Part shown: positions 1 to 64,000 of the stretch, piece after piece | Position numbering within the stretch: the stretch's first letter is position 1 | Layout of the letters: every line of letters starts with the position of its first letter | Source: an uncultured Eubacteriales bacterium | Lineage (GTDB): Bacteria; Acidobacteriota; Aminicenantia; Aminicenantales; UBA4085 | Direction of reading: 5' to 3' | DNA: 64,000 bases | Assembly: GCA_964537875.1 (NCBI GenBank) | Contig: CAZIDN010000009.1 | Location: 3,043 to 67,042 of the forward strand | The notes under the pieces: generated by a model | What the model was told of the DNA's origin: nothing | Seen by the model: the letters and a program-made list of their open reading frames with translations, nothing else | The model's database searches: none | Made by a program: the position numbers and the translations under genes

Positions 1-3000
1 CCTGCTTGCCCATGGCCACCGGGAGCATGCCCAGGATGGTGGTGATGGCGGTGATCAGAATTGGACGAACGCGGATCAAGCCTGCCGTCATCAAAGCCCG
101 CTCGCGTCTTTGCTTCCGTTGTTCGAGCCGGCGCGAATAATCAATCAGGAGAACGCCGTTGTTGACCACGACGCCGAAAAGGATAAGAAATCCCACCAGG
201 ACATTGGCGTTGTAGAGGGAATTCGAGGTCAGGATGAGACCGGAAAACGCCCCGATTCCGGCCAGCGGCAAGGTGAACATCATGACCAAGGGCGCCCGAA
301 AGGCTTCAAATGTCGAAGCCAGGATCATGTAGATCAGGAGGATGCCCAGGGCGATCATGAAATAGAATTCGGACATGTCGCTCTCGTCGCGCACGACCTC
401 GATCATCACTCCCGGCGGAGGCGTGATGCTGGATACGATGTCTTCCACCGATGCCCGGGCCTCTTCCAACAGGCTCTTGGACTGCTCGATGTCGCCGCTA
501 AACCGGTACGTCACCTGGACCTGTTTTTCTTGGTTGACCCGATTGATATTCGAATATCCGGTTGAATAGACGAGGCGCGACAGCTGCTGGAGCGGAACCA
601 GCCCTCCGGCCGTGGATGGAAATTGGAGCCGGCGCAGGTCCTCGGTTTTTTTCTCCTTTTCGGAGGCGGATTTGAGGATGATGTCGATTTCCTCGTTCCC
701 AGCCTTGAACTTGATGTCGGATGTGGTTTCCCTCTGGAACCCGGACAGCTCGTTCCTCACGGCCTGGAGGCTGACGTTGAAGTGGCTCATCGAGGCCTGG
801 TCGAGAAGGAGGTCGATGCTTGGAGACTGATTGGAAACGCTGATTCGGACCCCTGCGACCGTGTCCAGGTTGGAAATATTGTACTGCACGTCTTCGGCCA
901 CGGACCGGAGGAGTCCCAGGTCCTGGCCTCGGACCAGGACCTTTTCCTGGGCGGTTCCGATGCCGAGCAGACGAGTCAAGCTCACGCCGCTCTGCTGGCC
1001 GCTTCCACCTCCGATGCCGCCCCCGCTTCCACCTCCCCTCGACCCGCCCATATAACGCGAATTCTGGGTAGGCTCGGTCGTGGAGAACTCGACGCGGGGA
1101 TACGCCCGGGAAAGGCGGCTGACGATGTCATCCTTTATTTCCGTGACAGTGCGTGCGGATGTCCGGCTGAAGTCATCGACGAGCTTAAAGGCGAATGTGG
1201 CGCTGCCTTCTTCGATCGTCGCCAGCCGGTCGGCGACCTCGGGGATATTCGTGAGGAGGGCGTCCATGGCCTTGACCTGCTCATCGGTCGCTTCGAGCGT
1301 CGTTCCCGAGGTCATCGTGGCATAGACATTGAATGTGAGGAGCTGGACTTCGCGCGGGACGTTCACGCTGAGCGTTAAGCACAGGCCAAGGCTGAGGAAG
1401 AAGAGGGCGACCGTCGCCGCAAGAGTCCGGGCCGGATAGCGCAAGCAGGTCTTCAACAAGACGGTATAAATCTGCCTCATCCGGCTCATCGGCCGGACGG
1501 ACGGAGGTCTCCTCGCGCCCCTCTTCTCCCGGCGGGAGAAAAACCTGTCGGCCAGGACGGGGATCAGGAAAAAAGCCACGGCCAGGGAGATCAAAAGCGT
1601 GGTGATAATGGCCGCGCCCGCCTGGGCTCCCAGCGTCCGCACTTCGGTGTTGGTGGAGAAAAGAAAGGGCAAGAAAACGGCGATCGTCGTCAGAGTGGAA
1701 GCGAAGACTGCTCGCGCCACTTCCGTCGTCCCGCGGACGACGGCCTGGCGGACGTCTTGCGTCCGGCTCGCATGGCGGACGATGTTTTCTAGGACGACGA
1801 CGCTGCAGTCCACGAGCATCCCGATGGCGATGGCCAGGCCGATCATAGTCAAGGTGTTGATCGTGATATGCAGAGCGTAAAAAATGTTCATGGATATGAG
1901 GATGGAGATGGGAACGCTCGCCGAGACGGTCAGGACCAGGGCCGCGTTCCGGAGAAAAAGCCAGAGGACGGCGATGGCCAGCAGGCCTCCGGCGACAATC
2001 AACCACATGATGGACCGCATGTTGTCTTCAATCGTCTTGGCCTCGTCGGCCGCAACGACTAAGCTGATCCCGTCCGGCTTGACCTTCGTGTTGAGCGCGG
2101 TCACAGCCTGACGGGTCTGGCGAGCGAGGCTGATCAAATTGGCTTCCCAGCTGCGTTGGAGAGAGAGGGTGACGGCTTCCTGGCCGTTGAAACGGGAGAT
2201 CGTCTGTTCGTCCGCGCCCCCTTCCGTGATTTTCGCTATCTGGTTGAGGACGACGGGTCCCTTGTCCTTGACGACCAAGTCTCCAATAGACGGCAGCTCG
2301 GTATATTCGCTGATCAGATTGACGAAATACTCTTTCCGCGCGTCCTGGGCTTGGCCAAGATAAAGACGTTTGCCGGACTGCTCCGCGATTTTGGACGACA
2401 CCTGGCCCACGGTCAAGCCATAGGCTTTCATAGCGTCCTCGTCCAGAAGGACCTCGATGGAACGTTTTCGGCCTCCGTATACTTCCACGCTGGCGACGCC
2501 GTCGATGCTCATCAGGTCCGGAGTGATCTTTTCGTCGATAACCGTCCGGATTTGATCGAGACTCCCCTCGCCCCGGGCTTGGAGGACGATGTACCGGTTG
2601 GAGAGCTGCTCCGTATCGGCTTTCGACACCGCGACCGTGAACTCGGTCCCGATTTGGGCTCGGACCGCGGTGGCGCACTGCTGAAGCTTGAGGTAGGCAT
2701 ATTTAAGATTAACGTCTTTTCCATAATAGACATAGATCGTCGCCCGCCTCTGGTCGATCTGCGTTTCTATCCGCTCGATCTTATCCAATCCGGCGATGGC
2801 GCTCTCTATGGGTATAACGGCGTGCTGTTCAACGTATCCGGGATCCGAGGACTGGCCGCCTCTGACGATGACGACCATCCGCGGCGACTCGGATTGCGGG
2901 AAGAGCTCCATGGGCAGCTGCAGATAGGAGATCACGCCCAAAAGGCATAGTCCTGTGAGCACCATGGCCACAAAGACGGGGCGCCGGAGGAAGAATTCGA

Positions 3001-3004
3001 TCAT
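1..3004 (-). CDS. RND efflux permease, AcrB/AcrD/AcrF family (3'-truncated by window edge)
   Basis: Not in the ORF track because it has no stop in the window. Manual translation from ATG 3004 gives MIEFFLRRPVFVAMVLTGLCLLGVISYLQLPMELFP..., and the left end reads ...RVRPILITAITTILGMLPVAMGKQ, both typical AcrB-family motifs. ATGA overlap with the upstream permease stop. Confidence 0.93.
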   Translation of the reverse strand, partial: MIEFFLRRPVFVAMVLTGLCLLGVISYLQLPMELFPQSESPRMVVIVRGGQSSDPGYVEQHAVIPIESAIAGLDKIERIETQIDQRRATIYVYYGKDVNLKYAYLKLQQCATAVRAQIGTEFTVAVSKADTEQLSNRYIVLQARGEGSLDQIRTVIDEKITPDLMSIDGVASVEVYGGRKRSIEVLLDEDAMKAYGLTVGQVSSKIAEQSGKRLYLGQAQDARKEYFVNLISEYTELPSIGDLVVKDKGPVVLNQIAKITEGGADEQTISRFNGQEAVTLSLQRSWEANLISLARQTRQAVTALNTKVKPDGISLVVAADEAKTIEDNMRSIMWLIVAGGLLAIAVLWLFLRNAALVLTVSASVPISILISMNIFYALHITINTLTMIGLAIAIGMLVDCSVVVLENIVRHASRTQDVRQAVVRGTTEVARAVFASTLTTIAVFLPFLFSTNTEVRTLGAQAGAAIITTLLISLAVAFFLIPVLADRFFSRREKRGARRPPSVRPMSRMRQIYTVLLKTCLRYPARTLAATVALFFLSLGLCLTLSVNVPREVQLLTFNVYATMTSGTTLEATDEQVKAMDALLTNIPEVADRLATIEEGSATFAFKLVDDFSRTSARTVTEIKDDIVSRLSRAYPRVEFSTTEPTQNSRYMGGSRGGGSGGGIGGGSGQQSGVSLTRLLGIGTAQEKVLVRGQDLGLLRSVAEDVQYNISNLDTVAGVRISVSNQSPSIDLLLDQASMSHFNVSLQAVRNELSGFQRETTSDIKFKAGNEEIDIILKSASEKEKKTEDLRRLQFPSTAGGLVPLQQLSRLVYSTGYSNINRVNQEKQVQVTYRFSGDIEQSKSLLEEARASVEDIVSSITPPPGVMIEVVRDESDMSEFYFMIALGILLIYMILASTFEAFRAPLVMMFTLPLAGIGAFSGLILTSNSLYNANVLVGFLILFGVVVNNGVLLIDYSRRLEQRKQRRERALMTAGLIRVRPILITAITTILGMLPVAMGKQ

Positions 3005-6000
3005 GCGTCGTCCTTTCCGGCGGCCCGTCGGCCTTCGATCAGCCGGTAGAGGGCGGGGATTACGACCAAGGTCAGAAGCGTCGAGCTGATCATCCCTCCA
3101 GTCACGGCAATCGCCATCGGCGCCCGGAGCGAGGCGCCTTCGCCGATCCCCAGAATCATCGGAACGAGGGCCAGGATCGTCGTCAGGCTCATCATGAGAA
3201 TAGGCCGGATCCGGTGCCGGCCGGCAAAGATGATGGCCTCGTCGAGCCCCATGCCGGCCCGCCGGCTCTGGTTGATGAGGTCGATGAGAATGACGGAATC
3301 ATTGTCGGCGATGCCGACCAGGATGATCAGACCGATGATCGATATGCTGCTGAACGGAACTCCCGCGACGAACATGAGAAGGATCGCCCCGACGCCGGCC
3401 AGAGGCATGATAAAAAGGACGATGAGGGGATGGACCAGCGACTCGAATTGGGCGGCTAAAACCATATAAATGAGGACGATGGCGAGGATCAAGGCGAATT
3501 TGAGGTTCTTGAACGACTCGCGGCGGAGGAGTTCCTCGCCGGCAATCGACATGAAATACCCCTCGGGCAGAACCGTGTCCTTGATCGCCTCTTTGACGCG
3601 TGAGACGACCTTGTCGAACGACGTTCGTCCGGCGAGCTGGGCCCGGACCTCGGCGACGCGCGTCTGATTGTTGCGGATGATCTCCCGGGGCGATTCCGTC
3701 CGGACCAGCCGGGCAACATCGCTCAGGGGAACGCGAAGACCGGAGGAAGCAACCAGGACGAGGTCCTGGAGCTTCCCGACGGAGACCTTCGGGTTGCGGA
3801 GCATGATCTTGATGTATTCGCCCTTATCCTCCAGCTCACCCAAGTCGCTGCCGGCGAGAACGTTTTTGACCTGGTTGCCGATCGTGTCCGCTCTCAAGGA
3901 ATATCGAGCCGCCTGCGCCTTATCCACTTGGATATCGACTTCGGGACGGCCCGCTTGAAAGTTCGTCTCGACATTGGCCAGTTCGGGAAGCTTGGTGAGC
4001 TTGTCCTTGACGCCGTCGGACAGCTTGATTAGAGTGTCCAGGCCCTTGCCTTTGATTTCGACGACGAGGGGGGCATCTTGGGTCCCCAGCGCCGTCTGCA
4101 GCGTCGTCTGCTGCTTGATGAACCGGACGGTTAGGTCCGGGATCGCCGACAATTCCTTTTCCAGACTGGCGATGACACCCTGGAGCGACGGGAGTGATTC
4201 CTTCTTGAAGCCGACCTGAAGGACGGCATTATTCTCATCTTCGAGAGCTTCAGCCGTTGTCTGAGCCGTTCCCTTGGGCCCAACCCGGGCGAAAATGCTG
4301 TCAATCAGGTCTCCGGCCCGCTGCTCGACCAGAGCTTCGATGTTCCGGACGGCGCCTTCCGTTCGCTCGAGCCCCGTACCTTCGGGAAGCCTCAACTGAA
4401 TGACCAATTCTTTCTGGGCTTCCTGGGGCATGAATTCGCTTCCCATGAAACGAAGGCAAAAAATCCCGACTGCGACGAAGGCGAGAGTGATCGAGACGAC
4501 GAGCCAGCGTTTTCGTAGGATTCCCTGGAGAATCCGGCCGTAAAAATTGAACCGGACGGATTTGGACGCGGCGACCATGCTCCGGGGCTTGATCACTCGG
4601 GAAAAAAGCATCGGGATGACGACCATGGCTACGAGTATCGACGAGAGGAGGGAAAAGGCGACCGTCCAGGCCTGGTCTTTGAAAAGTTCCCCTGCCACGC
4701 CGTGGAGGTAGACGATCGGGAAGAAGACGACGATCGTCGTCAAGGTGGCGCTGGTGATGGCCCCGCCGACTTCCCCCGCTCCCCGGACGGCAGCGTCTTT
4801 AATGGACATCCCGCTTTCGACATGGCGAAAGATATTTTCGCCGACGACGATGGCGTTGTCGACAAGCATGCCGACGCCGAGGGCCAGCCCTCCGAGCGTC
4901 ATAATGTTCAGGGTCAGGTTGTTGAAATACATCAAATTGAACGTGGCGACGACGGAGATGGGAATAGCCATGCCGATTATGGCCGTGACGCCGATCTTCC
5001 GGAGGAAGAAATAGAGGACGAGGATGGCCAGGATGCCGCCGATGATTCCCGCTTCCTCCACCTCGCCGATCGCCGCCTTGATGAAGCCCGCCTGATCCTG
5101 GATGATATGGATTTGGTATCCGGGCAATGACCGGCGCAAAGAATCCAGTTCGTCCCGGATAGTCTTCGAGGCGGCCGTCGTATTGGACCCCGCTTCTTTA
5201 TAGATCTCCAGGGCAATGGCCGGCCGGCCGTTGTAGCGGACGACGTTCTCCGGCTCGCTCAGAACGAACCGGACATCCGCCACGTCCCGGAGATAGATGG
5301 CAGTTCTTTCCGCCGGCTGCTGGCTCGTCGCCTCCTTTGTCTTGTAGGCGACGATGAGGTTTCTGATGTCATCGAGCGATGTCAGCTGGCCCACGCCTCG
5401 GATCGTGTAGCGGATCCCCATTTCGGTGATCGAGCCGCCCGAAAGGTTGCGGTTGAAGTTCTGGATCGTGGAGCCGAGCTGGTCCATGGTCAGGCCGCAG
5501 GATTCGAGGGTGTAGGCATCCGTTTTGACCTCGATCTCCCGTCGGCGGTCTCCCAGGAGCTCGACGGCGGCAACGCCGGGGAGGCGGATGAGCTCGTTTC
5601 GGATGTTGTTTTCCGCAGTCAGTCGCAGCTTGTCCAGGTCGGTGATTTCCTCATGAGCCAGGACGGCCGTTACGACGGGCTGGGCGTTGGGGTCGAGCTG
5701 GGTGACGGCGATGCTGTCGGCTCCGCTATTTTGGCCGAAATCGGCGACGGCCTTCTGCAGGTCGAGATAGGCCTCCTGCATATCCGTATTCCACTGGTAT
5801 TCGGAAGTGATCAAGGCTTTGCCGACGCGGGATAGGGACAAGACGTTGGTGACGTTCCGGCCACGGGAGGCGAGCGATTCAATCCTCTCCACGAACTGCT
5901 TCTCCATCTCCTCCGGCGGCCGTTCGCCCGCCTGGACTTCTATATACAGCCGAGGGCTGTTGATCCGGGGCAGGAGGTCAATCCCTAATCTTTGGTACGA

Positions 6001-6084
6001 AATGTACCCGAGAAGGAGGACGGCCAGGACGATCATGGCGACAGTCGTCGGATATTTGACCGCAAATCGAGCGAGCTTAAACAT
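3001..6084 (-). CDS. RND efflux permease, AcrB/AcrD/AcrF family
   Basis: 1027 aa with GVGMLVDNAIVVGENI, LAAQFESLVHP and RIRPILMMSLTTILAL motifs. Confidence 0.96.
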   Translation of the reverse strand: MFKLARFAVKYPTTVAMIVLAVLLLGYISYQRLGIDLLPRINSPRLYIEVQAGERPPEEMEKQFVERIESLASRGRNVTNVLSLSRVGKALITSEYQWNTDMQEAYLDLQKAVADFGQNSGADSIAVTQLDPNAQPVVTAVLAHEEITDLDKLRLTAENNIRNELIRLPGVAAVELLGDRRREIEVKTDAYTLESCGLTMDQLGSTIQNFNRNLSGGSITEMGIRYTIRGVGQLTSLDDIRNLIVAYKTKEATSQQPAERTAIYLRDVADVRFVLSEPENVVRYNGRPAIALEIYKEAGSNTTAASKTIRDELDSLRRSLPGYQIHIIQDQAGFIKAAIGEVEEAGIIGGILAILVLYFFLRKIGVTAIIGMAIPISVVATFNLMYFNNLTLNIMTLGGLALGVGMLVDNAIVVGENIFRHVESGMSIKDAAVRGAGEVGGAITSATLTTIVVFFPIVYLHGVAGELFKDQAWTVAFSLLSSILVAMVVIPMLFSRVIKPRSMVAASKSVRFNFYGRILQGILRKRWLVVSITLAFVAVGIFCLRFMGSEFMPQEAQKELVIQLRLPEGTGLERTEGAVRNIEALVEQRAGDLIDSIFARVGPKGTAQTTAEALEDENNAVLQVGFKKESLPSLQGVIASLEKELSAIPDLTVRFIKQQTTLQTALGTQDAPLVVEIKGKGLDTLIKLSDGVKDKLTKLPELANVETNFQAGRPEVDIQVDKAQAARYSLRADTIGNQVKNVLAGSDLGELEDKGEYIKIMLRNPKVSVGKLQDLVLVASSGLRVPLSDVARLVRTESPREIIRNNQTRVAEVRAQLAGRTSFDKVVSRVKEAIKDTVLPEGYFMSIAGEELLRRESFKNLKFALILAIVLIYMVLAAQFESLVHPLIVLFIMPLAGVGAILLMFVAGVPFSSISIIGLIILVGIADNDSVILIDLINQSRRAGMGLDEAIIFAGRHRIRPILMMSLTTILALVPMILGIGEGASLRAPMAIAVTGGMISSTLLTLVVIPALYRLIEGRRAAGKDDA

Positions 6085-6092
6085 CGTCGACC

Positions 6093-7157
6093 CTATTCGA
6101 TGATCCTGACCCGGGCGTTTGTGCGCAGCGTCTCAAAGCCTTCGGTCACGACGCGGTCCGACGCCTTGAGACCGCTTGTCACTTCGGCCTCATCGACGTT
6201 TTCGATGCCGGTCTGGATCCTCCTTTCGAGGGCAATGCCCCGCTCGACGACAAATACGGTCTTGGCGCCGCGGCGGTCGAGGATGATGGATTTGGGGATG
6301 ACCAAGACCGCGGTCTTTTCCTGGACGATCACGTCCGTCTTGATGAAGCTGCCCGGCTTGAGGCGGAGGCCGGGATTGGGGATCTCGATCCTCAGCTTGA
6401 ACATGCGGCTCTCTGCGTCGAGAGCGGGAGAGATCTGGGTCAGGATCCCCGAGAGGGCCGTGTTGGGCTGGCTGTAATCGGTGACCAGGACTCGCTGGCC
6501 CTGGGACAGCCGGTCCATCTCCTTGCCGGGCAGGGTCAGGTCGGCATAGAGGCGGGAATAGTCCATGATCCGGATGACAAGCGTATTCGATTCGATCCAT
6601 TGGCCGTCGGTGAAATGAGGCAGGTCGACGACGACCCCGTCGAAAGGAGCCCTGACCTCGAGCTTCTTCAGCGCCAGCAAGGAGTTTTCGAAGCTGTAGG
6701 TCGAGTCGATGAAAGCCCTTTGGGCGTCGGCCAGCTCCTTGAGAGTGATTCCCCCTTTTTCATAGACGCCCTGCTGCTTGGTGTATTCCCGCTGGGCGGA
6801 TTCGTGCTGCAGCTTTTTAGACTCAAAGGCGACTTGGTTCACAAATTCGGGATTCTCCAGGGAAATCAGGATTTCATCCTTCTTGACGCCGTCCCTCATC
6901 CGGAACGGCTGGCCCGTCCGGGCGTTGGTCCGGAGAAGATACCGGCCCGCCTGCTCGGTTTTGAGCTGGACGTCGCGGATGGGGAAGGCCGTTCCGGTCG
7001 CGGCCACGAACTCCTGAATAGCCTTGGGCTTGAGCTCGGCGGCCTTGACCGTGATGGTCGTCTCCGTATCCACGCTGAGGGTTTCCTGCTTGCAGCTCCA
7101 GAACGCCAGGAGGGCTGTCAGGCTGAGAAAGGCGATCGTTGTTTTCTTCACGGGCAT
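6093..7157 (-). CDS. RND periplasmic adaptor (membrane fusion protein), probable lipoprotein
   Basis: Start moved to ATG 7157 (AGGAGG RBS). Lipobox-like FWSC, biotinyl-like RAPFDGVV and the MFP C-terminus (GLKASDRVVTEG). Confidence 0.92.
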   Translation of the reverse strand: MPVKKTTIAFLSLTALLAFWSCKQETLSVDTETTITVKAAELKPKAIQEFVAATGTAFPIRDVQLKTEQAGRYLLRTNARTGQPFRMRDGVKKDEILISLENPEFVNQVAFESKKLQHESAQREYTKQQGVYEKGGITLKELADAQRAFIDSTYSFENSLLALKKLEVRAPFDGVVVDLPHFTDGQWIESNTLVIRIMDYSRLYADLTLPGKEMDRLSQGQRVLVTDYSQPNTALSGILTQISPALDAESRMFKLRIEIPNPGLRLKPGSFIKTDVIVQEKTAVLVIPKSIILDRRGAKTVFVVERGIALERRIQTGIENVDEAEVTSGLKASDRVVTEGFETLRTNARVRIIE

Positions 7158-7161
7158 CCTC

Positions 7162-8664
7162 CTACATCTTTTCGACGATGGAAACATTTTTATCGAAATC
7201 CCAGAGGGAACGGATCTTGATATCCAGAAGGGCCAGCTTATAGTTGATCAGGGCCGAAACCTCGTTGAGCTTCTGAGTGGAGAGCTGCTGCTGGTAGAAT
7301 TGCATATCCTTGGACGAAAGATCGCCGCTCTTGTATCGCTCGAGGTTGATCTCATAGGTCAATTGGGCATTCTTGGTGTTCTTTTCGGCGATCTCGATCT
7401 GCCGCTTTTGGTTCAGCAAACTGCGGTAGGCCTGCCGGATATCAAGCTGGATCTGTTTTCTCTGTTCCTCAAGGGAAAGTTTCTGGGTGTCCACCTGGGC
7501 CTGGGTGGCCGCCAGGACGTGTTTCTTTTGGCCCCAGTCGAAAACCGGAATGTTCAGGGTGAGGGCGACCACCTGGTCGACGTTCGGGGAGCCGTAAATG
7601 TTTTGGAAGGCTTTATTGACGCCGGTCAAACCCACGGTGAGATCCACCTGGGCTTTGAATTCATTCTGCGCTCCGGCCTGGATGAGGTCGTTGAGGGCAG
7701 TCTGGATGGAGATATCCCTTTGGCGGAGCTCCATCCGGCTGGCCAGGCCATGGGCGATGGCCTTTTGGAGGTCGACATCCACAAGATACTTGCGGATGTC
7801 GGTCACGATCTCGATCTCCTGGTCCAGATACATTCCGATCAGGATCTTGAAGCTGTCCATAGCGTTCTCGTACTGGATCTGCTTGTTTTCGAGAGCGGCC
7901 TGGCTGCTTAATCGGGTCAGGTCGGCCTGATAAAGCTCTCCTTGAGCGGCGATCCCGGCCTGGACTTTGCTTTCGATGATTTTCAACTGTTCGTCGGCGT
8001 TCTTGGATTCTTCCTGGGCGATTTTAACGCCTTCCCGGCTGTAATAAAGGTTGAGGAACTGCTGGGTGACCTGACGTTCGATGGAAAGCTTTTGGAGGGC
8101 GTAATTTAGCCGGGAGTTTTCCAGGGATAGCTCGAGCTCCTCGATCTGCATCTGGGTCCGGTTATAGGTGAATAGGGGCTGGCTGAATTTTAAAAACAGG
8201 GAGTTGTTATACGCGCCCGCCTTGTTACCGCCGACAAACGAACTCGAAGACTCCTGCCAGTTGAAGCTGTCGGTGACCGTCAGGGTGCCGTCCGTCCATT
8301 TGATGGGCTGACGAATGGAAAAGCTGGCGGCCGTCCTGGTGACGCTCTGGGTATTGTAGCTCGAAGTCAGCTCGCTAAAGGTCTTTGTGTCCGAAAGATT
8401 GAGGGGATTGAGGGTGAGGCTGAACTGGGATTTCAACCCGGCCTGTTGGGCCTTGAGGTTTTCTCCGCTGGTCTGCAGCCGGTAAGCGGCCTCCTTGATG
8501 GAGGGACTGTTGCGAAAGGCGAATTCCAGGGCCTTGTCCAGAGTCAAAATCTCCTGCGCCGCGAGCGGCAGAAGAAGAAGAAAGATCAAACCTCCCGCTA
8601 AAAGGCCGAGCCGTACAGTCCTATGATCCCGGGTGCTGGAGAAACTTTTCGCGCTTTTTATCAT
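7162..8664 (-). CDS. TolC family outer membrane efflux protein
   Basis: LTLDKALEFA N-terminus, LTLNIPVFDWG and NLERYKSG helical repeats. Start placed at ATG 8664 (GGAG RBS). Confidence 0.9.
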   Translation of the reverse strand: MIKSAKSFSSTRDHRTVRLGLLAGGLIFLLLLPLAAQEILTLDKALEFAFRNSPSIKEAAYRLQTSGENLKAQQAGLKSQFSLTLNPLNLSDTKTFSELTSSYNTQSVTRTAASFSIRQPIKWTDGTLTVTDSFNWQESSSSFVGGNKAGAYNNSLFLKFSQPLFTYNRTQMQIEELELSLENSRLNYALQKLSIERQVTQQFLNLYYSREGVKIAQEESKNADEQLKIIESKVQAGIAAQGELYQADLTRLSSQAALENKQIQYENAMDSFKILIGMYLDQEIEIVTDIRKYLVDVDLQKAIAHGLASRMELRQRDISIQTALNDLIQAGAQNEFKAQVDLTVGLTGVNKAFQNIYGSPNVDQVVALTLNIPVFDWGQKKHVLAATQAQVDTQKLSLEEQRKQIQLDIRQAYRSLLNQKRQIEIAEKNTKNAQLTYEINLERYKSGDLSSKDMQFYQQQLSTQKLNEVSALINYKLALLDIKIRSLWDFDKNVSIVEKM

Positions 8665-8708
8665 AGCTTTCGCTCCTGATATGATATTCGACGGTCCTTC
8701 GAAGAGCG

Positions 8709-11700
8709 CTATTTTTGTTGGACCCACTTGATGGCGTCCGCCAAAACAAAACGCTCCTCGTTTTTGTCCGTCAATTCGACTAGATTCTCGCCGGCCGCCA
8801 GCCGGAAATTTCCGATGAGGGTCCAGCCGGCCGGCACGTCCCTGAGGTCAACGATAACCTCTTCGACCCGGCCCTCGTGATAAATCAGGAAATGCTTTTT
8901 GCCCGGCTGCAGCCGCGGCACATTGAAGCCCCGGCCTGCCGCCTGTGTTCCCGCCGTGGTTCCACTCCCGCGCTGGCCGCCCGAGGGCGGGGCTCCCCCC
9001 ATGGCGAAGCCGCCGCGGCCTAACGCCATCACGTTTCCTCCCCGGCCCATGCCCGCGCCGATCCCTTCGTAATAAAAATAAATGCTATACTCTCCGGCCT
9101 GGTCGAGATGGACCGTCCAGGCGACCTTGCTCACGCCTTGGCCGGATTTCTTGACAAACGCGGAGCGGACGAATCGGCCGAAGAAATTCTGGATGATCAA
9201 GGGTTCCCAATGATCGGGCGGATTTAGCAAACTGCCGAACGTCCCATAGTCTGCCTCGCTTTGATCAGGCACAAAAATACGGCGGACCGTGCTTCGCAGC
9301 CAATTTTCCCGCCCCTTGTCGGCAAGCTTGAAACCCGCGTCTTCATTGTCGACGATGTATTCTCCTTCTGCTCCGGGCGAGGCCGGGATATAAGGTCGAG
9401 CCGATTCGCCGTCGAACGGCTTGACGCCCGGCTTCGGCTGTTGATTGCTGAAGGGAAGGGTGAACATCCCGGGCAGGTTGCGCGACATCGTGGTATCGAT
9501 CGTTGTCATGGCCGATGCCTGATCCAGGACAATGCCAACCGCTTTGACGGTCTGGGCGGGCACGAGGACCGTGCGCGTTTCCGGCGCCGAGGCCGACACC
9601 CCCATCACGCCGCCCATTCCGCCTCCGCCCCGGGCGCCGAAACCGCCCATCGTGGCCAGATTGACCTTGATGACGCCTTCCTGGTTCGTTGGATTCGTTA
9701 CCTGGAATTTGATCTGGAACTTAGTCTTTTCTTTGTCGATGACTCGGTAGCTCTGGACGTCGTCGAACAGGAAGCCCGGCAAACCCTTCTGCTCGTACCA
9801 GGACGCGATCGTTTTGTCTAGATCCAAACGTCCCAGGCCGGCGATGAAATCCTCCAAGGATTTTCGGGTGATCGGCTTGAAACGCCGGTCCTTGAGAAAC
9901 GCGATCAGCCGGTCGTCGAAGTCGGCCGCCCCGAGCTTGGCCCGGATGAGAATCAAAAGAGCCTTTCCTTTTTGCTGCAGAATCGGGATGACCGGCTGGT
10001 TCTCCCGGCCGGAGAGTCGAATCGCCTCGGCCAAAGAATGGTCCATCAGAAACTTGTTGATTTCATTCTGGAGCGTGTTGCTCCCCTGGCCGAGGCGCAT
10101 CGGGCCTAAAGTGGGTGAACCGGCCCGCTCCTGAAGGTAAGATTCCAGCGCATAGCCGAAGAGAGGCCACTCCGCGATATTGAGGGGAGAAGCGTAGGCC
10201 ACGAAATTGGGGAAAATATTGAAGGCGGCTTCGGAATTCGTCTCGACCAGGAAGCCCAGGGGAGCCCGCTGCTGGCCGCCGAATAGACCCGGCTGCGTCG
10301 CGATCAGGTTGGATTGGATAAAACGGTTGAACAAGACGCGCTGAATGTCCTTCGGACTTATTTGGCCGCCTGCTCTCGCCGTCATCGCCCGTTGGCCCGC
10401 CGCTCCGGCCCGACCGCCCAGGCCTGCCATCAGGCCGGCCCTGAATTCGGCCCCGGCGCACAGGACTCCCATTTCTGGCAGAAAAACCAACTGCGGCTGG
10501 ACGTGCTCCTGGGCCATGGTCCAAAGCCGGTTATAGCTGGTGATATGGATCGGAATTTCGACGAGAGAAAGCTGTTTGTAGGGATAATTCAAGCCCAGTA
10601 CGACCTCATATCCGTCTTTAATCTGCTTAATCAGCTGGGGCAAATCCCCGGCGATTTCCTTAAGCTTGGGCGTGAATCGGTCGTGCCCGTCAAGGAGCAA
10701 AAGAGAATATTGGACTCCATCCACCGTGACGGTTTTTTTCTCGTAACGGCCCAAAGTCAGGGAGATTTGGGGAAGAAGAGTCTCCGGTTGAAAGACATAA
10801 GTTTTTTTTCGGCCGGCGTTTTCGATTGTCGGAATGCCCTGAGAAATGGCCGTCAAGTTCTCAGGCGTCTCGACGGACAGGGTAAAGCGGCTATTATCTT
10901 TCTTCATGAGCGAGGGGAAGAGCAGAGATTCGGGAAGCCCCGGCCGCGGATACCAGCCGCATTCAGGAGTCAGATGGACAAAATCCGGACTGATCACGGC
11001 ATAGCGCTTGGGTACGGAAACCATCCATATCTTGAGGGGCGTATCGCGTTTCGTATCGTCGATATCCAGGTAGCAATAGCCTTCGTCGATCGTCCCCGAA
11101 TAAGACAGCGAGAGACGGATCTCGCTGCCCGGCGGAATCAGTTCCTTCGCCTCGACGGCGACGAGATGATGATTTTTGCGATAGGGCAGCGCGCCGGATT
11201 CGCCCTTGAGCTCGCTGATCCGGAGCCCCGGATTGAGAGAAAGATAGATCGTTTTCAGGGCAACATCATTGTTGTTGGCCAGGGTGAGATCGGCCGTTGC
11301 GGTAATCGTTTTTCCTTCATGACGCAGGCGGATATTGCAGCCGAGAAGGGTCAGCGCCGGCTTCTCTGCTACTTCCCGGCTCTCTGCTTTAATCGCTTTT
11401 CGCAAATCCCGGGCCGTAGTGACGCCGTGAAGATACGTATAGCCGAGTCCGGCCGCCGCGGCGACGGCGAGCAGGGCCAGAATCCCCAGAATCCTGTTCA
11501 ACCCGGGAGACTGGCGCAGCCTTTTCATGAGCAGGGCGGAAATCAGGATCAATCCCGCGCCCAGGAAAAAGTACATCCCTCGGAGAAGAACGAGCTGGGG
11601 CAGATTGCCCAGGCCGATAAAATCCGAGTACATGACCGGCGTGTAAAAAGCGAAGCTGTCAAAGGCAAAAGAGTAACGGGGACCGATCACGATCAGGGAG

Positions 11701-12263
11701 AGGAATATGTAGGATAGGGTCAGAAGATAGATGATCGCTTGACTGCGGATCAAGGAGCCGATAAAGATCGGCAGCCCGATCATGAAGACAAGGGTCGGCA
11801 GGCTGAGGAGCCCGACGTAAAGAAGATATGAGGACCCGGCAAAAAGCGTGTGGGAAAAAAAGACGTGGATGATGAAGGTGATGAGAAGGACGACGAAATT
11901 CAAGACGGCGAACACGCCGAAGATGCCCAAAAATTTCCCCAGCATATATTGCCCGTTGGAAAAAGAATGGGCGAAAATCACTTCAGACGTATCCTGCTTC
12001 CGGTCGCGCTTCAGGAATTCCGTGGCCAGGAATACGGCCATGATCCCCTGAAAGACATTGAGGAGCTTGATGACGATCAGAGGAAAAGCCCCGGAAAGCG
12101 CCCGGCTGAAGTAGAAGCCCGAATAGGCGGGCAGGGCGATAGTGACCATGACCAGGATCAGGACGGCCACGGCTAATCCGGAAAAGATGCGGAATCCCCA
12201 AGAACGGAGAAGCAGTTTGGCTTCATACCGGGCGATGCTTGCGACAGTTTGTGTGGCGCTCAT
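8709..12263 (-). CDS. Large ABC-2-type permease fused to an M1-aminopeptidase-like ectodomain (no HExxH) and a C-terminal golvesin/xanthan-lyase-like beta domain
   Basis: About 7 N-terminal hydrophobic segments (IARYEAKLLLRS...KRDRK...QYMLGKFLG), a large soluble region, and a C-terminal GWTLIGNFRLAAGENLVELTD...ADAIKW. Lies directly after the ABC ATPase. Domain calls are by motif recognition. Confidence 0.72.
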   Translation of the reverse strand: MSATQTVASIARYEAKLLLRSWGFRIFSGLAVAVLILVMVTIALPAYSGFYFSRALSGAFPLIVIKLLNVFQGIMAVFLATEFLKRDRKQDTSEVIFAHSFSNGQYMLGKFLGIFGVFAVLNFVVLLITFIIHVFFSHTLFAGSSYLLYVGLLSLPTLVFMIGLPIFIGSLIRSQAIIYLLTLSYIFLSLIVIGPRYSFAFDSFAFYTPVMYSDFIGLGNLPQLVLLRGMYFFLGAGLILISALLMKRLRQSPGLNRILGILALLAVAAAAGLGYTYLHGVTTARDLRKAIKAESREVAEKPALTLLGCNIRLRHEGKTITATADLTLANNNDVALKTIYLSLNPGLRISELKGESGALPYRKNHHLVAVEAKELIPPGSEIRLSLSYSGTIDEGYCYLDIDDTKRDTPLKIWMVSVPKRYAVISPDFVHLTPECGWYPRPGLPESLLFPSLMKKDNSRFTLSVETPENLTAISQGIPTIENAGRKKTYVFQPETLLPQISLTLGRYEKKTVTVDGVQYSLLLLDGHDRFTPKLKEIAGDLPQLIKQIKDGYEVVLGLNYPYKQLSLVEIPIHITSYNRLWTMAQEHVQPQLVFLPEMGVLCAGAEFRAGLMAGLGGRAGAAGQRAMTARAGGQISPKDIQRVLFNRFIQSNLIATQPGLFGGQQRAPLGFLVETNSEAAFNIFPNFVAYASPLNIAEWPLFGYALESYLQERAGSPTLGPMRLGQGSNTLQNEINKFLMDHSLAEAIRLSGRENQPVIPILQQKGKALLILIRAKLGAADFDDRLIAFLKDRRFKPITRKSLEDFIAGLGRLDLDKTIASWYEQKGLPGFLFDDVQSYRVIDKEKTKFQIKFQVTNPTNQEGVIKVNLATMGGFGARGGGGMGGVMGVSASAPETRTVLVPAQTVKAVGIVLDQASAMTTIDTTMSRNLPGMFTLPFSNQQPKPGVKPFDGESARPYIPASPGAEGEYIVDNEDAGFKLADKGRENWLRSTVRRIFVPDQSEADYGTFGSLLNPPDHWEPLIIQNFFGRFVRSAFVKKSGQGVSKVAWTVHLDQAGEYSIYFYYEGIGAGMGRGGNVMALGRGGFAMGGAPPSGGQRGSGTTAGTQAAGRGFNVPRLQPGKKHFLIYHEGRVEEVIVDLRDVPAGWTLIGNFRLAAGENLVELTDKNEERFVLADAIKWVQQK

Positions 12264-12310
12264 TCCCAGGCTCCTCTATGACGAATTAAAATAGTAGTCT
12301 TTGGAGGCGA

Positions 12311-12504
12311 CTAATATCAACGCAATAAAATGACATCCCCGTATGGGCAGCGCATAGGCCGTCCTAAAGCCCCCGTAGCGGAGGGGGGCCCCGTCGGCTT
12401 TTCCGACGGGGGGAACCGACGGGACTGGTTCCCCCGGGCCCGGGGGCTAAGGGCGGCCTATGCGCCGCCCAGACATTGTCACTTTATTTATTACGTTTGT
12501 ATTA
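12311..12504. mobile_element. ~195-bp MITE/REP-like element, copy 1 (imperfect TIRs, internal IRs and hairpin core)
   Basis: Termini (C)TAATATCAACGCAATA and TATTACGTTTGTATTA; inner IR 12344-12374/12442-12471; homologous to 63557-63755. Confidence 0.75.
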
Positions 12505-13404
12505 ATGTTGGCCGTCTGCGGACTGCATGAAGTAAACATAGGCGTCCTCGAGGTTGGGTTCCACAGACTCCGCCGGGCCGTCGGCATAATTTTCCGCGAC
12601 GATGCGGAGCTCATAGCCGGCCTCCGAGGGAACCGCCGAGATCACTTGATACTTAGTCTTGAAAAAGTCCAGTTCCTGGGAGGTAATCGAGGCCTTCCAG
12701 ACCTTCCCCTGGACCTTGGCCGCCAATTCCGCCGGGGTGCCGTTGAAGACGAGGTTGCCTTCGTTCAACAGGGCAATCCGGGAGCAGGTGGAGGAGATAT
12801 CGCCCACGATGTGCGTAGAGAGAAGAATGACCTTTTCCTGCCGGGAAAGATCGGAGAGGAGATTGCGAAACCGAACCCGTTCCTCAGGGTCCAGGCCGAC
12901 TGTCGGCTCATCGATGATCATGATCTGGGGATCGCTGATCAGGGTCTGGGCGATTCCCAGCCGGCGCTTCATTCCTCCCGAGAGCTTGCTGGCTTTGCGG
13001 TCCCGCGCCTCATAGAGCCCGACGTCTTCGAGCGTTTTTTCAATCAGAGTATGCCGCCTTGACCTGGGGCGAATCCCCCTCAGGCAGCCCACGTAGTCCA
13101 GAAACTCCCAGACAGTCAGTCTGGCAAATGAGGTGAATTCCTGGGGCAGGTAACCTGTCAGCTGACGGATCTTCTTGCGGTCTTTCCCTAGATCCAGGCC
13201 GTTGATCAGGACCCGGCCGGCTGTGGGTTTGAGAAGAGTTACCAGGATTCGGATGAGGGTGGTCTTCCCGGCGCCATTGGGGCCGAGAAGACCGAACATT
13301 CCCTTTTCGATGTCCAGATTGACATCTTTGAGCGCGACGGTGTTTCCCGGATAGCGATGAGTCAAACCTCGGATTGTAATAGGGGATCTGCTTTCTTCAG
13401 GCAT
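12502..13404 (-). CDS. ABC transporter ATP-binding protein
   Basis: Walker A GPNGAGKTT, signature LSGGMKRR, Walker B IIDEPT, H-loop STHI. Confidence 0.97.
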   Translation of the reverse strand: MPEESRSPITIRGLTHRYPGNTVALKDVNLDIEKGMFGLLGPNGAGKTTLIRILVTLLKPTAGRVLINGLDLGKDRKKIRQLTGYLPQEFTSFARLTVWEFLDYVGCLRGIRPRSRRHTLIEKTLEDVGLYEARDRKASKLSGGMKRRLGIAQTLISDPQIMIIDEPTVGLDPEERVRFRNLLSDLSRQEKVILLSTHIVGDISSTCSRIALLNEGNLVFNGTPAELAAKVQGKVWKASITSQELDFFKTKYQVISAVPSEAGYELRIVAENYADGPAESVEPNLEDAYVYFMQSADGQH

Positions 13405-13854
13405 ATCTATCTCTCAACAATTTAAGATAATTGACAGCGGCTTCCATTGATCCTTTGGCTGCATTCATAATACTTGTTTTCCATCATCGTGGCTAGCCGC
13501 CATGACCGATGCAAATTTTTTGGATTCAACGGCCGGGTCTCTATGAAGAATTTTTTTCATCCCGACCTTCAGTTTGGGCTGTCCTTTGCTTCTTTCACCT
13601 CGTTATTTGGACGCAAAATCCGGATCTTTCTTCCCGTCTTCCTTTCTAACCCGGCGATTTGTATCTTTTTTCCATTAAACGATTCCCGGCCGACTAAACG
13701 CAAGGATGCCCCAAATTCAATCCCCCTGCGTCTTGAGGCTTTTTGCCGACAAGGATCCCTTGCCGGACGGCCCTTTTTCCTATATAATCTATAAAGTAAG
13801 TATATTCAGCCGAGAAAAACGAGGCTCCCCTCGACTAACGATGAAGGAGGCTCA

Positions 13855-15162
13855 ATGAAAGACGACCCTCGCCAACACTTTCTCAGCCGCCGCAATTTCA
13901 TGAAATGGACGGTCGGCGGCGCTTTTTCGACTTTGCTCATCCGATCCCCCCGTTTTTTCAGGACGGACGCCGCAGCCCAGAACTCCCTGTTCTCCGTGAG
14001 CGAAATCCCCGGAAATCCTTTTTACAGCCAACTGAGCCCGAACAACCACGCCGGAATCGACTGCCTGCTTTTCCTGATGGGAAACAACGGCCTCAAGTTT
14101 TACCGGTCCAACGTGACGGGGCCGGTCTCCGGGCCCCTCGGAATGATCGCCTCCAACGATGTGGTCTTGATCAAAGTCAACGCCCAGTGGAAATACAGGG
14201 GCGCCACCAACAGCGACCTCGTCCGCGGCCTCGTCCAGGCCATCGTCAGCCATCGGGACGGCTTCACCGGCGAGATCGTGATCTTTGAAAATGGCCAGGG
14301 ACGGGGCAGCCTCAACTGCGACACATCGGCCAGCTATTCGGACAACCTCGTCCATGCCAACGCCCTCAACGAAAGCCATTCTTTTCTTTACATGGTCGAT
14401 CATATTTTCAAAGACTCCCGGGTTTCGGCCTTCCTGCTCGATACGATCCGCGACAGGTTCATCAACCGTGATGACCATGTCACCAACGGCTATCGAATAT
14501 TGGAAAATGTCTCCTATCCCTGTTTTACCACGAGGCGCGGCACCCGTGTGGAGCTCCGGGAGGGCGTGTGGAACGGCAGCGGCTATGACCAGAACCTCAA
14601 GCTCATCAACATCCCTGTTCTCAAGACCCACGGCGGGTCCGAGATCACGGCTTCACTCAAGCATTTTTACGGCGTCCTGAGCATGAACGACGGGAACAGC
14701 GGATACCGCCATTACGCCGGGTTGGGAGAGACGTGCGGAAAGATGGTTGTTTCCGTCCGACCTCCGGTCCTGAACCTCATGGATGCGATCTGGGTGTCGC
14801 ATGAATCTCTCACGGGTTATCCGGCGAGCACCACCTTCAACGCCAACCGGATCGTCGCCAGCCAGGACCCGGTCGCCCTGGACTATTGGGCTGCCAAGAA
14901 CATCCTTTATCCGATCAACAAGAACTACAACCATCACCCCGACAATGCGACCATCCAAGACTGGCTATATGTGGCCCAAGGCTTTATCAACAACCGGGGC
15001 GGGCTCTATAGCCCTCAGAGCGGAATCCTGGTCGACAAAGTCAGTAAAAACGAATCGGAGATGGCCGTCTATTTCGACAGCGCCATAAGTTTCATCCAAA
15101 ACGGGCCGAACGCGATCCCCCGAGAGTTCAAGGATCGGGAGCGCCAGAGAAGAAGATTCTAG
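13855..15162 (+). CDS. DUF362 domain protein with twin-arginine signal
   Basis: SRRNFMK Tat motif; DVVLIKVN, NIPVLKTHG, ITASLKHFYG and DPVALD motifs typical of DUF362; GGAGG RBS. Confidence 0.85.
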   Translation: MKDDPRQHFLSRRNFMKWTVGGAFSTLLIRSPRFFRTDAAAQNSLFSVSEIPGNPFYSQLSPNNHAGIDCLLFLMGNNGLKFYRSNVTGPVSGPLGMIASNDVVLIKVNAQWKYRGATNSDLVRGLVQAIVSHRDGFTGEIVIFENGQGRGSLNCDTSASYSDNLVHANALNESHSFLYMVDHIFKDSRVSAFLLDTIRDRFINRDDHVTNGYRILENVSYPCFTTRRGTRVELREGVWNGSGYDQNLKLINIPVLKTHGGSEITASLKHFYGVLSMNDGNSGYRHYAGLGETCGKMVVSVRPPVLNLMDAIWVSHESLTGYPASTTFNANRIVASQDPVALDYWAAKNILYPINKNYNHHPDNATIQDWLYVAQGFINNRGGLYSPQSGILVDKVSKNESEMAVYFDSAISFIQNGPNAIPREFKDRERQRRRF

Positions 15163-16835
15163 CGGAAAAAGCGGCCGGCAATCTTCAACAGGCTCCTGAC
15201 AGAGGTCGTGCTTCGAACGTACGGCCAGGAGCGTAAAAGCCCGAGGGCGGCCTTGATTTTTTCCCGTTTGCGCTCGTGGTGGATGAGGACGGTGGCTTTT
15301 TCCATGATTTCCGGTTTGGGAGTTAAATAAGGAAACCACCAGAGTTGGGCTTTTTTTTTCTGGAAATCCTGACTGACGTACTTGATATTCATCAACTGAA
15401 GATGGCCGTAGCGACCGTGCGATCGCCCCATGCCGGTCTGCTTTGGGCCGCCCCAGATGGCCGTGGGCTCGGTGAAAGAAAACATGTGGTCATTGACCGT
15501 CACCGTGCCGACCTCGAGCCTGTCCGCCAGGGCGGCCGCCATTTTTTTATCCCGGGTCCAGACCGAGGCGGTCAGACCATAGTGGCTGTCGTTGGCCAGG
15601 GCTATGGCGTCCTCGACATCGGAAAAAGCCATAATGGGAAGAACCGGCCCGAATGTCTCCTCTGTCATGATCTTCATCGTATGATTGACATTGGTCAGGA
15701 CGGCCGGCCTGATAAAATAGCCGGGCAGGTCCTTGATCCTCTCCCCTCCAAATAGAACCCGGGCTCCTTTTTGCCTGGCATCCTGGATGTGTTCCTCGAC
15801 AAGCTCGAGCTGGCTGAGGACCGTCATCGGCCCCATGTCCACGCCGGGCTCGAGAGGATTGCCCACCTTGATTCGTGTGGTGAGCTCCAAGACTCTGGCC
15901 ACAAACGCTTCTTCGATGTCCTTGGCCACATAGACACGCTCGATGGAGGCGCAGCTCTGGCCGGAGTTCATGAAAGCGGCCCAGACGGCTCCTTGGGACG
16001 CCCTGTCCAGGTCGGCATCCTTGAGGACGATCATCGGGTCTTTTCCCCCGAGCTCCAGGACCGTGTTCGTCAGGTTCCGGCTGGCCAGTTCCATGATTCT
16101 TTTTCCGATGGCGACACTTCCCGTGAACATCACCGTCTGAACATCGGGATTCGTGATCATCTCTTCGGCTTGGGCGGCCCGGCAGTTGACGATATTCAAG
16201 ACTCCCGGCGGCAGGCCGGCTTCGATCAAAATCTGTCCGATCATCAAAGCGCAGAAAGGTGTAGAAGTCGACGGCCGGAGAATGACCGTGTTGCCGGCTG
16301 TGAGCGCGCTGACGACATCATAAATGGGAATCAAAAAGGGAAAATTCCAGGGCGAGATGATGAGCGTGACGCCGAGCGGCTGATAGTGGAAGGTGTTTTT
16401 CTTGTGGGCGAAAAAGGGGACCTGGGATTTTGCCTTCCTTGGCTCCAAAGATTTCTCGAGGAAGTGGGAATAATAATCCAGGACCGCCAGGCTCCCCATG
16501 ACATCGACGGCCATGGATTCGGCCAGCGGAGATCCCTTTTCCAGGGTCACCAGCCGGACCACCTCCCGGCTTCGACTCAGAAGAATTTTTTTAGCCCGGA
16601 TGAAGATCTTTTCTTTCTCTCGATGCGCCAAATTCCTCCACAGAGGGAACGCGTCTTTGGCTGCGCGAACAGCATCTCGGCATTGTTCGGAGGAGGCCAG
16701 GCATGCTTCCCCCAGCGGCTCCAGCGTCGCCGGGCTTTTCGAGACGATCTTTTCCTTGGCTTCAAGGCGTGCGTTTCCGATGATCAGCCGTCCGTCCATT
16801 GTTCTCACAATCTTCCTTTCAGCAATCTTCTCCAC
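15159..16835 (-). CDS. NAD(P)-dependent aldehyde dehydrogenase
   Basis: ISPWNFP, FTGSVAIG, LELGGKDP, GQSCAS (catalytic Cys) and EETFGP. The start is uncertain (GTG 16835 or ATG 16799). Confidence 0.95.
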   Translation of the reverse strand: MEKIAERKIVRTMDGRLIIGNARLEAKEKIVSKSPATLEPLGEACLASSEQCRDAVRAAKDAFPLWRNLAHREKEKIFIRAKKILLSRSREVVRLVTLEKGSPLAESMAVDVMGSLAVLDYYSHFLEKSLEPRKAKSQVPFFAHKKNTFHYQPLGVTLIISPWNFPFLIPIYDVVSALTAGNTVILRPSTSTPFCALMIGQILIEAGLPPGVLNIVNCRAAQAEEMITNPDVQTVMFTGSVAIGKRIMELASRNLTNTVLELGGKDPMIVLKDADLDRASQGAVWAAFMNSGQSCASIERVYVAKDIEEAFVARVLELTTRIKVGNPLEPGVDMGPMTVLSQLELVEEHIQDARQKGARVLFGGERIKDLPGYFIRPAVLTNVNHTMKIMTEETFGPVLPIMAFSDVEDAIALANDSHYGLTASVWTRDKKMAAALADRLEVGTVTVNDHMFSFTEPTAIWGGPKQTGMGRSHGRYGHLQLMNIKYVSQDFQKKKAQLWWFPYLTPKPEIMEKATVLIHHERKREKIKAALGLLRSWPYVRSTTSVRSLLKIAGRFFR

Positions 16836-17002
16836 TCAGCCATTCTTATCAGGCCTCCTTTTTTGCCCTCAAGTATATATTTTCATCTTCGCTGATTTCA
16901 ACTTTTAAAATCTCGATGTCTAGCTTATCTAAAATAGCTTGTGTTTGCCCGGCTGCGCCGCTTTCAATATAATCTTGATTTCATCGGGTTCAGGAGGTGA
17001 AC

Positions 17003-18349
17003 ATGGCCAGAACCATAAGATTCGGAATCTATGCCGCGGCAAGCCTTATGGTATGTATCATTCTAATCGCCCGGACGGCTCCGGCGCAGAAGAAAAGCTA
17101 TGACCTGTTCGAGACGCCCAAGCGCTGCGCCCAGTGCCACAAGGATATCTATATCCAGTGGAAGCAGGCCATGATGTCTCAGGCCTACACTCACCACTGG
17201 GATGAGATCGAATATTTCAAGCTGGCGCTTCCCCAGGCGGAAAAAGACCCCAAAGTGGCCGAGATCAAGGGCGGCTGCAACGGCTGCCACGCGCCCTCGG
17301 CCCTGTTCATCGGGGACGTTCCTCCCCAGCCTCCCTCGGCCAACACCCGGGCTAATGAATCCGTCTTCTGCGACGTCTGTCACACCATCTCCGGCTTCAA
17401 CGGTGATACGCCCTTCAATTTCAACTATATCCTGACTCCCGGAAAGACGAAGTTCGGCCCGCGCCAGGGTGTCGTCTCGCCGCATCACGACACCAAGTAC
17501 TCCGACTTCATCAAATCGCCGGACTACTGTGGCACCTGTCATAACGAAAAAAACCCTTTCGGCATCTGGGTCAAATCCACTCATCTGGAGTGGAAGGAAG
17601 GGCCTTATTCAAAACAGGGCGTGCGGTGCCAGGACTGCCATATGTGGCACGCTCCCGGGAAGAGCGCCGATATGGGCGAGCCCTTGCCGGATATGGCCAA
17701 CCATAATTTCCCCGGCGGGCATGTGATGGCCAAGCTGCGCGGCGCGATCGAGATAAAGGTTTATGCCGATGCCGAGGAACTTGTGCCGGGAGACAAGACA
17801 GTGATCAGTGTTCATCTCTACAACGCTAAGGCGGGACACAAGGTTCCGACGGGTTCGGCCGAGGAACGCCAGCTCTGGCTTGAAGTCAATGCCGTCGACG
17901 CAAAAGGCACCCGCTATGTGCTTCCCGTGGATAAAAAGGGATTCAAGGGCGAGGAATACACGATCACGTCCAATGTCCTCGCTTACCAGGACATGGGCGA
18001 TATGATGATGGGCATCCCGGATTTTAAAGGCGTCAAGAGGGATGACATCGAGGAAGGCCACCGCATATTCCGGCTTCCCTATTTTGATCCCAAGGGCCGG
18101 CTGACCATCGGCCAGTGGAACACGGCCTCGCTGGGCGCGGACTACCGGATCGGGCCGCGCGAGACAAAGATCGAGACCTACACCTGGACGCTTCCCCAGA
18201 CGCTGCCGGAGGGGAACCTGCGCATCGAGGCCAAGCTGCGGTATCGCCTGCTTGTCAAATCCGTGGCCGAATTCCTCAAGGTTCCGGCCGATGAATACGA
18301 GATCAAGGAAGTCAACGCGGCCGAAGCCGATGTCAAGATTGTCTATTAA
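17003..18349 (+). CDS. Exported pentaheme c-type cytochrome (cytochrome c554-like)
   Basis: Signal peptide and five CxxCH motifs (CAQCH, CNGCH, CDVCH, CGTCH, CQDCH). AGGAGG RBS before ATG 17003. Confidence 0.9.
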   Translation: MARTIRFGIYAAASLMVCIILIARTAPAQKKSYDLFETPKRCAQCHKDIYIQWKQAMMSQAYTHHWDEIEYFKLALPQAEKDPKVAEIKGGCNGCHAPSALFIGDVPPQPPSANTRANESVFCDVCHTISGFNGDTPFNFNYILTPGKTKFGPRQGVVSPHHDTKYSDFIKSPDYCGTCHNEKNPFGIWVKSTHLEWKEGPYSKQGVRCQDCHMWHAPGKSADMGEPLPDMANHNFPGGHVMAKLRGAIEIKVYADAEELVPGDKTVISVHLYNAKAGHKVPTGSAEERQLWLEVNAVDAKGTRYVLPVDKKGFKGEEYTITSNVLAYQDMGDMMMGIPDFKGVKRDDIEEGHRIFRLPYFDPKGRLTIGQWNTASLGADYRIGPRETKIETYTWTLPQTLPEGNLRIEAKLRYRLLVKSVAEFLKVPADEYEIKEVNAAEADVKIVY

Positions 18350-18469
18350 AAAATGTCATGGCGAAGGAAGCCTGGCCAGCTCAGAAATGGAAGAGATGGC
18401 CACGGCCTGAAGCGCCTGGTTTGGACAAAGATCGAGATAGATTTCGGAAATCCGTTTTAAGGAGCCGAT

Positions 18470-19612
18470 ATGAAAAAAATATGCGTCTTTTTTCTAGCTG
18501 TTTTTCTGCTGGCCCGGTTGGCCGCGGCCATTCCCGCCTTCGCCCGCAAATACGGATATTCCTGCGAAGTCTGCCATGCTCCTATTCCCCATCTCAAGGC
18601 GTTCGGCGAGGAATTCATGGATAACGGCTACCGCATCCCCGACAAAGAGCCGCCCCGGGCCACGATCGACACGGGCGATCCGATCCTGCTGCTCCAGCGG
18701 GAGCTTCCTCTCGCCTTTCGCTTCGACGGCTTTCTCGCCTACGAGCCCAAGTCGGACATCAAGCCAGACCTCAAATCGCCGTTCGTGATGAAGATCCTCA
18801 GCGGCGGCAATATCTCCAACTCGATTTCCTATTACGCCTACTTCCTGATGACCGAGGAGGGAAAAATCGCCGGACTTGAAGACACTTATCTAGCCTTCCG
18901 GAATGTTTTTGGGACACCGATCTCTGTCGTTTTCGGGCAGTACCGCGTTTCCGACCCGGTCAAGCCGTCCGAGATCCGGCTGACCTTCGAGGAATATAAG
19001 ATCTTTAAGTTTGCGATCGGGCAAAGCCAGATCAACCTTTCCTACGACCGGGGAATCCTGGGAAGCTATAGCACCAAGTTCGGGACGGACATCGTCCTTC
19101 AGGTCGTCAACGGCAACGGCATCGACACGCCGGACATCTTCGACAAGGACAAGTACAAAAGCTTCGTCTGGAGGATCGCCCAAAGCTTCAGAAAAAAGAA
19201 GGTCAAAATCGGCCTGCTCGGGTATCATGGCAAGGAAGAGGAGGGCGGGGCGACAAACACGGTGAACTATTTCGGCCCCGATATTCGGGTGCGCCTGCCC
19301 AAGGTGGAACTGATGTTCCAGTTTGTCCGAAGGTCGGACACCAACCCTTATTTTGCGGGCACCGAGGAAAAACACAACACGGACGCCTACCTGGGCGAGA
19401 TCATTCTCAGCCCCTGGGGCGAAAAAGGCCGCTGGTTCTTTACGACGGCCTATAACCGGATTAAATCCGACTTCATAGGGCACGACTACCAGACGCTCAC
19501 GGTGAATGCCAGCTATCTCTTACGGCGCAATGTCAAGTGGATGAACGAGTACACCCGTGACCTGGAGGGCCGGAACCATCGCTGGCTGACCGGCTTTATC
19601 GTCGGGATATAA
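18470..19612 (+). CDS. Monoheme cytochrome c fused to an outer-membrane beta-barrel (Cyc2-like)
   Basis: Signal peptide, then IPAFARKYGYSCEVCHAPIPHL (PxFAR[QK][TY]-x3-CxxCH-x3-PxL). The remainder has alternating beta-strand character and ends HRWLTGFIVGI. Confidence 0.75.
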   Translation: MKKICVFFLAVFLLARLAAAIPAFARKYGYSCEVCHAPIPHLKAFGEEFMDNGYRIPDKEPPRATIDTGDPILLLQRELPLAFRFDGFLAYEPKSDIKPDLKSPFVMKILSGGNISNSISYYAYFLMTEEGKIAGLEDTYLAFRNVFGTPISVVFGQYRVSDPVKPSEIRLTFEEYKIFKFAIGQSQINLSYDRGILGSYSTKFGTDIVLQVVNGNGIDTPDIFDKDKYKSFVWRIAQSFRKKKVKIGLLGYHGKEEEGGATNTVNYFGPDIRVRLPKVELMFQFVRRSDTNPYFAGTEEKHNTDAYLGEIILSPWGEKGRWFFTTAYNRIKSDFIGHDYQTLTVNASYLLRRNVKWMNEYTRDLEGRNHRWLTGFIVGI

Positions 19613-19666
19613 AAAATCGACGGGAAAAACAATCTATTTGAAGTAAAATACTGCGGCGGGAAGACC

Positions 19667-20746
19667 ATGAGCAGAGTCAAGACTACTCGGGCTAGCTGGC
19701 TGTTCGGACTGCTGGCCATTTTTTGTTTAGGCAAGGCACCGTCCGGCCTCGAACCTCAAAAGCCCGCAGACCTCGGCCCGTTTTTTGCCAAGAGAGAAGT
19801 GACGATTGCCGTCACGGATTCCGGCCTGGGAGGGCTCTCGATCATGGCCGAGGCGGCCGCCCGGCTTAAGGAAGCCAAAATCTTCGAGAAAGCGGACTTC
19901 GTCTTTTTCAACGCTCTCTTCTCGAATGAAAGCGGATATAACAGTCTGAAGACGCGCGCCGAAAAAATCGCTGTCTTCAACAGCGCCCTCGACAGCCTCG
20001 AAAAAAATTATCGGCCGGACCTCATTCTCATCGGCTGCAACACCCTTTCGGTCCTCTACCCAGAAACTTTTTTTTCCACAAGGACCAAGATCCCTGTTGT
20101 CGGCATCGTCGACGCCGGGGTCGCCATGTCCCTGAAAGCGCTGCTGACGAATCCCGCCGCCTCCTTGATTCTCTTCGGCACGGAAACGACCATCGGCGAG
20201 GGAGAGCATAAAAGGAAGCTGATGGAAGCCGGTATTCCAGAAAAAAGAATCATCGCCCAAGCTTGCCCTGAGCTGGCCGGTTATATCGAAAACGGATACC
20301 AGAGCGATGAAACGGGCCTGCTCATCGAATCGGCTGTCGAGGAGGCCTTGGCCAAGCTGACCGATCCCAAAGTTCCCATCTACGCGGGCCTGGTCTGCAC
20401 CCATTACGGATATTCCCTGAGCCTATGGAATAAGGCCTTTGAGGAACGCGGCCAAAAGCTCTTGGGCCTCTTGAACCCGAATTCTCAAATGTTGGATTTC
20501 CTGTTCAAGACAGGAGATAAGAATCGAGCTCGGACGACGGGAATATCGGCACGGGTTGTCTCCATGGTTGAGATCGCCGAGACCAAAAGAAAATCGCTGG
20601 CAGGATGGCTGAACAAGGTTTCTCCCGAAGTGGCCTCTGCGCTGACAAAATACGAGCTCAAACCTAACCTTTTTAAGTGGCAGGACCCGCGCCGCGGTTC
20701 TAAACGAATGTCACTTCGGGCTTGCCCCGGACAAGCTCGCCGATAA
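19667..20746 (+). CDS. Asp/Glu racemase family protein (MurI-like) with N-terminal signal peptide
   Basis: DSGLGGLS, GCNT and CTHY (both catalytic Cys). Hydrophobic N-terminal leader WLFGLLAIFCLG. Confidence 0.85.
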   Translation: MSRVKTTRASWLFGLLAIFCLGKAPSGLEPQKPADLGPFFAKREVTIAVTDSGLGGLSIMAEAAARLKEAKIFEKADFVFFNALFSNESGYNSLKTRAEKIAVFNSALDSLEKNYRPDLILIGCNTLSVLYPETFFSTRTKIPVVGIVDAGVAMSLKALLTNPAASLILFGTETTIGEGEHKRKLMEAGIPEKRIIAQACPELAGYIENGYQSDETGLLIESAVEEALAKLTDPKVPIYAGLVCTHYGYSLSLWNKAFEERGQKLLGLLNPNSQMLDFLFKTGDKNRARTTGISARVVSMVEIAETKRKSLAGWLNKVSPEVASALTKYELKPNLFKWQDPRRGSKRMSLRACPGQARR

Positions 20747-20804
20747 GAAAGGCCTTCTGGCCTGATCGATTGAAGAGCCGGACCGTTATTTTTCGCCGAT
20801 TTTT

Positions 20805-20833
20805 TGTAACCTTTTCTCAAAAACGAAGTCTTT
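20805..20833 (+). promoter_or_regulatory. Putative ECF-sigma autoregulatory promoter
   Basis: TGTAAC-N17-GTCT about 65 bp upstream of the ECF sigma gene, matching the general ECF AAC...GTC pattern. Confidence 0.4.
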
Positions 20834-20895
20834 ACTAATGAATATCCGATGAAAAACATGGTTTTTTCGGGCGAATTCCCAGGCAGGAGCACCCG

Positions 20896-21453
20896 GTGAC
20901 GGACAACCTGCTGATGGAAGACGTCCGGGACGGCAAGGTCGAGAAACTGGCCATCCTGTTTGAGAGGCACCACGTGGCTTTATTCAATTATTTTCTGAGG
21001 CTTACGGGCAACCGTCCGGTCAGCGAAGACCTGGTCCAGGAGGTCTTCACCCGGATCCTTAAATACCGCACGACCTACCGCGGAGAGGATCGATTCGCCG
21101 TTTGGATGTATAAAATCGGCCGAAACGCCCATATCGATTTCCTGCGTCGCCAGAAAGAGACTGTGCCCCTCGAAGACCAATTCGATGAAGCCCAAAGCGC
21201 CGACCTCATCCCCGAGGAGAGGGTGGAAAGGCAACAGGAAGCCGCTCTTATCTCCAGGGCTCTCAAGAGACTCTCCCCCAGGAAGCAGGAGGTTATCCTG
21301 CTCAGCCGCTTCCAGAACCTGAAGTACCGGGAGATCGCCGAACTGATGGAATGCCCCGTGGGCACCGTCAAAGGCATGGTCCATCGGGCCGTCCAGGAAT
21401 TGGGCGATATCTATAAACAACTTTCCAGGGAGGCATGCCGCCATGAAATGTGA
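20896..21453 (+). CDS. ECF RNA polymerase sigma-70 factor
   Basis: SEDLVQEVF region 2, FAVWMYKIGRNAHIDF, and region 4 LKYREIAELMECPVGTVK. GTG start with AGGAG RBS. Confidence 0.95.
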   Translation: MTDNLLMEDVRDGKVEKLAILFERHHVALFNYFLRLTGNRPVSEDLVQEVFTRILKYRTTYRGEDRFAVWMYKIGRNAHIDFLRRQKETVPLEDQFDEAQSADLIPEERVERQQEAALISRALKRLSPRKQEVILLSRFQNLKYREIAELMECPVGTVKGMVHRAVQELGDIYKQLSREACRHEM

Positions 21454-22252
21454 AGACATTAAGGAACGGATGCCGGATTTTCTGACCGGCGATTTGGATA
21501 ATAAGGCAAAGTCGGAATTCGATGCTCATATCGCCCGCTGCTCCGCCTGCGGCGAAGAGCTGCGGCAGCTGAGCGAGATCTGGACCAAACTGGGGGTTCT
21601 CCCCATGGAACAGCCTTCACCCGCTCTCCGCAACCGCTTTTACACCATGCTCGAAGCTTACAAGGAAGGTTTCGAAGCGGAAAAGGCCGCGGCTGTGCCG
21701 AAAAAGAAATTGTCCTTCTCATTCGGCCGAATCTGGCCCCGCCGGCCCGCTTTTCAATTTGCCGCCGCCCTCGTCTTTGTCGTCCTCGGGATTACGGCCG
21801 GCTATCTCCTCAGGAACCCGCAGGCCCAGTTGTCCCGGCTCCACCAGGAAGTCGATGGCATGCGCCAGATGGTGGCCGTCTCTCTTTTGCAGCAGCCTTC
21901 ATCCTCGGACCGGATCCAGGGCGCGAGCTTCAGCTCTCAGGTCAAAGCCCCGACTGCGAAAACGCTCGACGCACTTCTCCAAACCCTGGATCATGACCCA
22001 AATGTCAATGTCCGGCTGGCCGCCGTCGACGCGCTCTACCTCTTTTCTTCTTATCCCGCCGTGAAAGACAGAATCGTCCAGTCGCTGACGAAGCAGGAGT
22101 CGCCGCTGGTGCAAGTCGCTCTGATCGATCTCCTAGTTGGCATCCGCGAGCAGCGCGCCGTCGGGGCCTTCAAAGCGCTCATCCAGAGTGAGAAGCTCAA
22201 CCCCGACGTCAAGGAAAAAGCCAAACTCGGCATCCAGCAGCTCAGTTTTTAG
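21443..22252 (+). CDS. Anti-sigma factor (zf-HC2, transmembrane helix, HEAT-repeat domain)
   Basis: C...HIARCSAC zinc motif, a single TM helix, and DPNVNVRLAAVDAL / PLVQVALIDLL HEAT-like repeats. Confidence 0.9.
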   Translation: MKCEDIKERMPDFLTGDLDNKAKSEFDAHIARCSACGEELRQLSEIWTKLGVLPMEQPSPALRNRFYTMLEAYKEGFEAEKAAAVPKKKLSFSFGRIWPRRPAFQFAAALVFVVLGITAGYLLRNPQAQLSRLHQEVDGMRQMVAVSLLQQPSSSDRIQGASFSSQVKAPTAKTLDALLQTLDHDPNVNVRLAAVDALYLFSSYPAVKDRIVQSLTKQESPLVQVALIDLLVGIREQRAVGAFKALIQSEKLNPDVKEKAKLGIQQLSF

Positions 22253-22261
22253 GAGATGATC

Positions 22262-22432
22262 ATGAAGAGACATATCGTTCCGGTCCTCATCATCATTATG
22301 CTGGCGGCTCTGGGATTCTCAGAATCCGCCTATAAGTTCGACCGCTTCACACAGGTCCGCATCGGAAAAGGCGGGCCGGCCATTGCTTGCGATACGCTGA
22401 ACGGCGATATTTTGATAAAGAAAAGCCATTAA
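22262..22432 (+). CDS. 56-aa secreted mini-protein: signal peptide plus DUF4097-like C-terminal strand (likely internally deleted paralog)
   Basis: Manually translated as MKRHIVPVLIIIMLAALGFSESAYKFDRFTQVRIGKGGPAIACDTLNGDILIKKSH. AGGAG RBS. The end aligns with the next gene's GTINGGGAEFKLQNFSGDIYLRKK. Confidence 0.6.
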   Translation: MKRHIVPVLIIIMLAALGFSESAYKFDRFTQVRIGKGGPAIACDTLNGDILIKKSH

Positions 22433-22442
22433 GGAGGCAACC

Positions 22443-23366
22443 ATGAAAAAACGGATACTTTTTGGGATCGTGATCCTGCTCGCGGCGGGGATCGGGGCGT
22501 ATGCCCAACAGGCCAAGACGGACCGGGTGACCGTTCCTTTGACCAACCCGGGAAAGCCGGGGATCGTGGAGGTCAGTCTGATGATGGGCAGCATCAAGGT
22601 CGTCGGCTACGAGGGCAAAGAGATCATCGTCGAAGCCACGCCCCGGGATAAAAACATCAAGGACACTGAAAAAACGACCGGATTTGTGATCGCCGTTCCG
22701 GTCGCGCCCAGCCCCCCCCGTCCCGCGTATTATATCGGCCCCAAAGACAAGGACAAGGAAAAGGAGCAAAAGGACAAAGCGGCCGGCATGAAACGCATTC
22801 CCATCGAAAACACCGGCCTGACTATCGAAGAAGATAATAACACGGTGACGATCGAGGTCGAGTCCTGGAGGCGGGCGGTCGACCTGAGCATCCGGGTTCC
22901 CTACGCCAGCTCGCTCAAGCTGGAAGGCACCAATCTCGGAGAAATATCCGTGGAGAATGTGAACGGGGAAATCGAAGTCGAAAACATGAACGGCGAAGTC
23001 AAGCTGGCCAATGTGGGAGGGACCGTCGTTGCCAACTCGACAAACGGCTCCATCAACGTGGTACTAAACAAAGTGACTCCCGACAAACCCATGTCCTTTG
23101 CCACATTCCACGGCGATATCGATATCACCCTGCCGGCCGATATCAAGGCCACTCTCAAAATCAAGTCCACTCAGGGCGAGGTGTTCAGCGATTTTGATAT
23201 CGCCCTCAAATCCGTTCCCGTAAAACCCGAGGAAACCGCCACGAAAGAGGGAGGAAAGTACAGGATCGAGCTCGACCGGTCGGTCTACGGCACGATCAAC
23301 GGCGGCGGTGCGGAGTTCAAGCTCCAGAATTTCAGCGGCGACATCTATCTCCGGAAGAAGAAGTAA
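22443..23366 (+). CDS. DUF4097 family beta-strand repeat (adhesin-like) protein
   Basis: Signal peptide; repeated NGEIEVENMNGEVK / NSTNGSI / TFHGDI motifs; located in an ECF operon. Confidence 0.88.
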   Translation: MKKRILFGIVILLAAGIGAYAQQAKTDRVTVPLTNPGKPGIVEVSLMMGSIKVVGYEGKEIIVEATPRDKNIKDTEKTTGFVIAVPVAPSPPRPAYYIGPKDKDKEKEQKDKAAGMKRIPIENTGLTIEEDNNTVTIEVESWRRAVDLSIRVPYASSLKLEGTNLGEISVENVNGEIEVENMNGEVKLANVGGTVVANSTNGSINVVLNKVTPDKPMSFATFHGDIDITLPADIKATLKIKSTQGEVFSDFDIALKSVPVKPEETATKEGGKYRIELDRSVYGTINGGGAEFKLQNFSGDIYLRKKK

Positions 23367-23378
23367 GCGAAAAGATAC

Positions 23379-23418
23379 GGGGACAGGTACTTAGTGCGGG
23401 AATGAGGTACCTGTCCCC
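23379..23418. repeat. REP-like palindrome GGGGACAGGTAC...GTACCTGTCCCC (possible terminator)
   Basis: Perfect 12-bp inverted repeat followed by a T-run, directly after the DUF4097 stop. Confidence 0.7.
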
Positions 23419-23429
23419 TTTTTTTATCA

Positions 23430-23561
23430 TGTCATCGCGAGGAGCGGAGCGACGTGGCGATCTGACACGGAGTGTCATTCCGAGCGAAGTGAGGAATTCC
23501 CGCTTTTACTGCGAGAGACCTAAGCGGGGATTGCCGCGGCGCTGCGCGCCTCGCAATGACA
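23430..23561. repeat. GTCATTGCGAG-type palindromic element (RPE-like) with a nested GTCATTCCGAGCGAAG fragment
   Basis: TGTCATCGCGAGG...CCTCGCAATGACA termini (12/13 IR) with internal GCGACGTGGCGATC and GGATTGCCGCG, resembling the widespread GTCATTGCGAGG palindromic repeats. Confidence 0.7.
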
Positions 23562-23575
23562 CGATAAAATATTTC

Positions 23576-26518
23576 CTATTCTCTTATGACAACCGTGTGC
23601 AGGCCGAAGGCTTTGATGGGGACGTAGATCGAATCTCTCAGCACGGTGTAGGTATTCGCGGGGCCCTCTCCGATGTCCGTCACGATGAACGTGACTTTTT
23701 CGGATCGAAGCAGAGGGCTTGAGATTTTCACTTCGGTGTCCAAACCCGCGACCTCTCTCAGCCTGACGACGATCCCCTGTCCGTCCTCGGCCGGTTTGAC
23801 GGCCTGGATCAGGACGTTGGGTTTGTCTACGGCGAAGAAGCTCAGCGCCGTAGCCGGAAGGGGGCCGGCGTTTTTTTCTGAGAGCCAGGATGCCATGAGC
23901 GGCGTATGGACTTCCCAGCCGAACCGCGTCGATTTTGAGCTGTCCGCCCCGCCTGTCCGGCTGGCCAAGGAATACCGGAAGACAAACGTGCCGCCCTGGC
24001 CGGCTTTGAAATTCGTGTGCCAATAGTTGTTCATGGCATAGGAAAACAATCGCGTGTTCGTCAAATCGAGCTTCCCCAGCCATTTTCCGGTGTTGATGTC
24101 GCAAAATTGGACCAGCGGCGCCTCGACCGGCGACCAGACGATGCTCTGTTTCGCCCCGGCGATCTCCACCCAGCTCTGGACCGTCTGCCAGTCGCGGGTC
24201 GTTCCCGGGAGCTGATCCGTCTCGGGCGCCATCTCAGCGTCGGCGATCTCGAACTTGAATTTCCCGTCCGCCAGCCCGAAGGGAAAGGCGAAATAGACGG
24301 CCTCGGACTCGTACGTTTCCTCTTTCTTGAGAGTGTTGATGAGGTCGATGCGCTTGAGGTCCTCGTAGAGAATGATCTCGGATTTAATTTCAGGGCATTG
24401 TCTGGCCTTTGTCTGAACAATGAGGCTAGAGGCTGCGGCGCCCTTCATCCCCGGCGCCACGGTCGCCGAAACAGGGCTGTAGCGCTTGAACTCCGGCCTT
24501 TTTTTCATATTATTTACGGCATTGCGCCCGCCTTCAGGGTTCTCGTAGATATATTGATTTAGGCTGTAAGGCGCCTTCTGATCGATCAATTCTTGGCCGT
24601 TTTCTTTGTCTATGATGCTGGACAAACCACCGCTCTTTGGGTCTACCGTGATCTTATAATAACGGTTCTCTATGGAGTTTTCCTGGATGCGCGCCGTGGG
24701 CTGCCCAACCGCCGGCGTCCTGTCCGGGACGATCGAGAAGGCGGCATATCCGATGGACGGGACGTTCTGCGCCAGAAAAACCAGCGTATTTTGATCCAGG
24801 AGCTGGAAGCCGACTTCACCGCCCGTCCGTTTATCGATGAGAGCGAAATTCCCTTTTTTATCGCGCAGCGGCGGCGGGAGCGCAATCATCACGACATCGC
24901 TTCGCTCCCAGGATAAGGGATTAAAGACGGCGAATGCGTATTTTTCGGCCGCGGCAATATTTTGGCTGAGGGCCTGCATGCTCCTGCTCGTGACCGTCCT
25001 GGCGATCTCCCTGGCCGTGTAGGCAAAGCCCGATTTGATCGTCCACTGGCTGCGGGCAAATTCAGATTCAGGGTCGCTGATCGAGTTCCAGGCGCCCCAA
25101 GTGTGCTCGTCGTAAAGCATCGTGTTCGTGTAACCCTCGCTGATCTCGCTCTGGGGGTAGTTGAAATCTTTGTTCATGAGGCTCGCCACGAAAGCCCATT
25201 TTTCAGCGGAGAGGAGCTCATTATGGGCCTGACGATTGATACCCGTCTCGAAAGAGGTTGAAGCCACGCCGTCGGTCCAGAAATCCGGCCAGCCGAGCTT
25301 GTAAGTGGGGATCTCGTTGGCATATTTCTTCTCGAAGGCCGTGAAGAACTCCCCCATCGTGGCCAGCCTCATCTTCGGATAGGCCCAGCGATTGTTCCAC
25401 TCCCGGACCCTGTCCGAGAGCTCCTGTTTTGGCGGGCAGTTGTCCGTGACACAGCCGCTGATGTGAAAGGCGATCGTGTCATACGGATAATCGCCGCGCG
25501 CCTCGAGCTTGCCAAGATAATCCATGACCTTTGGAAAGCTCTTTTCGTAGCCTTCGTGGATCAGAAGCCCGTAGTTGGCGAATAGATAGTGTTCGCCGTT
25601 CCAGTGGAGAATCCTGCTGCCTTCGGGAGACTGCCAGTAAAAAGGATTAGGGCGGCGGAGCGGCGCCCGCGACCTGTCCTCGTTAATGCCGGTCGTGAAA
25701 TATCTGACCCAGATCTGGCTGAGGATTTGGGGCACGGCCCAGCTGAATCCCGTGACGTCATTGTTCATGGCGCTCTGGAGCGGAAAGCCGTATGTCCGGC
25801 TGAGTTCTTTGGCATAAAGAACGGCCCGGATAAGCTCCTCGTGGGAAAAAAGGTCCGATTGATTAAGATACCATGCCGAAAGCTCGACACGACCACTTTT
25901 GAGAAGTCCGATGAGTTCCTGGACTTTCGCCTCAGGCCGGCTCTTGATGTAGTTCTGAAGGCTCCAGGAGACCTCGATGTTCCAGCGGAACTTTGCCTCA
26001 TCGGGATAATCGTTCGTAGCCTTGCAGAAATCGATCACGGAATCCAGGTAATCCATATGGTTCTTGGCCACCCGCGTTTGGAGGTCGGTGTAGCCGATGT
26101 CGGTATGCGAATGAGGCAGCAGGTAGAGCGTCCATTTTTTCCCGGGCTGGAGTTGGACTTCGTGTTTGATCATCTCCTTCCCGAGTTTCAAGGTGAAGGA
26201 GGCCTTAGCAGGTTTCTGAAGGTCGGGGACAAAAACAGAATAGACGTTTTTGCCGGCCGCGATTTTTTCCAGCGGCATGCTGAACGTGACCTGGGGCGTC
26301 TTGACCAGAAGCTCGCCGGAAGTCTCCGGCCCGGAGTTATCGATCTCGACATCCAGCCGCTGCTTGAGGATTCTGTTTTCTTCGACGAAAAGGATGGTCG
26401 GCTTGACATCGATTTTTATCGGAGCCGCCGCCTGAGCGGCCTGGCCGGCTTGACAGAAAAATCCAAACCCCAAAAATACAATCGCAATGAGATAAGCTCG
26501 TCGCTTTTGAAAAGACAT
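23576..26518 (-). CDS. Glycoside hydrolase family 38-related (alpha-mannosidase-like), secreted
   Basis: Signal peptide; LYLLPHSHTDIGY, FRWNIE, NPFYWQSPEGSRIL, YDEHTWG, AVFNPLSWERS and C-terminal VKPAEDG...LRE motifs. Confidence 0.85.
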   Translation of the reverse strand: MSFQKRRAYLIAIVFLGFGFFCQAGQAAQAAAPIKIDVKPTILFVEENRILKQRLDVEIDNSGPETSGELLVKTPQVTFSMPLEKIAAGKNVYSVFVPDLQKPAKASFTLKLGKEMIKHEVQLQPGKKWTLYLLPHSHTDIGYTDLQTRVAKNHMDYLDSVIDFCKATNDYPDEAKFRWNIEVSWSLQNYIKSRPEAKVQELIGLLKSGRVELSAWYLNQSDLFSHEELIRAVLYAKELSRTYGFPLQSAMNNDVTGFSWAVPQILSQIWVRYFTTGINEDRSRAPLRRPNPFYWQSPEGSRILHWNGEHYLFANYGLLIHEGYEKSFPKVMDYLGKLEARGDYPYDTIAFHISGCVTDNCPPKQELSDRVREWNNRWAYPKMRLATMGEFFTAFEKKYANEIPTYKLGWPDFWTDGVASTSFETGINRQAHNELLSAEKWAFVASLMNKDFNYPQSEISEGYTNTMLYDEHTWGAWNSISDPESEFARSQWTIKSGFAYTAREIARTVTSRSMQALSQNIAAAEKYAFAVFNPLSWERSDVVMIALPPPLRDKKGNFALIDKRTGGEVGFQLLDQNTLVFLAQNVPSIGYAAFSIVPDRTPAVGQPTARIQENSIENRYYKITVDPKSGGLSSIIDKENGQELIDQKAPYSLNQYIYENPEGGRNAVNNMKKRPEFKRYSPVSATVAPGMKGAAASSLIVQTKARQCPEIKSEIILYEDLKRIDLINTLKKEETYESEAVYFAFPFGLADGKFKFEIADAEMAPETDQLPGTTRDWQTVQSWVEIAGAKQSIVWSPVEAPLVQFCDINTGKWLGKLDLTNTRLFSYAMNNYWHTNFKAGQGGTFVFRYSLASRTGGADSSKSTRFGWEVHTPLMASWLSEKNAGPLPATALSFFAVDKPNVLIQAVKPAEDGQGIVVRLREVAGLDTEVKISSPLLRSEKVTFIVTDIGEGPANTYTVLRDSIYVPIKAFGLHTVVIRE

Positions 26519-26605
26519 CTCTTCCCTCCTTCCAGGACTCAGGGCTTAAATATATCGTTTTAGAGGGTCCAAATCAAATGGAGAGGAGCCCGATGGGGCC
26601 CCCAA

Positions 26606-26668
26606 GGTTCTCTTCCATTTCATATGGGAAGGAAAGGGAAACGGTCCGGGGACGGCTGAAGCGACCAT
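26606..26668. repeat. Partial copy of the element at 63814-63990
   Basis: 57/63 identity to the reverse complement of 63921-63983. Confidence 0.75.
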
Positions 26669-26802
26669 CGACCTTTTTATTCCCCCCTAATTGCCTAGGG
26701 GGGTAGGGGGATTAGAAAGTTAAATTTCCGGCCGGCGAAGTTGTCTGAGCTTCCCGGCGAACGTCCGTAAAATCGAGGCCGGGAAGCGAGTTCTAACCCC
26801 GC

Positions 26803-27912
26803 TTATTTTTTAAAGGTTTCGTGCCGGATCGTCGCCTTCCGGATCCTGGCTTCGACCGGGTTCACGCCGATCCCCGGCCCCTCCGGCACCTTAATAAACC
26901 CGCCCTTTTCGAGCACGATCTCCGGGTCGATCAGGTCCTGCTTGTAATACCGGTTGCTGGCCGACAGGTCGTTCGGGAACTTGAAATTCGGAAGCGAGGC
27001 TATATGTAGGTTGTGGGCGCGGCCAATCCCCGACTCGAGCATCCCGCCGCACCAGACCGGGATGCCGTTGGCCTGGCAGAAGTCATGGATCTTTTTGGCC
27101 TCGACCATGCCGCCGACGCGGCCGACTTTGATGTTGATGATCCCGCAGCTGCCCATCTCGAAGGCCTGGCGGGCCGTCGTTTCAGACAGGATGCTTTCAT
27201 CCAGGCACAGCGGCGTCCTCATCTCTTTCTGCAGCCGGCTGTGATCCCAGAGGTCGTAGGGAGGGAACGGCTGCTCCACCATCAGCAGGCCGAACGCGTC
27301 CAGCTTCTTGAGATGCTCCTTATCGGCAAGGATATAAGCGCCGTTGGCATCCACCTGGAGGGGCAGGTCGGGAAATTTTTTCCGGACGGCTTTGCAGGCT
27401 TCGACATCCCAGCCCGGCTTGATCTTGATCTTGATCCTCTGGTAGCCCTCGTCGAAGTAGGCACCGATGCGGTCGAGGAGCTCGGGAATGGAGTCTTCGA
27501 TGCCGCAGCTCACGCCGGCCGGGATTCTGTTCTGCACGCCGCCGTAGATCCTCCAAAGGGGTACGCTGGCCTGCTTGGCCTTGAGGTCCCAAAGGGCGAG
27601 CTCCAGCCCGGCCTTGGCCATGAGATGGCCGCGGAACCTTTTGGCGTGCTTATAAAATTCTTCCGGCCTGGACAGGGATTTTTCGAACACGAGCGGGATC
27701 AGGAACTCCTTGAGGACATACCAGGCCGTCGTCGTGGTCTCGGAGCTGTAGAGCGGCGCCCCAGAAGCCACGACCTCGCCGTAGCCGCAACCCCCCGCGG
27801 CGTAGACCTTGACGATGATAAACGTCCGGTCATATTCGCGGCCGAAGCTCGTCTCAAAAAAATGGACGTAGGGGAGTTTGAGAAGGGCCAGATCGATGCG
27901 TTCGATATTCAT
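26803..27912 (-). CDS. menC: o-succinylbenzoate synthase / N-acylamino acid racemase (enolase superfamily)
   Basis: FETSFG, KIKIKPG, VDANGAY, EQP, CLDES, NIKVGRVGG and WCGGMLES, matching the OSBS/NAAAR subfamily. Confidence 0.88.
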   Translation of the reverse strand: MNIERIDLALLKLPYVHFFETSFGREYDRTFIIVKVYAAGGCGYGEVVASGAPLYSSETTTTAWYVLKEFLIPLVFEKSLSRPEEFYKHAKRFRGHLMAKAGLELALWDLKAKQASVPLWRIYGGVQNRIPAGVSCGIEDSIPELLDRIGAYFDEGYQRIKIKIKPGWDVEACKAVRKKFPDLPLQVDANGAYILADKEHLKKLDAFGLLMVEQPFPPYDLWDHSRLQKEMRTPLCLDESILSETTARQAFEMGSCGIINIKVGRVGGMVEAKKIHDFCQANGIPVWCGGMLESGIGRAHNLHIASLPNFKFPNDLSASNRYYKQDLIDPEIVLEKGGFIKVPEGPGIGVNPVEARIRKATIRHETFKK

Positions 27913-28058
27913 GGCACGGTCCTTTCCGGCCTCTTTATTATACCCGACTGTCTTTCCGGAGCGAACCCCCCAAAAAAAATTTTGACGAGCGCCCTCCCTT
28001 TTTAGTATAAATCTTTTTTAATCTTTAAAACTCTTTTTTTATAAAGGAGCCGGTACTC

Positions 28059-29063
28059 ATGGAGAAAATTAAAGTCATTATCTACGGTTGCGGCGTCATG
28101 GGCCGCAAAATCGTCCAGGCGCTGCTTGATAAAAAAAGTTTTAAGATTGTCGGGGCGGTCGACATCGACCCTAAGATCGTGGGAAAAGACCTTGGCAGGC
28201 TCCTGGAGTCTCCTAAAAAGCTGGGCCTGAAGGTCGAGAAAAACGCAAGCGCCCTTTTCTCCCGCGTCAAAGGCGATGCCGTCGTCCATACGACCACGTC
28301 CGGCCTGAAAGGCGTTTTCCCGCAAATTGCTCAATGCATAAGAGCCGGCCTAAACGTCGTCTCCACCTGCGAAGAGCTCTCCTATCCCTGGAAGCGCTCT
28401 GCAAAGCTCGCCAAAGAGCTGGATAGCTTCGCCAGGAAAAAGGGAGTGACTGTTGTGGGCACGGGCATCAATCCCGGCTACTTGATGGATACGCTTCCGC
28501 TCGTTTTGACCGGTCCCTGTCTCAAAGTGGATTCAATCAAGGTCACACGCATGATGAATTCGGCTAAAAGGCGCATTCCTTTCCAGGCCAAGGTAGGAAC
28601 AAACCTGACCCCGAGAGAATTCAGGGAAAAAATCGACAAAAAAGTCATCACGGGACATGTCGGACTTCTGGAATCCATCAATATGATTGCGGCCGGGCTG
28701 GGCTGGAAGCTTGATGAAGCCGTCGAAAATCCGCCCAGGCCTGTCCTCGCCAAAAGGCCGACAAAATCAGCCTTGGGCGTTGTAGCGCCGGGAAAAGTCA
28801 TCGGCCTTATCAGCCAGGCGTATGCCAAGAAGAACGGAAAAAAAGTCATTACTCTCCAATTCTGCGCCCACGCAGGAGTGAAAAAAGAATATGACGAAAT
28901 CATCATCGAAGGGACGCCCCGCATCCACGAAAAAATATTGGGCGGCGTTCACGGAGACCTCGGCACGGTGGCCATGACGATCAATGTGATCCCCAGGACG
29001 ATTGAAGCGCGTCCAGGTCTGAAAACGATGAAGGATTTGGCCCCCGCGGTAGCTACTTTGTAG
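28059..29063 (+). CDS. NAD(P)-dependent amino acid dehydrogenase, 2,4-diaminopentanoate dehydrogenase / DapB-like
   Basis: Rossmann GCGVMG, NVVSTCEEL, GTGINPGYLMD, GHVGLLES and GGVHGDLGT. Confidence 0.8.
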   Translation: MEKIKVIIYGCGVMGRKIVQALLDKKSFKIVGAVDIDPKIVGKDLGRLLESPKKLGLKVEKNASALFSRVKGDAVVHTTTSGLKGVFPQIAQCIRAGLNVVSTCEELSYPWKRSAKLAKELDSFARKKGVTVVGTGINPGYLMDTLPLVLTGPCLKVDSIKVTRMMNSAKRRIPFQAKVGTNLTPREFREKIDKKVITGHVGLLESINMIAAGLGWKLDEAVENPPRPVLAKRPTKSALGVVAPGKVIGLISQAYAKKNGKKVITLQFCAHAGVKKEYDEIIIEGTPRIHEKILGGVHGDLGTVAMTINVIPRTIEARPGLKTMKDLAPAVATL

Positions 29064-30171
29064 TCTTGAGCCGAAGGCCCTTTCTCCGAGCGATTTTCTC
29101 GTAGACGTCGATGATCCGGTCGGCCATGGATTCGGCGGAGAATTTCTGGTGGACGATGTCATATCCTTTCTGGGCCAGGTGGCGTCCGAATTCCCGGTCG
29201 TGATAGAGCTTGAGAATAGCCTCGGCAAGCGCCTGGGGATTGCGCGCAGGGACCAGGATCCCCGTCTGATTGTTGATGACGATCTCCGGAATGCCTCCGA
29301 CGGCCGTGGCCACGACCGGTAGGCGGCTGGCCATGGCATCCATAATCGATGTTCCCAGCCCTTCCAAATAAGAGGAGAGCACGAATAGATCCAGGGAGGC
29401 CATGATCTGGGGAACGTCCTCGCGAAAGCCCAGGAAATAGACGAGGTCGTCCACGTGCAAAACCCGCGCCTGCTGGTCCAGCTCCAGTTCGAGAGAGCCC
29501 TTGCCGACGATCACGATCTTGATGTTCGAAGTGCGCTCCTTGAGGATCTTGGCCGCTTCGATTAGATACTTGTGGCCCTTGTGGTCTTCGAGTTGGGCGA
29601 CGATCCCGACCAGGAAATCATCCTGGGCAAAGGAAAATTCCCGGCGGAGAAAGTCCCTGGACTGGACCTCGTCGAAGGGCGAAAAATCGATCCCCGACGG
29701 GATGACCTCAATGACCTCCGGGGCGATGCCGCCCTGGAGCAGGACATCCTTGACGCCCTCCGAGATGGCGATGATGACATCCACGTTTTTTCGGTATTTG
29801 TTGCGGGAGAGCAAGTTCTTTTTGAGCGGAAAATCGACCCGTCTGGAGATGACCCGGATCGGGACCTTGGCCCAGTTCGCGGCGACAGACCCGACAGCGG
29901 CGCCGTGGGCGTCATGGAAATGGGCGAGGAGGCAGCCGTGGCGCCGCATCGCCCGGGAGAGTTTGAAGGCAGCGCCGAAGTGCGATTCGCTCTTGATGCG
30001 GAGCGGAAGGACGGGCAAGTTTTCGGCCGAGGCTTTTTCATAGAGCGGGCTGCCGGGCTGGACGACGAGCTGAAAAGGATAGCCCTTTTTCCGGAGCTCC
30101 CGGGCCAGGAACAAGGCCTGGCGCTGGCCTCCCCGCCACTCCCGGCCCGCGTCAATCTGGAAAAGGCTCAA
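29053..30171 (-). CDS. Glycosyltransferase family 4
   Basis: GGQRQ, HKGHKYLIEA, EGLGTSIMDAMAS (ExxG motif) and VGGIPE. Confidence 0.93.
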   Translation of the reverse strand: MSLFQIDAGREWRGGQRQALFLARELRKKGYPFQLVVQPGSPLYEKASAENLPVLPLRIKSESHFGAAFKLSRAMRRHGCLLAHFHDAHGAAVGSVAANWAKVPIRVISRRVDFPLKKNLLSRNKYRKNVDVIIAISEGVKDVLLQGGIAPEVIEVIPSGIDFSPFDEVQSRDFLRREFSFAQDDFLVGIVAQLEDHKGHKYLIEAAKILKERTSNIKIVIVGKGSLELELDQQARVLHVDDLVYFLGFREDVPQIMASLDLFVLSSYLEGLGTSIMDAMASRLPVVATAVGGIPEIVINNQTGILVPARNPQALAEAILKLYHDREFGRHLAQKGYDIVHQKFSAESMADRIIDVYEKIARRKGLRLKTTK

Positions 30172-30925
30172 TCCGCTCTCCTTTTTTCCAAATCTCCCGC
30201 AGCTTGGCGTACCGGATAAAAATCGCGTAGCCGTTGAGCACGGAGATCACTAAGCCGGCGAAGCCGTCCAGAAATCCCAGCTTTAAAAAATACGATTTGG
30301 TGAACCGGAAGCAGGGAAGAAAGAGGAGGTGATACCAGCGGCACTTTTTTTTGTGGGCGTAGAGCTTCTGCGCTCCCAGGTCCGAGAAATGGTTGATCCG
30401 GGTCAGGTGTTCGCCGATGTTCCGGTAGGTAAAATGATGGATGGCGCCCTTGAGCTTTCTGATCTCGCCGGCCACGACGAGCTTTTCATGGATATACTCG
30501 CCCTCCCAATGGGCGTGGTCCTTACGGAAGAGGCGAATCCTGCGATCGGGGTACCAGCCTGAATGGCGGATCCATTTGCCCAGATAATAAACCTGCCTAG
30601 CGACAGAAAAGCCGGAACTGGACGGCTCCTCCCCTTTCAGCTTGAGAAGCTCCGCCCGAAGCTCGGGAGAGACCCTCTCATCGGCATCAAGGGATAAAAT
30701 CCAGGGGCCGGCGGCATGGCTGTTGGCGAAGTTCTTCTGGTCGGCGTAGTTCGTCCATTTCCGCTCGAAGACATGGTCCGTGTATTTCTTGGCGATCTTG
30801 ACCGTTTTGTCGGTGCTGCCGCTGTCGACGACGATGACCTCGGAAGCGATACCGGCAACGCTTTGGATGGCGGCCTCGATGTTATTTTCTTCGTTAAAGG
30901 TAATGACAACCGCCGATATTTTCAT
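30152..30925 (-). CDS. Glycosyltransferase family 2 (WaaE/KdtX-like LPS glycosyltransferase)
   Basis: VITFNEE, VVDSGSTD, WILSLDADE, GWYPD and GFLDGFAG. Confidence 0.92.
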   Translation of the reverse strand: MKISAVVITFNEENNIEAAIQSVAGIASEVIVVDSGSTDKTVKIAKKYTDHVFERKWTNYADQKNFANSHAAGPWILSLDADERVSPELRAELLKLKGEEPSSSGFSVARQVYYLGKWIRHSGWYPDRRIRLFRKDHAHWEGEYIHEKLVVAGEIRKLKGAIHHFTYRNIGEHLTRINHFSDLGAQKLYAHKKKCRWYHLLFLPCFRFTKSYFLKLGFLDGFAGLVISVLNGYAIFIRYAKLREIWKKGERIEPFPD

Positions 30926-30975
30926 GGGAGAATCTTAACACACAGAGAAAAATCTTAGCAAGCCAAAGGAAACAT

Positions 30976-31041
30976 GGGGTCAAACCTACTCGTTACGCAC
31001 GTAACCCTGGAGAATTATGCGTAAAGAGTAGGTTTGACCCC
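30976..31041. repeat. 66-bp REP-like palindrome (GGGGTCAAACCTACTC...GAGTAGGTTTGACCCC)
   Basis: Perfect 16-bp terminal IR; member of a family with copies at 32245, 37024, 40418, 43799 and 53497. Confidence 0.9.
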
Positions 31042-31105
31042 GGCTTTCATTTCTTTGGGAAGATATTATGGGAATCGTCGTCCAAATAAAGAGAGGAGTA
31101 CACTT

Positions 31106-32170
31106 ATGGGCTTAAAATCAAACCCTTTTGAAAAATCCGGAGCATATTCCCGGAGGCGCTTTCTTAAGCAAACGGCCCTGACCGCGGCCGGTTGGGCGGC
31201 GGCCCGCAAGCTGGCCCCGGGATTCGACGGTTGGCTCGACGCCCGGCTGTCCCCGGAAAAAAGCAAAGTCGTCCTGGTTCGCCATAAGGCCGTCGTGGAC
31301 GCATCGGGCAAGGTCCAAAGCCCGCTTCTTCAGGAGATGCTCGATAAAGCCCTCACGACATTCACCGGGCAGTCGTCCGTTTCCGATGCCTGGCGGCGGT
31401 TCATCTCGCCGGAGGACGTCGTCGGCCTCAAGATCAACACGCTCGGCTGTCAGAGCGTCCAGGGCACGGATTACACGCAGCACTTTCCTGCCATTATCGA
31501 AGCCGTCGCTCGCGGGCTGCGTGGGATAGGCATTAAAGACCGGAGTATTGTCATCTGGGACCGGAGCGAAGAGGAGATGAAGGAAGCCGGCCTGACCATC
31601 CAAACCGATCCCGGCGCGATGCGATTCATCGCCAATAAGCCCGGCCGTAGGGACCCGGGCGATTACGCCGCCACAAGCTATCCCGTCGGCGGGGGGTCGA
31701 GCCGGGTCAGCCGGATTCTGGCCGACGTCTGCACCACACTGATCAACATCCCTGTTCCCAAAACCCACGGCAACTCGATCTTCACCTGCAGCCTCAAAAA
31801 CCACTACGGCACGATCGATAATCCCAACCGCTATCACGCCAACAACTGTTCGGATCCCGGCATTGCGGAGGTCAATGCCATTCCCATCATTTGCCAGAAA
31901 CAAAAACTTGTGGTTTCCGATGCTCTTCTCATCGTCACAGAAGGCGGACCGCGCTGGGACCGACGTTTTATTCGTCCCTACGGAGGAGTCCTCGTAAGCA
32001 CGGATCCCGTCGCCGTCGATGCCGTGGCGCTGAGCATCCTCGACGATCTGCGCAAGACGGATGGGATGGAGCCCATCGCTCCCCGGGTCCCGCATATCGC
32101 GTTAGCCGAAAAACTCGGACTCGGGAAAAGCCGTCTCGAAGACATCGAGCTTGTGACCGTGAATTTGTAG
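31106..32170 (+). CDS. DUF362 domain protein with twin-arginine signal
   Basis: SRRRFLK, VVGLKINTL, INIPVPKTHG, CSLKNHYG and DPVAVD. Start placed at ATG 31106 (GAGGAG RBS). Confidence 0.88.
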   Translation: MGLKSNPFEKSGAYSRRRFLKQTALTAAGWAAARKLAPGFDGWLDARLSPEKSKVVLVRHKAVVDASGKVQSPLLQEMLDKALTTFTGQSSVSDAWRRFISPEDVVGLKINTLGCQSVQGTDYTQHFPAIIEAVARGLRGIGIKDRSIVIWDRSEEEMKEAGLTIQTDPGAMRFIANKPGRRDPGDYAATSYPVGGGSSRVSRILADVCTTLINIPVPKTHGNSIFTCSLKNHYGTIDNPNRYHANNCSDPGIAEVNAIPIICQKQKLVVSDALLIVTEGGPRWDRRFIRPYGGVLVSTDPVAVDAVALSILDDLRKTDGMEPIAPRVPHIALAEKLGLGKSRLEDIELVTVNL

Positions 32171-32244
32171 GGAGCCTGTTTTCGCTGGATCGAAGTCAGG
32201 CCTCAACGCCTAGCATTTTTAAAGGATCATTTCAAAGCCAAAAT

Positions 32245-32310
32245 GGGGTCAAACCTACTCGTTACGTATAATTTCTAAGGGAAGCATGCGTAACGAGTAG
32301 GTTTGACCCC
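32245..32310. repeat. 66-bp REP-like palindrome
   Basis: GGGGTCAAACCTACTCGTTACG...CGTAACGAGTAGGTTTGACCCC, a perfect 22-bp IR. Confidence 0.9.
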
Positions 32311-32341
32311 ATTTCTGCCGTTGCAAGCCAACGCAGAACTG

Positions 32342-32560
32342 TTAGTACGCGACTTTCCACTGCACGGACAGCTTGCGGCCGGACGCCGCGCAATCCCTCA
32401 AATAGAGATTGATCAGGGTCTGGTAGGGAATTCCCGCCTCTTTGGCGATTTTCTTGAAATATTTTACAGTCCCTTCATCGAGCCTGATCGTTACTTGCCG
32501 CTTGAGCAGACCGGCGTAGGGATTTCTCTTCGCTCTCGTAAAATCGTATTCTTTTCTCAT
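32342..32560 (-). CDS. brnA: BrnA/CopG-like antitoxin
   Basis: MRKEYDF...NPY...VTIRLD...YQTLINLYLRD; directly follows BrnT. Confidence 0.88.
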   Translation of the reverse strand: MRKEYDFTRAKRNPYAGLLKRQVTIRLDEGTVKYFKKIAKEAGIPYQTLINLYLRDCAASGRKLSVQWKVAY

Positions 32561-32565
32561 GTTTT

Positions 32566-32853
32566 TCACCTTTCCCAATATTGTTTCTGCTCGGTACGGG
32601 TTGCCTTACGAGCGGATATGATTCTGATGACATTCTCGGCTTTTCGATAGCAATGACAAACGATCAACAACCTCAGCTTGAAGCTCATCCCGAGAAGAAC
32701 AAATCGATCTTCTTCAAGGGAATGGTCCGGATCATGGATCAACAAGGCGTTCTCATCCAGGAAGACCGTTTGAGCTTCTTCAAAGGAAATGCCGTGCTTC
32801 TTTTTATTGGAAATGCTCTTCTTCTCATCCCATTCGAAGCATAGCTCACTCAT
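32566..32853 (-). CDS. brnT: BrnT family ribonuclease toxin
   Basis: FEWDEKKSISNKKKHGISFEEA...HSLEEDRF...RIISARKAT. Confidence 0.93.
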   Translation of the reverse strand: MSELCFEWDEKKSISNKKKHGISFEEAQTVFLDENALLIHDPDHSLEEDRFVLLGMSFKLRLLIVCHCYRKAENVIRIISARKATRTEQKQYWER

Positions 32854-32888
32854 ATTTACAATGTAATTTTATTGTATGCGTTTGTCAA
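32854..32888 (-). promoter_or_regulatory. sigma70 promoter and operator of brnTA
   Basis: On the minus strand, TTGACA-N17-TACATT lies 6 nt before the ATG. An inverted repeat TACAAT-N8-ATTGTA overlaps the -10. Confidence 0.65.
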
Positions 32889-32926
32889 GGTTCCGCCATG
32901 AATCAAAAAAGCCAGGCCTGTTCAAC

Positions 32927-33874
32927 CTAACGACGGATCGTGACGTCGGTCTCCACCGTGAAAAACTTATAGTCCTTGAGCGTGACCTGCAGCTCGGATT
33001 TGCGTATTTTGCGCGTCCCTCCCGGAGTGGTTTGGGAATAGTCTTCTTCGACCGTAAAACGGCTCGGGAATCGAATCCCATTTTTTTCGTACTGGTATTC
33101 CGTCGTGAAACGCAAGGTGGGTTTGGCCTTGAGCGCTTGGGCGTATTTCAGCGTTTCCTCGTAGTTTCCCAAAGATTCTTCCTGCCATTCGATCTTGAAA
33201 ACGCTTCCGTCCGCCGGGCTGACCCAGGCCCGGCCGTAGAGCCATCTCGCATTGCCCGGCTCGCGAGGAACCACCCTGATCACCAAGGCCGGCTTCCGCC
33301 AAATCTTTACTTCATCTTCGACCAAATAGGAATGAATCCGCTGGGCCGTGTCTCCCAGAAGCCCGATCGGTCCGAAGGCGAGAAATTTATAGTTGAATCG
33401 AAGAGTTTTCAACGGAGCGTCCTCGACGCGGCAGGGCTTGCCGTTTTCCCGGATGAGAATGCGCCTCTCCTCTTCCAGCCCGGTTTTACGAATGAGTTGA
33501 TAATCATAAGAATAGGCATACTCCTCCAGCTTCCAGCCTCCAGGCCGCATCATGACTCGATACGGATTGAAAATCCGCTCTCGTACATCCTCCTGAGAGA
33601 TGAAAAATAGGGCGATGCGATCCAGTCGGAGGCAATATTCCAGCGATTTTTTGAGAACATCGTTGAGTCGTTTCTGGTTGAAGGCGAGATTCTCATCGGC
33701 ATCGAGCCCGCCGATCGTCCGGATCAATTCAAGCTTTGCCGCCAAGTTGGCGTCCCATTTCCCGCTCTTCTCATTGTGGATAATAGGGACACTGTTCATA
33801 GTCTCGATTTTTTGGGCCGAGGTGAATGCCGCGACGAATATTATGGCCAAAAAAAGAATAGCTGTTTTTCTCAT
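32927..33874 (-). CDS. Secreted hypothetical protein, VWA-partner family (paralog 1)
   Basis: Signal peptide; shares EYC..L, YDYQ, ENG, GPIGL, LYGRAW, KNGIRFPS and KFFTVET with three neighbours. Start at ATG 33874. Confidence 0.8.
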   Translation of the reverse strand: MRKTAILFLAIIFVAAFTSAQKIETMNSVPIIHNEKSGKWDANLAAKLELIRTIGGLDADENLAFNQKRLNDVLKKSLEYCLRLDRIALFFISQEDVRERIFNPYRVMMRPGGWKLEEYAYSYDYQLIRKTGLEEERRILIRENGKPCRVEDAPLKTLRFNYKFLAFGPIGLLGDTAQRIHSYLVEDEVKIWRKPALVIRVVPREPGNARWLYGRAWVSPADGSVFKIEWQEESLGNYEETLKYAQALKAKPTLRFTTEYQYEKNGIRFPSRFTVEEDYSQTTPGGTRKIRKSELQVTLKDYKFFTVETDVTIRR

Positions 33875-33965
33875 ACGCTTCCCCCTTTCCTGATGAACCA
33901 TAATTCTCCTCTTGGATTAAACCCACTCAATTCGCAAAAGAGAAAATTCAAATTGATCAATATTT

Positions 33966-36014
33966 TCAAATAATTTTTATCCTGCGGCTGACCTCGGTTT
34001 TCGCCCCCGAATTTTTATCCTGAGCGACGAGTGTCAAAGTGTAATCTCCTGGCTCGAGCCCGGGGAGAGGAAGCGAAAGGAGCAAGATATCCAGCTTCCC
34101 CTGACGCTTGCCGTTGAGAATCGAGGGAGAGAGAGGGATCGCCTCTCCTCCAGCGCCCGCTTTTAGATAAGCTGAAAATTCGATATTAGCATTAGGGATG
34201 TTATGAACCATCGATCGAACCATGGCCAGCACTTCGGAAGTTCCCTTTGGGATCTCATCCATGACTGGCGCCAGGCGGTTCGTGAGAAAAGGAAAGAGGT
34301 CTTTGAGTCCGCTCGCAAATTTATCGATAGGTTCTTTGTCCTGTTTTGTCAGCCTGAAATAGGCTACATCTTTGTCCGCCGTCGGGACAAGCAACAAAGG
34401 CGAATCCAATTGCAGCCCGGATGTAACGGTCTGCGGAACCGTTGCCGCGCCTCGCGCCCGCGCCGCCTTGCCCGTCTGCATATTCCGCAGGATCATTACG
34501 CAATCATAGACGCCGGGGTTTAGGGGAATCATGCCGTAATACACGAGGCGTTTTTTCGAGATATCCGGGATCTCGATGTCCCCGCCTTTGCTCACGATCA
34601 TATTATTGTCCTGGTCGATGACGATACTCACCACCTCCATCGGAGGTTTCATAATCTCTTCGAGACGCTCCCAGGGCAGCTCGGCCATAAAAATTAAATG
34701 CGTTCCGGATTCGACCTGGCAAGGCAAAACAACTAAAGCCAATTCGACCGGGGTTTGAAATTGGGCGTTCTCGCTGAAGGCCAGGTCCATCAGATGGAGC
34801 TCTTTTTCAAACTTTGAAAATTGGGAGAAAGGCTTCGGGTTATAATAACCGCTTTGCGAAGATACGAGACAATCCTCGCGGTTCACCTTGACCTTAATCT
34901 CGTGGAATTGTCCGTCCCATTTTGCGTCGATGTAATAGCCGAGGACATAGTAGTTGCCGGTCGCATTTTGAATGCCGGAAGCGATTTTTTCCGCTTGAGC
35001 GACGTCCTCGTAATATTGACCGCCGGACAGAGCGGCGAGATTTTGAAGCGACAGATCTCCTCGATCATCCGGAGATATAAAATGGGAACGCGAGCCCATG
35101 GTATTGATCGTGTAGATAGGGCTCGAGGATGAACTGAATTCCTTGCCCATGTCCTCGTAGCTCTTTTGGAAGACCATGTCGCCGACCAGCGTCGATCGGG
35201 CGAAACCGGCCGAAAAAAAGACAATATTCTTATAGCCGGGAATATACCGCAGCGTTTTCGCGAGCTCGGTCATGACCGAAACATAGTTTTTGCGCAGCAT
35301 TTCAGCATAATCTGCCTCCGGGTTGTAGGGCGGAGCAAGAAAAGCCAAAATGCCGCCCCCGCCTTCTCCGAGAGGTTCGGTCGGCAGTCCTCCGCTACCC
35401 GAGCCCGGAACGCCTTTCAGCTTTTCGATCGCCTTCCTGACTTTTTTATGGTCCGTGCTTGAGTATTCATGCATCTTCAACCCTATTCGCGGCTGAAAGG
35501 AGAGAATGCCGACCTCGTCGGTCGGCTGGACCTGATTGTCCATGAAATGAAAAGCAGCCTGCTTTGATCGTGCGAAGCCCTGCAAGTCGTTCTGCTGGAT
35601 GTCAAAAATGAAAAAGAATTTTCTATTTAGTTTTGGGAGCTGCGTAGGGGGCAGCACCGCCGTTTTTTGAAGTTCGGCGACCTCCTTTTGTTCAGGCTTT
35701 TTCCCCGGCACGGCGAGGAAATGTTTTTCAAAGTCTGTGATGGTTTTGGCCAGTCCATTATCAAAAATCTCAAAATCCGATTTATTCAAATCCTTAACGG
35801 GTCTTCCCTGCTTATCCGTGACATAGACCTGGACGAGCTTCAACGTGACGGAGACTTCATACTGGAGCGTTGGCTGCTGGGCTTTTTCTTGGGCAGGATC
35901 GATATTCCCCGCAGCCGGCTGAAACGGGAAAAACAATGATAAGAAGACAATAAAAAAACGGACGAGATGGCTGCGCCGAGAGGCTGGCCACGACCATCTT
36001 AATTTATTGCCCAT
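33966..36014 (-). CDS. VWA domain protein, Acidobacterial type (paralog 1)
   Basis: QYEVSVTLKLVQVYVTDKQGRPVKDL..DF, YYVLGY, DGQFHEIKVKV and GYYNPKPF. Start at ATG 36014. Confidence 0.85.
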   Translation of the reverse strand: MGNKLRWSWPASRRSHLVRFFIVFLSLFFPFQPAAGNIDPAQEKAQQPTLQYEVSVTLKLVQVYVTDKQGRPVKDLNKSDFEIFDNGLAKTITDFEKHFLAVPGKKPEQKEVAELQKTAVLPPTQLPKLNRKFFFIFDIQQNDLQGFARSKQAAFHFMDNQVQPTDEVGILSFQPRIGLKMHEYSSTDHKKVRKAIEKLKGVPGSGSGGLPTEPLGEGGGGILAFLAPPYNPEADYAEMLRKNYVSVMTELAKTLRYIPGYKNIVFFSAGFARSTLVGDMVFQKSYEDMGKEFSSSSSPIYTINTMGSRSHFISPDDRGDLSLQNLAALSGGQYYEDVAQAEKIASGIQNATGNYYVLGYYIDAKWDGQFHEIKVKVNREDCLVSSQSGYYNPKPFSQFSKFEKELHLMDLAFSENAQFQTPVELALVVLPCQVESGTHLIFMAELPWERLEEIMKPPMEVVSIVIDQDNNMIVSKGGDIEIPDISKKRLVYYGMIPLNPGVYDCVMILRNMQTGKAARARGAATVPQTVTSGLQLDSPLLLVPTADKDVAYFRLTKQDKEPIDKFASGLKDLFPFLTNRLAPVMDEIPKGTSEVLAMVRSMVHNIPNANIEFSAYLKAGAGGEAIPLSPSILNGKRQGKLDILLLSLPLPGLEPGDYTLTLVAQDKNSGAKTEVSRRIKII

Positions 36015-36039
36015 CCTTCGCTCTCCTCCTCGTTCATCT

Positions 36040-37004
36040 TCAATATTCGACTTTGGTTTCCACGGTAAAAAACCGGTAATTCTCATATCGGATCTCCGTC
36101 TTCGTCTGCGTGAACCCGCTGCTTCTCGAGCCCGAATATTTTTCATTAAAGACAGTCCGGCTGGGAAACCTCAGGCCGTTCTTAAGAATTCCGTATTCAT
36201 GAACCGTGGTCAAGATGGGCTTCAATCCTCGGCTTTTTGCAGCCTCCAGGATTTTTTCAAAACCGGCCAGGGATTGATCTTCTACTTCCATCTTAATAAC
36301 GCTCGAATCTGTCTTATCCACCCAGAGAGTCCCATAATTGGGCTTGCCTTCGATCGAGACCTTGGGCTTCGCTTTGATGACATAGGTTTCCCGGCCCCCG
36401 ACCCGATCCTGTTTGATAAATTCATAATCATAAATATCATGCCACTCGCGCCCAAAAAATCCCACCGGCCCGAAAACGGCTTTCCGGGAAAAAAATCTCT
36501 GTGTCTTCAGGTGCGCGTTCTTCAGATTTTTCTTTCGTCCATTTTCTTCGAGCAGCGTCCTTGTCTCTTCGATAGTCTCGCCCTTTTTCACAAGCTGATA
36601 ATCATAAACATATGAATTCCTGTTCGCCCTGCGCTTGAAGGAGGGAGCGGTTCCATAAGTGATGGCTGCTCCCTCTCCTCCTGACACGACCACTGTCCCT
36701 CCGCTGCGGAATTCATAAATATCCTCTTTGATCTTCTCCTGGCAGATAAAAAAAGCGCGGAACTGGCCAATTTCCGGCAATACTCCGCACAATTCTGGAG
36801 GATGGCAGTCATATCCGGACGGCTCGAAGCTGACGATTTTTGCGGATTCTTTTCAGGAATAATGCCTGCAGAGGCTGTCTGCGATTCTCGATCCAGCCTG
36901 AAATCCGTAAGCGCGGAGAAACTCGCTGAAACCGGAACAGAGATCCAAGGGGCTATGAGAAAGAAGCCGATAAGCAAACTCAAGAAACGGTTTCTATTTT
37001 TCAT
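36040..37004 (-). pseudogene. VWA-partner paralog 2, split by a one-base frameshift in a T7 run
   Basis: ORF 37004-36588 carries the signal peptide and CAEYCRKLASSALF. ORF 36792-36040 carries FICQEKIKE onward. One extra T at 36748-36754 joins them in frame, matching the paralogs. Confidence 0.8.
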
Positions 37005-37023
37005 CGCCCTTCTCCTTTACGCC

Positions 37024-37089
37024 GGGGTCAAACCTACTCATTACGCAAGTTCCCCTGGAGAATTGCGCGTAACGAGTAGGTTTGACCCC
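37024..37089. repeat. 66-bp REP-like palindrome
   Basis: GGGGTCAAACCTACTC...GAGTAGGTTTGACCCC. Confidence 0.9.
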
Positions 37090-37101
37090 CATTTATTGAA
37101 T

Positions 37102-38040
37102 TCATCTTATGATTTGACTTTCCGTGGCCACAGTGAAGAACTTGAAGTCCTTGTAGGTCACGGTCGTTTCAGACCGGACAAAGGCTCGGCCCAAATTGCC
37201 GACATAGGCTTCCTCGATGACGAGGCGGCTGGGAAACCGGATGCCGTTTTTTTCGGCATTGAATTCCGAGATTAGGGTAAGCCGGGGCTCCCGTTTGAAT
37301 CTCGCTCCTCTCTGCCGAAAAATATCATATTGGCCGACACACTTTTCGCTCCATTCGATCTTTAAGATATCGAATGTGGCGGCATCGATCCAGGCCTTTC
37401 CATAGAGGTTCCTCGTCTCCGGTGCATCTTGCTTGGGCTTGACATCGATAACGAGGACAGGCCGCCCACGGATTTTGTCCTTCCGGGCAATTTTGTAGTC
37501 GTAGGTCGGCAGGAAGCGATGGCCGAATAGGCCGACGGGCCCGAACAAGGCATTGCCGTAGGCGAAGACCGAAGTCTTAAGCATCGCATTCGGCTCATTC
37601 GTTTTCTTCCCGTTCTCCTCAAGGAGCGTCCGGCTCTCGCGGATGAACTGGCCCGAACGAACGCACTGGTAGTCGTAAAGATAGGAGTTGTTGATCTTGC
37701 GCGGCGGCAGGGAATAGGTCGAAACAGTCTGGCCGGCGCCCCAGGGGACCCAACTCCAATCATCCCGGATATTCTCAGGCTTCATGCGGTCAAGGATTGG
37801 ATTGATGCTTTCCTCGATCTCTTCGCGGCAGAAGAAATCAAGGACGGCGCTCTCAAGCTTACGGCAGTATTCGGCTGTGTTCATGAGAAGGGCGTTGAGA
37901 TCGATCGCAGCGGAACCTGCCGTCCCCTTAGCGGCTTGCGGATGGATTCCCGCAGCCCCGGCGAGAACGCTAAGACCAATCATTATCCCCATCCATGGCC
38001 GAAGGGATTTTCTTGTTGCTTTTTTCCCGCTTTCCCTCAT
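37102..38040 (-). CDS. Secreted hypothetical protein, VWA-partner family (paralog 3)
   Basis: Signal peptide; AEYCRKL, YDYQC, LYGKAWID and KNGIRFPS. Confidence 0.85.
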   Translation of the reverse strand: MRESGKKATRKSLRPWMGIMIGLSVLAGAAGIHPQAAKGTAGSAAIDLNALLMNTAEYCRKLESAVLDFFCREEIEESINPILDRMKPENIRDDWSWVPWGAGQTVSTYSLPPRKINNSYLYDYQCVRSGQFIRESRTLLEENGKKTNEPNAMLKTSVFAYGNALFGPVGLFGHRFLPTYDYKIARKDKIRGRPVLVIDVKPKQDAPETRNLYGKAWIDAATFDILKIEWSEKCVGQYDIFRQRGARFKREPRLTLISEFNAEKNGIRFPSRLVIEEAYVGNLGRAFVRSETTVTYKDFKFFTVATESQIIR

Positions 38041-38049
38041 GGTTTTCCC

Positions 38050-40071
38050 CTATTCGATGATGAAATTGGTGGCGATTCGGGACGATGCGCCGCTCGCCGC
38101 GTTCTCCGCGACCAGGTGCATTGCATACATATCCGGTTCGACTTCCGGGATCTGAAGCCGAATGAATAACGCCTTTTCGCCCTTCTCATCCTTTTCGGCA
38201 ACAACCGCCAGCGGAACCGGGATCTCCTTGCCCGTGACACTGTCTAATAAAAAGGCCGACAGCTTGAGGTTGGCTCCATTGCCGCTCTCTGCGGCGCACC
38301 GGACAGCGGCCCAGATCTCGGTGTTTCTTTTCAGGGATTTTTCGAGATAGGGAGCGAATTGGGCAGGATCGAACAGAAACGCCTTCGCGAAAAGGGCAGA
38401 GCTTCCCTTAGTGCTGGAGCCCTTCGCCGCATTCTCTCCGATATAGACGGCCCCTCTTTCTGGAACGAGCAGGAGCGGCGGGTAGAGTAGAAGCTCGTTG
38501 GCCTTCCGTTCGGGAACGACTGCCGTCGCACCGGCCACAGCAGCCCGGCCCGTCTCCAGGTTCCTCAGCACGACTCGGCATTTGTAATTTTCCGGCGGAA
38601 CAGAAAGTACGGAGAAATTAAAAGTTTTATTCTGTTTAATCACTTTGAAGTCCGATTCGGTGCGGCGGAGGTCGACGATGTCATCGGCGGCATTAAACAC
38701 AAGGCTGACGGCCTCGACCTTTGTCCCGGCGACCTCGCCAAGTTTTTCGAAGGGGATCTCCGCGACGAGGCCAAGATTGTTCTGCGCCGCCGCGGAGCAG
38801 GCCAGGGCTTGCATCGCAAAACGCACCGGCGCTTGCGACAAGGGATTCTCGGCCAACGCCAGATCCACGAGATGGATCTGTTTCTCGAGGTCCGAATAAT
38901 CCGAAAACGGCTTGGGATCAGAATAACCGGCCTGGGCGCGGACCTCGCAGCCGGGACGGCTGACCTTCACTTTGATCTTATGGTACTTGCCGTCCCAGGT
39001 CTCTCTTATCGAGTATCCCAAAACGTAGTATGTTCCGGTCAGGGTTTGAATCTTCTCCAAATGCTCGGAGGAGTTTACGGCGTTGCCGAGATACTGCCCG
39101 CCCGTGGTGGAGGCCAATTCACGGAGCGTCACGGCCCCCGTTTGCGACTCAGGTTTCGTTAATAAGGTATACGGGTCCTCTGTATTGATCGGATAAATGG
39201 AGATGTTGGAAGTGGCCAGCTCTTTGCCGAGCTGCGTGTAGATATAGCGCAAGTCACTGTTCTTACTCTCTGGGCTATTGATGAAGGGTCCAGGGATTCC
39301 ACTCGAGAAAAGGATGATCTGTTTCTGGCCGGGGACGTAGCGCAGGGCCTGGGCAAATGTGGTCAGAGCCCAGATGAAATTGCGGGCGACGAATCGCGCC
39401 TCCGAACCGGAGCGGGCCACGGCTATCTTAACGCCTCCCCAATCAACTTCCTCCCGCCCACCCATGGCCTTCGGGTCCATGAGGACCCCCATCATTTTTT
39501 GAAGGCCGAGCGATTCGACCGCCTTCCGGATCTTCAGATGATCCGTCGTCTGAAACTCGTGGATCTGGAGGTCTCTCTTTCCAGAAAAGGAGATGACTCC
39601 GAGTTCGTCGGTAGGCATGAGCTTGGTATCAATGAAGTGCAGGGCCGCCTGCCGAGCTAGACGAACGCCTATCCCATCGGTATAGGCGAAATCGAAAAGG
39701 AAATAAAGCTTGCGGTTCAGGAGGCGGGGCGTGGTGGCGAGTGGCGTCGGGGCGAGCTTCTCATCGGCAGGCGCCTTTGCGGACGGAAAGGAAAGGACAT
39801 GCTTTTCGAATTCGGTCAGGATTTTCTGTTCTCCGTTGTCGTAAAGGATGAAATCGTCTTTGCTCAGGTCGGTCACTGGGTTCCCTTTCTTGTCCGTGAC
39901 GATGACCTGGATGAGCTTCAGGGTTACTCTGGCTTCGTACTGAATAGGCTTCTGGGGCCGGACGGCTTCCTGGGATGCTGAGCTTGGTTGAAAAAGAGGT
40001 CCCAAGATAAGGCATAAGCCGGCAATAATAAGGAGAATGGAGGATTTTGTAACGAGATTTATTTTCCTCAT
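38050..40071 (-). CDS. VWA domain protein, Acidobacterial type (paralog 2)
   Basis: QEAVRPQKPIQYEARVTLKLIQVIVTDKKG, YYVLGY, WDGKYHKIKVKV and RNLETG. Confidence 0.87.
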   Translation of the reverse strand: MRKINLVTKSSILLIIAGLCLILGPLFQPSSASQEAVRPQKPIQYEARVTLKLIQVIVTDKKGNPVTDLSKDDFILYDNGEQKILTEFEKHVLSFPSAKAPADEKLAPTPLATTPRLLNRKLYFLFDFAYTDGIGVRLARQAALHFIDTKLMPTDELGVISFSGKRDLQIHEFQTTDHLKIRKAVESLGLQKMMGVLMDPKAMGGREEVDWGGVKIAVARSGSEARFVARNFIWALTTFAQALRYVPGQKQIILFSSGIPGPFINSPESKNSDLRYIYTQLGKELATSNISIYPINTEDPYTLLTKPESQTGAVTLRELASTTGGQYLGNAVNSSEHLEKIQTLTGTYYVLGYSIRETWDGKYHKIKVKVSRPGCEVRAQAGYSDPKPFSDYSDLEKQIHLVDLALAENPLSQAPVRFAMQALACSAAAQNNLGLVAEIPFEKLGEVAGTKVEAVSLVFNAADDIVDLRRTESDFKVIKQNKTFNFSVLSVPPENYKCRVVLRNLETGRAAVAGATAVVPERKANELLLYPPLLLVPERGAVYIGENAAKGSSTKGSSALFAKAFLFDPAQFAPYLEKSLKRNTEIWAAVRCAAESGNGANLKLSAFLLDSVTGKEIPVPLAVVAEKDEKGEKALFIRLQIPEVEPDMYAMHLVAENAASGASSRIATNFIIE

Positions 40072-40193
40072 ATCAAGGCTCCGAAATCCCCTGGTTTCCG
40101 CATAATTGCTGTTTTTTTTATCATAGCGCTAATTGGCACGATAAGAAATTGTTAGGAAAAAGTTTTTGCCTGGACATCTGTGCCCTAAGTTGC

Positions 40194-40210
40194 AGCATTA
40201 AATGTGCCAA
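40194..40210 (-). promoter_or_regulatory. sigma54 (-24/-12)-type promoter upstream of VWA paralog 2
   Basis: Minus strand TTGGCACATTTAATGCT (GG-N10-GC), conserved in the paralogous upstream region at 43626-43642. Confidence 0.6.
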
Positions 40211-40417
40211 GAATCAAGGGTTTCCTTATGGGGAAAATGTTTTAGAAGCCGTGGGTAATGTCCTTTTTTTTGGACATTTGACTTCGTTTTTCCACGCCAA
40301 ATTGTAAGCAAGCTTAGTTCTATAAAATTGTTTTTCATCACTGAGATAATTTCTGCCTTTTTTGCTATGGAATGACATGCGTGGCCCAGCACGAATTTCT
40401 CGCCTTCAATTTTCGAA

Positions 40418-40480
40418 GTCAAAGCTACTCACTTCGCGAGATTTCTTGGGGAAAGATGCGTAAAAAGTAGCTTTGACCCC
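40418..40480. repeat. REP-like palindrome (degenerate 66-bp family copy)
   Basis: GTCAAAGCTACT...AGTAGCTTTGACCCC. Confidence 0.8.
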
Positions 40481-40483
40481 GGT

Positions 40484-41401
40484 TCATCTTATGATTTGGC
40501 TTTCCGTCGCCACAGTGAAGAACTTGAAGTCCTTGTAGGTCACGGTCGTTTCAGACCGGACGAAGACGAGGCCGCCCTCGCTCACGTAGGCCTCCTCGAT
40601 AAACAGTTTGCTTGGGAAGCGGATGCCGTTTTTTTCGACCGGGAACTCCGAGCGAATGGTGAGACGGGGCTTACGGTTGTATTGTTCTGCCCTTTTGAGG
40701 GTGATTTCGTAATGATTGACACGCTTCTCGCTCCACTGGATCTTGAGAATATCGCCGGTGGCCGCGTCGATCCAGGCTTTGCCATAAAGATTCCGGGCTT
40801 CCGGCGCGTCGGGTTTGGGCATCGCATCGATGATGACAGCAGGCCGCTTTTGGATTTTATCCTTCCCCACGATCTTGTAATCATAATAGGGTTGAGAACC
40901 TTCGGCGAAAATGCCGATAGGAGCCATCAAGACGTACCCGAAAAGGAAGTTCAAGGTCTTCAGCTTCGCGTTCGGCTCGTTTATCTTCTTGCGGTTCTCT
41001 TGAAGGAGATTGCGAACCTCGCGAATCTCCCCGCCGGCCCGGATGCATTGATAATCGTAGATAAGCGTCCGCTTGACCTTCGGGGATGGCGGCACAACGG
41101 CGATTCCCGTCCGGGTTTCGCCCATGCCGGCCGATGCATCGCCCTCAGTACGTACGGAAGTCCATGTGGTCAACGTCGCTTTCGACTGCTTCAGGTCGAG
41201 CCTGGGATCGACGACCTCGACGATCTCCTCCTTGCAGATGTAATCGAGGGCAGCGCCCTCGAGCTTGCGGCAGTAGGCCGCCGCTTTATCGAGCAGAGTG
41301 GCCAGGTCCGGCGCTTGATTTTGGGGAAATTCCTTCCCCCCCCCGATTCCGGACAGAATCGCGACAAGAATTATTGTTAGCCCACCCTTGAGAGCGTTCA
41401 T
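40484..41401 (-). CDS. Secreted hypothetical protein, VWA-partner family (paralog 4)
   Basis: Signal peptide; AAYCRKL, YDYQC, LYGKAWID and KNGIRFPS; C-terminal 25 aa identical to paralog 3. Confidence 0.85.
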   Translation of the reverse strand: MNALKGGLTIILVAILSGIGGGKEFPQNQAPDLATLLDKAAAYCRKLEGAALDYICKEEIVEVVDPRLDLKQSKATLTTWTSVRTEGDASAGMGETRTGIAVVPPSPKVKRTLIYDYQCIRAGGEIREVRNLLQENRKKINEPNAKLKTLNFLFGYVLMAPIGIFAEGSQPYYDYKIVGKDKIQKRPAVIIDAMPKPDAPEARNLYGKAWIDAATGDILKIQWSEKRVNHYEITLKRAEQYNRKPRLTIRSEFPVEKNGIRFPSKLFIEEAYVSEGGLVFVRSETTVTYKDFKFFTVATESQIIR

Positions 41402-41420
41402 TTCTACCCTCCTCTCCCTT

Positions 41421-43505
41421 TTAGGGATCTCGGCTGACTCCGATTTTATCGAGCAACGTCGGCGGTTTCAGATTCGCCCGCTCGACCTTAAAGTCGTTGG
41501 CGATAAGCGATGATTTCCCGCTCGTCTCTTCCTCAGCCTTGAGATAAAGGCGATAGGGGCCGGGTTCGACCTCGGGGATATCGAGGCGCGCAAGGTAGGC
41601 TTTTCCCGATGGTTCGTCCTTTTTCGAGAGAAGTGTGAGAGGAACGGCGACAACATCCCCGAATTCTAGGTTCTCGAGAAAAGCCGAGATTTTGATCTTC
41701 GGCGCCGCAATCTTGGCGACGGCGCATCGAAACGAGGCCCAGATCTCGGAAGGGCTCGAAAGCGTCTTCTCCGTATAAGGGACATACTGGCGGGTGTCGA
41801 AGCCGACGATTTCAGAGAGGGAACGAGTCGGCGCCTTCCCGGACGCCTTTGGAGTGAAACCCTTTAGATAGAACGCCGCCCTCTCGGGCTTCCATAACAA
41901 GGGCGGGAGGAGCGCGATTCCGGAAGCTTTGGCTTCAGGGACAGCGGTCGAGACTCCCGCGACCGCAGCCGCTCCCGTCTCCAGGTTCCGCATGACGATC
42001 CGGCATTTGTAGGCGCCCGGCGGGACGGCCAGGACGGACAGCAAGTATGCCCCCGACTGCGCGACCTTCGTCAAATCCTCCTCGCTCCGGCGGAGCTCGA
42101 CGATCTCGTCCGACGGATTGAAGACAAGGTTGACGACTTCGACCTTTTTCCCCACGACGCTACTGATTTTTTCTCTCGGGATCCAGGCCGCGAATACGAG
42201 GTTCCCGGCCGGATCCGACGAGAAAGGCAGGGCCGTCATCTCGAACCGGGCAGGCGTCTGTGACAGAGGCGTATCGGCTAGGGCCAGGTCGACGAGCTGG
42301 ATCGTTTTCTCGAGGTCCGTGTAATCCGCGAAGGGTTTCGGATTGAAATACCCCCACTGGGCGCGGACATCGCAGCCCGGCCGCTTTACGGTCACCTGGA
42401 TTCTGTGATACTTGCCGTCCCAGGTCTCGCTGACCGGGTAGCCGAGGACATAATACGAACCGGTCGATGCATGGACCTTTTCGACAAATGGTTCATAATT
42501 ATACATATTGAGCCAGTATTGGCCTCCCGTTTCATAGGACGTTTTGGCCAGGGTCCAGGCGCCCGTCAGCCAATCGCTGAGTGTGATCCCACCCGTGTAC
42601 AAAGCGTGGACCGCGACGTTCGACGTCTGCAGTTCCTTCAGAAGGATCTCGTATGGATGATATTTTGCCGGAAGGGCAACCGGGTATGCCACCGGATAAG
42701 GGACTCCCTCGGAAAAAAGTACAAGATGCTTCTGGCCCGGGATGGAGCGGAGCGCGATGGCCAAAGCAGTGAGAGAATCGACGTAGTGTAGATAATTAAG
42801 GCGCCACATTTCCGCCATATCGAGTTTAGGCATTTCGGGCATGGGTTGAGTATATTTTGTTTCTGGCCGCTCATCGGCAAGACCTGCAGCCTTCAACTCC
42901 CTTTGATATTTGTCTTCCAGGTCCTCGAATCGGTCGGCCGAATCGCGGAGCCCGATTTTAGAGACGAGATTGCGGACCTTCTGATGATCGGTCGTCAGAT
43001 AGAGATGGACCTGGAGGCGTTTGAGGAGCGAGTAGGAGACAACTCCGATCTCGTCGGTAGGCATAATTTTGGTATCGAGGAAATTCCGTACCACCTCTCC
43101 CATTTTTCGGACGCCGGCGGGACTGTTGTAGGCGAAATCGAGGAAAATGAAAAATTTGCGGTTGAGAAGGCGCGGCGCCTGAAGGGGCGTCGCCGCGACG
43201 CGTTCTTCGACAGGCTTTTCCGGGGATGGGAGAGAGAGAACATGCTTTTCGAACTCCGTGAGATTCATCTCCTGCCCGTTGTCAGTGAGGACGAAGTCTT
43301 CTTTCTTGAGATCCGTTACGGGTTTTCCTTGCTTGTCCAAGACAATGACCTGGATGAGCTTGACGGTGACTCTGACTTCATACTGGAGAGGCTTTTGAGG
43401 CCGGACCGCCTCCTGGGGGACGGAGCTCGATTGAGAGGATAGCCCTGCGATAAGGCACAAGCCTGTAACGGGAAGGAAAAATGTGAATTTCTTAATTTTC
43501 CACAC
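41421..43505 (-). CDS. VWA domain protein, Acidobacterial type (paralog 3)
   Basis: QEAVRPQKPLQYEVRVTVKLIQVIV, YYVLGY, WDGKYHRIQV and GYFNPKPF; GTG start. Confidence 0.87.
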   Translation of the reverse strand: MWKIKKFTFFLPVTGLCLIAGLSSQSSSVPQEAVRPQKPLQYEVRVTVKLIQVIVLDKQGKPVTDLKKEDFVLTDNGQEMNLTEFEKHVLSLPSPEKPVEERVAATPLQAPRLLNRKFFIFLDFAYNSPAGVRKMGEVVRNFLDTKIMPTDEIGVVSYSLLKRLQVHLYLTTDHQKVRNLVSKIGLRDSADRFEDLEDKYQRELKAAGLADERPETKYTQPMPEMPKLDMAEMWRLNYLHYVDSLTALAIALRSIPGQKHLVLFSEGVPYPVAYPVALPAKYHPYEILLKELQTSNVAVHALYTGGITLSDWLTGAWTLAKTSYETGGQYWLNMYNYEPFVEKVHASTGSYYVLGYPVSETWDGKYHRIQVTVKRPGCDVRAQWGYFNPKPFADYTDLEKTIQLVDLALADTPLSQTPARFEMTALPFSSDPAGNLVFAAWIPREKISSVVGKKVEVVNLVFNPSDEIVELRRSEEDLTKVAQSGAYLLSVLAVPPGAYKCRIVMRNLETGAAAVAGVSTAVPEAKASGIALLPPLLWKPERAAFYLKGFTPKASGKAPTRSLSEIVGFDTRQYVPYTEKTLSSPSEIWASFRCAVAKIAAPKIKISAFLENLEFGDVVAVPLTLLSKKDEPSGKAYLARLDIPEVEPGPYRLYLKAEEETSGKSSLIANDFKVERANLKPPTLLDKIGVSRDP

Positions 43506-43625
43506 AATAAACCTCAGAAATTCCCCGAATTCTATATTATGGCCGTTATTTTAATTATAGTCCTACTCGGCTCAATAAGAAATCGTTAGGGAAAAGCATT
43601 AGTATAAACCTTTGCTTTTAAACGC

Positions 43626-43642
43626 AGCATAAAATGTGCCAA
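43626..43642 (-). promoter_or_regulatory. sigma54 (-24/-12)-type promoter upstream of VWA paralog 3
   Basis: Minus strand TTGGCACATTTTATGCT (GG-N10-GC). Confidence 0.6.
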
Positions 43643-43759
43643 GAAATGAACGGGGTCTTAAGGGGAAAAATGCTTTAGAATCTGTAAGTTATATCTCTTT
43701 TTGAGGACATCTGACCGCATATTTCCTTACAAGCCTGTAAAGAAATCGGACTCATAGCC

Positions 43760-43864
43760 GGGGTCAAACCTCAAAATTCAACAAACTCGAAAAGAATTGG
43801 GCTCAAAACTACTGATTACGCAAAATATCTAGGGGAAAGGTGCGTAATGTGTAGCTTTGACCCC
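43760..43864. repeat. Composite REP: orphan GGGGTCAAACCTCAA arm plus a degenerate 66-bp palindrome (43799-43864)
   Basis: The first arm resembles the 53497 variant; the second unit has TTACGCA...TGCGTAA and GTAGCTTTGACCCC. Confidence 0.75.
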
Positions 43865-44062
43865 GATTTTACAAAAAAAATCGCGGGTGGCGCGGATGTT
43901 GCCCCGTAATGCCCGAAGCGCCTGAGTGGCGGGTGGGAAGAAGCATGATAAAAGATTTTTAATTAGCGATATTAAACCCCCTCCCCCCTTGGCCAATCAA
44001 GGGGGATTTGAAAGGTCGAAGGGCATTAGAGGCACGTCCGCGACAGGGCCCGCGGCCGCTTT

Positions 44063-45613
44063 TTATTTGGCGATTTTGATGTTCCGCTTCTCGAGGCTCG
44101 TGCCCATGGCCTTGTCCAGCCTGGCCACGGAAAGGATGTAATCGACCTTTGCCTTGAGCTCCATGGACCGGGCATTGGCCAGCTTTTCCTGGAAATCCAG
44201 GACGAAATAATTCGTGGACAGCCCGACCTGGAGCTTCTTGACCTCCGCATCCAGGCTTTTCTCGGCCAGCTCCCGGGCCACCCGGTAGGCCTCAGTTCTC
44301 TTGGCGTTTGTCTCGATCATCCGGACGGCATCGCTGACGTCCAGGATCATCTGCTGCTCCTGGTTTTTGAGCTTGACGAGGCTCTGGTCCAGATCCATCT
44401 TTGCATAGGCATAATCGGCTTTCGTTAGGAAGTTGCTCAGCGGGATGGAAAGCGTCAGGCCGATGTTCCAGTTCTGGTAGAGGAGCTTGAACGCATCGCG
44501 GAGGGAGTCCCCCGCGCCGCCCGGCTGCTTGCCGATGATGACACCAAGGAACGGATTATCGTCCAAGTAGAGGATGCGGTCACCGCTGATCCCGGGGCTC
44601 CAGTAGGAAAGCTGGAGGTCGAGGCCGGGAAGCATCTGGTTCTTGGCGACGCCGACGGTGAGCTCCTTGGATTCGATGGTCTTCCTGAGGGCCTGGATGT
44701 CCGGACGCCGGTCCATGGCCCGTTTCAAGGCCTCATCGATCGTCACCGTCGCCTCTTTGAAATCCGGCATGTCCTTGGGCACGATCCTTTTCAGACGGGC
44801 GTCGCCTTCCACGGCAAGGTTGATGATCGTCTTGAGGACTTCTTCGGTCCGCGTGATCAGCGCCTCGGCCTGGATCATATCCGCTTCGCGGGAGGCCACC
44901 TGGGATTCGGCGATCAGGATCTCGATGGGGGCGAGCTGTCCGAACTCCACTTCCTTCTTGTTCTTGGCCAGGAGGTCGCGGCCGAGCTGAAGGGACTGCC
45001 GCTTGACATTGGTATTCTCGATGGCATAGACCAGGTTCCAGTAGGTTTCCTGGACCAGGTAAATCGTGTCTATGAGGGTGTTTTGGAGCTGGATGTCGGA
45101 AATCTCCATATTCTTTTCGGCCTGGACGATCTGGGCGCGGTTGACCTTGGTCCCAAAGTTCTTGAGCAGGGGCTGCACAAAATCCAGACGGAGAGTGCTG
45201 CCGTAGCGCGGATTGATCAGCTGGAAGGCCTGATTGGTATCTGATTTATAGCTCTGAAGGGACAGCGTCAAATTCCCGCCCGTCGGGATGGTCTCAACGA
45301 CCCCGACACTGTAATCGGACAGACGGTTGATGCTGGTGCCCGCGCCTTGGATCCACCAATAGGAGGGAGTTTCCTGGCGGTTGGCCCCATAGCTCAGCTC
45401 GAAGCGCGGCATGAAGACTTCCCTGGCCTTGGCGATGGAGATGCCGGCCAGTTCGGGGTTCATCATTTCGACCGCGACGTTGAGGTTGTTTTTCAGAGCT
45501 TTGGCGACACATTCTTCCAGCGTCAGGTTCAGGACCTCCTGACTCTGGCCCAAGGCCGGCTTGAGAAAAAGCGCGATCACCAGAATCGCCATCCATCGGA
45601 TTCTTGTATTCAT
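44063..45613 (-). CDS. TolC family outer membrane protein
   Basis: LTLEECVAKALKNNL, QPLLKNFG and GLSTNYFVLDFQ. Confidence 0.9.
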   Translation of the reverse strand: MNTRIRWMAILVIALFLKPALGQSQEVLNLTLEECVAKALKNNLNVAVEMMNPELAGISIAKAREVFMPRFELSYGANRQETPSYWWIQGAGTSINRLSDYSVGVVETIPTGGNLTLSLQSYKSDTNQAFQLINPRYGSTLRLDFVQPLLKNFGTKVNRAQIVQAEKNMEISDIQLQNTLIDTIYLVQETYWNLVYAIENTNVKRQSLQLGRDLLAKNKKEVEFGQLAPIEILIAESQVASREADMIQAEALITRTEEVLKTIINLAVEGDARLKRIVPKDMPDFKEATVTIDEALKRAMDRRPDIQALRKTIESKELTVGVAKNQMLPGLDLQLSYWSPGISGDRILYLDDNPFLGVIIGKQPGGAGDSLRDAFKLLYQNWNIGLTLSIPLSNFLTKADYAYAKMDLDQSLVKLKNQEQQMILDVSDAVRMIETNAKRTEAYRVARELAEKSLDAEVKKLQVGLSTNYFVLDFQEKLANARSMELKAKVDYILSVARLDKAMGTSLEKRNIKIAK

Positions 45614-45842
45614 GTCGATCCTCCGTAATAAAAGCTTTCAGTCTATCAAATCGCTGTTATGAGAGTAACTCCCGGTTCCCGGGAGAACGCAACAGTATAC
45701 CACACCTATTTATACGATGGCGGCCGGCTTTGGTTCCAGGCTGCCCGTCAACTCAGAGGGGAAGACCCCTTCCGAAGGTCGCTTCGCTTCCCGCCTCCCC
45801 TGCCCGGACGGCAAATGATCGCCGCTCGGCATCCCTTCATCG

Positions 45843-47432
45843 TCAGCGGAGGAGCCGAATTTCAAAAACGGCCAGGCCGAGGCGGCGCGTGTCGCCGCTG
45901 CCGGAGTCTTCTCCGGGAACAAAGGTCGGCGTGGAGAGCTCGATTCTATAGAGGCGGGAAGGTGAAAAATCGAATGCGGCCGTGAAATTCCCCCGACCTC
46001 CCTTTTTCCCGAAAAAGACAAATCTTTTTTCCTCGCGAAACGTCCTGGTTTCCTCTTCATAAACCTGGAGAGAGGCCTGCAGCGGGGCCGTATCATCGAG
46101 CTCGGAGAAAAAGCGGATCTCGATCGTCCGGGCCGGGATGCGGACAAAGACATAGCTGCGGGCCAAGCCCTGCGTCCATCGTCCGCCTACGCCATAGAGG
46201 TCCTTCTCCCAATCCCACCAGCCGCCGCCGAATTTATCCACGACCTGTTCTTTGGCGGCGAGCGGCCCGGTGTCAAAGATAAAGACGCGGCCCTTGCATC
46301 GACGGCAGACCGTCTCAGTCATGGCGTTCCGCCGGATGGCGGCCCGCTTTTCCGAGCGCAGCACGTCTTCTAACTTCGTGCTATCGATATTCCCCAAGCG
46401 CATCTCACCTTCATAATCCAAGCAGCAAAGGACGAAATCGCCGTTGGACAGGAGCCCGACGTTTTCCGCCATAATGCACGCCCGGGACTCTGTATTTTCT
46501 TCGATATAAACGTACTTGTCGGCAGGGACAACGCGCCGGATAAACGCCCAATCCCGGGCCCAGAGTTCCAGCGACTTGAAAACCAGCAGCACGCTGGGCA
46601 GAAACATATATCCCCAGAACATCTCGTCCTTCAGGCGACGGAAATTCTCTGGAAGCTGGTCCCTGGTCAGGGCCACGCGGGAGCCGATATGATCCCGGTA
46701 TTTCTGCAGGGCAAAATTCGTTTCGTCTTCAAACGAACGGGGATATCGGGACCGGATCGTTCGGGCGAACCGGTCCAGCCTGTCGAGCATTCTCCGGATC
46801 CATTTGAGCTCAGCTTCTTCGCTTGAAAAATTCTGCCACAAGTGAAGATCAGAATCACTCTGTATGGTGGGATCGTGGGACAGGACATAGTTGGAGGCGA
46901 CGTGGATCTCCAGCCTGGCCGAGCTTCCCATCCGGAACTTCTCCTCCACCACATCGAAGAAGATCGGGAAGAAATCCTTGAATTTGAGCCGGTCATAGCC
47001 TCTCATCCGGTAAGCCTGCCGGGTGACGGTCTGGAGGCTCATGGCCAATGTCGCGTTGTTGTGCTTGAGGATCTCCCGCTGGACATGCTTGTCGGCGAGA
47101 AGAGTCATGTTTGTAATCAGTGTCACGGGATGCCCGTATGCCTCAAATAGCTCGAGATATTCGAAGAGCCGTTTATTCAATAGCGGTTCGCCCAGGACGT
47201 TCAGGAGAACGGATGTTTTGATGTCCAGGGCCTGGAGCTCGTCCATCAGTTTGCGAAAGCGGGAATCCGCCAGGTGCTCCTTCTGTCTCCGGAGAATATC
47301 CGACGGGCAAAACGTGCAGTGCATATTGCAGTGGCTGGTCAGCTCGATAAAAAGAGTTTTCGGCGGGTCGAGGGGCGCATGGCTGTTTGGGCGGGACGTT
47401 TCTTCAGGCATCGGCTCGACTGTTTTTTGCAT
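45843..47432 (-). CDS. Radical SAM protein with SPASM/twitch domain and C-terminal beta domain
   Basis: CNMHCTFC, GEPLL, VLCCLDYEG...LGNI...CRRC. Confidence 0.9.
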   Translation of the reverse strand: MQKTVEPMPEETSRPNSHAPLDPPKTLFIELTSHCNMHCTFCPSDILRRQKEHLADSRFRKLMDELQALDIKTSVLLNVLGEPLLNKRLFEYLELFEAYGHPVTLITNMTLLADKHVQREILKHNNATLAMSLQTVTRQAYRMRGYDRLKFKDFFPIFFDVVEEKFRMGSSARLEIHVASNYVLSHDPTIQSDSDLHLWQNFSSEEAELKWIRRMLDRLDRFARTIRSRYPRSFEDETNFALQKYRDHIGSRVALTRDQLPENFRRLKDEMFWGYMFLPSVLLVFKSLELWARDWAFIRRVVPADKYVYIEENTESRACIMAENVGLLSNGDFVLCCLDYEGEMRLGNIDSTKLEDVLRSEKRAAIRRNAMTETVCRRCKGRVFIFDTGPLAAKEQVVDKFGGGWWDWEKDLYGVGGRWTQGLARSYVFVRIPARTIEIRFFSELDDTAPLQASLQVYEEETRTFREEKRFVFFGKKGGRGNFTAAFDFSPSRLYRIELSTPTFVPGEDSGSGDTRRLGLAVFEIRLLR

Positions 47433-47496
47433 TTATAGCATAAGGGATGAAGGAAAGCAAAAATCCTGCTTGCCGCTAAATTTGCCGATAGAAATG

Positions 47497-47736
47497 CCCG
47501 ACGGGTCCTGTCGGACACTCTTGGAGGGAAACCCTTATTCTGGGTTTCCCTCCAACGATCGCTTCGCTCCCTGCCATCCTTCCAAAGAGCATTTGACTAT
47601 GAATTCATGGGAGGATGCTCCTTGGAGGGGTAGCAGGGCGGGCGGGTATTCCCGCCGCCCCGTTAGAGGGGGACCCTATGAAAGGGTCCTCCTCCAAGTG
47701 TGTCCGGGGGGCCCCCGAACCACGCCACCCGTCGGG
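47497..47736. other. Highly structured multi-hairpin intergenic element (ncRNA or repeat)
   Basis: Closing IRs 47497-47506/47727-47736 (10/10) and 47512-47527/47691-47706 (15/16) enclose four internal hairpins. Confidence 0.6.
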
Positions 47737-47863
47737 TGGGGGTTCTAATTGTTGATTTAGTGGAAAGTCAAGCACTTTTGGCTAGTGAGCTTTTCCTATC
47801 GGCGAATTTGGGGTTGTCCCTGATCCTTGACATCGGTAGGCAAGTTGACTCATAGTCTGGAAG

Positions 47864-50236
47864 ATGACGCGAGTCCAGAGGCTGCTGCGCCAGGTCTTTT
47901 TTCTCCTGGCGGCCCTGTCTGTAGCTCTCTTCCTTCAATTCCGCAGCCAGGTCCCGTCCTTCACGATTCTTCACCACGCTTTCCGCTTTCAGCCGGGATC
48001 ATTTGTTTTATCGGCGGCCCTGATCTACCTTCTTCTTCTCCTCGTCTGGGGCTTGTTCTCTCAATGGCTGGTCAAGAGCTGCGGGATAAAATACAAAGAA
48101 GCCCTGGCCCTGGAGTTTCTGACATATCTGCCGCTGTTATCTTTCATCCTGACCCCGCTCGCGCTTCTCCATTATCTGACATTAGACGATCTCCAGGAGC
48201 GTCTAAAGCTCTTCCTCCTGGCCGTAATCTTTGCCGTTTTCTACCTCAAGGCTGTTCAATCCCTTCACTTGAGCCGGGAAAGGCAGACCGTCTGGAGACG
48301 GTTGTCCGAGAAATTCTTCGCTCTTTCTCTTCGAAAAAGGATCCTTCTCCTCTTCTTGGCCGCCCTTCTTGTTTACAACGCAGGCGCCGCTCTCATGAAT
48401 TCGAACGGGGTCACTTTTTCAGGAGACGAACCCCACTATCTTCTGATCGCCCACAGCCTCCTCCATGATAAGGACATCGACCTGGCCAATAACTATGACC
48501 GGCAGGACTACGCGAAATATTTGGCTCCGGGGACATTCATTCGCGCCCACTCAATCCCCGGGGCGAAAGCGGACAGCCAATATTCTTTCCATTCTCCGGG
48601 GATTTCCCTGCTCATGCTTCCGTTCTATGCCCTGGGCAGCTTGTTTGGGCTAAAGGGAATTCTCTTTTTTGTCCGGCTGGGCATGAGCATTTTCGGCGCC
48701 CTGCTGGGAATCCAGATGTACCTCTATGCCAGGCAGGAATGGCGCAGGGAGAAGCTGGCCCTGGGTCTGTGGTTTTTGTTCAGCTTCACATCTCCCGTCT
48801 TTTTCTTCTCCATCCATGTTTATCCGGAGCTCATCGCCTGCCTCTTCTCGCTCACGACCTTCCGCCTCCTCCGCTTTTCCTCCGGCCTTGCCAAACCGCG
48901 GCTCCTGCTTCTCGGATTCCTGATCTCATCGTTTCTCTGGTTCCATGCCCTGAAGTATCTGCCGATCATGGGGCCGCTTTTTCTCTACGGCCTCTGGATT
49001 CTCTTCAAAAAACAAAAAGGCCGCGGCCTCGTCTATTTTCTGGCCTTGGCTGGGGCGAACCTGGCCCTCTATTTTTATTTCCAGTATTCGCTGTACGGCT
49101 CCCTGAACCCGACGTCTGTGACCTGGCAGGGAGCCATGGACGGACAGCAGACCTTGAATTTTCTAAAGGAAATCTTGACTAGCATTCCGTTCCGCTTTCG
49201 CTGGGAGACTTTGGCCGGCTATTTCTTGGACCAAAGAGACGGTCTTCTTTTTTACGCGCCCATCTACTTTTTTGCTTTGCTGGGCCTGGTCGAGATGGCC
49301 CGGAAAAAAGGCAAAGATTTTCTCCTGCTCCTATTTATCATCGCTCCCTACATTCTATTTTACGCGTTCGCGGCGCAAAGGGCGGGATATTCTCCGCAGG
49401 CTAGGCCGATCATGGCCGTCATTTGGGGAATGGCGGTCGGACTCGGCTATTTTCTGGCCTACAATGCGAAAAAAATATTTTCTTATCTTTTGAATATCGC
49501 CGTCGCCCTCAGCTTGGTCTTTGTCTGGATCCTCCTTCAAAGTCCGCTGGCCCTTTTGCAGCCGACGACGGTCGGGACGACGGAGCGCGGCGGAGATCTC
49601 TTCTACCGGCTCAGCAACCTGCATTTTTACCTGACAAATTGGCTCCCGTCTTATATCAAAGTCGAGGAGTGGAGGTGGCTTCCAAACTTCGCCTGGCTGG
49701 GTGTTCTGGCCGTTTTCCTGGCGGCCTATCTCCTCGTCCGTAAGCACGAATTTTCCATCAAGTTCTCCCGGCATCTGGTTCTGACATTCTGCGGACTGGC
49801 CGTCTTTTTTGCCTGGTTCGTCTTCTATCCCCGGACCGCCCCCTATCCGCCCGTCAAGGCCTCCCTTCCCTCCGGCGACAAGCTCACGTTCTACGGCCTC
49901 TCCCGCGTGGCCCTGATGCGCGAGCCGGCCAAATTCTCGCTGCTCGAAGACAACCGCGATTATGATTTCACCTTTGCCTCATGGAGAAAAATCCAAAAGC
50001 TCAAGCTGGAATTCGGGTCATTAGCGGGCGATTACCTCCTTCGGCTCCGCTTTTTTGACCAGCCGGTGATGGAGGAAAAGACTGGGAAAGAGGTCCGGAC
50101 GGTCGTTTTTGAATCGCCGCCCGCCTACCGCCGGAAGAACCTCTTCCTGTACAAGGTTTCGATCCACCTCGAACGGCAGTCGGACGTCCGGACGGTCCTC
50201 AACCCCTACGTTTTTGCGATCCGTCCCGTCCGTTGA
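47864..50236 (+). CDS. Polytopic membrane GT-C fold glycosyltransferase (ArnT/PMT-like)
   Basis: Many TM segments; GDEPHY motif in the first large loop; VYPEL; soluble C-terminal domain. Confidence 0.72.
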   Translation: MTRVQRLLRQVFFLLAALSVALFLQFRSQVPSFTILHHAFRFQPGSFVLSAALIYLLLLLVWGLFSQWLVKSCGIKYKEALALEFLTYLPLLSFILTPLALLHYLTLDDLQERLKLFLLAVIFAVFYLKAVQSLHLSRERQTVWRRLSEKFFALSLRKRILLLFLAALLVYNAGAALMNSNGVTFSGDEPHYLLIAHSLLHDKDIDLANNYDRQDYAKYLAPGTFIRAHSIPGAKADSQYSFHSPGISLLMLPFYALGSLFGLKGILFFVRLGMSIFGALLGIQMYLYARQEWRREKLALGLWFLFSFTSPVFFFSIHVYPELIACLFSLTTFRLLRFSSGLAKPRLLLLGFLISSFLWFHALKYLPIMGPLFLYGLWILFKKQKGRGLVYFLALAGANLALYFYFQYSLYGSLNPTSVTWQGAMDGQQTLNFLKEILTSIPFRFRWETLAGYFLDQRDGLLFYAPIYFFALLGLVEMARKKGKDFLLLLFIIAPYILFYAFAAQRAGYSPQARPIMAVIWGMAVGLGYFLAYNAKKIFSYLLNIAVALSLVFVWILLQSPLALLQPTTVGTTERGGDLFYRLSNLHFYLTNWLPSYIKVEEWRWLPNFAWLGVLAVFLAAYLLVRKHEFSIKFSRHLVLTFCGLAVFFAWFVFYPRTAPYPPVKASLPSGDKLTFYGLSRVALMREPAKFSLLEDNRDYDFTFASWRKIQKLKLEFGSLAGDYLLRLRFFDQPVMEEKTGKEVRTVVFESPPAYRRKNLFLYKVSIHLERQSDVRTVLNPYVFAIRPVR

Positions 50237-50978
50237 ACATTTCGAACTTGACCAGCCCCTTTTTATGAAGCTTGAACTTGACCAATGTCTTGAGAATGGA
50301 AAGCCCGTAGACGATGCTCCGGCCGAGCCCGATCTGCGAGGCGGCGGGAAAGTAGCGCGTCTCGATCGGGATCTCCTTGATCCGCATCCTGTGGAGAACG
50401 CCCTGGGCGATGATCTCGGAATCAAAGACGAAGTTGTCGGAGTTCTTCATGAATTTGACGGTCTCCAGGTAGCGCCGGGAATAGGCCCGGAGCCCCGAAT
50501 GATATTCGGTCAGATACATGTAAAAGGTGGCGTTCTCGAGGGCCGTCAGGAAAATATTGGCCAGGTACTTCCATTTGGGCATGCCGCCTTCGAGCGGCCG
50601 GCCGCCCAGCATGCGCGACCCGAACACGGCGTCGCATTCGTCATACAGGAGGGGCATGACGAGCTGGGGAATGACCCGCGGGTCATACTGATGGTCAGGA
50701 TGGACCATAATCATGATCTCACCGCCCAGCTTCAAGGCCTCTGTATAGCAGGTTTTCTGGTTGCCGCCGTAGCCCCTGTTTTTGTCATGGACAAAAACGC
50801 GCAGTCCTAATTTTTTGGCGAGGTCGACCGTGTCGTCCCGGCTGCGGTCATCGACGAGAATGATCTCATCGACCCAGTCCCGAGGGATATCGTCGAGCGT
50901 CTGTTCGAGCGTCTTGACGGCGTTGTAGGCCGGCATGACGACGATTACTTTTTTGGCCCGCTTTGGTTTTTCGTCCAA
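50199..50978 (-). CDS. GT2 polyprenol-phosphate glycosyltransferase (Dpm1/ArnC-like)
   Basis: VMPAYN, VDDRSRD, NRGYG, HPDHQYDP and GSR. TTG start at 50978 with GAGGTG RBS. Confidence 0.9.
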   Translation of the reverse strand: MDEKPKRAKKVIVVMPAYNAVKTLEQTLDDIPRDWVDEIILVDDRSRDDTVDLAKKLGLRVFVHDKNRGYGGNQKTCYTEALKLGGEIMIMVHPDHQYDPRVIPQLVMPLLYDECDAVFGSRMLGGRPLEGGMPKWKYLANIFLTALENATFYMYLTEYHSGLRAYSRRYLETVKFMKNSDNFVFDSEIIAQGVLHRMRIKEIPIETRYFPAASQIGLGRSIVYGLSILKTLVKFKLHKKGLVKFEMFNGRDGSQKRRG

Positions 50979-51056
50979 GCGCTCACCTCGCGATTCTCGG
51001 AGTGCTTTACTTATACCATAAAGCAGCGCCCCTTCTCCACCCTCTATGCCGGCCTG

Positions 51057-51436
51057 ATGACGCCGGAGCAAGGGCAGGCGGCGAGAGAGGCCCTGCTCAG
51101 CACGCCCCTGCGAGCAAGGATCGATGCGCTCTCGAATTACTTTATGGACCGGAGAGACGGACTACTTCTCTATACGTCTTTCTACGTCTTTGCCTTTCTC
51201 GGTATCGTCGAAATGGCCCGCAGGGCGAGGTGGCCGTGGATGTCCGATTCTTCGACCTTCCGCTTTTTGAGGGACGGACAAAGAATGAGAAGAAAGAATG
51301 GATCTTCGAGCCGCCGGCCTATTTCCCTTTCCGCAGTCTCTACGTGTATGAGATCAGCGTGGCTTTCAAGGAGAGACCCTCCGGGAACTTGGCCGTCAAT
51401 CCCTATTTTTTGCAGATTGTTCCGGTGAAGGACTAG
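51057..51436 (+). pseudogene. Collapsed remnant of a paralog of the GT-C gene 47864-50236
   Basis: Frame 1 (LSNYFMDRRDGLLLYTSFYVFAFLGIVEMARR) matches LAGYFLDQRDGLLFYAPIYFFALLGLVEMARK. Another frame (DVRFFDLP...IFEPPAY...NPYFLQIVPVKD) matches the GT-C C-terminus. Confidence 0.8.
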
Positions 51437-52439
51437 GACGGGAGCGGGGATACGCATCCAGGTTCAAAGAGACGGCGTGCTTTTTCTCGCTCCTGAGCTT
51501 TTCCAAGGCTAGCCCGCCGACCATGGCCGCATTGTCCGTGCACAATTTGGGTGAAGGGATATAGGAATTCAGGCCGCCAGATACAGCCCTCTTTTCAAAC
51601 TCGGCCCGGAGCCTTTTGTTGCGGGCGACACCGCCGCAGAGGATCAGGGACTTCGGGTGGAGGCGATCGGCCGCCCGGAACATATTTTCGAGAAGCGCCC
51701 GGACGACAGCGCTTTCGAAGCTTGCCAAAAAATCTCTGAGCTGGGGATGTCCCTTGGAAATCCCATTTTCCCTGATGATCTTCAGGGCCGCCGTCTTGAG
51801 CCCGCTGAAGCTGAAATCAAGGCTGCGGTCGGTCATCCGCGGCAGGGCAAAATCGAATCGGGACGGGTCGCCGTTCTCGGCCAATTTCTGAATCACCGGC
51901 CCTCCCGGATAACCCAGCTCCAGGAACTTGGCGATTTTATCCAGGGCCTCGCCGGCCGCATCATCCCGCGTTCTGCCGACAAGGTCAAAGCGCAGTTTTT
52001 TCTTCAAAAAAAAGAGGGAAGTATGCCCTCCGGAAACGATCAACGCCAAGGCTGGAAATGAAATGTCCCGGTGTTCGAGAAAGGCGCTTTGGATATGGGC
52101 CTGGACATGGTCGATCCCGATCAGGGGCTTTTGAAAATAATAGGCCAGCCCCTTGGCGAAGGACAATCCGACCAGAAGCGAACCGATGAGGCCCGGACCC
52201 TGGGTGACGGCATAGACATCGATTTTTTCGAGCGAAATGCCGGCGACGGCCAGGCTTTCCCGGACAATGGGATCGATGGATTTCAGGTGCTGGCGCGAGG
52301 CCAGCTCCGGGACCACCCCGCCATAGGGAGCATGGATCTCGTCCTGGGACAAGACGATGTTGCTCAGGATTTTAAAATCGCCGTCCAGGACGGCCGCCGC
52401 CGTCTCGTCACAGGATGTTTCAATGGCTAAGACGTGCAT
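51396..52439 (-). CDS. tsaD: tRNA N6-adenosine threonylcarbamoyltransferase
   Basis: LAIETSCDETAAAV, GGVVPELASRQH, HVQAH, VSGGHT, DDAAGEALDK, FSFSGLKTA and CTDNAAM. Confidence 0.97.
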   Translation of the reverse strand: MHVLAIETSCDETAAAVLDGDFKILSNIVLSQDEIHAPYGGVVPELASRQHLKSIDPIVRESLAVAGISLEKIDVYAVTQGPGLIGSLLVGLSFAKGLAYYFQKPLIGIDHVQAHIQSAFLEHRDISFPALALIVSGGHTSLFFLKKKLRFDLVGRTRDDAAGEALDKIAKFLELGYPGGPVIQKLAENGDPSRFDFALPRMTDRSLDFSFSGLKTAALKIIRENGISKGHPQLRDFLASFESAVVRALLENMFRAADRLHPKSLILCGGVARNKRLRAEFEKRAVSGGLNSYIPSPKLCTDNAAMVGGLALEKLRSEKKHAVSLNLDAYPRSRPSPSPEQSAKNRD

Positions 52440-53470
52440 CAGCTTTTCGCTAGCGGGGTCAAATTTTTCTCATAAGGCGGGTAAATGATTCCTCGCTCTG
52501 TGATAAAAGCCGTTATATACCGCGCAGGAGTGACGTCGAAGGCCGGGTTGCGGACCGGCGCGTCCGGTACCGTGATCAGCCGGCCATTGATTTCCTTGAC
52601 TTCTTGGGCCGGCCTCTCTTCGATCGGGATCCTCCCGCCGTCCTCCATAGAGAAATCAAAGGTGCTCAGCGGCGCCGCGACATAAAAAGGAATTTTGTTC
52701 TCCTTGGCCAGGACGGCCACGGAATAGGTTCCGATCTTGTTGGCGGCGTCGCCGTTGCGGGCGATCCTATCAGCGCCGACGATGGCCAGGCTGATCTCCC
52801 TTTTTTGCATCAGCCAGCCCGCCATATTATCGGCAATGAGAACATAGGGAATTCCCAGCTTCGAAAGCTCCCAGGCTGTGAGCCGCGCCCCTTGGAGAAA
52901 AGGCCTTGTCTCATCGACGAAAACCTTGATCTTTTTCCCTTCCTCGAAAGCGGCGCGGATGACGCCCACGGCCGTCCCCCAGCCAGCCGTGGCCAACGCA
53001 CCTGCATTGCAGTGCGTGAGGACCGCATCGCCGTCCTTGATCAAGGATTTGCCGAAAGAGCCGATTCTTTTATTAATTTCAATATCCTCGCGCTCGATGG
53101 CCAGCGCTTCTTCGATAAGCCTCTTTTGCAGGGCCGGCAGAGCCAAGCCTCGGTTTTCTTCATAGACCCGCTGCATCCTCTCCAGGGCCCAGAAAAGGTT
53201 GCGAGCCGTCGGCCGCGTCGCCTTAAGCCGCTGATAAATCCGGGAAAATCCTTCATCGGCATCCTCTTGAGAGGCCACCTTCAAGAATCCAAGGGCGACG
53301 CCGAACGCGGCTGCCACGCCGATGGCCGGTGCGCCGCGGATGACCATTTTTTCGATGGCCTCGGCGACGCTTTCATAATCCCGGCATTCCACATAAACTT
53401 CTTCGCCGGGCAGTTTTCTCTGGTCGATCATGACGACTTTGTCTTCGGCCCATTCAATCGTTGGCAGCAT
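52439..53470 (-). CDS. mtnA: S-methyl-5-thioribose-1-phosphate isomerase
   Basis: [49 protein letters not shown] and NPAFDVTP. Confidence 0.97.
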
Positions 53471-53496
53471 CTTGATTTCTCTCCTGGGTCATCTCC

Positions 53497-53580
53497 GGGG
53501 TCGAACCTCAACAATCAACATGTTAAACGCCGACGGGATAAGAAGCTAGGAAAAAATGTTGATTGTTGAGGTTTGACCCC
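53497..53580. repeat. 84-bp long-arm variant of the GGGGTCAAACC palindrome
   Basis: GGGGTCGAACCTCAACAATCAACAT...ATGTTGATTGTTGAGGTTTGACCCC (24/25 IR). Confidence 0.85.
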
Positions 53581-53849
53581 GATCATTCTATTCCTCGCGA
53601 TGAGTATAGTGGCAAAAGGGGAAAAAGGCAAAAATGCTGGAACCTGCCGCGGCATGCCTCCCCCCGTCCGCGCTCAAGACTCCCCTTACCCACCACCATG
53701 AGCCTCGGGCGAGCGTGGGCATCCTACGCCACGCGACAGTCTTTTCACGAAATGCCGGGATTTGACTTCTCAGCTTCGGCACTATTAAAATTGTGCTGGA
53801 ACTGCCCAGAAGTCAAAAAGGATCACTTTTTCTGAAACTGAATTAGACA

Positions 53850-56375
53850 ATGATGATTCCCAATTTATCTTATTGGACCAGCCAGCCTCCCGAAAAGGCC
53901 CTGGAAAATTTGGAGTCGACTCCCCAGGGATTGTCTGCGGCAGAGGCCGTGCTTCGGCTTAAAACATACGGACCGAACCGGATCAAGGCGAAAAAGAAGA
54001 CGGGGATTGTCCCGCTTTTCTTGTCTCAGTTCAAGAGTCCGATCATCCTCATCCTTCTTTTTGCGGGGGTCCTATCCTTTTTTCTGCACGATCCGACCGA
54101 CGGCGTGATCATCCTCATCATCATCCTCTTCAGCGGATTCCTGGGATTCTGGCAGGAAAAGGGCGCAGTGCGGACCGTTGATAAACTCCTGGCCGCCGTC
54201 GAGATTAAATGCGAGGTCCTCAGGGATGGCAGGCTCATGGACCTCGCCGTGGCGGAAATCGTCCCTGGAGACGTCGTCATCCTGCGTGCCGGAGATGCCG
54301 TGCCTGCTGACGGCTTGATCCTTGAATCCAAGGACCTTTTCGTCCAAGAGGCAACGCTGACCGGAGAGACTTTTCCTGTTGAAAAAAACGCCGGCATCGT
54401 GCCTCCGGGTGCCCCCCTGGCCCGGATGACAAACGCCGTGTTCATGGGAACCCACATCGTCAGCGGAACGGCTAAAGCCCTTGTTCTCTCGACGGGGCGG
54501 CAGACGGAATTCGGGAAGATCTCAGACCGCCTCAGGCTCAGGCCTCCCGAGACAGAATTCGAACGCGGCATCCGCCGTTTCGGCAACCTGCTCATGGAAG
54601 TCACGCTTATCTTTGTCATGGTCATCTTCGCCGTCAATGTCTTTTTCGCCCGGCCCGTGCTCGATTCCTTCCTTTTCGCCATGGCCCTGGCCGTAGGCCT
54701 GACGCCGCAGCTGCTGCCGGCGATCATCAGCATCAACCTGGCTCACGGCGCCAGACAAATGGCCCAAGACAAAGTGATCGTCAAGCGGCTGGCCTCAATC
54801 GAAAACTTCGGAAGCATGAACGTCCTCTGTTCAGACAAAACAGGGACCTTGACCGAGGGCGTCATCAAAGTTCAGGCCGCCCTCGATGCAAAAGGCGTCG
54901 ACAACGAGAAGGTGCTTTTCTACGCCTACCTCAACTCCGTGTATGAATCGGGCTTTACCAATCCCATCGATGAGGCCATTCGAAAATACCAAACGTTCGA
55001 CCTTTCCATTAGTCAAAAGCTGGATGAAGTGCCCTACGATTTTATCCGCAAGCGACTGAGCATTCTCGTAGCCCTGGAGGGAAGACATCTCCTGATCACC
55101 AAGGGCGCTTTGCTGAATGTTTTGCAGGTGTGCTCGTCTGCCGAGACGACGGATGGGGCCGTGGTCCCCATAGCTGAAGTCCGGAAAGACATCGAAAGCC
55201 TTTATCAGCAGCTGGGCGGCAAAGGCCTGCGGACCCTAGGAGTCGCCTATAGCGATATGCGGGGTCAAACCGCCGTCTCGAAGTCCGACGAAAAGGACAT
55301 GACATTTCTGGGGGTCCTAGCGTTTGCCGATCCCATCAAACCCAATATCGCCCGCACCATTGAGGACTTAAAAAATTCCGGAATTTCCTTAAAGGTCATC
55401 ACCGGCGATAACCGGCTCGTGGCCGGGGACGTCGGACGCCAGGTCGGCCTGTCGAAACCGATGATTCTGACAGGCCCGGAGCTTTCGCATATGAGCGATG
55501 CCGCCCTCGTCAACCAGGTCCGCGAGGCGGACGTCTTCGCCGAGATCGAGCCCAACCAAAAGGAGCGCATCATCCTGGCCCTGCAAAAAAGCGGCAACGT
55601 CGTCGGGTATTTGGGCGACGGCATCAATGATACTCCCGCCCTCCATGCCGCCGATGTCGGGATCTCGGTGGACTCGGCCGTGGACGTGGCCAAAGAGGCT
55701 GCCGATATTGTCCTTCTTGAAAAAAACCTGGATGTCCTCGTCCGAGGCGTTCAGAACGGCAGGCGGACATTCGCCAACACGCTGAAATATGTCTTCATGG
55801 CGACCAGCGCGAACTTCGGCAATATGTTCAGCATGGCGGGTGCGTCGCTCTTCCTCCCGTTCCTCCCGCTCCTTCCCAAGCAGATCCTCCTGACGAACCT
55901 GCTGACGGACTTTCCGGAGATGAGCATCGCTGGCGACCGTGTCGACCCGGAAATGCTGGCCGGGCCGAAGCGCTGGAACATCAAATTTATCCGCAATTTT
56001 ATGTTGACCTTCGGCCCGGTGAGCTCCGTCTTCGATTTTTTGACGTTCGGCGTTCTCCTCCTCCTGCTCCGCGCCTCGCAGGATCAATTCAGGACGGGAT
56101 GGTTCATGGAATCGGTGATTTCGGCGTCCCTCATCGTTCTCGTCGTCCGGACACGCCGGCCGTTCATCCGGAGCCGGCCGGGAAAATATCTCCTGCTGTC
56201 CACGCTTTTTATCGCCGGTATCACGCTTGTCCTCCCCTACCTGCCGGTCGCGGTAGCCTTTGGATTTCGGCCCGTCCCCGTTTCCTTTTTCCCAGCCCTC
56301 GTGGCGATTCTTGTGCTCTATGTTTTATCCGCAGAGGTGGCCAAAAGAATTTTTTATAAGAAAATCAAATCCTGA
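53850..56375 (+). CDS. mgtA: Magnesium-translocating P-type ATPase
   Basis: LTGETFPVEK, GLTPQLLP, DKTGTLT, GDGINDTPAL, SANFGNMFS and QILLTNLLTD. Confidence 0.93.
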   Translation: MMIPNLSYWTSQPPEKALENLESTPQGLSAAEAVLRLKTYGPNRIKAKKKTGIVPLFLSQFKSPIILILLFAGVLSFFLHDPTDGVIILIIILFSGFLGFWQEKGAVRTVDKLLAAVEIKCEVLRDGRLMDLAVAEIVPGDVVILRAGDAVPADGLILESKDLFVQEATLTGETFPVEKNAGIVPPGAPLARMTNAVFMGTHIVSGTAKALVLSTGRQTEFGKISDRLRLRPPETEFERGIRRFGNLLMEVTLIFVMVIFAVNVFFARPVLDSFLFAMALAVGLTPQLLPAIISINLAHGARQMAQDKVIVKRLASIENFGSMNVLCSDKTGTLTEGVIKVQAALDAKGVDNEKVLFYAYLNSVYESGFTNPIDEAIRKYQTFDLSISQKLDEVPYDFIRKRLSILVALEGRHLLITKGALLNVLQVCSSAETTDGAVVPIAEVRKDIESLYQQLGGKGLRTLGVAYSDMRGQTAVSKSDEKDMTFLGVLAFADPIKPNIARTIEDLKNSGISLKVITGDNRLVAGDVGRQVGLSKPMILTGPELSHMSDAALVNQVREADVFAEIEPNQKERIILALQKSGNVVGYLGDGINDTPALHAADVGISVDSAVDVAKEAADIVLLEKNLDVLVRGVQNGRRTFANTLKYVFMATSANFGNMFSMAGASLFLPFLPLLPKQILLTNLLTDFPEMSIAGDRVDPEMLAGPKRWNIKFIRNFMLTFGPVSSVFDFLTFGVLLLLLRASQDQFRTGWFMESVISASLIVLVVRTRRPFIRSRPGKYLLLSTLFIAGITLVLPYLPVAVAFGFRPVPVSFFPALVAILVLYVLSAEVAKRIFYKKIKS

Positions 56376-56590
56376 ATGGGCCCCATGAATCCAAAATTCA
56401 AGCGAAGGCTGCGCTGGCTTGGAATTGGCAGATAGTTGGCCACCCCTAAGAAAATCAAGGCCAAGAATTCGATCTGGAAAAGCCTGGGCGGATTTCTCAA
56501 ATTCTTCGAGAAATTCTAAAAAGCTAAAAAATAGAGCTTGACTTTTGCCTTGTATTATGTAATATATGATTATCTTATTTTACATATAAA

Positions 56591-56902
56591 ATGGCAGAAG
56601 AAAAAATAGTCTCCGCGACAGATGCCGTCCGAAAATTTTCAGAGCTGTTGAATTTTGTAAGATATAAGGGGGAAAACTACCAAATCGTCAGGGGCGGAAA
56701 ACCTGTCGCTGTTCTTCGCCCTGTAGAAATGGCCCCAGAAGCCCCGCCCCATGCGGAATTTGAAACCAAGTCCCTTTCGGAATTTAAGAAGCTGATGAAG
56801 AATCTGCCCAAGCTGGGCGCCGAGGTTGAGAATTTCGAACGCGACATCAAAAAAGTCCTGCAGTTCCAGCCCTCCCTTCCCAAGAAAAGCCCGTGGGAAT
56901 AA
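56591..56902 (+). CDS. Phd/YefM-family antitoxin
   Basis: SATDAVRKFSELLNFV...IVRGGKPVAVL; overlaps the PIN gene. An imperfect operator IR (TGTAATATA/TATTTTACA) lies at 56558-56584. Confidence 0.85.
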   Translation: MAEEKIVSATDAVRKFSELLNFVRYKGENYQIVRGGKPVAVLRPVEMAPEAPPHAEFETKSLSEFKKLMKNLPKLGAEVENFERDIKKVLQFQPSLPKKSPWE

Positions 56903-57300
56903 TCTTCGACACGAGCACCCTGATCGGTCTGGAGAGGACTTCTTTAAGTCTCGAAAAACTCGTCAAGGGCAGGGAGAGCGAGCCTTTCGGCATCAGCATG
57001 ATATCGGTTTCTGAACTTCTCCATGCGGTCCATCGGGCGGATTCGGAGGCAAGGCGCGAGCAGCGCGAGGCCTTTGTCGAGAAAACCCTGGAGATCTTTC
57101 CCCTCTATCCATTCGACTTGAGTGCCTCGCGTGTCTACGCCAGGCTTTGGGCCCAGTTCATCAAGAAAGGAGTTGTCGTCGGCACCCATGACCTCATGAT
57201 CGCCTCGACCTGCTTGTCTCTAGGATTCTCCGTCCTCACGGCCGAGATCAGAGATTACAGGAAAATCGAAGGCCTTCGGATCGAAGAATTTCCGTCTTGA
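56893..57300 (+). CDS. vapC: PIN-domain (VapC) toxin
   Basis: IFDTSTLI, SVSEL and HDLMIAST acidic PIN residues. Confidence 0.9.
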   Translation: MGIIFDTSTLIGLERTSLSLEKLVKGRESEPFGISMISVSELLHAVHRADSEARREQREAFVEKTLEIFPLYPFDLSASRVYARLWAQFIKKGVVVGTHDLMIASTCLSLGFSVLTAEIRDYRKIEGLRIEEFPS

Positions 57301-57314
57301 CCCTCTTATTTCAG

Positions 57315-59477
57315 TTACATCTCGACCAAGCCGGCCAGCTTCAGGATCTGGAGATAGTTCAGGATCCCCTGAACGGTCGACTTTCTCTGGGCCTGGGCAT
57401 CCATCAGTTTCATGATGTCTAAGACATTATGCTTTCCGTTGATGAGGAGCTGGAGCTCGCCCGTGCTGGACACTTCGGAGGCGTATGGATATTTGGCTTT
57501 TTCGGCCGCCGGAACGCCGTCGATATATTTTCTGTAGCCCTGATAGCCGCCTTCTGTGACCTTGGCCGTTGGCCTCGGAATGATCTTGACGGCCTTTTTC
57601 TCAAGGTCCGTCAAGGCGATCACGACCGGCTTCTGGCCCAGCCGGCGCGCTACTGCCTCCATATGAGCCTGGAGCGCCGCCAGATTGGCATTCCCCACGG
57701 CATCGACCGTCTTCTTCATCTGCAGGATGTAGTTTCCGATCGCCGCTTTATCCGTCGCCAGCTCGAGGATCGAATCGAGCGTGTCTTTTTCATTCAACAC
57801 GGCACCTTCCACATAGGTCCGGGCCGACTTGTAAGAATCCGCCAGCGTCTCGGCTTTCGCCCCGTTTAGGATTTCCAGGGCTACGACAAACTGGTGCCCG
57901 ATGCGCCGGGTGGCGTTGCTCGCCGCCTCGCCCGCAATCTTGATGGCCATATTGTCGTCGGCGTTGGCGACCGTGTAGGCGCCGGCCGCGCCGATCGCCG
58001 CCGCCCGCTTCAACTGGGTCGCGTCGGACTTGTCGGGCAGATCTCCCGAAGTATGATACCAGCGGTCCGGCCAGGCGATCATCATGACACCGGGAACCTG
58101 GACGCCCCAGTCGTTGAACACCTCGTGGTCCGACGCGCCGTAATGGGTTTCGATGGAATAATAAAACGGCTCGTCGGCGCCGAACGGGGCCACGATCCGG
58201 ACCGGGACTTTATTGAACCCGCTCCGGTTCTGGATGCGCTCGCGGTTCCCCTCTCCGACATACCGGTAAAGGTTTTCCATGACATCGTTGATGTAGTGGG
58301 GATTGCCGTAGGTCGTCCTCATCAGGCACATGAAGGCCTGGTTCTTGCTCAGCCATTCGCCGACCATGTCCATGTTGATATTGCAGAGCGTTTTGTCCAT
58401 GATCGCCTTATTGGCCTTGACCCACAGGCTCGTCCCGGAGAACTCCGGGCCCCAGAGGAAACGGATCGTCCGCTTCGGCTTGGGCAGCCGGCCTTCTTGG
58501 ATGAGCGTGTTGAGGATGCGGCCGGCTTCCAGGATTGTCGCGCTTCCCGACGTGTTATCGTTAGCCCCGAACTTCGACATGCCCTCAAAGAGATGGGCGG
58601 AGAAAATGACTTCGCCAGCCGTGGGGTCCGTGCCGGGAATATAGGCCACGACATTTTCCAACTTGTATTTTTCCTGCTTGGGCTCGACCTGGGCGCGAAC
58701 GGTGATCTTCTCTCCGGCCATAAGCCTCTGCTTGAGAATATCTCCTTCGCGGACGGGGAGTTGAAAGCCGAACTTGGGCTTCGGCGGAGGCGGAGGAGGC
58801 GTCTGCGGCTGGGCGGCCTGGGCAGGCTGCCCGGGACCTCCCCTCATTCCACGGAAACTGGCGATTCCTGCCCACCCCATTTGGAGCGGGTCAAAATAGG
58901 GCCGGGACATGCTGATCCCGATGACGCCCAAGGCTCCCTTCTGCAAGCAGGCCAGGTTATGCACGGCGCCAAGGCTTCCCTCGGTCACCACAATCTTCCC
59001 TTCCACTTTGGCCGCTTCGATTTCGGCAGTAGTTCCCCGGCCTACCCAGACCAATTCGCCCGTCACATCCGTCGCGGAGCTCCCCGAAGCGAGCATCGGG
59101 ACCATGTCTCTCATGGACGCCAATTTCTGGCGCCTCGGGGTGACTTCCCACAGCTCGCCTTTGACGCCGTCCCAGGTTTCGCCGCCCGGATAGGAGACGA
59201 TCTCCGCGCCGGCCAGCCCGTACTGTTTCAGTTTTTTCATGATGACCTGGGTTTCCAAAAACGGCCCCGCGTACTCCTCCGACATCCGGTCGCGGTTGTA
59301 ACCGTTGATATCGATGATCGTGTTGAGGGCGGTCTCGCCCGAAGCCTCGCCGACGATCTCATCGATCTCGTTTTTGGGAAGCAGCGTCCAATACAGCCAG
59401 GGCGTGTATTGGGCTGCCGCCAGGCCTAAAACCACCAAGAGCGAGAGGGCCAGAATGATAAGCTTCTTTTTGTCCAT
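57315..59477 (-). CDS. Secreted M28 family peptidase with PA domain (DUF4910-like)
   Basis: SAHL, GANDNTSG, WGPEFSG, NMDMVG and YHTSGD. Start at ATG 59477 (AGGAGGA RBS). Confidence 0.88.
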   Translation of the reverse strand: MDKKKLIILALSLLVVLGLAAAQYTPWLYWTLLPKNEIDEIVGEASGETALNTIIDINGYNRDRMSEEYAGPFLETQVIMKKLKQYGLAGAEIVSYPGGETWDGVKGELWEVTPRRQKLASMRDMVPMLASGSSATDVTGELVWVGRGTTAEIEAAKVEGKIVVTEGSLGAVHNLACLQKGALGVIGISMSRPYFDPLQMGWAGIASFRGMRGGPGQPAQAAQPQTPPPPPPKPKFGFQLPVREGDILKQRLMAGEKITVRAQVEPKQEKYKLENVVAYIPGTDPTAGEVIFSAHLFEGMSKFGANDNTSGSATILEAGRILNTLIQEGRLPKPKRTIRFLWGPEFSGTSLWVKANKAIMDKTLCNINMDMVGEWLSKNQAFMCLMRTTYGNPHYINDVMENLYRYVGEGNRERIQNRSGFNKVPVRIVAPFGADEPFYYSIETHYGASDHEVFNDWGVQVPGVMMIAWPDRWYHTSGDLPDKSDATQLKRAAAIGAAGAYTVANADDNMAIKIAGEAASNATRRIGHQFVVALEILNGAKAETLADSYKSARTYVEGAVLNEKDTLDSILELATDKAAIGNYILQMKKTVDAVGNANLAALQAHMEAVARRLGQKPVVIALTDLEKKAVKIIPRPTAKVTEGGYQGYRKYIDGVPAAEKAKYPYASEVSSTGELQLLINGKHNVLDIMKLMDAQAQRKSTVQGILNYLQILKLAGLVEM

Positions 59478-59586
59478 GAGTCCTCCTCTATTAGGATTAC
59501 GAAAAAAGGGGTGGGGTGGTTCTATCTTTTTCCCCAACGTGCTATTTTTGGGAGCTAAAACAAAAGATAGAAGCGTCCGCATTTTT

Positions 59587-60846
59587 TTATTGATCCGCAA
59601 ACGGTTGGTCGATAGACACGGCTTCCATACCGCCCAGGAAGCGGCTGCCGTTTTCCGTGACGACCATGCAGTCCTCGGTCCGGACGCCGAATTCTCCGTA
59701 GATGTAGATTCCAGGCTCGTTGCTGAAGGTCATGCCGGGCAGGAGCTTCAGCATGTTGCCCTTCACGAGATAGGGATATTCATGCCCTTCCACCCCGATG
59801 CCGTGGCCGACCCTGTGGGCAAAATATTTATAGCCGGGCCCGTAGCCCGCCTCTTCGACGACCTTGCGGGCGGCGGCATCCACATCTTCGCAGCGGACGC
59901 CCGGCCGTGCCGCCCGCAGCGCCGCCGTCTGCGCTTTTTTGACGATGTCCCAGACAGCCCGCTGCCGATCCGTCGGCTTACCGAGAACGACGGTCCGGGT
60001 CACATCCGACCGAAAACCCTCGACGCCGCAGCCGCCGTCGACCATGACCACATCGCCGTCGCGAAGTGTTCGCGGGACTCTCGACCCGTGCGGAAAAGCC
60101 GTGCCGGCGCCGAACTGAGGCCCCCCGCCCCCGCTCGCTCCCATCTTCGAATGGGCGCTGCTGATGAGAGCCGACAGATCGCGCTGACTCATGCCTTCCC
60201 GGAGCTGTTTGAATCCTTCCCGGTAGGCCAGCTTGGTGATCTTGTTGGCCAGGTCCATATAGGCGATTTCCTTTTCCGTTTTCGTGCCCCGGCAGCCCTC
60301 TGTGACGACCGCGCCGTCGACCAGTTCCAGCCCCGGAGCGTCCCGGCCGATTCCGAAATAGACAAACGCGCTGGTGGACGGATTGATGCCCAGGCGTCCG
60401 CTTCCGACGCCCAGATCCTTCATGATTCCGGCGATGAGCTTATAGGGGCTTTCATGCTCCTCCCAGACGCGTATTTGCTGGCCGGGTGGGATGAGCTCTT
60501 CGGCCCGCTCAAGCTCAAAGGCCGGGCAGACCCAGACGGGACTTCCTTTGCGGCCGACCAGGGCGCCGAAGGTCCGCTCGCTGGTCCCCCAGCCGACCGT
60601 CGTGAAATAGACCAGGTTCGTGCTGCCGGTCAAAAACAATCCGTCGACCTTGTGGGCAGCCATCAATCCTCTGGCTTTCTCCAGCCGTGCTTCGTAATCT
60701 TCGGGCGCCAAGGGCTTGACTCCAGCCGTCATGTTTTCCAGCTTGGCCATTTCCGCCGCGGGCTCCTGCGAAAAAATATTTCTCACAAAGCCGAACGTCG
60801 CGATGGAAAGGCCTCCGATCTTTAAAAAATGCCGGCGAGATGCCAT
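59587..60846 (-). CDS. Xaa-Pro peptidase (M24B) with twin-arginine signal
   Basis: SRRHFLK, VDGG...SDVTRT, HRVGHGIG, HE, EPG and RTED. Start at ATG 60846. Confidence 0.93.
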   Translation of the reverse strand: MASRRHFLKIGGLSIATFGFVRNIFSQEPAAEMAKLENMTAGVKPLAPEDYEARLEKARGLMAAHKVDGLFLTGSTNLVYFTTVGWGTSERTFGALVGRKGSPVWVCPAFELERAEELIPPGQQIRVWEEHESPYKLIAGIMKDLGVGSGRLGINPSTSAFVYFGIGRDAPGLELVDGAVVTEGCRGTKTEKEIAYMDLANKITKLAYREGFKQLREGMSQRDLSALISSAHSKMGASGGGGPQFGAGTAFPHGSRVPRTLRDGDVVMVDGGCGVEGFRSDVTRTVVLGKPTDRQRAVWDIVKKAQTAALRAARPGVRCEDVDAAARKVVEEAGYGPGYKYFAHRVGHGIGVEGHEYPYLVKGNMLKLLPGMTFSNEPGIYIYGEFGVRTEDCMVVTENGSRFLGGMEAVSIDQPFADQ

Positions 60847-61001
60847 GTGTCGACTCCTTTGAGTGGGGGCGAGAAAAATGGATGGGAAAGGCCGCCCATC
60901 TTTAAAAATTCTCATAGACAGGTCTTAAACGTATATCACCGGCAACACTTGATGTCAAATATCTCACATTTGTTGGGGCTTAGTCCGGGAGCATTTCTAA
61001 A

Positions 61002-61145
61002 TAAGTGATTGCAAGGAGGCGTCTGCATCACCCCATAGGCCCCCATAGCGGAGGGGGGGCCCATCGGTTTTTCGATGGGGGGAACCGACGGGACTGGTTC
61101 CCAAGGGGGCCGGGGGTGATGCAGACGCCTCCTTGCAATCACTTA
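61002..61145. repeat. 144-bp element: perfect 33-bp IR arms around the same hairpin core as the 12311/63557 elements
   Basis: TAAGTGATTGCAAGGAGGCGTCTGCATCACCCC (61002-61034) pairs perfectly with 61113-61145. Core CATAGCGGAGGG...GGAACCGACGGGACTGGTTCCC. Confidence 0.85.
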
Positions 61146-61266
61146 AAGGGAGACCCTATCGCCTAGTCCCCATAGCATTGACTTTTCGAGCCGACTAAAG
61201 TACCTTGTAACTGATAAAGTCTTGGCCCCCAATCCGATTGAAGCTAAGCCTTCGAAGGAGGTATAG

Positions 61267-61467
61267 ATGTTACTATTTGGCACGGTCGGACCGCAGGAAC
61301 TCCTCATCGTCTTGCTCATCGTGATCCTCATCTTCGGTGCGCGCAAACTTCCCGATCTCGGGAAATCCCTGGGCGAAGGAATCAAGAATTTCAAGAGCTC
61401 CATCGGCGGCAAAGATAAAGACAAGGACAACCCGCCCGATAAGACCCAACCCCCCACAAAGGACTAA
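61267..61467 (+). CDS. tatA: Sec-independent protein translocase TatA/E
   Basis: GPQELLIVLLIVILIFGARKLPDLGKSLGEGIKNFK. Confidence 0.95.
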   Translation: MLLFGTVGPQELLIVLLIVILIFGARKLPDLGKSLGEGIKNFKSSIGGKDKDKDNPPDKTQPPTKD

Positions 61468-62654
61468 TGAAGCGGACGATCGAGAAGCTCAGCCAGGAGC
61501 GGAGAGAGAAAGAAGAACAGTTTGCTGAAAAGCTTGCCGAGCTTAAACGAGACAGCCTCTCCCTCGAGCATCTCGAAGAACGCCTCAAGACCTTAGAATT
61601 TCCCGCCCCTTCAGAAAAAAAGCAACTTTTTACCTCAAAAATAAAACCCTCTCCCTCCGACGGCAAGAATCTCCGGGACCTTCTTATCCAAGCTTTCGGC
61701 CTGACCAAAAAAATTTCCACGTCCGTCGCGGACGTCCTCAAACTCCAGGACTCCCTGGCCGACGCCAGGGACAAGGAATGGGACGCCCTCGGCAACAACC
61801 ACGTCGGGATGATCTTTAAAAGCATGGAATGGCGGGTGGACAAGCTCTCTTCAGAATACGAAGACGTCAAGCTTTTGATGAAAAAATTTCTGCTCCTCAG
61901 GGACCAGTTGAACAGGCTCCTGGCGCTCCTCGAAGCGAAGAAAATGCCGTTCCCGGCTCAGGTCCGGGAAATCCTGGAGCCTCTGGAAGATGCGGTGTAT
62001 ACGGGGTTTGAAAACAGGTTCCGCGGCTACGAAGAGGAGATCAAAAAACAGCAGGAGGGCTATATCCCCTATTTCCGGAAAGGGGGAAAAGTCCTGGACC
62101 TGGGCTGCGGACGCGGCGAATTTCTCGAGCTTCTTCAGAAAAACGGGATCCAAGGAACCGGCATCGACGGCAACAGCCAGATGACTGATATATGCCTGGA
62201 CAAAGGACTGGACTGCCGGAAAGGAGATATCCTGGGGCTCCTGGCGGAATGGCCGGACGCCTCCCTCGACGGCATCTTTTCTTCCCAAGTGATCGAGCAC
62301 CTGCCTCCGCCCTACCTGAAAAAGATGATCGACATCTGCCAGTTCAAGCTCGCCCCCTCCGGAGTGCTGATCCTGGAGACCATCAATCCCACCTCCGTTT
62401 TCGCGCTAGTCCAGATCTATTACCTGGACCTTTCCCATGAGAGGCCCGTTCACCCTCAGGCGCTGAAGTTCCTGATGGAAAGCGCCGGCTTCGAGGACGT
62501 CCGGATCCAGTACTCCGCCGAGCTCGGAACCGACAGGCTCCAGAACCTCCCCGGTGCCGACGAGGCCAGCAGTATTCTCAACCGGAATATCGACCGCCTG
62601 AACAGCCTTCTCTACGCGGCGCCGAACTATGCCGCGATCGGCAGAAAGAGGTGA
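61467..62654 (+). CDS. Class I SAM-dependent methyltransferase with N-terminal coiled coil (surface-glycan-associated type)
   Basis: FENRFRG, VLDLGCGRGEFL, QVIEHL, ETINP and LDLSHERP; TAATG coupling to tatA. Confidence 0.85.
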   Translation: MKRTIEKLSQERREKEEQFAEKLAELKRDSLSLEHLEERLKTLEFPAPSEKKQLFTSKIKPSPSDGKNLRDLLIQAFGLTKKISTSVADVLKLQDSLADARDKEWDALGNNHVGMIFKSMEWRVDKLSSEYEDVKLLMKKFLLLRDQLNRLLALLEAKKMPFPAQVREILEPLEDAVYTGFENRFRGYEEEIKKQQEGYIPYFRKGGKVLDLGCGRGEFLELLQKNGIQGTGIDGNSQMTDICLDKGLDCRKGDILGLLAEWPDASLDGIFSSQVIEHLPPPYLKKMIDICQFKLAPSGVLILETINPTSVFALVQIYYLDLSHERPVHPQALKFLMESAGFEDVRIQYSAELGTDRLQNLPGADEASSILNRNIDRLNSLLYAAPNYAAIGRKR

Positions 62655-62656
62655 CC

Positions 62657-63574
62657 ATGTCTGTGTACGCCGGCTTCGACCTCGGAGGCACTCAGCTCAA
62701 GTATGGGCTCACCGACGAATCCGGCGTCGTTCTTTTCAAGGATAAAGCTCCCACCCCGCCGACCATCGGCGGGCTGATGGACCTCCTGGAATCTCTCTGG
62801 AAAGATCTCCAAAAAAGAGAGGCCGGGAAAATCAAAGCCGCGGGCTTCGGCATCCCTGGTATCTACAGTTTGAAGGAAAAGAAAATTTTCCAGTCGCCCA
62901 ACTATGCCGACCTGGACAACTTCGACTTGTATCCCGCCGTTTCCCGGTTCATCAAAGCGCCTTTCTGGATCGACAACGACGCCAACATGGCCGCCTTCGG
63001 CGAATGGTCATGCGGCGCGGGCCGGGGCGTTTCGAGTATGATCCTGCTCACCATCGGGACCGGCATCGGCGGCGGGATCATCCTCGACGGCAAGCTGTGG
63101 CAGGGAAGCTGCGGCTATGCCGGCGAGATCGGACATATCGTTGTGAACCCCAGGGGCATCCGGTGCAAGTGCGGCATCCAAGGATGTCTCGAAACCGAAG
63201 CCTCTGCCCCGGCGGTCGTCAGGAAGTATGCGGCCATTCGAAAAACAAACGAAGCGGTCACGGCCGAAGAAATCTATCACAGGGCCAAGGGGGGCGAGGA
63301 AGCCGCCCGCCGGGCTTTTGCTCAAGCGGGATATTATTTGGGGATCGGGCTCGGCATGGTCATCAACCTGCTCAACCCGGAGAAGATCCTGCTGGGCGGC
63401 GGTGTTATGACGACCGGCGAATACCTTTTAGCGCCGACCCTAGAGGAGGCCCGGAGGCGGTCCTATAAGGCCACGTTCTCCTGCTGTTCCATCGAAAAGG
63501 CCGGCCTGGGCAATGATGCCGGGTTGATCGGGGCCGCTTCCTGGGCCCGGGTCAATCTAATACAAACGCAATAA
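62657..63574 (+). CDS. ROK family sugar kinase (glucokinase-like)
   Basis: DLGGT, DNDANMAAFGE, GTGIGGG and GEIGHIVV...CKCGIQGCLE. Confidence 0.95.
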   Translation: MSVYAGFDLGGTQLKYGLTDESGVVLFKDKAPTPPTIGGLMDLLESLWKDLQKREAGKIKAAGFGIPGIYSLKEKKIFQSPNYADLDNFDLYPAVSRFIKAPFWIDNDANMAAFGEWSCGAGRGVSSMILLTIGTGIGGGIILDGKLWQGSCGYAGEIGHIVVNPRGIRCKCGIQGCLETEASAPAVVRKYAAIRKTNEAVTAEEIYHRAKGGEEAARRAFAQAGYYLGIGLGMVINLLNPEKILLGGGVMTTGEYLLAPTLEEARRRSYKATFSCCSIEKAGLGNDAGLIGAASWARVNLIQTQ

Positions 63575-63755
63575 ATAAAGTGACAATGTATGGGCGGCGA
63601 TTAGGCCGCCCTCAAGCCCCCATAGCGGAGGGGGACCCCGTCGGCTTTCCCGACGGGGGGAACCGACGGGACTGGTTCCCCGGGGCCCGGGGGCTGCGGG
63701 CGGCCTAATCGCCGCCCGAACGGGGATGTCATTTTAACTATTACGTTGATATTAG
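63557..63755. mobile_element. ~199-bp MITE/REP-like element, copy 2
   Basis: CTAATACAAACG...CGTTGATATTAG termini; perfect 20-bp inner IR 63592-63611/63698-63717. Arms match copy 1 in reverse complement, while the core matches in direct orientation. Confidence 0.78.
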
Positions 63756-63813
63756 AATCTCCCTAAATTAGAAAATTGGATTCAAATCCAAAAAAAGGAT
63801 TTTCCGCCCATTA

Positions 63814-63990
63814 AATTATTGGGATCTCTTCCTTTGTGTGTGGGGAAAAATCGTTTGGGAACCGATCCGGAGACAGCCTCGCTCCCCATCCGGGTTTTTA
63901 ACGTCGTTCCCGAGCCCTCCATGGTCGCTTCGGCCGTCTCCTGACCGTTTCCCTTTCCTCCCCACACGAAATGGAAGAGAACCAATTATT
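63814..63990. repeat. ~177-bp element bounded by imperfect inverted repeats
   Basis: TCTCTTCCTTTGTGTGTGGGGA (63825-63846) pairs imperfectly with TCCCCACACGAAATGGAAGAGA (63959-63980). The right part recurs at 26606-26668. Confidence 0.65.
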
Positions 63991-64000
63991 GTTATTAAAG

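Follow-up and report, generated by a model that had tools for sequence, protein, structure and literature searches.

The locus described here raises the question of how the center of a short transposable element can come to point in opposite directions relative to its own ends, and whether such an element acts as a switch. Within the window (the whole stretch of 64,000 nucleotides that was analyzed), an earlier note had described two copies of a MITE-like element in which the core lies on the same strand and the arms are exchanged, and direct alignment reproduced this description. The core of copy 1 (12375-12441) matches that of copy 2 (63622-63688) at 63 of 67 positions on the same strand vs. 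27 of 67 against the reverse complement, and the 85-nt center matches at 78/85 positions on the same strand vs. 57/85 in reverse. For the arms, the reverse complement of the right arm of copy 1 agrees with the left arm of copy 2 at 31 of 32 positions (23/32 in the like-sided comparison), and the left arm of copy 1 agrees with the reverse complement of the right arm of copy 2 at 29 of 31 aligned positions plus a 4-nt indel (24/31 against the left arm of copy 2). The paired changes between the inner repeats, GCGCATAGGCC/GGCCTATGCGC in copy 1 and GCGATTAGGCC/GGCCTAATCGC in copy 2, are likewise present, and the element boundaries lie about where the note had placed them, at 12312-12504 and 63558-63754 when the TA dinucleotides are included. 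A separate repeat search of the window recovered the same arm and core relations together with a third core copy (placed by this search at 61053-61115), locating the inner repeats at 12341-12384/12431-12474 and 63592-63620/63689-63717; additionally, a 43-nt core pattern has two matches in the 64-kb window and none in 100 shuffles. The features are as follows.

12312-12504, no strand assigned: copy 1, an IS630-derived MITE with TA...TA ends, in the minority ("flipped") configuration, occupying the ATPase-permease spacer.
12312-12341, plus strand: left terminal inverted repeat of copy 1 ("arm A", TAATATCAACGCAATAAAATGACATCCCCG), matching the IS630-type terminal inverted repeat (TIR) consensus.
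12342-12368, plus strand: left half of the GC-rich inner inverted repeat of copy 1, containing an exchange point.
12368-12442, plus strand: core of copy 1, a three-way-junction motif (covariance model R1, 84.1 bits, E 1e-19, plus strand only; covariation).
12369-12375, 12376-12388 and 12389-12411, plus strand: within the copy 1 core, the P1 5' strand, the junction UAGCGGAGGGGGG and hairpin A, respectively.
12412-12432 and 12433-12442, plus strand: within the copy 1 core, stem-loop B (GGAACC[GACGGGACT]GGTTCC) and the P1 3' strand region, respectively.
12443-12472, plus strand: right half of the inner inverted repeat of copy 1.
12473-12504, plus strand: right terminal inverted repeat of copy 1 (the reverse complement of "arm B").
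63558-63754, no strand assigned: copy 2, of the same MITE family as copy 1, with TA...TA ends, in the majority ("canonical") configuration.
63558-63589, plus strand: left terminal inverted repeat of copy 2 (arm B).
63615-63689, plus strand: core of copy 2 (R1, 85.3 bits, E 6e-20), with stem-loop B at 63659-63679.
63721-63754, plus strand: right terminal inverted repeat of copy 2 (reverse complement of arm A), carrying the 4-nt GTTA/TAAC indel.
61002-61145, plus strand: copy 3, with a core at about 61038-61111 (R1, 78.7 bits), closed by an unrelated perfect 33-nt inverted repeat (61002-61034/61113-61145).
12502-13404, minus strand: gene for the ATPase of an ABC transporter, preceding copy 1 in the operon.
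8709-12263, minus strand: gene for a large membrane (permease-like) protein of 1184 aa, downstream of copy 1.

A protein 99% identical to the ATPase is encoded by an Aminicenantes MAG recovered from Lake Pavin sediment (L113), and the window was therefore assigned to the species group of that MAG. In orthologous operons that lack the element (ATPases about 75% identical in amino-acid sequence), the two genes are about 50-60 nt apart, and the copy-1 site is empty in L114 and L115. The terminal three bases of copy 1 form the TAA stop of the minus-strand ATPase gene, which holds for all four orthologous lineages, and an ORF of the ROK family ends 17 nt inside copy 2 (63558-63574), giving it a MITE-encoded C-terminus. 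A hybrid promoter-like site on the minus strand (12320-12291), with the -35 (TTGATA) in arm A and the -10 (TACTAT) in the flank, faces the permease-like gene and is a consensus match only. Copy 3 occupies a divergent intergenic region and resembles, in its outer sequence, a second ("class B") arm type. The window also holds a second hairpin repeat family, a 66-nt palindrome (GGGGTCAAACCTACTCGTTACGCA...TGCGTAACGAGTAGGTTTGACCCC) with copies at 30976-31041, 32245-32310, 37024-37089, 40415-40480, 43799-43864 and 53496-53581, which are placed between three tandem paralogous gene pairs (32927-43505) without a Pfam family. Another 66-nt repeat (ATGGTCGCTTCGGCCGTCTCCTGACCGTTTCCCTTTCC...GAAATGGAAGAGAACC) is present at 26606-26671 (minus strand) and 63918-63983 (plus strand) as inverted copies of 89% identity, one of them 160 nt downstream of MITE copy 2.

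The arms are terminal inverted repeats of the IS630 type. An arm 18-mer (CTAATACAAACGCAWTAA) was found at no fewer than 118 loci among the matches listed, spanning Nitrospirota, Desulfobacterota, Omnitrophota, Chloroflexota, Planctomycetota and other phyla, and paired 18-mer ends bound elements of 1104-1109 bp as well as many MITEs of 83-400 bp. The 1109-bp element carries two ORFs, one with HTH_29/32/33 and the other with DDE_3, which match positions 3-134 and 159-296 of NCBIfam NF033545 "IS630 family transposase" (97.5 and 83.1 bits). Because the arms are of the same type as the ends of this 1.1-kb insertion sequence (IS), copies 1 and 2 are assigned to IS630-derived MITEs, in agreement with the earlier designation as a non-autonomous element; they are 193-197 bp long and non-coding, have dozens of family members and show presence/absence polymorphism between relatives. 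TA...TA bounds all 60 TIR pairs and the two window copies and, with the relatives that have an empty site being rather distant, may be either a target-site duplication or the terminus of the element itself. The ends match IS630 rather than REP sequences and no Y1 transposase was found among the window ORFs, which sets the copies apart from REPIN / RAYT elements. A tblastn search did not find an IS630 transposase in the 64-kb window, the autonomous copies found being those of other MAGs, and the core, the element and the IS had no match in viral contigs, phage records or plasmid records. An extra canonical copy of the same MITE family lies upstream of the ATPase gene in contig L321 (about 10480-10720) and is absent from the window, which indicates recent mobility. 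IS630-ended MITEs of 83-400 bp without the core were also seen in many phyla and in a Nanoarchaeia MAG (L206-L320), many of them sharing a different inner palindrome (TGTCATTGCGAGG...CCTCGCAATGACA), a pattern that suggests a very widely spread superfamily with interchangeable interiors.

The orthologous copy-1 locus provides a direct comparison of the two states. A 24-mer from the 3' end of the ATPase gene retrieved the orthologous metagenome contigs L321 and L322. L113 and L321 carry the locus in the same flipped state as window copy 1. In L322 the element occupies the same TA, inside the stop codon of the ATPase gene, and arm B adjoins that gene, but the center matches the window on the reverse strand; this contig has the majority configuration together with private deletions. 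The match turns to the reverse strand after GGGCGGCGC in the left inner repeat and reverts to the same strand ahead of GGGATGTCA, just past the point where the right inner repeat ends on its outer side, a pattern that would fit one reciprocal exchange inside the repeat followed by one later substitution. Both switch points are located within the inner inverted repeat or on its margin, which shows that the center was inverted in place. L322 is one short-read contig; a chimera is unlikely, given its private deletions and the need for reads to span from arm to core. In the 3' segment of the ATPase gene the window, L113 and L321 are 95-97% identical and L322 is the most distant (92-94.5%), and in the 5' segment of the permease gene all three available pairs are about 91% identical. 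The flipped state is therefore common to three lineages that have diverged by 3-5%, and, with the divergent L322 unflipped, it follows that the center was inverted once, in their common ancestor, and has been passed on without change. The flip of the core that the earlier note had proposed is thereby supported at the locus itself, by L322; the part of that proposal that made the core a switchable cassette does not agree with inheritance of the flipped state across 3-5% divergence.

The relation between arms and core was then tabulated across genomes, as the earlier note had suggested. Elements were oriented by their core and their flanks compared like-with-like or crosswise, with calls made within families only; chaining orientations across families by alignment score was unreliable owing to small score differences and was not used. 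A total of 130 distinct complete elements were collected, 76 of them in 14 arm families. Both configurations occur in 5 of the 14 families, representing two TIR classes, with 67 copies in the majority vs. 9 in the minority configuration and no inconsistent assignments. Flipped copies were seen only in TIR-bearing families (9/45 copies vs. 0/31 copies of core hairpins without transposon-type arms). In half-element alignments, the arm-specific differences swap sides jointly in flipped copies, whereas those adjacent to the core stay with the core, and every exchange point of families F1-F5 and of the copy-1 site is located inside the sequence that the two inner-repeat halves have in common or at its outer border; the breakpoints in the GC-rich inner repeats that the note had described are thus upheld. 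Additional flipped copies are those of L260 and L292 and, among class B arms, for which the configuration was called by score comparison, L090 and L190. A flipped copy is present in the closed chromosome OY969586 (L088) and another in a Flye-style contig (L029), both judged to be long-read assemblies from their record names. Independent flip events are estimated at six or more, fewer than the flipped copies because flipped masters may have amplified. The arm on the 5' side of the core is IRL-like in one family and IRR-like in another. The sequence of the inner repeat differs from family to family, and a semi-conserved GCCRYCCT adjoins the core in the main families; this motif could in principle be a recognition site.

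The center of these IS630-derived MITEs is probably subject to a rare but recurrent inversion mediated by inverted repeats, which would be a passive result of palindromic architecture and not a programmed on/off switch. The element consists of three layers, namely AT-rich terminal inverted repeats of about 30 nt, a GC-rich inner inverted repeat of about 25-30 bp and an asymmetric center of about 75 nt, and in copy 1 the central 130 bp or so was turned in place by an exchange between the inner-repeat halves. As to the route, the two halves may have recombined reciprocally, or the template may have been switched across the hairpin while the DNA was being replicated or repaired; the sequence fits both. 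On an evolutionary scale such inversions are probably infrequent; they are inherited and have recurred in several subfamilies, and flipped elements are probably still mobilizable since their ends are intact. A templated exchange could also yield the paired "compensatory" changes of the inner repeat without selection on pairing. A rod-like fold is predicted for the element whichever strand is taken, with energies of -111.7 and -118.8 kcal/mol and z-scores of -7.7 and -9.8, and, as in hairpin-loop inversion, the exchange points lie inside or at the edge of stem-forming repeats and the events recur in five arm families. The confinement of flips to TIR-bearing families is not predicted by a purely passive hairpin mechanism, and amplification or transposition-linked repair could be its cause.

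What the inversion turns around is a conserved module; the earlier note had overlooked that the element is made up of two separate modules, IS630 ends and a conserved RNA-like cargo. The core 21-mer GGAACCGACGGGACTGGTTCC was found at a minimum of 112 loci among the matches listed, mostly in Aminicenantes MAGs, with four loci in one Yanofskybacteria (CPR) genome; some loci fall in MAGs labeled Eubacteriales or Clostridiales, which appear to be mislabeled because they carry Aminicenantes-like orthologs. Two MITE classes carry the core, which is also seen as solitary hairpins on unrelated stems and as tandem arrays; of 100 TIR-selected loci from other phyla, just 3 contain it. From these contexts it follows that the core is a cargo separate from the transposon ends. 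With differing flanks, its consensus reads 5'-P1, UAGCGGARGGGG, a variable hairpin, GGAACC[GACGGGACU]GGUUCC, P1'-3'.

Several lines of evidence argue for selection on the pairing of this module. P1 pairs with the segment just 3' of stem B and covaries (AGACGCA/TGCGTCT, AGGCACA/TGTGCCT, GACCCCG/CGGGGTC), with a mean of 5.72 of 7 pairs observed vs. 4.89 ± 0.15 with shuffled partners, and stem B has exchanged an A-U for a G-C pair in four loci. Covariation was 0.220 vs. 0.077 in shuffles for a MAFFT alignment, and 0.229 vs. 0.072 in shuffles for a model-fitted alignment of 102 distinct sequences, which is biased towards the model and in which 11 of 19 pairs were compensated and slid controls remained at or below 0.07. 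RNAalifold gave no useful structure on the plain MAFFT alignment because the length of hairpin A varies, and block-anchored parsing with a covariance model was used instead. This model (R1) gives the three window copies 79-85 bits, compared with 11 bits for the opposite strand. Counted over 87 distinct versions, the pairs of hairpin A are Watson-Crick in 637 cases, G.T in 44 and A.C in only 3; such a predominance of G.T over A.C, in elements that are inserted either way round, points to selection on a single strand. The core is thus most plausibly selected on one strand as a single-stranded molecule, presumably RNA. The same strand asymmetry is missing from the outer arms (42 G.T vs. 45 A.C) and is weak in the inner stem (47 vs. 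27). Rfam 15 gave no match at gathering score across the window, permissive Rfam searches of four core regions returned chance-level matches only (with SAM scoring highest, 17.8 bits where the threshold is 44.4), and no relevant literature was found on the core sequence, on ribozymes in Aminicenantes or on ribozymes in MITEs. A coding role for the core was rejected, the length differences of hairpin A not being multiples of three, and a promoter in the arm that drives the core was unsupported, there being no inward sigma-70-like site.

Variants of the core were recorded as well. One tandem array, in Saccharicenans subterraneus (L031, 3056-3338), consists of three units of 106 bp, of which units 1 and 2 are cut directly after the loop GACGGGACT and continue into an alternative hairpin. 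A second array (L198, 4730-5213) has four units of about 150 bp with AT-rich spacers and lies at the 3' end of a fucose-isomerase-like gene, a locus that seems conserved in L034, L060 (5988-6347) and L067. Hairpin A has been deleted independently in L322 (about 440-470) and L260 (3504-3550), between short direct repeats (G-runs or CGACGGG) and with the arms and the rest of the core retained. At 12433-12449 and 63680-63696 in the window, and in most Aminicenantes copies, P1 has a doubled 3' strand (CCGGGGnn, then CGGGGGC), so that the 5' strand can pair in two registers; minimal cores without the duplication occur in L031 and L059.

An alternative reading is programmed phase variation, in which the element would be an inverton and a serine or tyrosine recombinase acting at the inner repeats would switch the core RNA or the neighboring genes. 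This reading draws on the short segment flanked by inverted repeats, on the occurrence of both orientations at one locus in related populations, on the recurrence of flips in five arm families of two TIR classes, on the semi-conserved motif beside the core and on the selection of the core on one strand, by which orientation could matter. Nevertheless, it is judged unlikely. The flipped state of copy 1 is identical across its three lineages, and the skew between configurations tracks family relationships instead of an equilibrium. The 44 ORFs of the 64-kb window yielded no recombinase, integrase or transposase (by a Pfam scan of 40, of which 11 had no family, with the other 4 annotated separately), so that the transposase, invertase or RAYT sought in the earlier note did not turn up in this interval; a recombinase encoded outside the window could still act in trans. 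The comparison covers assembled contigs, in which a low-frequency minority orientation inside one population may be hidden. The inner-repeat sequences vary between families, and of the features that define invertons the flanking inverted repeats are present, but an adjacent recombinase (in the window) and an internal promoter are not. No sigma-70-like promoter and no intrinsic-terminator-like site was detected inside the elements, the invertible part included, although the promoter types of the host phylum may differ. Relative to co-directional flanking genes, the orientation of the core is evenly divided (20 vs. 20). The proposal that orientation tunes read-through within the operon therefore finds no support in these tests; when the center of copy 1 was re-inverted in silico, the hairpin of the operon-sense transcript differed in energy by 0.3 kcal/mol, a value on which an influence of orientation on hairpin stability at copy 1 was rejected as well.

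A bolder possibility is that the core is a functional strand-specific RNA (e.g., a new small ribozyme or a protein-binding RNA) riding in MITEs, with inversion acting as a heritable sense/antisense toggle in host transcripts such as the ATPase-permease mRNA. We regard this as quite unlikely; if it were true, every inserted MITE would amount to a genetic switch that is slow and can be reversed.

Both orientations could also arise by nested insertion, with the core, with or without part of the stem, being a small mobile unit that enters palindromic MITEs either way round. The modularity of the core (two unrelated arm classes, solitary hairpins and tandem arrays) and the many coreless MITEs bounded by the same IS630 ends are in keeping with such a unit, and a boundary located a few nucleotides beyond P1 would suit the exchange points of every family. 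However, flipped and unflipped copies of one family have the same inner-repeat sequence on both sides, the copy-1 locus fits one reciprocal exchange in the repeat plus one later substitution, no empty-center MITE with the arms and inner repeat of families F1-F3 was seen, and the core has no flanking target duplication, which together make nested insertion improbable. Ectopic gene conversion, a form of repeat-mediated exchange with a second element as donor, by which the center of copy 1 would have been overwritten from another copy paired invertedly through the inner repeat, can draw on the many similar copies per genome, on a palindromic inner repeat with which a donor can pair in either sense and on the paired "compensatory" changes, which could come from such templated repair. 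It is improbable as well, since it needs two elements where one suffices and the present data equally fit an intramolecular exchange. Finally, an assembly artefact, whether a segment orientation misresolved by a de Bruijn assembler or a chimeric joining, is extremely improbable even though short-read contigs often break here (L113 ends just past the element and L175 at both elements) and perfect repeats of 17-30 nt are longer than a small k, because final assembly k-mers and reads are in turn much longer than such repeats, the flipped copy-1 locus recurs in three independent assemblies (window, L113 and L321), and the flipped copies of L088 and L029 come from closed or long-read-type assemblies, which excludes a short-read artefact. 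The two ways in which, by the earlier note's own account, its observation might have been spurious are countered in turn: a misassembled locus by these same assemblies, and a single chimeric outlier by the presence of both configurations in several genomes and in five arm families.

The preferred reading, a rare inversion of the center between nested repeats, has partial parallels in known systems. Like other IS630-family MITEs, the elements have IS630 terminal inverted repeats and TA bounds, are short, non-coding and multi-copy and show presence/absence polymorphism; unlike them, they contain, instead of decayed transposase sequence, a conserved structured module, which is found outside MITEs as well and in both orientations. 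Parvovirus genomes switch between flip and flop by hairpin transfer during rolling-hairpin replication of a linear genome end, at a ratio of about 1:1. The asymmetric hairpin tip in two inverse-complement orientations relative to its stem is common to both systems, whereas the hairpin described here is internal to a chromosome and its ratio strongly skewed. Invertons such as fimS and hin likewise have short inverted repeats flanking a segment with two orientations at one locus, but in the present case no invertase was found in the window, the segment has no promoter, orientation is stable over species-level divergence and many dispersed copies exist. In the Correia repeat-enclosed elements of Neisseria, exchange is attributed to the terminal repeats, with the whole interior turning relative to the flanks. 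In-place inversion of these elements has been reported (Elbeyioglu et al., Microbiology 2017;163:31, as cited in PMC10969869 and PMC9778887), and to the extent conveyed by those citations they resemble the present elements as bacterial MITEs whose interior is inverted at a fixed chromosomal site; here, in contrast, the terminal repeats are fixed and only an inner cassette inside a nested repeat turns, and neither the organisms nor the transposon families are related. Small inversions of hairpin loops in the non-coding DNA of chloroplasts are described, in the review of the original work, as recurrent, independent across lineages and free of a dedicated enzyme (Kelchner & Wendel 1996, reviewed in PMC12371153), with spacer inversions of typically 4-50 bp (PMC12371153). 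They share with the present case a hairpin loop inverted between stem-forming repeats, and differ from it in that here the loop is a conserved structured sequence of 75 nt in a bacterial transposon and the inverted tract measures about 130 bp.

Combined, these results provide an orthologous before-and-after pair in which a nested inverted repeat turns the cargo of a MITE in place with the transposon ends fixed, a third layer of MITE plasticity besides insertion and excision and a caution for repeat annotation and for phylogenies based on such elements. They also bring to light an unannotated, strongly conserved, strand-selected three-way-junction motif that is abundant in Aminicenantes, present in CPR and carried by two or more MITE classes, making the core a candidate structured RNA in a phylum without a cultured representative. 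If this RNA is functional, the flip would supply natural sense/antisense pairs at the same locus.

Follow-up and report, generated by a model that had tools for sequence, protein, structure and literature searches.

Cyc2 serves, in FeGenie among other tools, as the marker gene by which microbial iron oxidation is recognised, and the frequency of cyc2 in organisms that do not oxidise iron is an acknowledged puzzle in the literature. The locus described here poses that puzzle in concrete form: what might a Cyc2-type gene be doing beside the gene for a pentahaem cytochrome, in what an earlier note on this DNA took to be a probably anaerobic heterotroph? Both genes lie in a window (the whole stretch of DNA that was analysed) of 64,000 nt.

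The two genes and their products

ORF A (17003..18349, + strand) encodes a predicted periplasmic pentahaem cytochrome c of 448 aa from its ATG, as judged by sequence, profile searches, AF2 and Foldseek. ORF B (18470..19612, + strand) encodes a predicted Cyc2-type fused monohaem cytochrome-porin of 380 aa, as judged by sequence, alignment, AF2, Foldseek and hhalign. The two share a strand and are separated by a spacer of 120 nt, in agreement with the adjacent, co-oriented pair described previously. Scanning of this spacer for terminator-like sites revealed none, and it contained a Shine-Dalgarno sequence 5' of ORF B (AAGGAG, 18459..18464, +); the two genes probably form one operon. The ORF program had listed ORF A as 16997-18349 with a GTG start, but the start at 17003 is taken to be correct because AGGAGG (16992..16997, +, read from the sequence) lies 5 nt 5' of this ATG and because the closest homologues are 448 aa long. 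The divergent intergenic region 5' of ORF A measured 161 nt and held a promoter-like site, TTGCCC-17-TATAAT (16945..16973, +), which is a pattern match alone (10 of 12 positions in a consensus scan). Neighbouring genes in the window encoded a DUF362/TAT protein, an aldehyde dehydrogenase, a racemase-like protein and an ECF sigma/anti-sigma pair; none was a conserved partner.

ORF A contained five haem motifs (CAQCH, CNGCH, CDVCH, CGTCH and CQDCH, at 17126-17140, 17276-17290, 17369-17383, 17528-17542 and 17627-17641, +), against a chance expectation of about 0.0006 CxxCH for 448 aa at the composition of the window. The N-terminus, MARTIRFGIYAAASLMVCIILIARTAPA/QKK, was recognised by eye as a Sec signal peptide; the earlier note likewise gave five CxxCH motifs and a signal peptide. 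The signal peptide is followed by an N-terminal helical five-haem domain and then by a C-terminal Ig-like beta-sandwich (AF2 model, pLDDT 87.1); neither a lipobox nor a secretion-tail domain was present. The only Cys outside the haem motifs lies within the signal peptide. Besides the five motifs, five further His residues (66, 164, 236, 242 and 281) were invariant among 55 aligned homologues, and all five haems would accordingly be bis-His ligated and hence of low potential.

Pfam and NCBIfam searches with ORF A returned only generic or below-cutoff cytochrome matches, among them a Pfam MtrC/MtrF match below its own cutoff. The earlier note had proposed a periplasmic multihaem partner for the porin; a pentahaem partner is indeed present, but not a generic multihaem cytochrome. 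On sequence and modelled structure, ORF A is assigned to the pentahaem plus Ig-like family of c552 (5ZE8) and ExtKL/MccSep, a pentahaem family named the 'PHC family' in PMC11976967. Its sole full-length Foldseek match was the low-potential pentahaem c552 of Thermochromatium tepidum (5ZE8, E = 7.9e-20), which likewise combines a five-haem helical domain with an Ig-like domain; the similarity (TM 0.58/0.67, 21% identity) is one of overall fold and of five haem sites, as compared on a model that has no cofactors. A search of 5ZE8 with the ORF A profile (hmmsearch, E = 6.5e-15) aligned three stretches along the whole chain. For c552 itself, a role in sulfur metabolism has been suggested (PMC11976967).

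ORF B begins with MKKICVFFLAVFLLARLAAA/IPAFARKYGYSCEVCHAPIPHL. Residues 1-20 (18470..18529, +; …RLAAA/IPAF) constitute a predicted signal peptide, MKKICVFFLAVFLLARLAAA/IPAF, with a basic n-region, a hydrophobic core and an A-x-A site, which was identified by inspection and from invariant columns in alignment A1; the predicted mature N-terminus is the invariant I21-P22. The Cyc2 signature follows (A20-IPAFARKY28, GYS, C32-EVCH36, API, P40-HL42; 18527..18595, +; motif as defined in PMC8406198), and after it a conserved LKAFGEEFxxNGY. This is exactly the PAFARKY-x3-CxxCH-x3-PxL pattern reported for the second gene. By sequence and model, ORF B shows every published feature of sequence and architecture of Cyc2 (Keffer 2021, PMC8406198), namely a signal peptide, one CXXCH, AXPXFAR[Q/K][T/Y], PXL, at least 365 aa in all and a porin of about 16 strands, which supports the Cyc2-like identity proposed in the earlier note. 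Its single CxxCH is C32-EVC-H36, and exactly one such motif was present in each of 74 genome-locus relatives; A20-I-P-A-F-A-R-K-Y28 lies three residues ahead of C32, while the PXL motif, P40-H-L42, lies four residues past the CXXCH, after H36-API. Among 57 sequences of the family, I21, P22, F24, R26, P40 and L42 were invariant, and the cytochrome domain was the most conserved portion of the protein. An invariant Met or His that could serve as the sixth haem ligand was sought in the same 57-sequence alignment and none was found, so the haem may be unusual or ligand-binding instead of a simple relay.

The barrel-like region anticipated downstream of the motif was modelled as a beta-barrel of 16 strands (residues 81-379; 18710..19606, +; AF2, conservation and Foldseek). 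The AF2 model, made from the 57-sequence alignment, had a mean pLDDT of 74.6, with values mostly of 80-92 from about residue 230 onwards. The cytochrome domain was modelled at pLDDT below 50 because AF2 operates without haem, and the domain is therefore not placed relative to the pore. The C-terminal residue was Phe in 66 of 74 relatives, as is usual in outer-membrane barrels. The best PDB matches by Foldseek were 16-strand porins (OmpM1, Omp32, OmpF/OmpC-type and OprP, E of about 1e-9), and included OprP (2O4V) and OprO (4RJX), which have been cited as structural homologues of Cyc2PV-1 (PMC8406198). The loop between strands 5 and 6 (about residues 160-191) is long and highly conserved, with Q157, D162, P163, E168, T172 and Y176 invariant; by analogy, it may correspond in position to loop L3, which constricts the pore in classical porins. 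Pfam and NCBIfam gave no match to ORF B, a PDB sequence search with its profile gave nothing meaningful, and tblastn against plasmids gave no match; distant representatives carried only the database name 'hypothetical protein'.

Near-obligate linkage across many phyla

The connection to multihaem genes elsewhere, on which the earlier note had staked its interpretation, was seen from both directions. In 68 of 69 genome loci, these being the best-matching loci that could be tested, the pentahaem gene lay directly upstream of the Cyc2-like gene on the same strand, with gaps of 15-254 nt; conversely, when the pentahaem protein was used to retrieve metagenome loci, 68 of 69 had a Cyc2-like gene directly downstream. 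The two genes are thus linked almost obligately across many phyla. At least 574 species-level genomes contained a relative of the Cyc2-type gene, and the cassette spanned Acidobacteriota, many lineages of the FCB group and Gemmatimonadota. It occurred in a cultured isolate, Rosettibacter primus 4148-Me, and in a MAG attributed to Melioribacter roseus, a species that has been cultured. The hosts, which number in the hundreds and come from sediment, were mostly anaerobic or facultative organoheterotrophs, mainly fermentative or anaerobic. The sources of homologues included 'Candidatus Aminicenantes/Aminicenantales', which suits the lifestyle supposed for this organism, itself Aminicenantes-like.

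A third conserved gene (quinol dehydrogenase, oxidase or regulator) was sought around the cassette, and no other family occurred in more than 7 of 80 loci; nor was any surface cytochrome conserved among these 80. TonB-receptor genes lay near two loci but did not recur, and reductive iron uptake was rejected. Although cyc2 in Aminicenantes has been reported through FeGenie, no description of the pairing of Cyc2 with a pentahaem cytochrome, or of an obligate partnership, was found in the limited literature consulted.

Proposed function of the pair

It is reasonably probable that ORF A and ORF B constitute a minimal, self-contained redox module spanning the outer membrane. ORF B would be exported and would form a 16-strand porin in the outer membrane, with an N-terminal monohaem domain of about 40 residues positioned at, or inside, the periplasmic mouth or the lumen of the pore. 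ORF A, soluble in the periplasm, would be the dedicated partner of this single haem and would interact with ORF B physically. A small soluble redox species would enter the pore and exchange electrons singly with the porin haem, while the five haems of ORF A would relay or buffer electrons to or from an electron-transport chain encoded elsewhere. An electron-conduit function, which the earlier note had also inferred, would fit this picture. As to direction and substrate, outward flow, with reduction of Fe(III) in soluble or chelated form or of other small acceptors like it, is only slightly favoured over inward oxidation of Fe(II), since anaerobic or facultative organoheterotrophs predominate among the hosts and the relatives of ORF A are a low-potential cytochrome and a reductase. 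It counts against a module of this kind that the porin haem has no invariant Met or His as sixth ligand and that neither an inner-membrane quinol dehydrogenase nor a terminal oxidase was linked to the cassette, in the window or at the other loci.

The inward version of the module, equivalent to a FeGenie-type interpretation as an iron oxidase pathway, is rather unlikely but is the stronger of the alternatives. ORF B would oxidise dissolved Fe2+ in the pore, and ORF A would accept the electrons in the periplasm, in place of dihaem Cyc1 or rusticyanin, and pass them to an oxidase or to a nitrate/nitrite reductase, for supplementary energy or for Fe(II) detoxification. A single haem in a narrow pore would reach soluble species only, and Fe2+ is the abundant soluble form of iron in anoxic sediment. 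Every Cyc2 tested biochemically oxidises Fe(II) (PMC8406198; PMC7005843), and cyc2 in MAGs of Aminicenantes and Krumholzibacteria has already been interpreted in this way. Facultative aerobes or nitrate/nitrite reducers occur in many of the host lineages, for instance Ignavibacteria, Melioribacter and Gemmatimonadota, and M. roseus possesses cbb3, caa3-type and bd oxidases (PMC5492636). However, the known partners of Cyc2 are high-potential proteins (His/Met c4-type cytochromes, HiPIP and rusticyanin, as in the Caballeronia locus), whereas ORF A appears to be entirely bis-His and akin to a low-potential cytochrome, such that transfer from a porin haem near +200 mV would be uphill. In addition, most of the hosts are heterotrophs with a fermentative or anaerobic lifestyle and not lithotrophs, and no oxidase is linked to the cassette.

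A less probable alternative, drawn by analogy with Geobacter ExtHIJKL (porin ExtI plus MccSep), is that ORF A is an enzyme and ORF B its substrate gate. A small inorganic substrate, for instance a compound of sulfur, selenium or nitrogen, would pass through the porin and be converted at an ORF A haem, and the porin haem, which lacks an invariant Met or His sixth ligand, would have a sensing, gating or auxiliary electron role. MccSep, the ExtKL of Geobacter sulfurreducens (PDB 9WT8/9WT9), has the architecture of ORF A, being periplasmic with five haems and an Ig-like 'stem'. Both genes adjoin one for an outer-membrane porin, although ExtI has no haem domain and ORF B carries one. MccSep is catalytic and has a porin gene in its cluster (PMC13510729; PMC11976967). 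ORF A is also unusually conserved across phyla (mean column identity 67%), including around the former MccSep active-site loop, and more so than ORF B (51-72% against 38-63% identity); conservation to this degree is found in enzymes more often than in passive shuttles, and to that extent it counts against the module. The loop equivalent to that of Sec325 is nearly invariant, with N276, K278, G280, H281, K282, P284, G286, S287, E289, R291 and W294 each present in 55 of 55 homologues of ORF A.

The same loop also provides an objection. MccSep, a tetramer, reduces polysulfide and selenite and depends on Sec325 and on the Cys239-ligated haem 2; its variants U325A, U325C and C239H are severely impaired (PMC13510729). 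The conserved element …AGH-x-x-P-x-G-[U/S]… is retained in ORF A, as N-A-K-A-G-H-K-V-P-T-G-S, but the catalytic U325 (…AGHSIPDGU…; peptide from PMC13510729) aligns with Ser287 (codon 17855..17857, +, numbered from the GTG at 16997; HMMER alignment to 9WT9). This position was Ser in 55 of 55 aligned homologues and, among matched genome-locus relatives, Ser in 55 of 56 and Ala in one; c552 has Ala. The position of C239, the distal Cys ligand of haem 2, falls in the Cys-free region W-V-K-S-T-H, where residue 194 is S/T/A (Ser194 in ORF A, Cys in c552), although the alignment to 9WT9 is weak (E = 0.037) and its exact register uncertain. Hence, both essential residues of MccSep appear to be missing. 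Since the Sec/Cys of the D-G-[U/C]-P loop defines MccSep, identification of ORF A as MccSep/ExtKL itself was rejected on these grounds. The NCBIfam model for ExtKL (NF040886) scored 61.4 bits against a cutoff of 250 and covered residues 153-305 only. Furthermore, the five extra invariant His residues fit five bis-His haems and leave no coordination site open, and a gate would have no need of the Cyc2 haem domain, which is the best-conserved part of ORF B. A nanowire role, as suggested for related pentahaem cytochromes of cable bacteria (PMC11976967), finds no support in the analysis of ORF A, which has no secretion signal beyond Sec.

In a large set of lineages, a Cyc2-type gene is firmly tied to a single specific pentahaem partner, which is highly conserved and comes from a family whose sole characterised member is a periplasmic sulfur/selenium reductase; the pair forms a discrete, testable module. 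It is tentatively suggested that most 'cyc2' matches in heterotrophs of anoxic sediments, among them Aminicenantes, Ignavibacteria, Bacteroidales, Zixibacteria, KSB1, Latescibacterota, Krumholzibacteria and others, may represent this type of cassette and not Fe(II) oxidation. They would belong to a very widespread, previously unrecognised six-haem system, composed of a Ser-type descendant of MccSep/c552 and a haem-bearing pore, that either disposes of electrons on small acceptors in solution or converts a small inorganic substrate within the periplasm. In that case, the iron-oxidation potential derived from cyc2 counts in anoxic sediments is systematically mis-assigned; independently of this, cyc2 matches of this kind in sediment metagenomes should not be equated with iron oxidation by default. 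Concrete handles exist in the solved structure of a homologue (5ZE8), in the cultured R. primus 4148-Me and in the expression protocol that has already succeeded for Cyc2PV-1.

Comparison with known systems

MtrCAB, MtoAB and PioAB, and the Pcc and Ext systems of Geobacter, resemble the present locus in that a gene for a multihaem cytochrome of the periplasm adjoins one for a barrel of the outer membrane, the products presumably carrying electrons across that membrane. The MtrAB/Pcc type, however, encloses a wire of eight or ten haems in a large barrel (at least 20 strands), in most cases together with a lipoprotein cytochrome at the surface, whereas the cassette has a predicted barrel of 16 strands with a haem of its own, six haems in total and no surface cytochrome. 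With only 16 strands ORF B cannot be an MtrAB-style sheath, and this option was ruled out. Six haems would also be too few for MHCscan, which sets a neighbourhood threshold of 15 (PMC11475568).

A search for Cyc2 sequences of iron oxidisers turned up instead a separate, highly conserved proteobacterial sister family, the 'FARQY' cytochrome-porins (P0315-like; Chromatiales, Gallionellaceae, Thiobacillaceae, Acidiferrobacterales and Nitrospinota). These proteins, of about 430 aa, are homologous to the ORF B family along the entire sequence (hhalign probability 100%, E = 8.8e-67, 352 columns, 31% identity) and share with it the barrel motifs GQFQVSD…RE.RLT, YDRG, VNGNGI and FDND. The 'FARQY' gene stands alone, with no cytochrome gene as neighbour in the two loci inspected; a porin haem can apparently work without a pentahaem partner, which weighs against the module proposed here.

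The proteobacterial Cyc2-likes, which were reached only through the stepping-stone query P0315, are more distant. Motif spacing in ORF B is identical to that in Cyc2-likes of Caballeronia, Ralstonia and Methylocystis, and the cytochrome domain of ORF B is homologous to theirs, in support of the Cyc2 assignment, with scores of about 40 bits against the A1 HMM. The homology is clear for the cytochrome domain and the first strands only, and hhalign with the ORF B family (97.7% probability, E = 1.6e-12) spanned only 135 columns. Beyond the first strands, the barrel of ORF B is far diverged and unrelated in sequence; the literature describes the same pattern among the Cyc2 clusters themselves. With Cyc2 of Acidithiobacillus ferrooxidans, Cyt572 of Leptospirillum and Cyc2PV-1 of Mariprofundus ferrooxydans, all of which exchange electrons with dissolved iron (PMC8406198), ORF B shares the signature, the motif spacing and, by prediction, an OprP/OprO-like porin of 16 strands, although at 380 aa it lies at the short end of the family. 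The proteobacterial Cyc2-likes compared here adjoin HiPIP and c-type cytochrome genes. The cassette also differs from known Cyc2 systems in what surrounds the porin: its partner is a pentahaem, apparently bis-His-type cytochrome in place of Cyc1/c4, HiPIP or rusticyanin, and its hosts, unlike theirs, are anaerobic or facultative heterotrophs.

The two-gene cassette and its distribution

The genes for a pentahaem cytochrome (ORF A, 17003-18349) and a Cyc2-type haem-porin (ORF B, 18470-19612, + strand, 380 aa) occupied positions 17003-19612 of the window, running in the same direction on the + strand and separated by 120 nt, much as the earlier note had described them. No terminator-like site was found in this spacer, and ORF B was preceded by AAGGAG. 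The gene listing began ORF A at a GTG at 16997 (+ strand), from which residue numbers are counted here; because AGGAGG, a Shine-Dalgarno sequence at 16992-16997 (+), was 5 nt before the ATG at 17003, and because the closest homologues were 448 aa long, the ATG was adopted as the start, where the earlier note had rightly placed it. Ahead of ORF A, the intergenic region that separates it from a divergently oriented aldehyde dehydrogenase gene contained a promoter-like site. By the names of its homologues, the DNA belongs to 'Candidatus Aminicenantes/Aminicenantales' (Acidobacteriota); identities reached 95% with ORF B and 97% with ORF A.

ORF A and ORF B make up a predicted operon whose two genes are passed on together. 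The ORF B alignment, when used to scan genomes, identified relatives in at least 574 species-representative genomes, which, by the labels of the deposited MAGs, included Aminicenantes, Holophagae, Ignavibacteria, Melioribacteraceae (including the isolate Rosettibacter primus 4148-Me and a Melioribacter roseus MAG), Bacteroidales/Rikenellaceae, Cytophagia, Calditrichota, Zixibacteria, KSB1, Latescibacterota, Krumholzibacteria, Gemmatimonadota, Fermentibacteria and Fibrobacteraceae. Within the best 80 loci (these 80-locus samples comprised the best-scoring matches and were not random), 69 had room upstream, and a pentahaem gene was situated immediately upstream on the same strand in 68, 15-254 nt away; at the one remaining locus (L071) it was ~3.2 kb upstream of the Cyc2-like gene. 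The reverse test, in which the ORF A alignment was applied to metagenome contigs, returned a Cyc2-like gene as the next gene in 68 of the 69 loci that extended far enough downstream, the exception being L172, where the pentahaem gene (2830-4260) was followed by htpG. Linkage to a multihaem gene elsewhere, which the earlier note had proposed to check, was thereby borne out in both directions. Single look-ups at 42-61% identity showed the same pairing. Across loci ORF A was more conserved than ORF B, with identities of 51-72% versus 38-63%. One KSB1 MAG (L005, 6681-7496) carried a pentahaem gene of only 272 aa, truncated by a frameshift or an assembly error, with a CcmF-like haem lyase gene just upstream of it.

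As for a third conserved neighbour, no further gene family occurred in more than 7 of the 80 loci, and the neighbours in the window were unrelated: RND efflux, an ABC transporter, a DUF362 protein, an aldehyde dehydrogenase, a racemase-like protein and an ECF sigma/anti-sigma pair. The DUF362-domain protein (13855-15162, +), which had a weak twin-arginine-type signal, was encoded ~1.8 kb ahead of ORF A and was not a conserved neighbour in other genomes. Downstream of the RND efflux operon (3001-8727), at 8709-13404 (-), a gene for a membrane protein of 1184 aa, with a Golvesin-like domain at its C-terminus, was positioned beside an ABC-transporter ATPase gene. Further along the window (33966-43505, -, with 44063-47432), three secreted proteins of 726, 673 and 694 aa matching no Pfam model were encoded, each followed by a protein of 305-324 aa, one of which had a weak LolA-like match; these sets look like tandem paralogous pairs. 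They began in a low-GC stretch (32-38 kb; GC 0.49-0.51, where most of the window has 0.55-0.59) and adjoined genes for a radical SAM/SPASM enzyme and a TolC-like outer-membrane efflux protein. A gene for a BrnT ribonuclease toxin was identified at 32566-32853 (-; Pfam E 3e-29), and, separately, small overlapping genes of 103 and 135 aa at 56591-57300 (+) had an antitoxin/toxin-like layout.

Architecture of the two proteins

The ORF B N-terminus consisted of MKKICVFFLAVFLLARLAAA followed by IPAFARKYGYSCEVCHAPIPHL; the protein contained a single CxxCH and had a hydrophobic C-terminal end. Neither Pfam nor NCBIfam contained a model that matched it. Keffer et al. 2021 (PMC8406198) defined the Cyc2 family by six features, namely a signal peptide, one CXXCH, AXPXFAR[Q/K][T/Y] upstream of it, PXL downstream, no fewer than 365 aa in all and a 16-strand porin like OprO/OprP. 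All six were present in ORF B, the signal peptide being judged by eye, and I21, P22, F24, R26, C32, C35, H36, P40 and L42 were invariant in 57 aligned homologues. The C-terminal region, noted earlier as barrel-like, was indeed modelled by AlphaFold2 as 16 strands (residues 81-379), and Foldseek matched the model to 16-strand porins, OprP and OprO among them. The cytochrome domain had pLDDT below 50, as expected for a model lacking haem. No invariant or near-invariant Met or His besides H36 was present in the family alignment as a candidate sixth haem ligand. The longest conserved non-strand segment (residues ~160-191, between strands 5 and 6) occupied the place taken in classical porins by the pore-constricting loop L3, and would line the lumen near the haem. 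By the published criteria of sequence and architecture, ORF B is classed as a Cyc2-type cytochrome-porin, with Fe(II) oxidation a possible activity.

ORF A combined a Sec-type signal peptide, recognised by inspection, with CxxCH at five positions (residues 44, 94, 125, 178 and 211; chance expectation ~0.0006), in agreement with the first reading of the gene; its final ~200 residues were without a haem motif. Roughly half of its relatives (29 of 62 pentahaem relatives in loci L011-L090) had CxxxCH as the first motif, for example CGSSCH, as also seen at L006 (6001-7350) and L007 (6001-7347); plain CxxCH counting would call such proteins tetrahaem. Five further His residues (66, 164, 236, 242 and 281) were invariant in the family, and would suffice for five bis-His haems. 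The AlphaFold2 model (pLDDT 87.1) comprised a helical haem domain and then a beta-sandwich. Its sole full-length structural match in the PDB was 5ZE8, the low-potential pentahaem c552 of Thermochromatium tepidum (E 7.9e-20), which was also reached by a profile search of PDB sequences (E 6.5e-15); the match to 9WT9, which is Geobacter ExtKL, was weak (E 0.037).

ExtKL of Geobacter was identified in 2026 as MccSep, a tetrameric periplasmic polysulfide/selenite reductase, in which catalysis needs Sec325 and Cys239, the distal ligand of haem 2 (PMC13510729). ORF A scored 61 bits against the ExtKL model NF040886, which has a cutoff of 250. In a weak alignment, the MccSep Sec loop (…NHAGHSIPDGU…) corresponded to N276-AKAGHKVPTG-S287, and the region aligned to Cys239 contained no Cys. 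Ser287 was present in 55 of 55 aligned homologues, where most adjacent residues were invariant too, and in 55 of 56 matched relatives from genome loci. Identity with MccSep was rejected on the Ser and the lack of Cys; ORF A was assigned to the pentahaem plus Ig-like superfamily, apart from MccSep.

Proposed electron transfer and its direction

ORF A is a soluble periplasmic pentahaem protein, its localisation judged by eye, and ORF B, on the model, forms a 16-strand barrel in the outer membrane and carries a haem domain of its own at the N-terminus. The two proteins may dock, in which case the porin haem would be the only redox centre able to reach a solute within the pore, and the pentahaem protein would relay or store electrons on the periplasmic side. 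By analogy with proposals for Cyc2, the substrate would have to be small and soluble. Electron transfer across the outer membrane by the pair is a moderately probable account, with a slight lean towards outward flow. Three observations favour that direction: ORF A looks all-bis-His, and its relatives include a low-potential cytochrome and a reductase; the partners of classical Cyc2 are high-potential carriers, as at a Caballeronia locus; and the hosts are mostly anaerobic or facultative organoheterotrophs. Inward flow, with oxidation of Fe(II) by the cassette, stands slightly behind; the characterised Cyc2 proteins are all Fe(II) oxidases, and the soluble form of iron in anoxic sediment is Fe2+.

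The main rival to electron transfer by the pair is that ORF A is still an enzyme to which the porin admits substrate, by analogy with MccSep and its co-encoded porin ExtI. Conservation of the former active-site loop is striking, but neither catalytic residue is retained in the weak alignment to MccSep, and such a role seems unlikely. An MtrAB-type wire was rejected, because a barrel of 16 strands is not large enough to enclose a multihaem protein.

Relation to known Cyc2 proteins and pentahaem cytochromes

For comparison with accepted members of the family, Cyc2-like genes were taken from replicons of Caballeronia, Ralstonia and Methylocystis; the Caballeronia gene was flanked by HiPIP and c-type cytochrome genes, the classical Cyc2 context. 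Motif spacing in all three was the same as in ORF B. The ORF B family profile found just their N-terminal ~55 residues (~40 bits), and hhalign aligned 135 columns (97.7% probability); with similarity confined to these columns, the ORF B barrel appears deeply diverged from proteobacterial Cyc2-likes, as the literature likewise describes between Cyc2 clusters. Full-length homology to the ORF B family (hhalign E 8.8e-67) was detected in a proteobacterial sister family with 'FARQY' (P0315 group). Its members, of ~430 aa, occurred also in Nitrospinota, with 61-88% identity across orders (P0315, P0418-P0536), and may too be tallied as 'cyc2' in surveys. At the two loci inspected (L091, L092) the gene stood alone in housekeeping-like surroundings with no cytochrome neighbour, and the pentahaem partnership therefore appears specific to the Acidobacteriota/FCB-type subfamily.

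A non-exhaustive search of the open-access literature found no description of the near-obligate Cyc2-like/pentahaem pairing; neither the pentahaem subfamily with Ser nor the proteobacterial sister family that stands alone was described there. The pentahaem fold was previously known from 5ZE8, MccSep and the 'PHC family' of cable bacteria, and Cyc2 genes had been reported from Aminicenantes, Ignavibacteriaceae, Bacteroidetes and Krumholzibacteria MAGs, where they were taken as iron-oxidation potential. Set beside these reports, the near-obligate pairing of the ORF A and ORF B families is the main new result; it casts doubt on the widely used cyc2 marker-gene inference, and makes the role of Cyc2 outside iron oxidisers open to experiment.

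Follow-up and report, generated by a model that had tools for sequence, protein, structure and literature searches.

Results

A 174-bp palindromic element lies between M24 and tatA

Within the 64,000-nt stretch of DNA analysed here (the window), the intergenic region between the M24 peptidase and tatA genes contains a perfect 33-nt inverted repeat, the arms of which (61002-61034 and 61113-61145, plus strand) are separated by 78 nt. The initial annotation had described a hairpin at 61002-61145, and this hairpin is real: the perfect arms were found, and the region folds far better than shuffled sequences do. The 176 nt from 60986 to 61161 gave a predicted energy of -118.3 kcal/mol when folded as RNA (z = -11.6 against shuffles) and of -64.8 kcal/mol when folded as DNA (z = -11.8 against shuffles); the predicted shape is a single long hairpin with a branched tip, and the left arm is paired in the minimum-energy folds. 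The outermost minimum-energy pair was rejected as a marker of the element boundary, because it over-extends into noise. The limits of the element were set by the allele states at orthologous loci, together with the family terminus, and place it at 60987-61160 of the plus strand (174 bp), a span longer than the perfect repeat that holds no gene of its own.

The whole is designated here as a non-autonomous element of chassis C, which combines IS66-like termini, a long stem and a core. Outside the left arm lies the outer left terminus (60987-61001, plus strand; GGGAGCATTTCTAAA, family consensus GGAAGCATCTCTnAA), and outside the right arm lies the outer right terminus (61146-61160, plus strand; AAGGGAGACCCTATC), which is degenerate relative to the family consensus AAAcGGAGATGCTTAC (reverse complement GTAAGCATCTC). 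The element is flanked by a direct repeat, a putative target-site duplication read directly as GCTTAGTCC on the left (60978-60986) and GCCTAGTCC on the right (61161-61169). Neither tRNA nor tmRNA genes were found in the window. A location between divergent promoters is plausible from the position of the element; TTGACA-like and TTGACT hexamers on either side of it are an impression only, as a promoter scan around the site returned no site passing its rule.

The centre of the element is a predicted three-way junction

The centre is shared with two further elements of the window, at 12312-12504 and 63558-63754, in line with the earlier observation of a common core (there placed at 12311 and 63557). 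Three occurrences of the 21-mer GGAACCGACGGGACTGGTTCC were located in the window (12412, 61081 and 63659), always on the plus strand (0 expected by chance), and alignment of the three elements revealed a common centre of about 90 nt. A covariance model search of the window, one of the checks that had been proposed, recovered exactly these three copies and no diverged ones.

The anatomy of the core was taken from a comparison of 51 diverse copies, from which the core is predicted to be a three-way junction of roughly 90 nt composed of the stem P1, the junction strand J12 and the hairpins P2 and P3. In the copy between M24 and tatA, a 3-nt ATA bulge (61035-61037) precedes the 5' strand of P1 (GGCCCCC, 61038-61044), which pairs with the 3' strand GGGGGCC (61105-61111) on the evidence of both the fold and covariation. 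P1 varies and covaries among copies, for example AGACGCA/TGCGTCT, CAAGGCACA/TGTGCCTTG and GGACCCC/GGGGTCC. J12 (61045-61059; ATAGCGGAGGGGGGG) is a purine-rich strand that is unpaired in the fold and almost invariant around the consensus RTAGYGGARGGGG, with T12, A13, G14, G16, G17, A18 and G21-23 invariant in the 51 aligned copies. P2 (61060-61079) reads CCCATCGG-TTTT-TCGATGGG in this copy; P2 hairpins start with CCC and end with GGG, vary among copies in sequence and length, and carry nested inserts of 60-170 nt in other cores. P3 (61081-61101) reads GGAACC-GACGGGACT-GGTTCC and is the 21-mer used as the search probe, so its invariance is partly a product of the exact search. All of these features are given on the plus strand. 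Two other pairings were tried and rejected: a hairpin CCCCC-GTAGCGGA-GGGGG in place of P1 is not kept in three loci (L022, L031 and L059), and pairing of the P3 loop with the 5' arm of P2 is at odds with a P2 that varies while the loop is constant.

Changes on both sides of the named structure occupy 62 cells, compared with 16.4 in shuffles, and none of 500 shuffles reached 62; furthermore, sliding the pairing partner by 1-3 columns made the covariation score much worse. The compensatory pair that had been singled out previously (CCCATCGG/CGATGGG versus CCCGTCGG/CGACGGG) is real, and it belongs to a larger series of 71 distinct P2 segments with 50 distinct stems. The non-Watson-Crick pairs in P2 comprise 26 G·T/T·G and 4 A·C/C·A pairs, counts that come from related copies and do not represent independent events. 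The intermediate CCCGTCGG/CCGATGGG is common among the 71 segments and its mirror, CCCATCGG/CCGACGGG, is absent from them. Mismatches in the arms displayed a weak bias only (173 G·T versus 134 A·C). Because G·T pairs exceed A·C pairs in P2, the pattern points to selection on one single-stranded form of the core, either RNA or single-stranded DNA.

A search of the window against Rfam 15 at the gathering score yielded no matches; permissive thresholds yielded chance microRNA and small-RNA matches on the window copy only, and none on the cores of the Patescibacteria (candidate phyla radiation, CPR) and Saccharicenans loci searched. The TAGC of the core beside a stem presumably resembles the conserved AGC, with its priming G, of retron msr-msd; however, no recurrent neighbouring gene was present in 112 loci and no Rfam msr match was obtained.

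The element is insertion-polymorphic among close relatives

Orthologous loci (76-96% DNA identity) were identified by a metagenome scan with the neighbouring methyltransferase and by a look-up of identical TatA proteins, and the interval bounded by the conserved flanks ...GATGTCAAATA and ATTGACTTTTC... was compared. The site consists of only 13 nt in L119 and only 28 nt in L166, and it is a short empty allele in L195 and L196. The 61002 element is present in L116/L194 and in L200; L202, from the same strain, starts within the element and matches the window without any difference from the right arm on. In seven further loci (L113-115, L117, L193, L199 and L201) a different palindromic element of 400-500 nt occupies the same place, L120 carries another element and L118 a one-armed remnant. 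These data demonstrate that the element is insertion-polymorphic among close relatives, the site being found with the element, empty, or with another palindromic element.

The family termini of the 61002 element resemble IS66 ends

The left terminus of the window copy differs from the family consensus AAGCATCTCTNAATATGTGAT at 3 positions (0 such matches expected by chance). Many Aminicenantes assemblies carry these conserved ends, for which the consensus reads GGAAGCATCTCTnAATATGTGAT at the left and ATCACAyAAAcGGAGATGCTTAC at the right; the consensus ends are GGAAGCAT... and ...ATGCTTAC, the right terminus also being given as ...GATGCTTAC. In short form, the family right end is ...GAGATGCTTAC (reverse complement GTAAGCATCTC) and the left end GGAAGCATCTC, and the corresponding ends of the window copy are GGGAGCATTTC (left) and the degenerate GATAGGGTCTC (right). 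The degenerate right end is common to the orthologues L116 and L200. The outer termini are asymmetric, GGAAGC...AATATGTGAT on the left and GTAAGC...CCGTTTGTGTGAT on the right, and this asymmetry is kept in orthologues and across genomes. The same termini are shared by an arm family that includes L003, L010, L032, L055, L057, L070, L071, L085 and L116. As had been stated at the outset, the arms of the 61002 copy bear no relation to those of the 12312 and 63558 copies, but they are not unique, since they have family members elsewhere; the terminal repeats concerned are GTAAGCATCTCCGTTTGTGTGAT and, in the other two elements (chassis A), TAATACAAACGCAATAA.

Direct repeats of the B and C chassis, which share these termini, were read in the window copy, L102 and L051, several other B/C copies being unreadable. 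In the window, GCTTAGTCC and GCCTAGTCC match at 8 of 9 positions; compared as 8-bp repeats, CTTAGTCC and CCTAGTCC match at 7 of 8, and the adjacent G brings this to 8 of 9. Orthologue L200 is flanked by the same pair (GCCTAATCC / GCCTAGTCC). L102 has an 8-bp direct repeat, CCTGACAC / CCTGACAC, and L051 has CCTGGCAC / CCTGACAC, with 7 of 8 positions matching. IS66 inverted repeats begin with GTAAGCG and IS66 insertion produces 8-bp direct repeats (PMC11946415); because a family terminus starts with GTAAGC and 8-bp direct repeats are present, we read the 61002 element as a putative IS66-like miniature transposon, its own right end being degenerate and its direct repeat imperfect. Similar to miniature inverted-repeat elements (MITEs) derived from IS66, it is small, lacks an open reading frame, belongs to a family with GTAAGC at one consensus end, is flanked by an 8-bp direct repeat and is present or absent among close relatives. 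Dissimilar from them, the window copy has a degenerate right end, and its interior is a conserved structured module common to unrelated elements in place of IS-derived filler. No terminus pair surrounding a gene-sized interior was seen among the retrieved loci, and no autonomous IS66-like or IS630-like parent with matching ends was found there.

The two other core-bearing elements duplicate TA

The second core-bearing element (12312-12504, plus strand; chassis A, core model match at 12365-12456) and the third (63558-63754, plus strand; chassis A, core model match at 63612-63703) are both bounded by TA...TA. They share the terminal repeat TAATACAAACGCAATAA, which about 29 copies in other genomes also carry, and the outer arms of the 63558 copy are flipped relative to the core when compared with the 12312 copy. 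The last three bases of the 12312-12504 element form the stop codon of a minus-strand ABC-ATPase gene, and an exact-protein look-up of the gene adjoining this element returned no record. The 63558 element is inserted in CTAG within the final codons of a ROK gene, the C-terminus of which is thereby changed. At this site L195-L198 have an empty allele, caatCTAGaatc, where the window has caatC-TA[element]TA-Gaatc, and L117 reads ttTAga. TA-type ends were seen in 18 copies; the base just outside the TA is C or T at the left end and, in most cases, G at the right end. Members of the IS630 family produce TA duplications with a preference for CTAG targets (PMC2170065, and Tenzen and Ohtsubo as cited there), and the empty allele proves that the 63558 insertion duplicated TA within CTAG, as IS630 does.

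Judged from their ends, both the 12312 and the 63558 copies are miniature transposons of an IS630-like type that duplicate TA. They resemble IS630/Tc1-mariner MITEs in their duplication of TA (with CTAG as the one proven target), in terminal inverted repeats of roughly 18-25 bp, in their gene-end sites and in their long-hairpin fold; they differ from such MITEs in a central module that is shared with an IS66-like element and in a core that can face either way with respect to the ends. Correia elements and RUP, bacterial MITEs derived from IS630/Tc1-mariner, are presumably comparable. No transposase gene for the chassis A elements was identified in the loci compared. The initial annotation had placed TA at or next to both ends of all three elements. 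For the two chassis A elements this TA is a true target duplication, the empty CTAG allele being that of the 63558 site; however, the TA at the edge of the 61002 repeat is internal to that element.

The same insertion at the 63558 site is present in L113-115, L193 and L199 as a 91-bp form without the core, the apex of which is a single short palindrome, H (GGGCGGC-GCTTAG-GCCGCCC). In the window, the layout at this site is H, core and then inverted H, and across chassis A the H palindrome (GGGCGGCGATTAGGCCGCCC; GGGCGGC-GATTAG-GCCGCCC) flanks the core with an inverted copy on the other side. L119 carries a 91-bp coreless element in the opposite orientation, and the coreless form has been seen twice, once per orientation. 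The pair of coreless and core-bearing forms would fit active insertion of the core, ectopic conversion from a family member, or a deletion between the 7-nt direct repeats GCCGCCC, and the 91-bp form may be either a deletion product or the ancestral chassis.

The core is found within many sets of arms and in different phyla

In a species-representative genome collection, the exact P3 sequence gave at least 117 matches in at least 112 loci in addition to the window. The hosts among the matches listed are mostly labelled Aminicenantes or Saccharicenans, together with one Desulfaltia and several Eubacteriales or Clostridiales, and six loci from five assemblies among the matches listed belong to the CPR. 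Collection of the core copies and classification of their arms, as had been suggested, revealed that the arms vary widely among the 117 copies. Chassis A, with IS630-like ends, accounts for about 29 of the 117 copies listed, and chassis B and C, with IS66-like ends, account for about 25, the 61002 copy being of type C. Further arm sets include the L050/L086/L095 type, the L022/L059/L110 type, a Saccharicenans type and CPR types; in Aminicenantes, the core occurs in at least three arm families beyond the IS66-like and IS630-like ones.

The chassis themselves are mosaic. Beside the core, an extended inner stem is common to chassis A and B, whereas B and C have their termini in common. The B/C termini enclose a different interior at L072:4283-4520, the A termini do so at L091:1482-1722, and at L006:773 the termini surround almost no interior. 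With respect to the outer arms, the core occurs either way round (12312 versus 63558, L029 versus L023, and L090), and small palindromic elements are inserted in the P2 and P3 loops of some cores. In Saccharicenans, cores form tandem arrays of two kinds: one repeats every 144 nt with AT-rich spacers (L060), and the other every 106 nt with units cut short in the P3 loop (L031).

Altogether, these data support the modular core-plus-arms picture across genomes. The core is a conserved unit with covarying stems and many arm sets (two main families and several smaller ones), the arms are not fixed, and the core matches no known IS, intron or Rfam family.

The genomic neighbourhood of the core was also compared. 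Enrichment analysis of neighbouring genes across the 112 loci yielded only housekeeping families and spurious antisense frames, and no transposase, reverse transcriptase or HUH gene was among the enriched neighbours of these loci. No match to the core was obtained in viral contigs, phage records or plasmid records. Orientation of the core relative to the flanking genes is random (-- 18, -+ 12, +- 11, ++ 10), and orientation relative to local GC skew displayed no bias (43 versus 52). This lack of orientation bias argues against a role as an oriented terminator or 3'-UTR and lends no support to lagging-strand targeting.

Inner arms change in a mirrored fashion and the core inverts in place

The inner left arm was compared among three orthologues, reading GCAAGGAGGCGTCTGCATCACCCC in the window, GCAAGGAGGAGTCTGAGTCACCCC in L116 and GCAGGGAGGTGTCTGAGTCACCCC in L200. 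Variation occurs at four sites, with at least five substitutions, every one of which has its complement on the opposite arm; at one of the four, three states occur, and all of them are compensated. Two further sites are unmirrored, both in L200. In L200, moreover, the whole core is reverse-complemented in place at the same locus, which shows that the core is able to invert in place.

The flanks of these orthologues have diverged by 4-14%, and mirrored changes are too fast for ordinary compensatory evolution at this divergence, which argues for copying between arms; the in-place inversion of the core in L200 provides direct evidence of recombination between existing arms. Arm-to-arm recombination or conversion, or quasipalindrome correction, offers the better explanation for the complementarity of the inner arms and would account for both the flips and the perfection of the repeat. 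The process, inferred from three orthologues, resembles quasipalindrome correction and arm-to-arm conversion in its mirrored arm substitutions and in the inversion of the segment between the arms. An inverton, with a segment between inverted repeats in both orientations, a nearby invertase and an internal promoter, would be one candidate class: both orientations are found at one locus (window versus L200), no promoter-like site was obtained, and flips also occur at unrelated loci.

The earlier proposal that the core acquires or rebuilds its arms, for example by template switching, considered here also with hairpin-primed synthesis and with any flanking DNA usable, found little support and is highly improbable: the perfection of the inner arms over 33 bp and the need for one arm to be copied from the other do speak for it, but the outer parts are inherited family termini (GGAAGC.../...GCTTAC and the IS630-like ends) conserved in many genomes, the arms are dissimilar to the DNA flanking the insertion sites, the in-place inversion points to recombination between existing arms, and the conserved left/right terminal asymmetry disfavours wholesale regeneration of an arm or local capture.

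Discussion

The explanation that we favour, with a probability of roughly 0.6, is that the 174-bp element at 60987-61160 is a miniature transposon that carries the conserved core as a passenger, is moved in trans, and has its arms maintained by recombination or conversion. The chassis would be mobilised by IS66-type and IS630-type DDE transposases encoded elsewhere, and the core would be a passenger that these transposases do not need. Selection on one single-stranded form, RNA or one DNA strand, would keep the core, which would most likely act as a binding or structural site that aids the persistence or spread of the repeats. Movement of the core between chassis may occur through recombination or conversion among dispersed palindromic repeats, or through insertion into hairpin apices. 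The inner arms would stay complementary by recombination and conversion between them, and the same process would flip the core. The identity of a 21-nt hairpin and a 12-nt junction across phyla argues against a passenger without any role, and some essential role must exist. The occurrence of the coreless 91-bp form in both orientations would also fit a core that inserts actively. Among readings of the core itself, a passenger exchanged by recombination and selected as a single strand is the most likely, followed by a REPIN-like unit mobilised by an HUH enzyme and then by a functional RNA.

A more far-reaching and rather unlikely reading is that the junction of about 90 nt is an undescribed functional nucleic-acid module (a self-cleaving or a ligand- or protein-binding RNA, or an HUH single-stranded DNA origin) that jumps as a selfish passenger between unrelated miniature transposons and has crossed between Acidobacteriota (Aminicenantes) and CPR.

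It is unlikely, though not implausible, that the core and its immediate stem are themselves the mobile unit, a REPIN-like single-stranded DNA that is moved by an HUH/Y1 transposase of the RAYT or TIRYT type and inserts into hairpin apices, including those of miniature transposons. REPINs consist of two inverted REPs and a spacer (PMC3337134), and the chassis A arrangement of a core between H and inverted H has this form, with two inverted short palindromes around a spacer in one long hairpin. The single-H coreless form at the 63558 site and elsewhere would then correspond to singlet remnants, and the strand-specific wobble bias of P2, the insertion of other small palindromes in the P2 and P3 loops and the conserved R-TAG motif in the junction are all in keeping with such a unit. 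REP dimers nested in longer palindromes, as well as TIRYT genes specific to Acidobacteria, have been described (PMC3733652), and clustering, tandem arrays, nesting in longer palindromes (PMC3733652, PMC3337134) and signs of strand-specific constraint are likenesses between the core and REP systems. However, the 'spacer' occupied by the core is the most conserved part of these elements, whereas in REPINs the REPs are the most conserved. When the tag expected at one end of each REP, GTAG or CGTC, was looked for, R-TAG was found once per element, inside the junction beside P1 and not at the ends of H; the GTAG-like tag is thus internal and not at an outer REP end, and it is whole core-bearing elements that have target-site duplications. 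In addition, P1 and the outer stems differ among arm families, so the unit has no fixed ends, and an H-core-inverted H layout does not arise from simple insertion with direct target duplication. The GC-skew orientation bias expected for a lagging-strand template was not observed, although skew over 8 kb is a noisy proxy.

More doubtful still is the possibility that miniature transposons carry the core as cargo, in the form of a structured RNA with a function of its own (a self-cleaving ribozyme, an aptamer or a small RNA that binds protein, for instance), and that the long arms serve as a processing stem. A three-way junction with covarying P1 and P2 and a conserved junction strand and loop, the tolerance of G·U-type wobbles on one strand only, variation in P2 length reminiscent of expansion segments, the Saccharicenans arrays with periods of 106 and 144 nt and the sense-oriented CPR copy between rplC and rplD would all suit an RNA. 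Set against these are the absence of an Rfam match at any threshold tried, the lack of any preferred orientation towards neighbouring genes, divergent settings like M24/tatA among them, and flipping of the core relative to the chassis, which means that no fixed promoter can drive it.

In the favoured reading of a passenger within miniature transposons, the elements belong to known kinds of small bacterial repeats, and they stand out for one structure retained within unrelated transposon ends and in different phyla. Miniature transposons are usually seen as ends plus filler; here, both TA-duplicating and 8-9-bp-duplicating ends carry one structure, and the same covarying structure, constrained in a strand-specific manner, is present in the tiny genomes of CPR as well. 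Should the core prove to be biochemically active or to have a protein partner of its own, it would represent a new structured motif from uncultured phyla and illustrate how a passenger can spread on the back of other parasites. The M24/tatA locus is also a clean natural example of concerted evolution of palindrome arms together with in-place inversion of the centre. For annotation, core-bearing elements alter gene ends, as with the ROK C-terminus and the ABC-ATPase stop codon, and those located between divergently oriented genes may affect expression.

Pneumococcal BOX and the Rickettsia palindromic elements are presumably comparable as mosaic or modular small repeats, without known sequence relation to the core. 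As separate observations, one CPR copy of the core lies between rplC and rplD in the sense orientation, and another lies in frame within a GIY-YIG (UvrC-like) reading frame, an arrangement that is presumably comparable to that of the Rickettsia palindromic elements.

Insertions within the core and core copies in other genomes

A palindromic element with the ends GACACTCTTGGAAGG...CCTTCCAAGAGTGTC, distinct from the core-bearing elements, is present as one copy in the window (approximately 47514-47640) and also in loci fetched from other genome assemblies (L017, L038, L103, L032, L161/L162, L113 and L120). In L017, L038, L103 and L032, this element is inserted in the P2 loop of the core, while the P3 loop holds it in L161 and L162; additionally, it sits within other palindromic elements. 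The presence of copies in the P2 and P3 loops of cores, as well as inside other palindromes, suggests that the element has a tendency to nest at hairpin apices. Two further loci, L019 and L054, carry a related insert of approximately 110 nt (...AGACTTTAATCTTAAATATTACCC...CAGGGAGGGA...) within the 5' junction of the core, and this insert pushes the TAG motif between the P1 strand and CGGAGGGGG out of place.

Tandem arrays of the core were observed in Saccharicenans, at 3039-3353 of L031 and 5831-6361 of L060 (each a locus from a Saccharicenans assembly), with periods of 106 and 144 nt, respectively. Units 1 and 2 of the L031 array are broken off in the P3 loop and fused to an unrelated C-rich stretch, and the right arm is present only in the last unit.

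Core copies were also identified in Patescibacteria. The copy in L094 (approximately 295-427; assembly JBBTYS010000040.1) has a large P2 insert and lies in frame within an open reading frame with an N-terminal GIY-YIG (UvrC-like) domain, to which it adds approximately 50 residues. Rickettsia palindromic elements are found as in-frame insertions within reading frames, and the L094 copy may be likened to them in adding residues inside a reading frame. The copy in L082 (approximately 4065-4146; assembly JBBTRD010000045.1) lies, in sense orientation, within the short gap separating two reading frames that we take to encode ribosomal proteins L3 and L4; this core would therefore be part of the transcript of the putative L3/L4 operon.

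Other small repeats in the window

Four hairpin repeats with the arms GGGGTCAAACCTACTCGTTACG... or GGGGTCGAACCTCAACAATCAACATG... are located at 30965-31052, 32241-32314, 37024-37089 and 53496-53581 of the window. Their terminal sequence also forms the ends of the 400-500-nt palindrome present between M24 and tatA in L113-115, L117, L193, L199 and L201. Directly downstream of the third core-bearing element (63558-63754) is a palindromic element at 63824-63992, which starts with TCTCTTCCTTTGTGTGTGGGG and ends with CCCCACACGAAATGGAAGAGA in the orientation of the core; related sequence is also contained in the orthologous loci. Finally, a unit of approximately 30 nt, GATGG(A/G)AAAGGCC(T/G)CC(G/C)ATCTTTAAAAA, occurs as two direct copies (60802-60830 and 60881-60911), located close to or inside the beginning of the listed M24 reading frame. 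In each copy, a small hairpin precedes a stretch rich in T, and one copy was classified as terminator-like on the minus strand.
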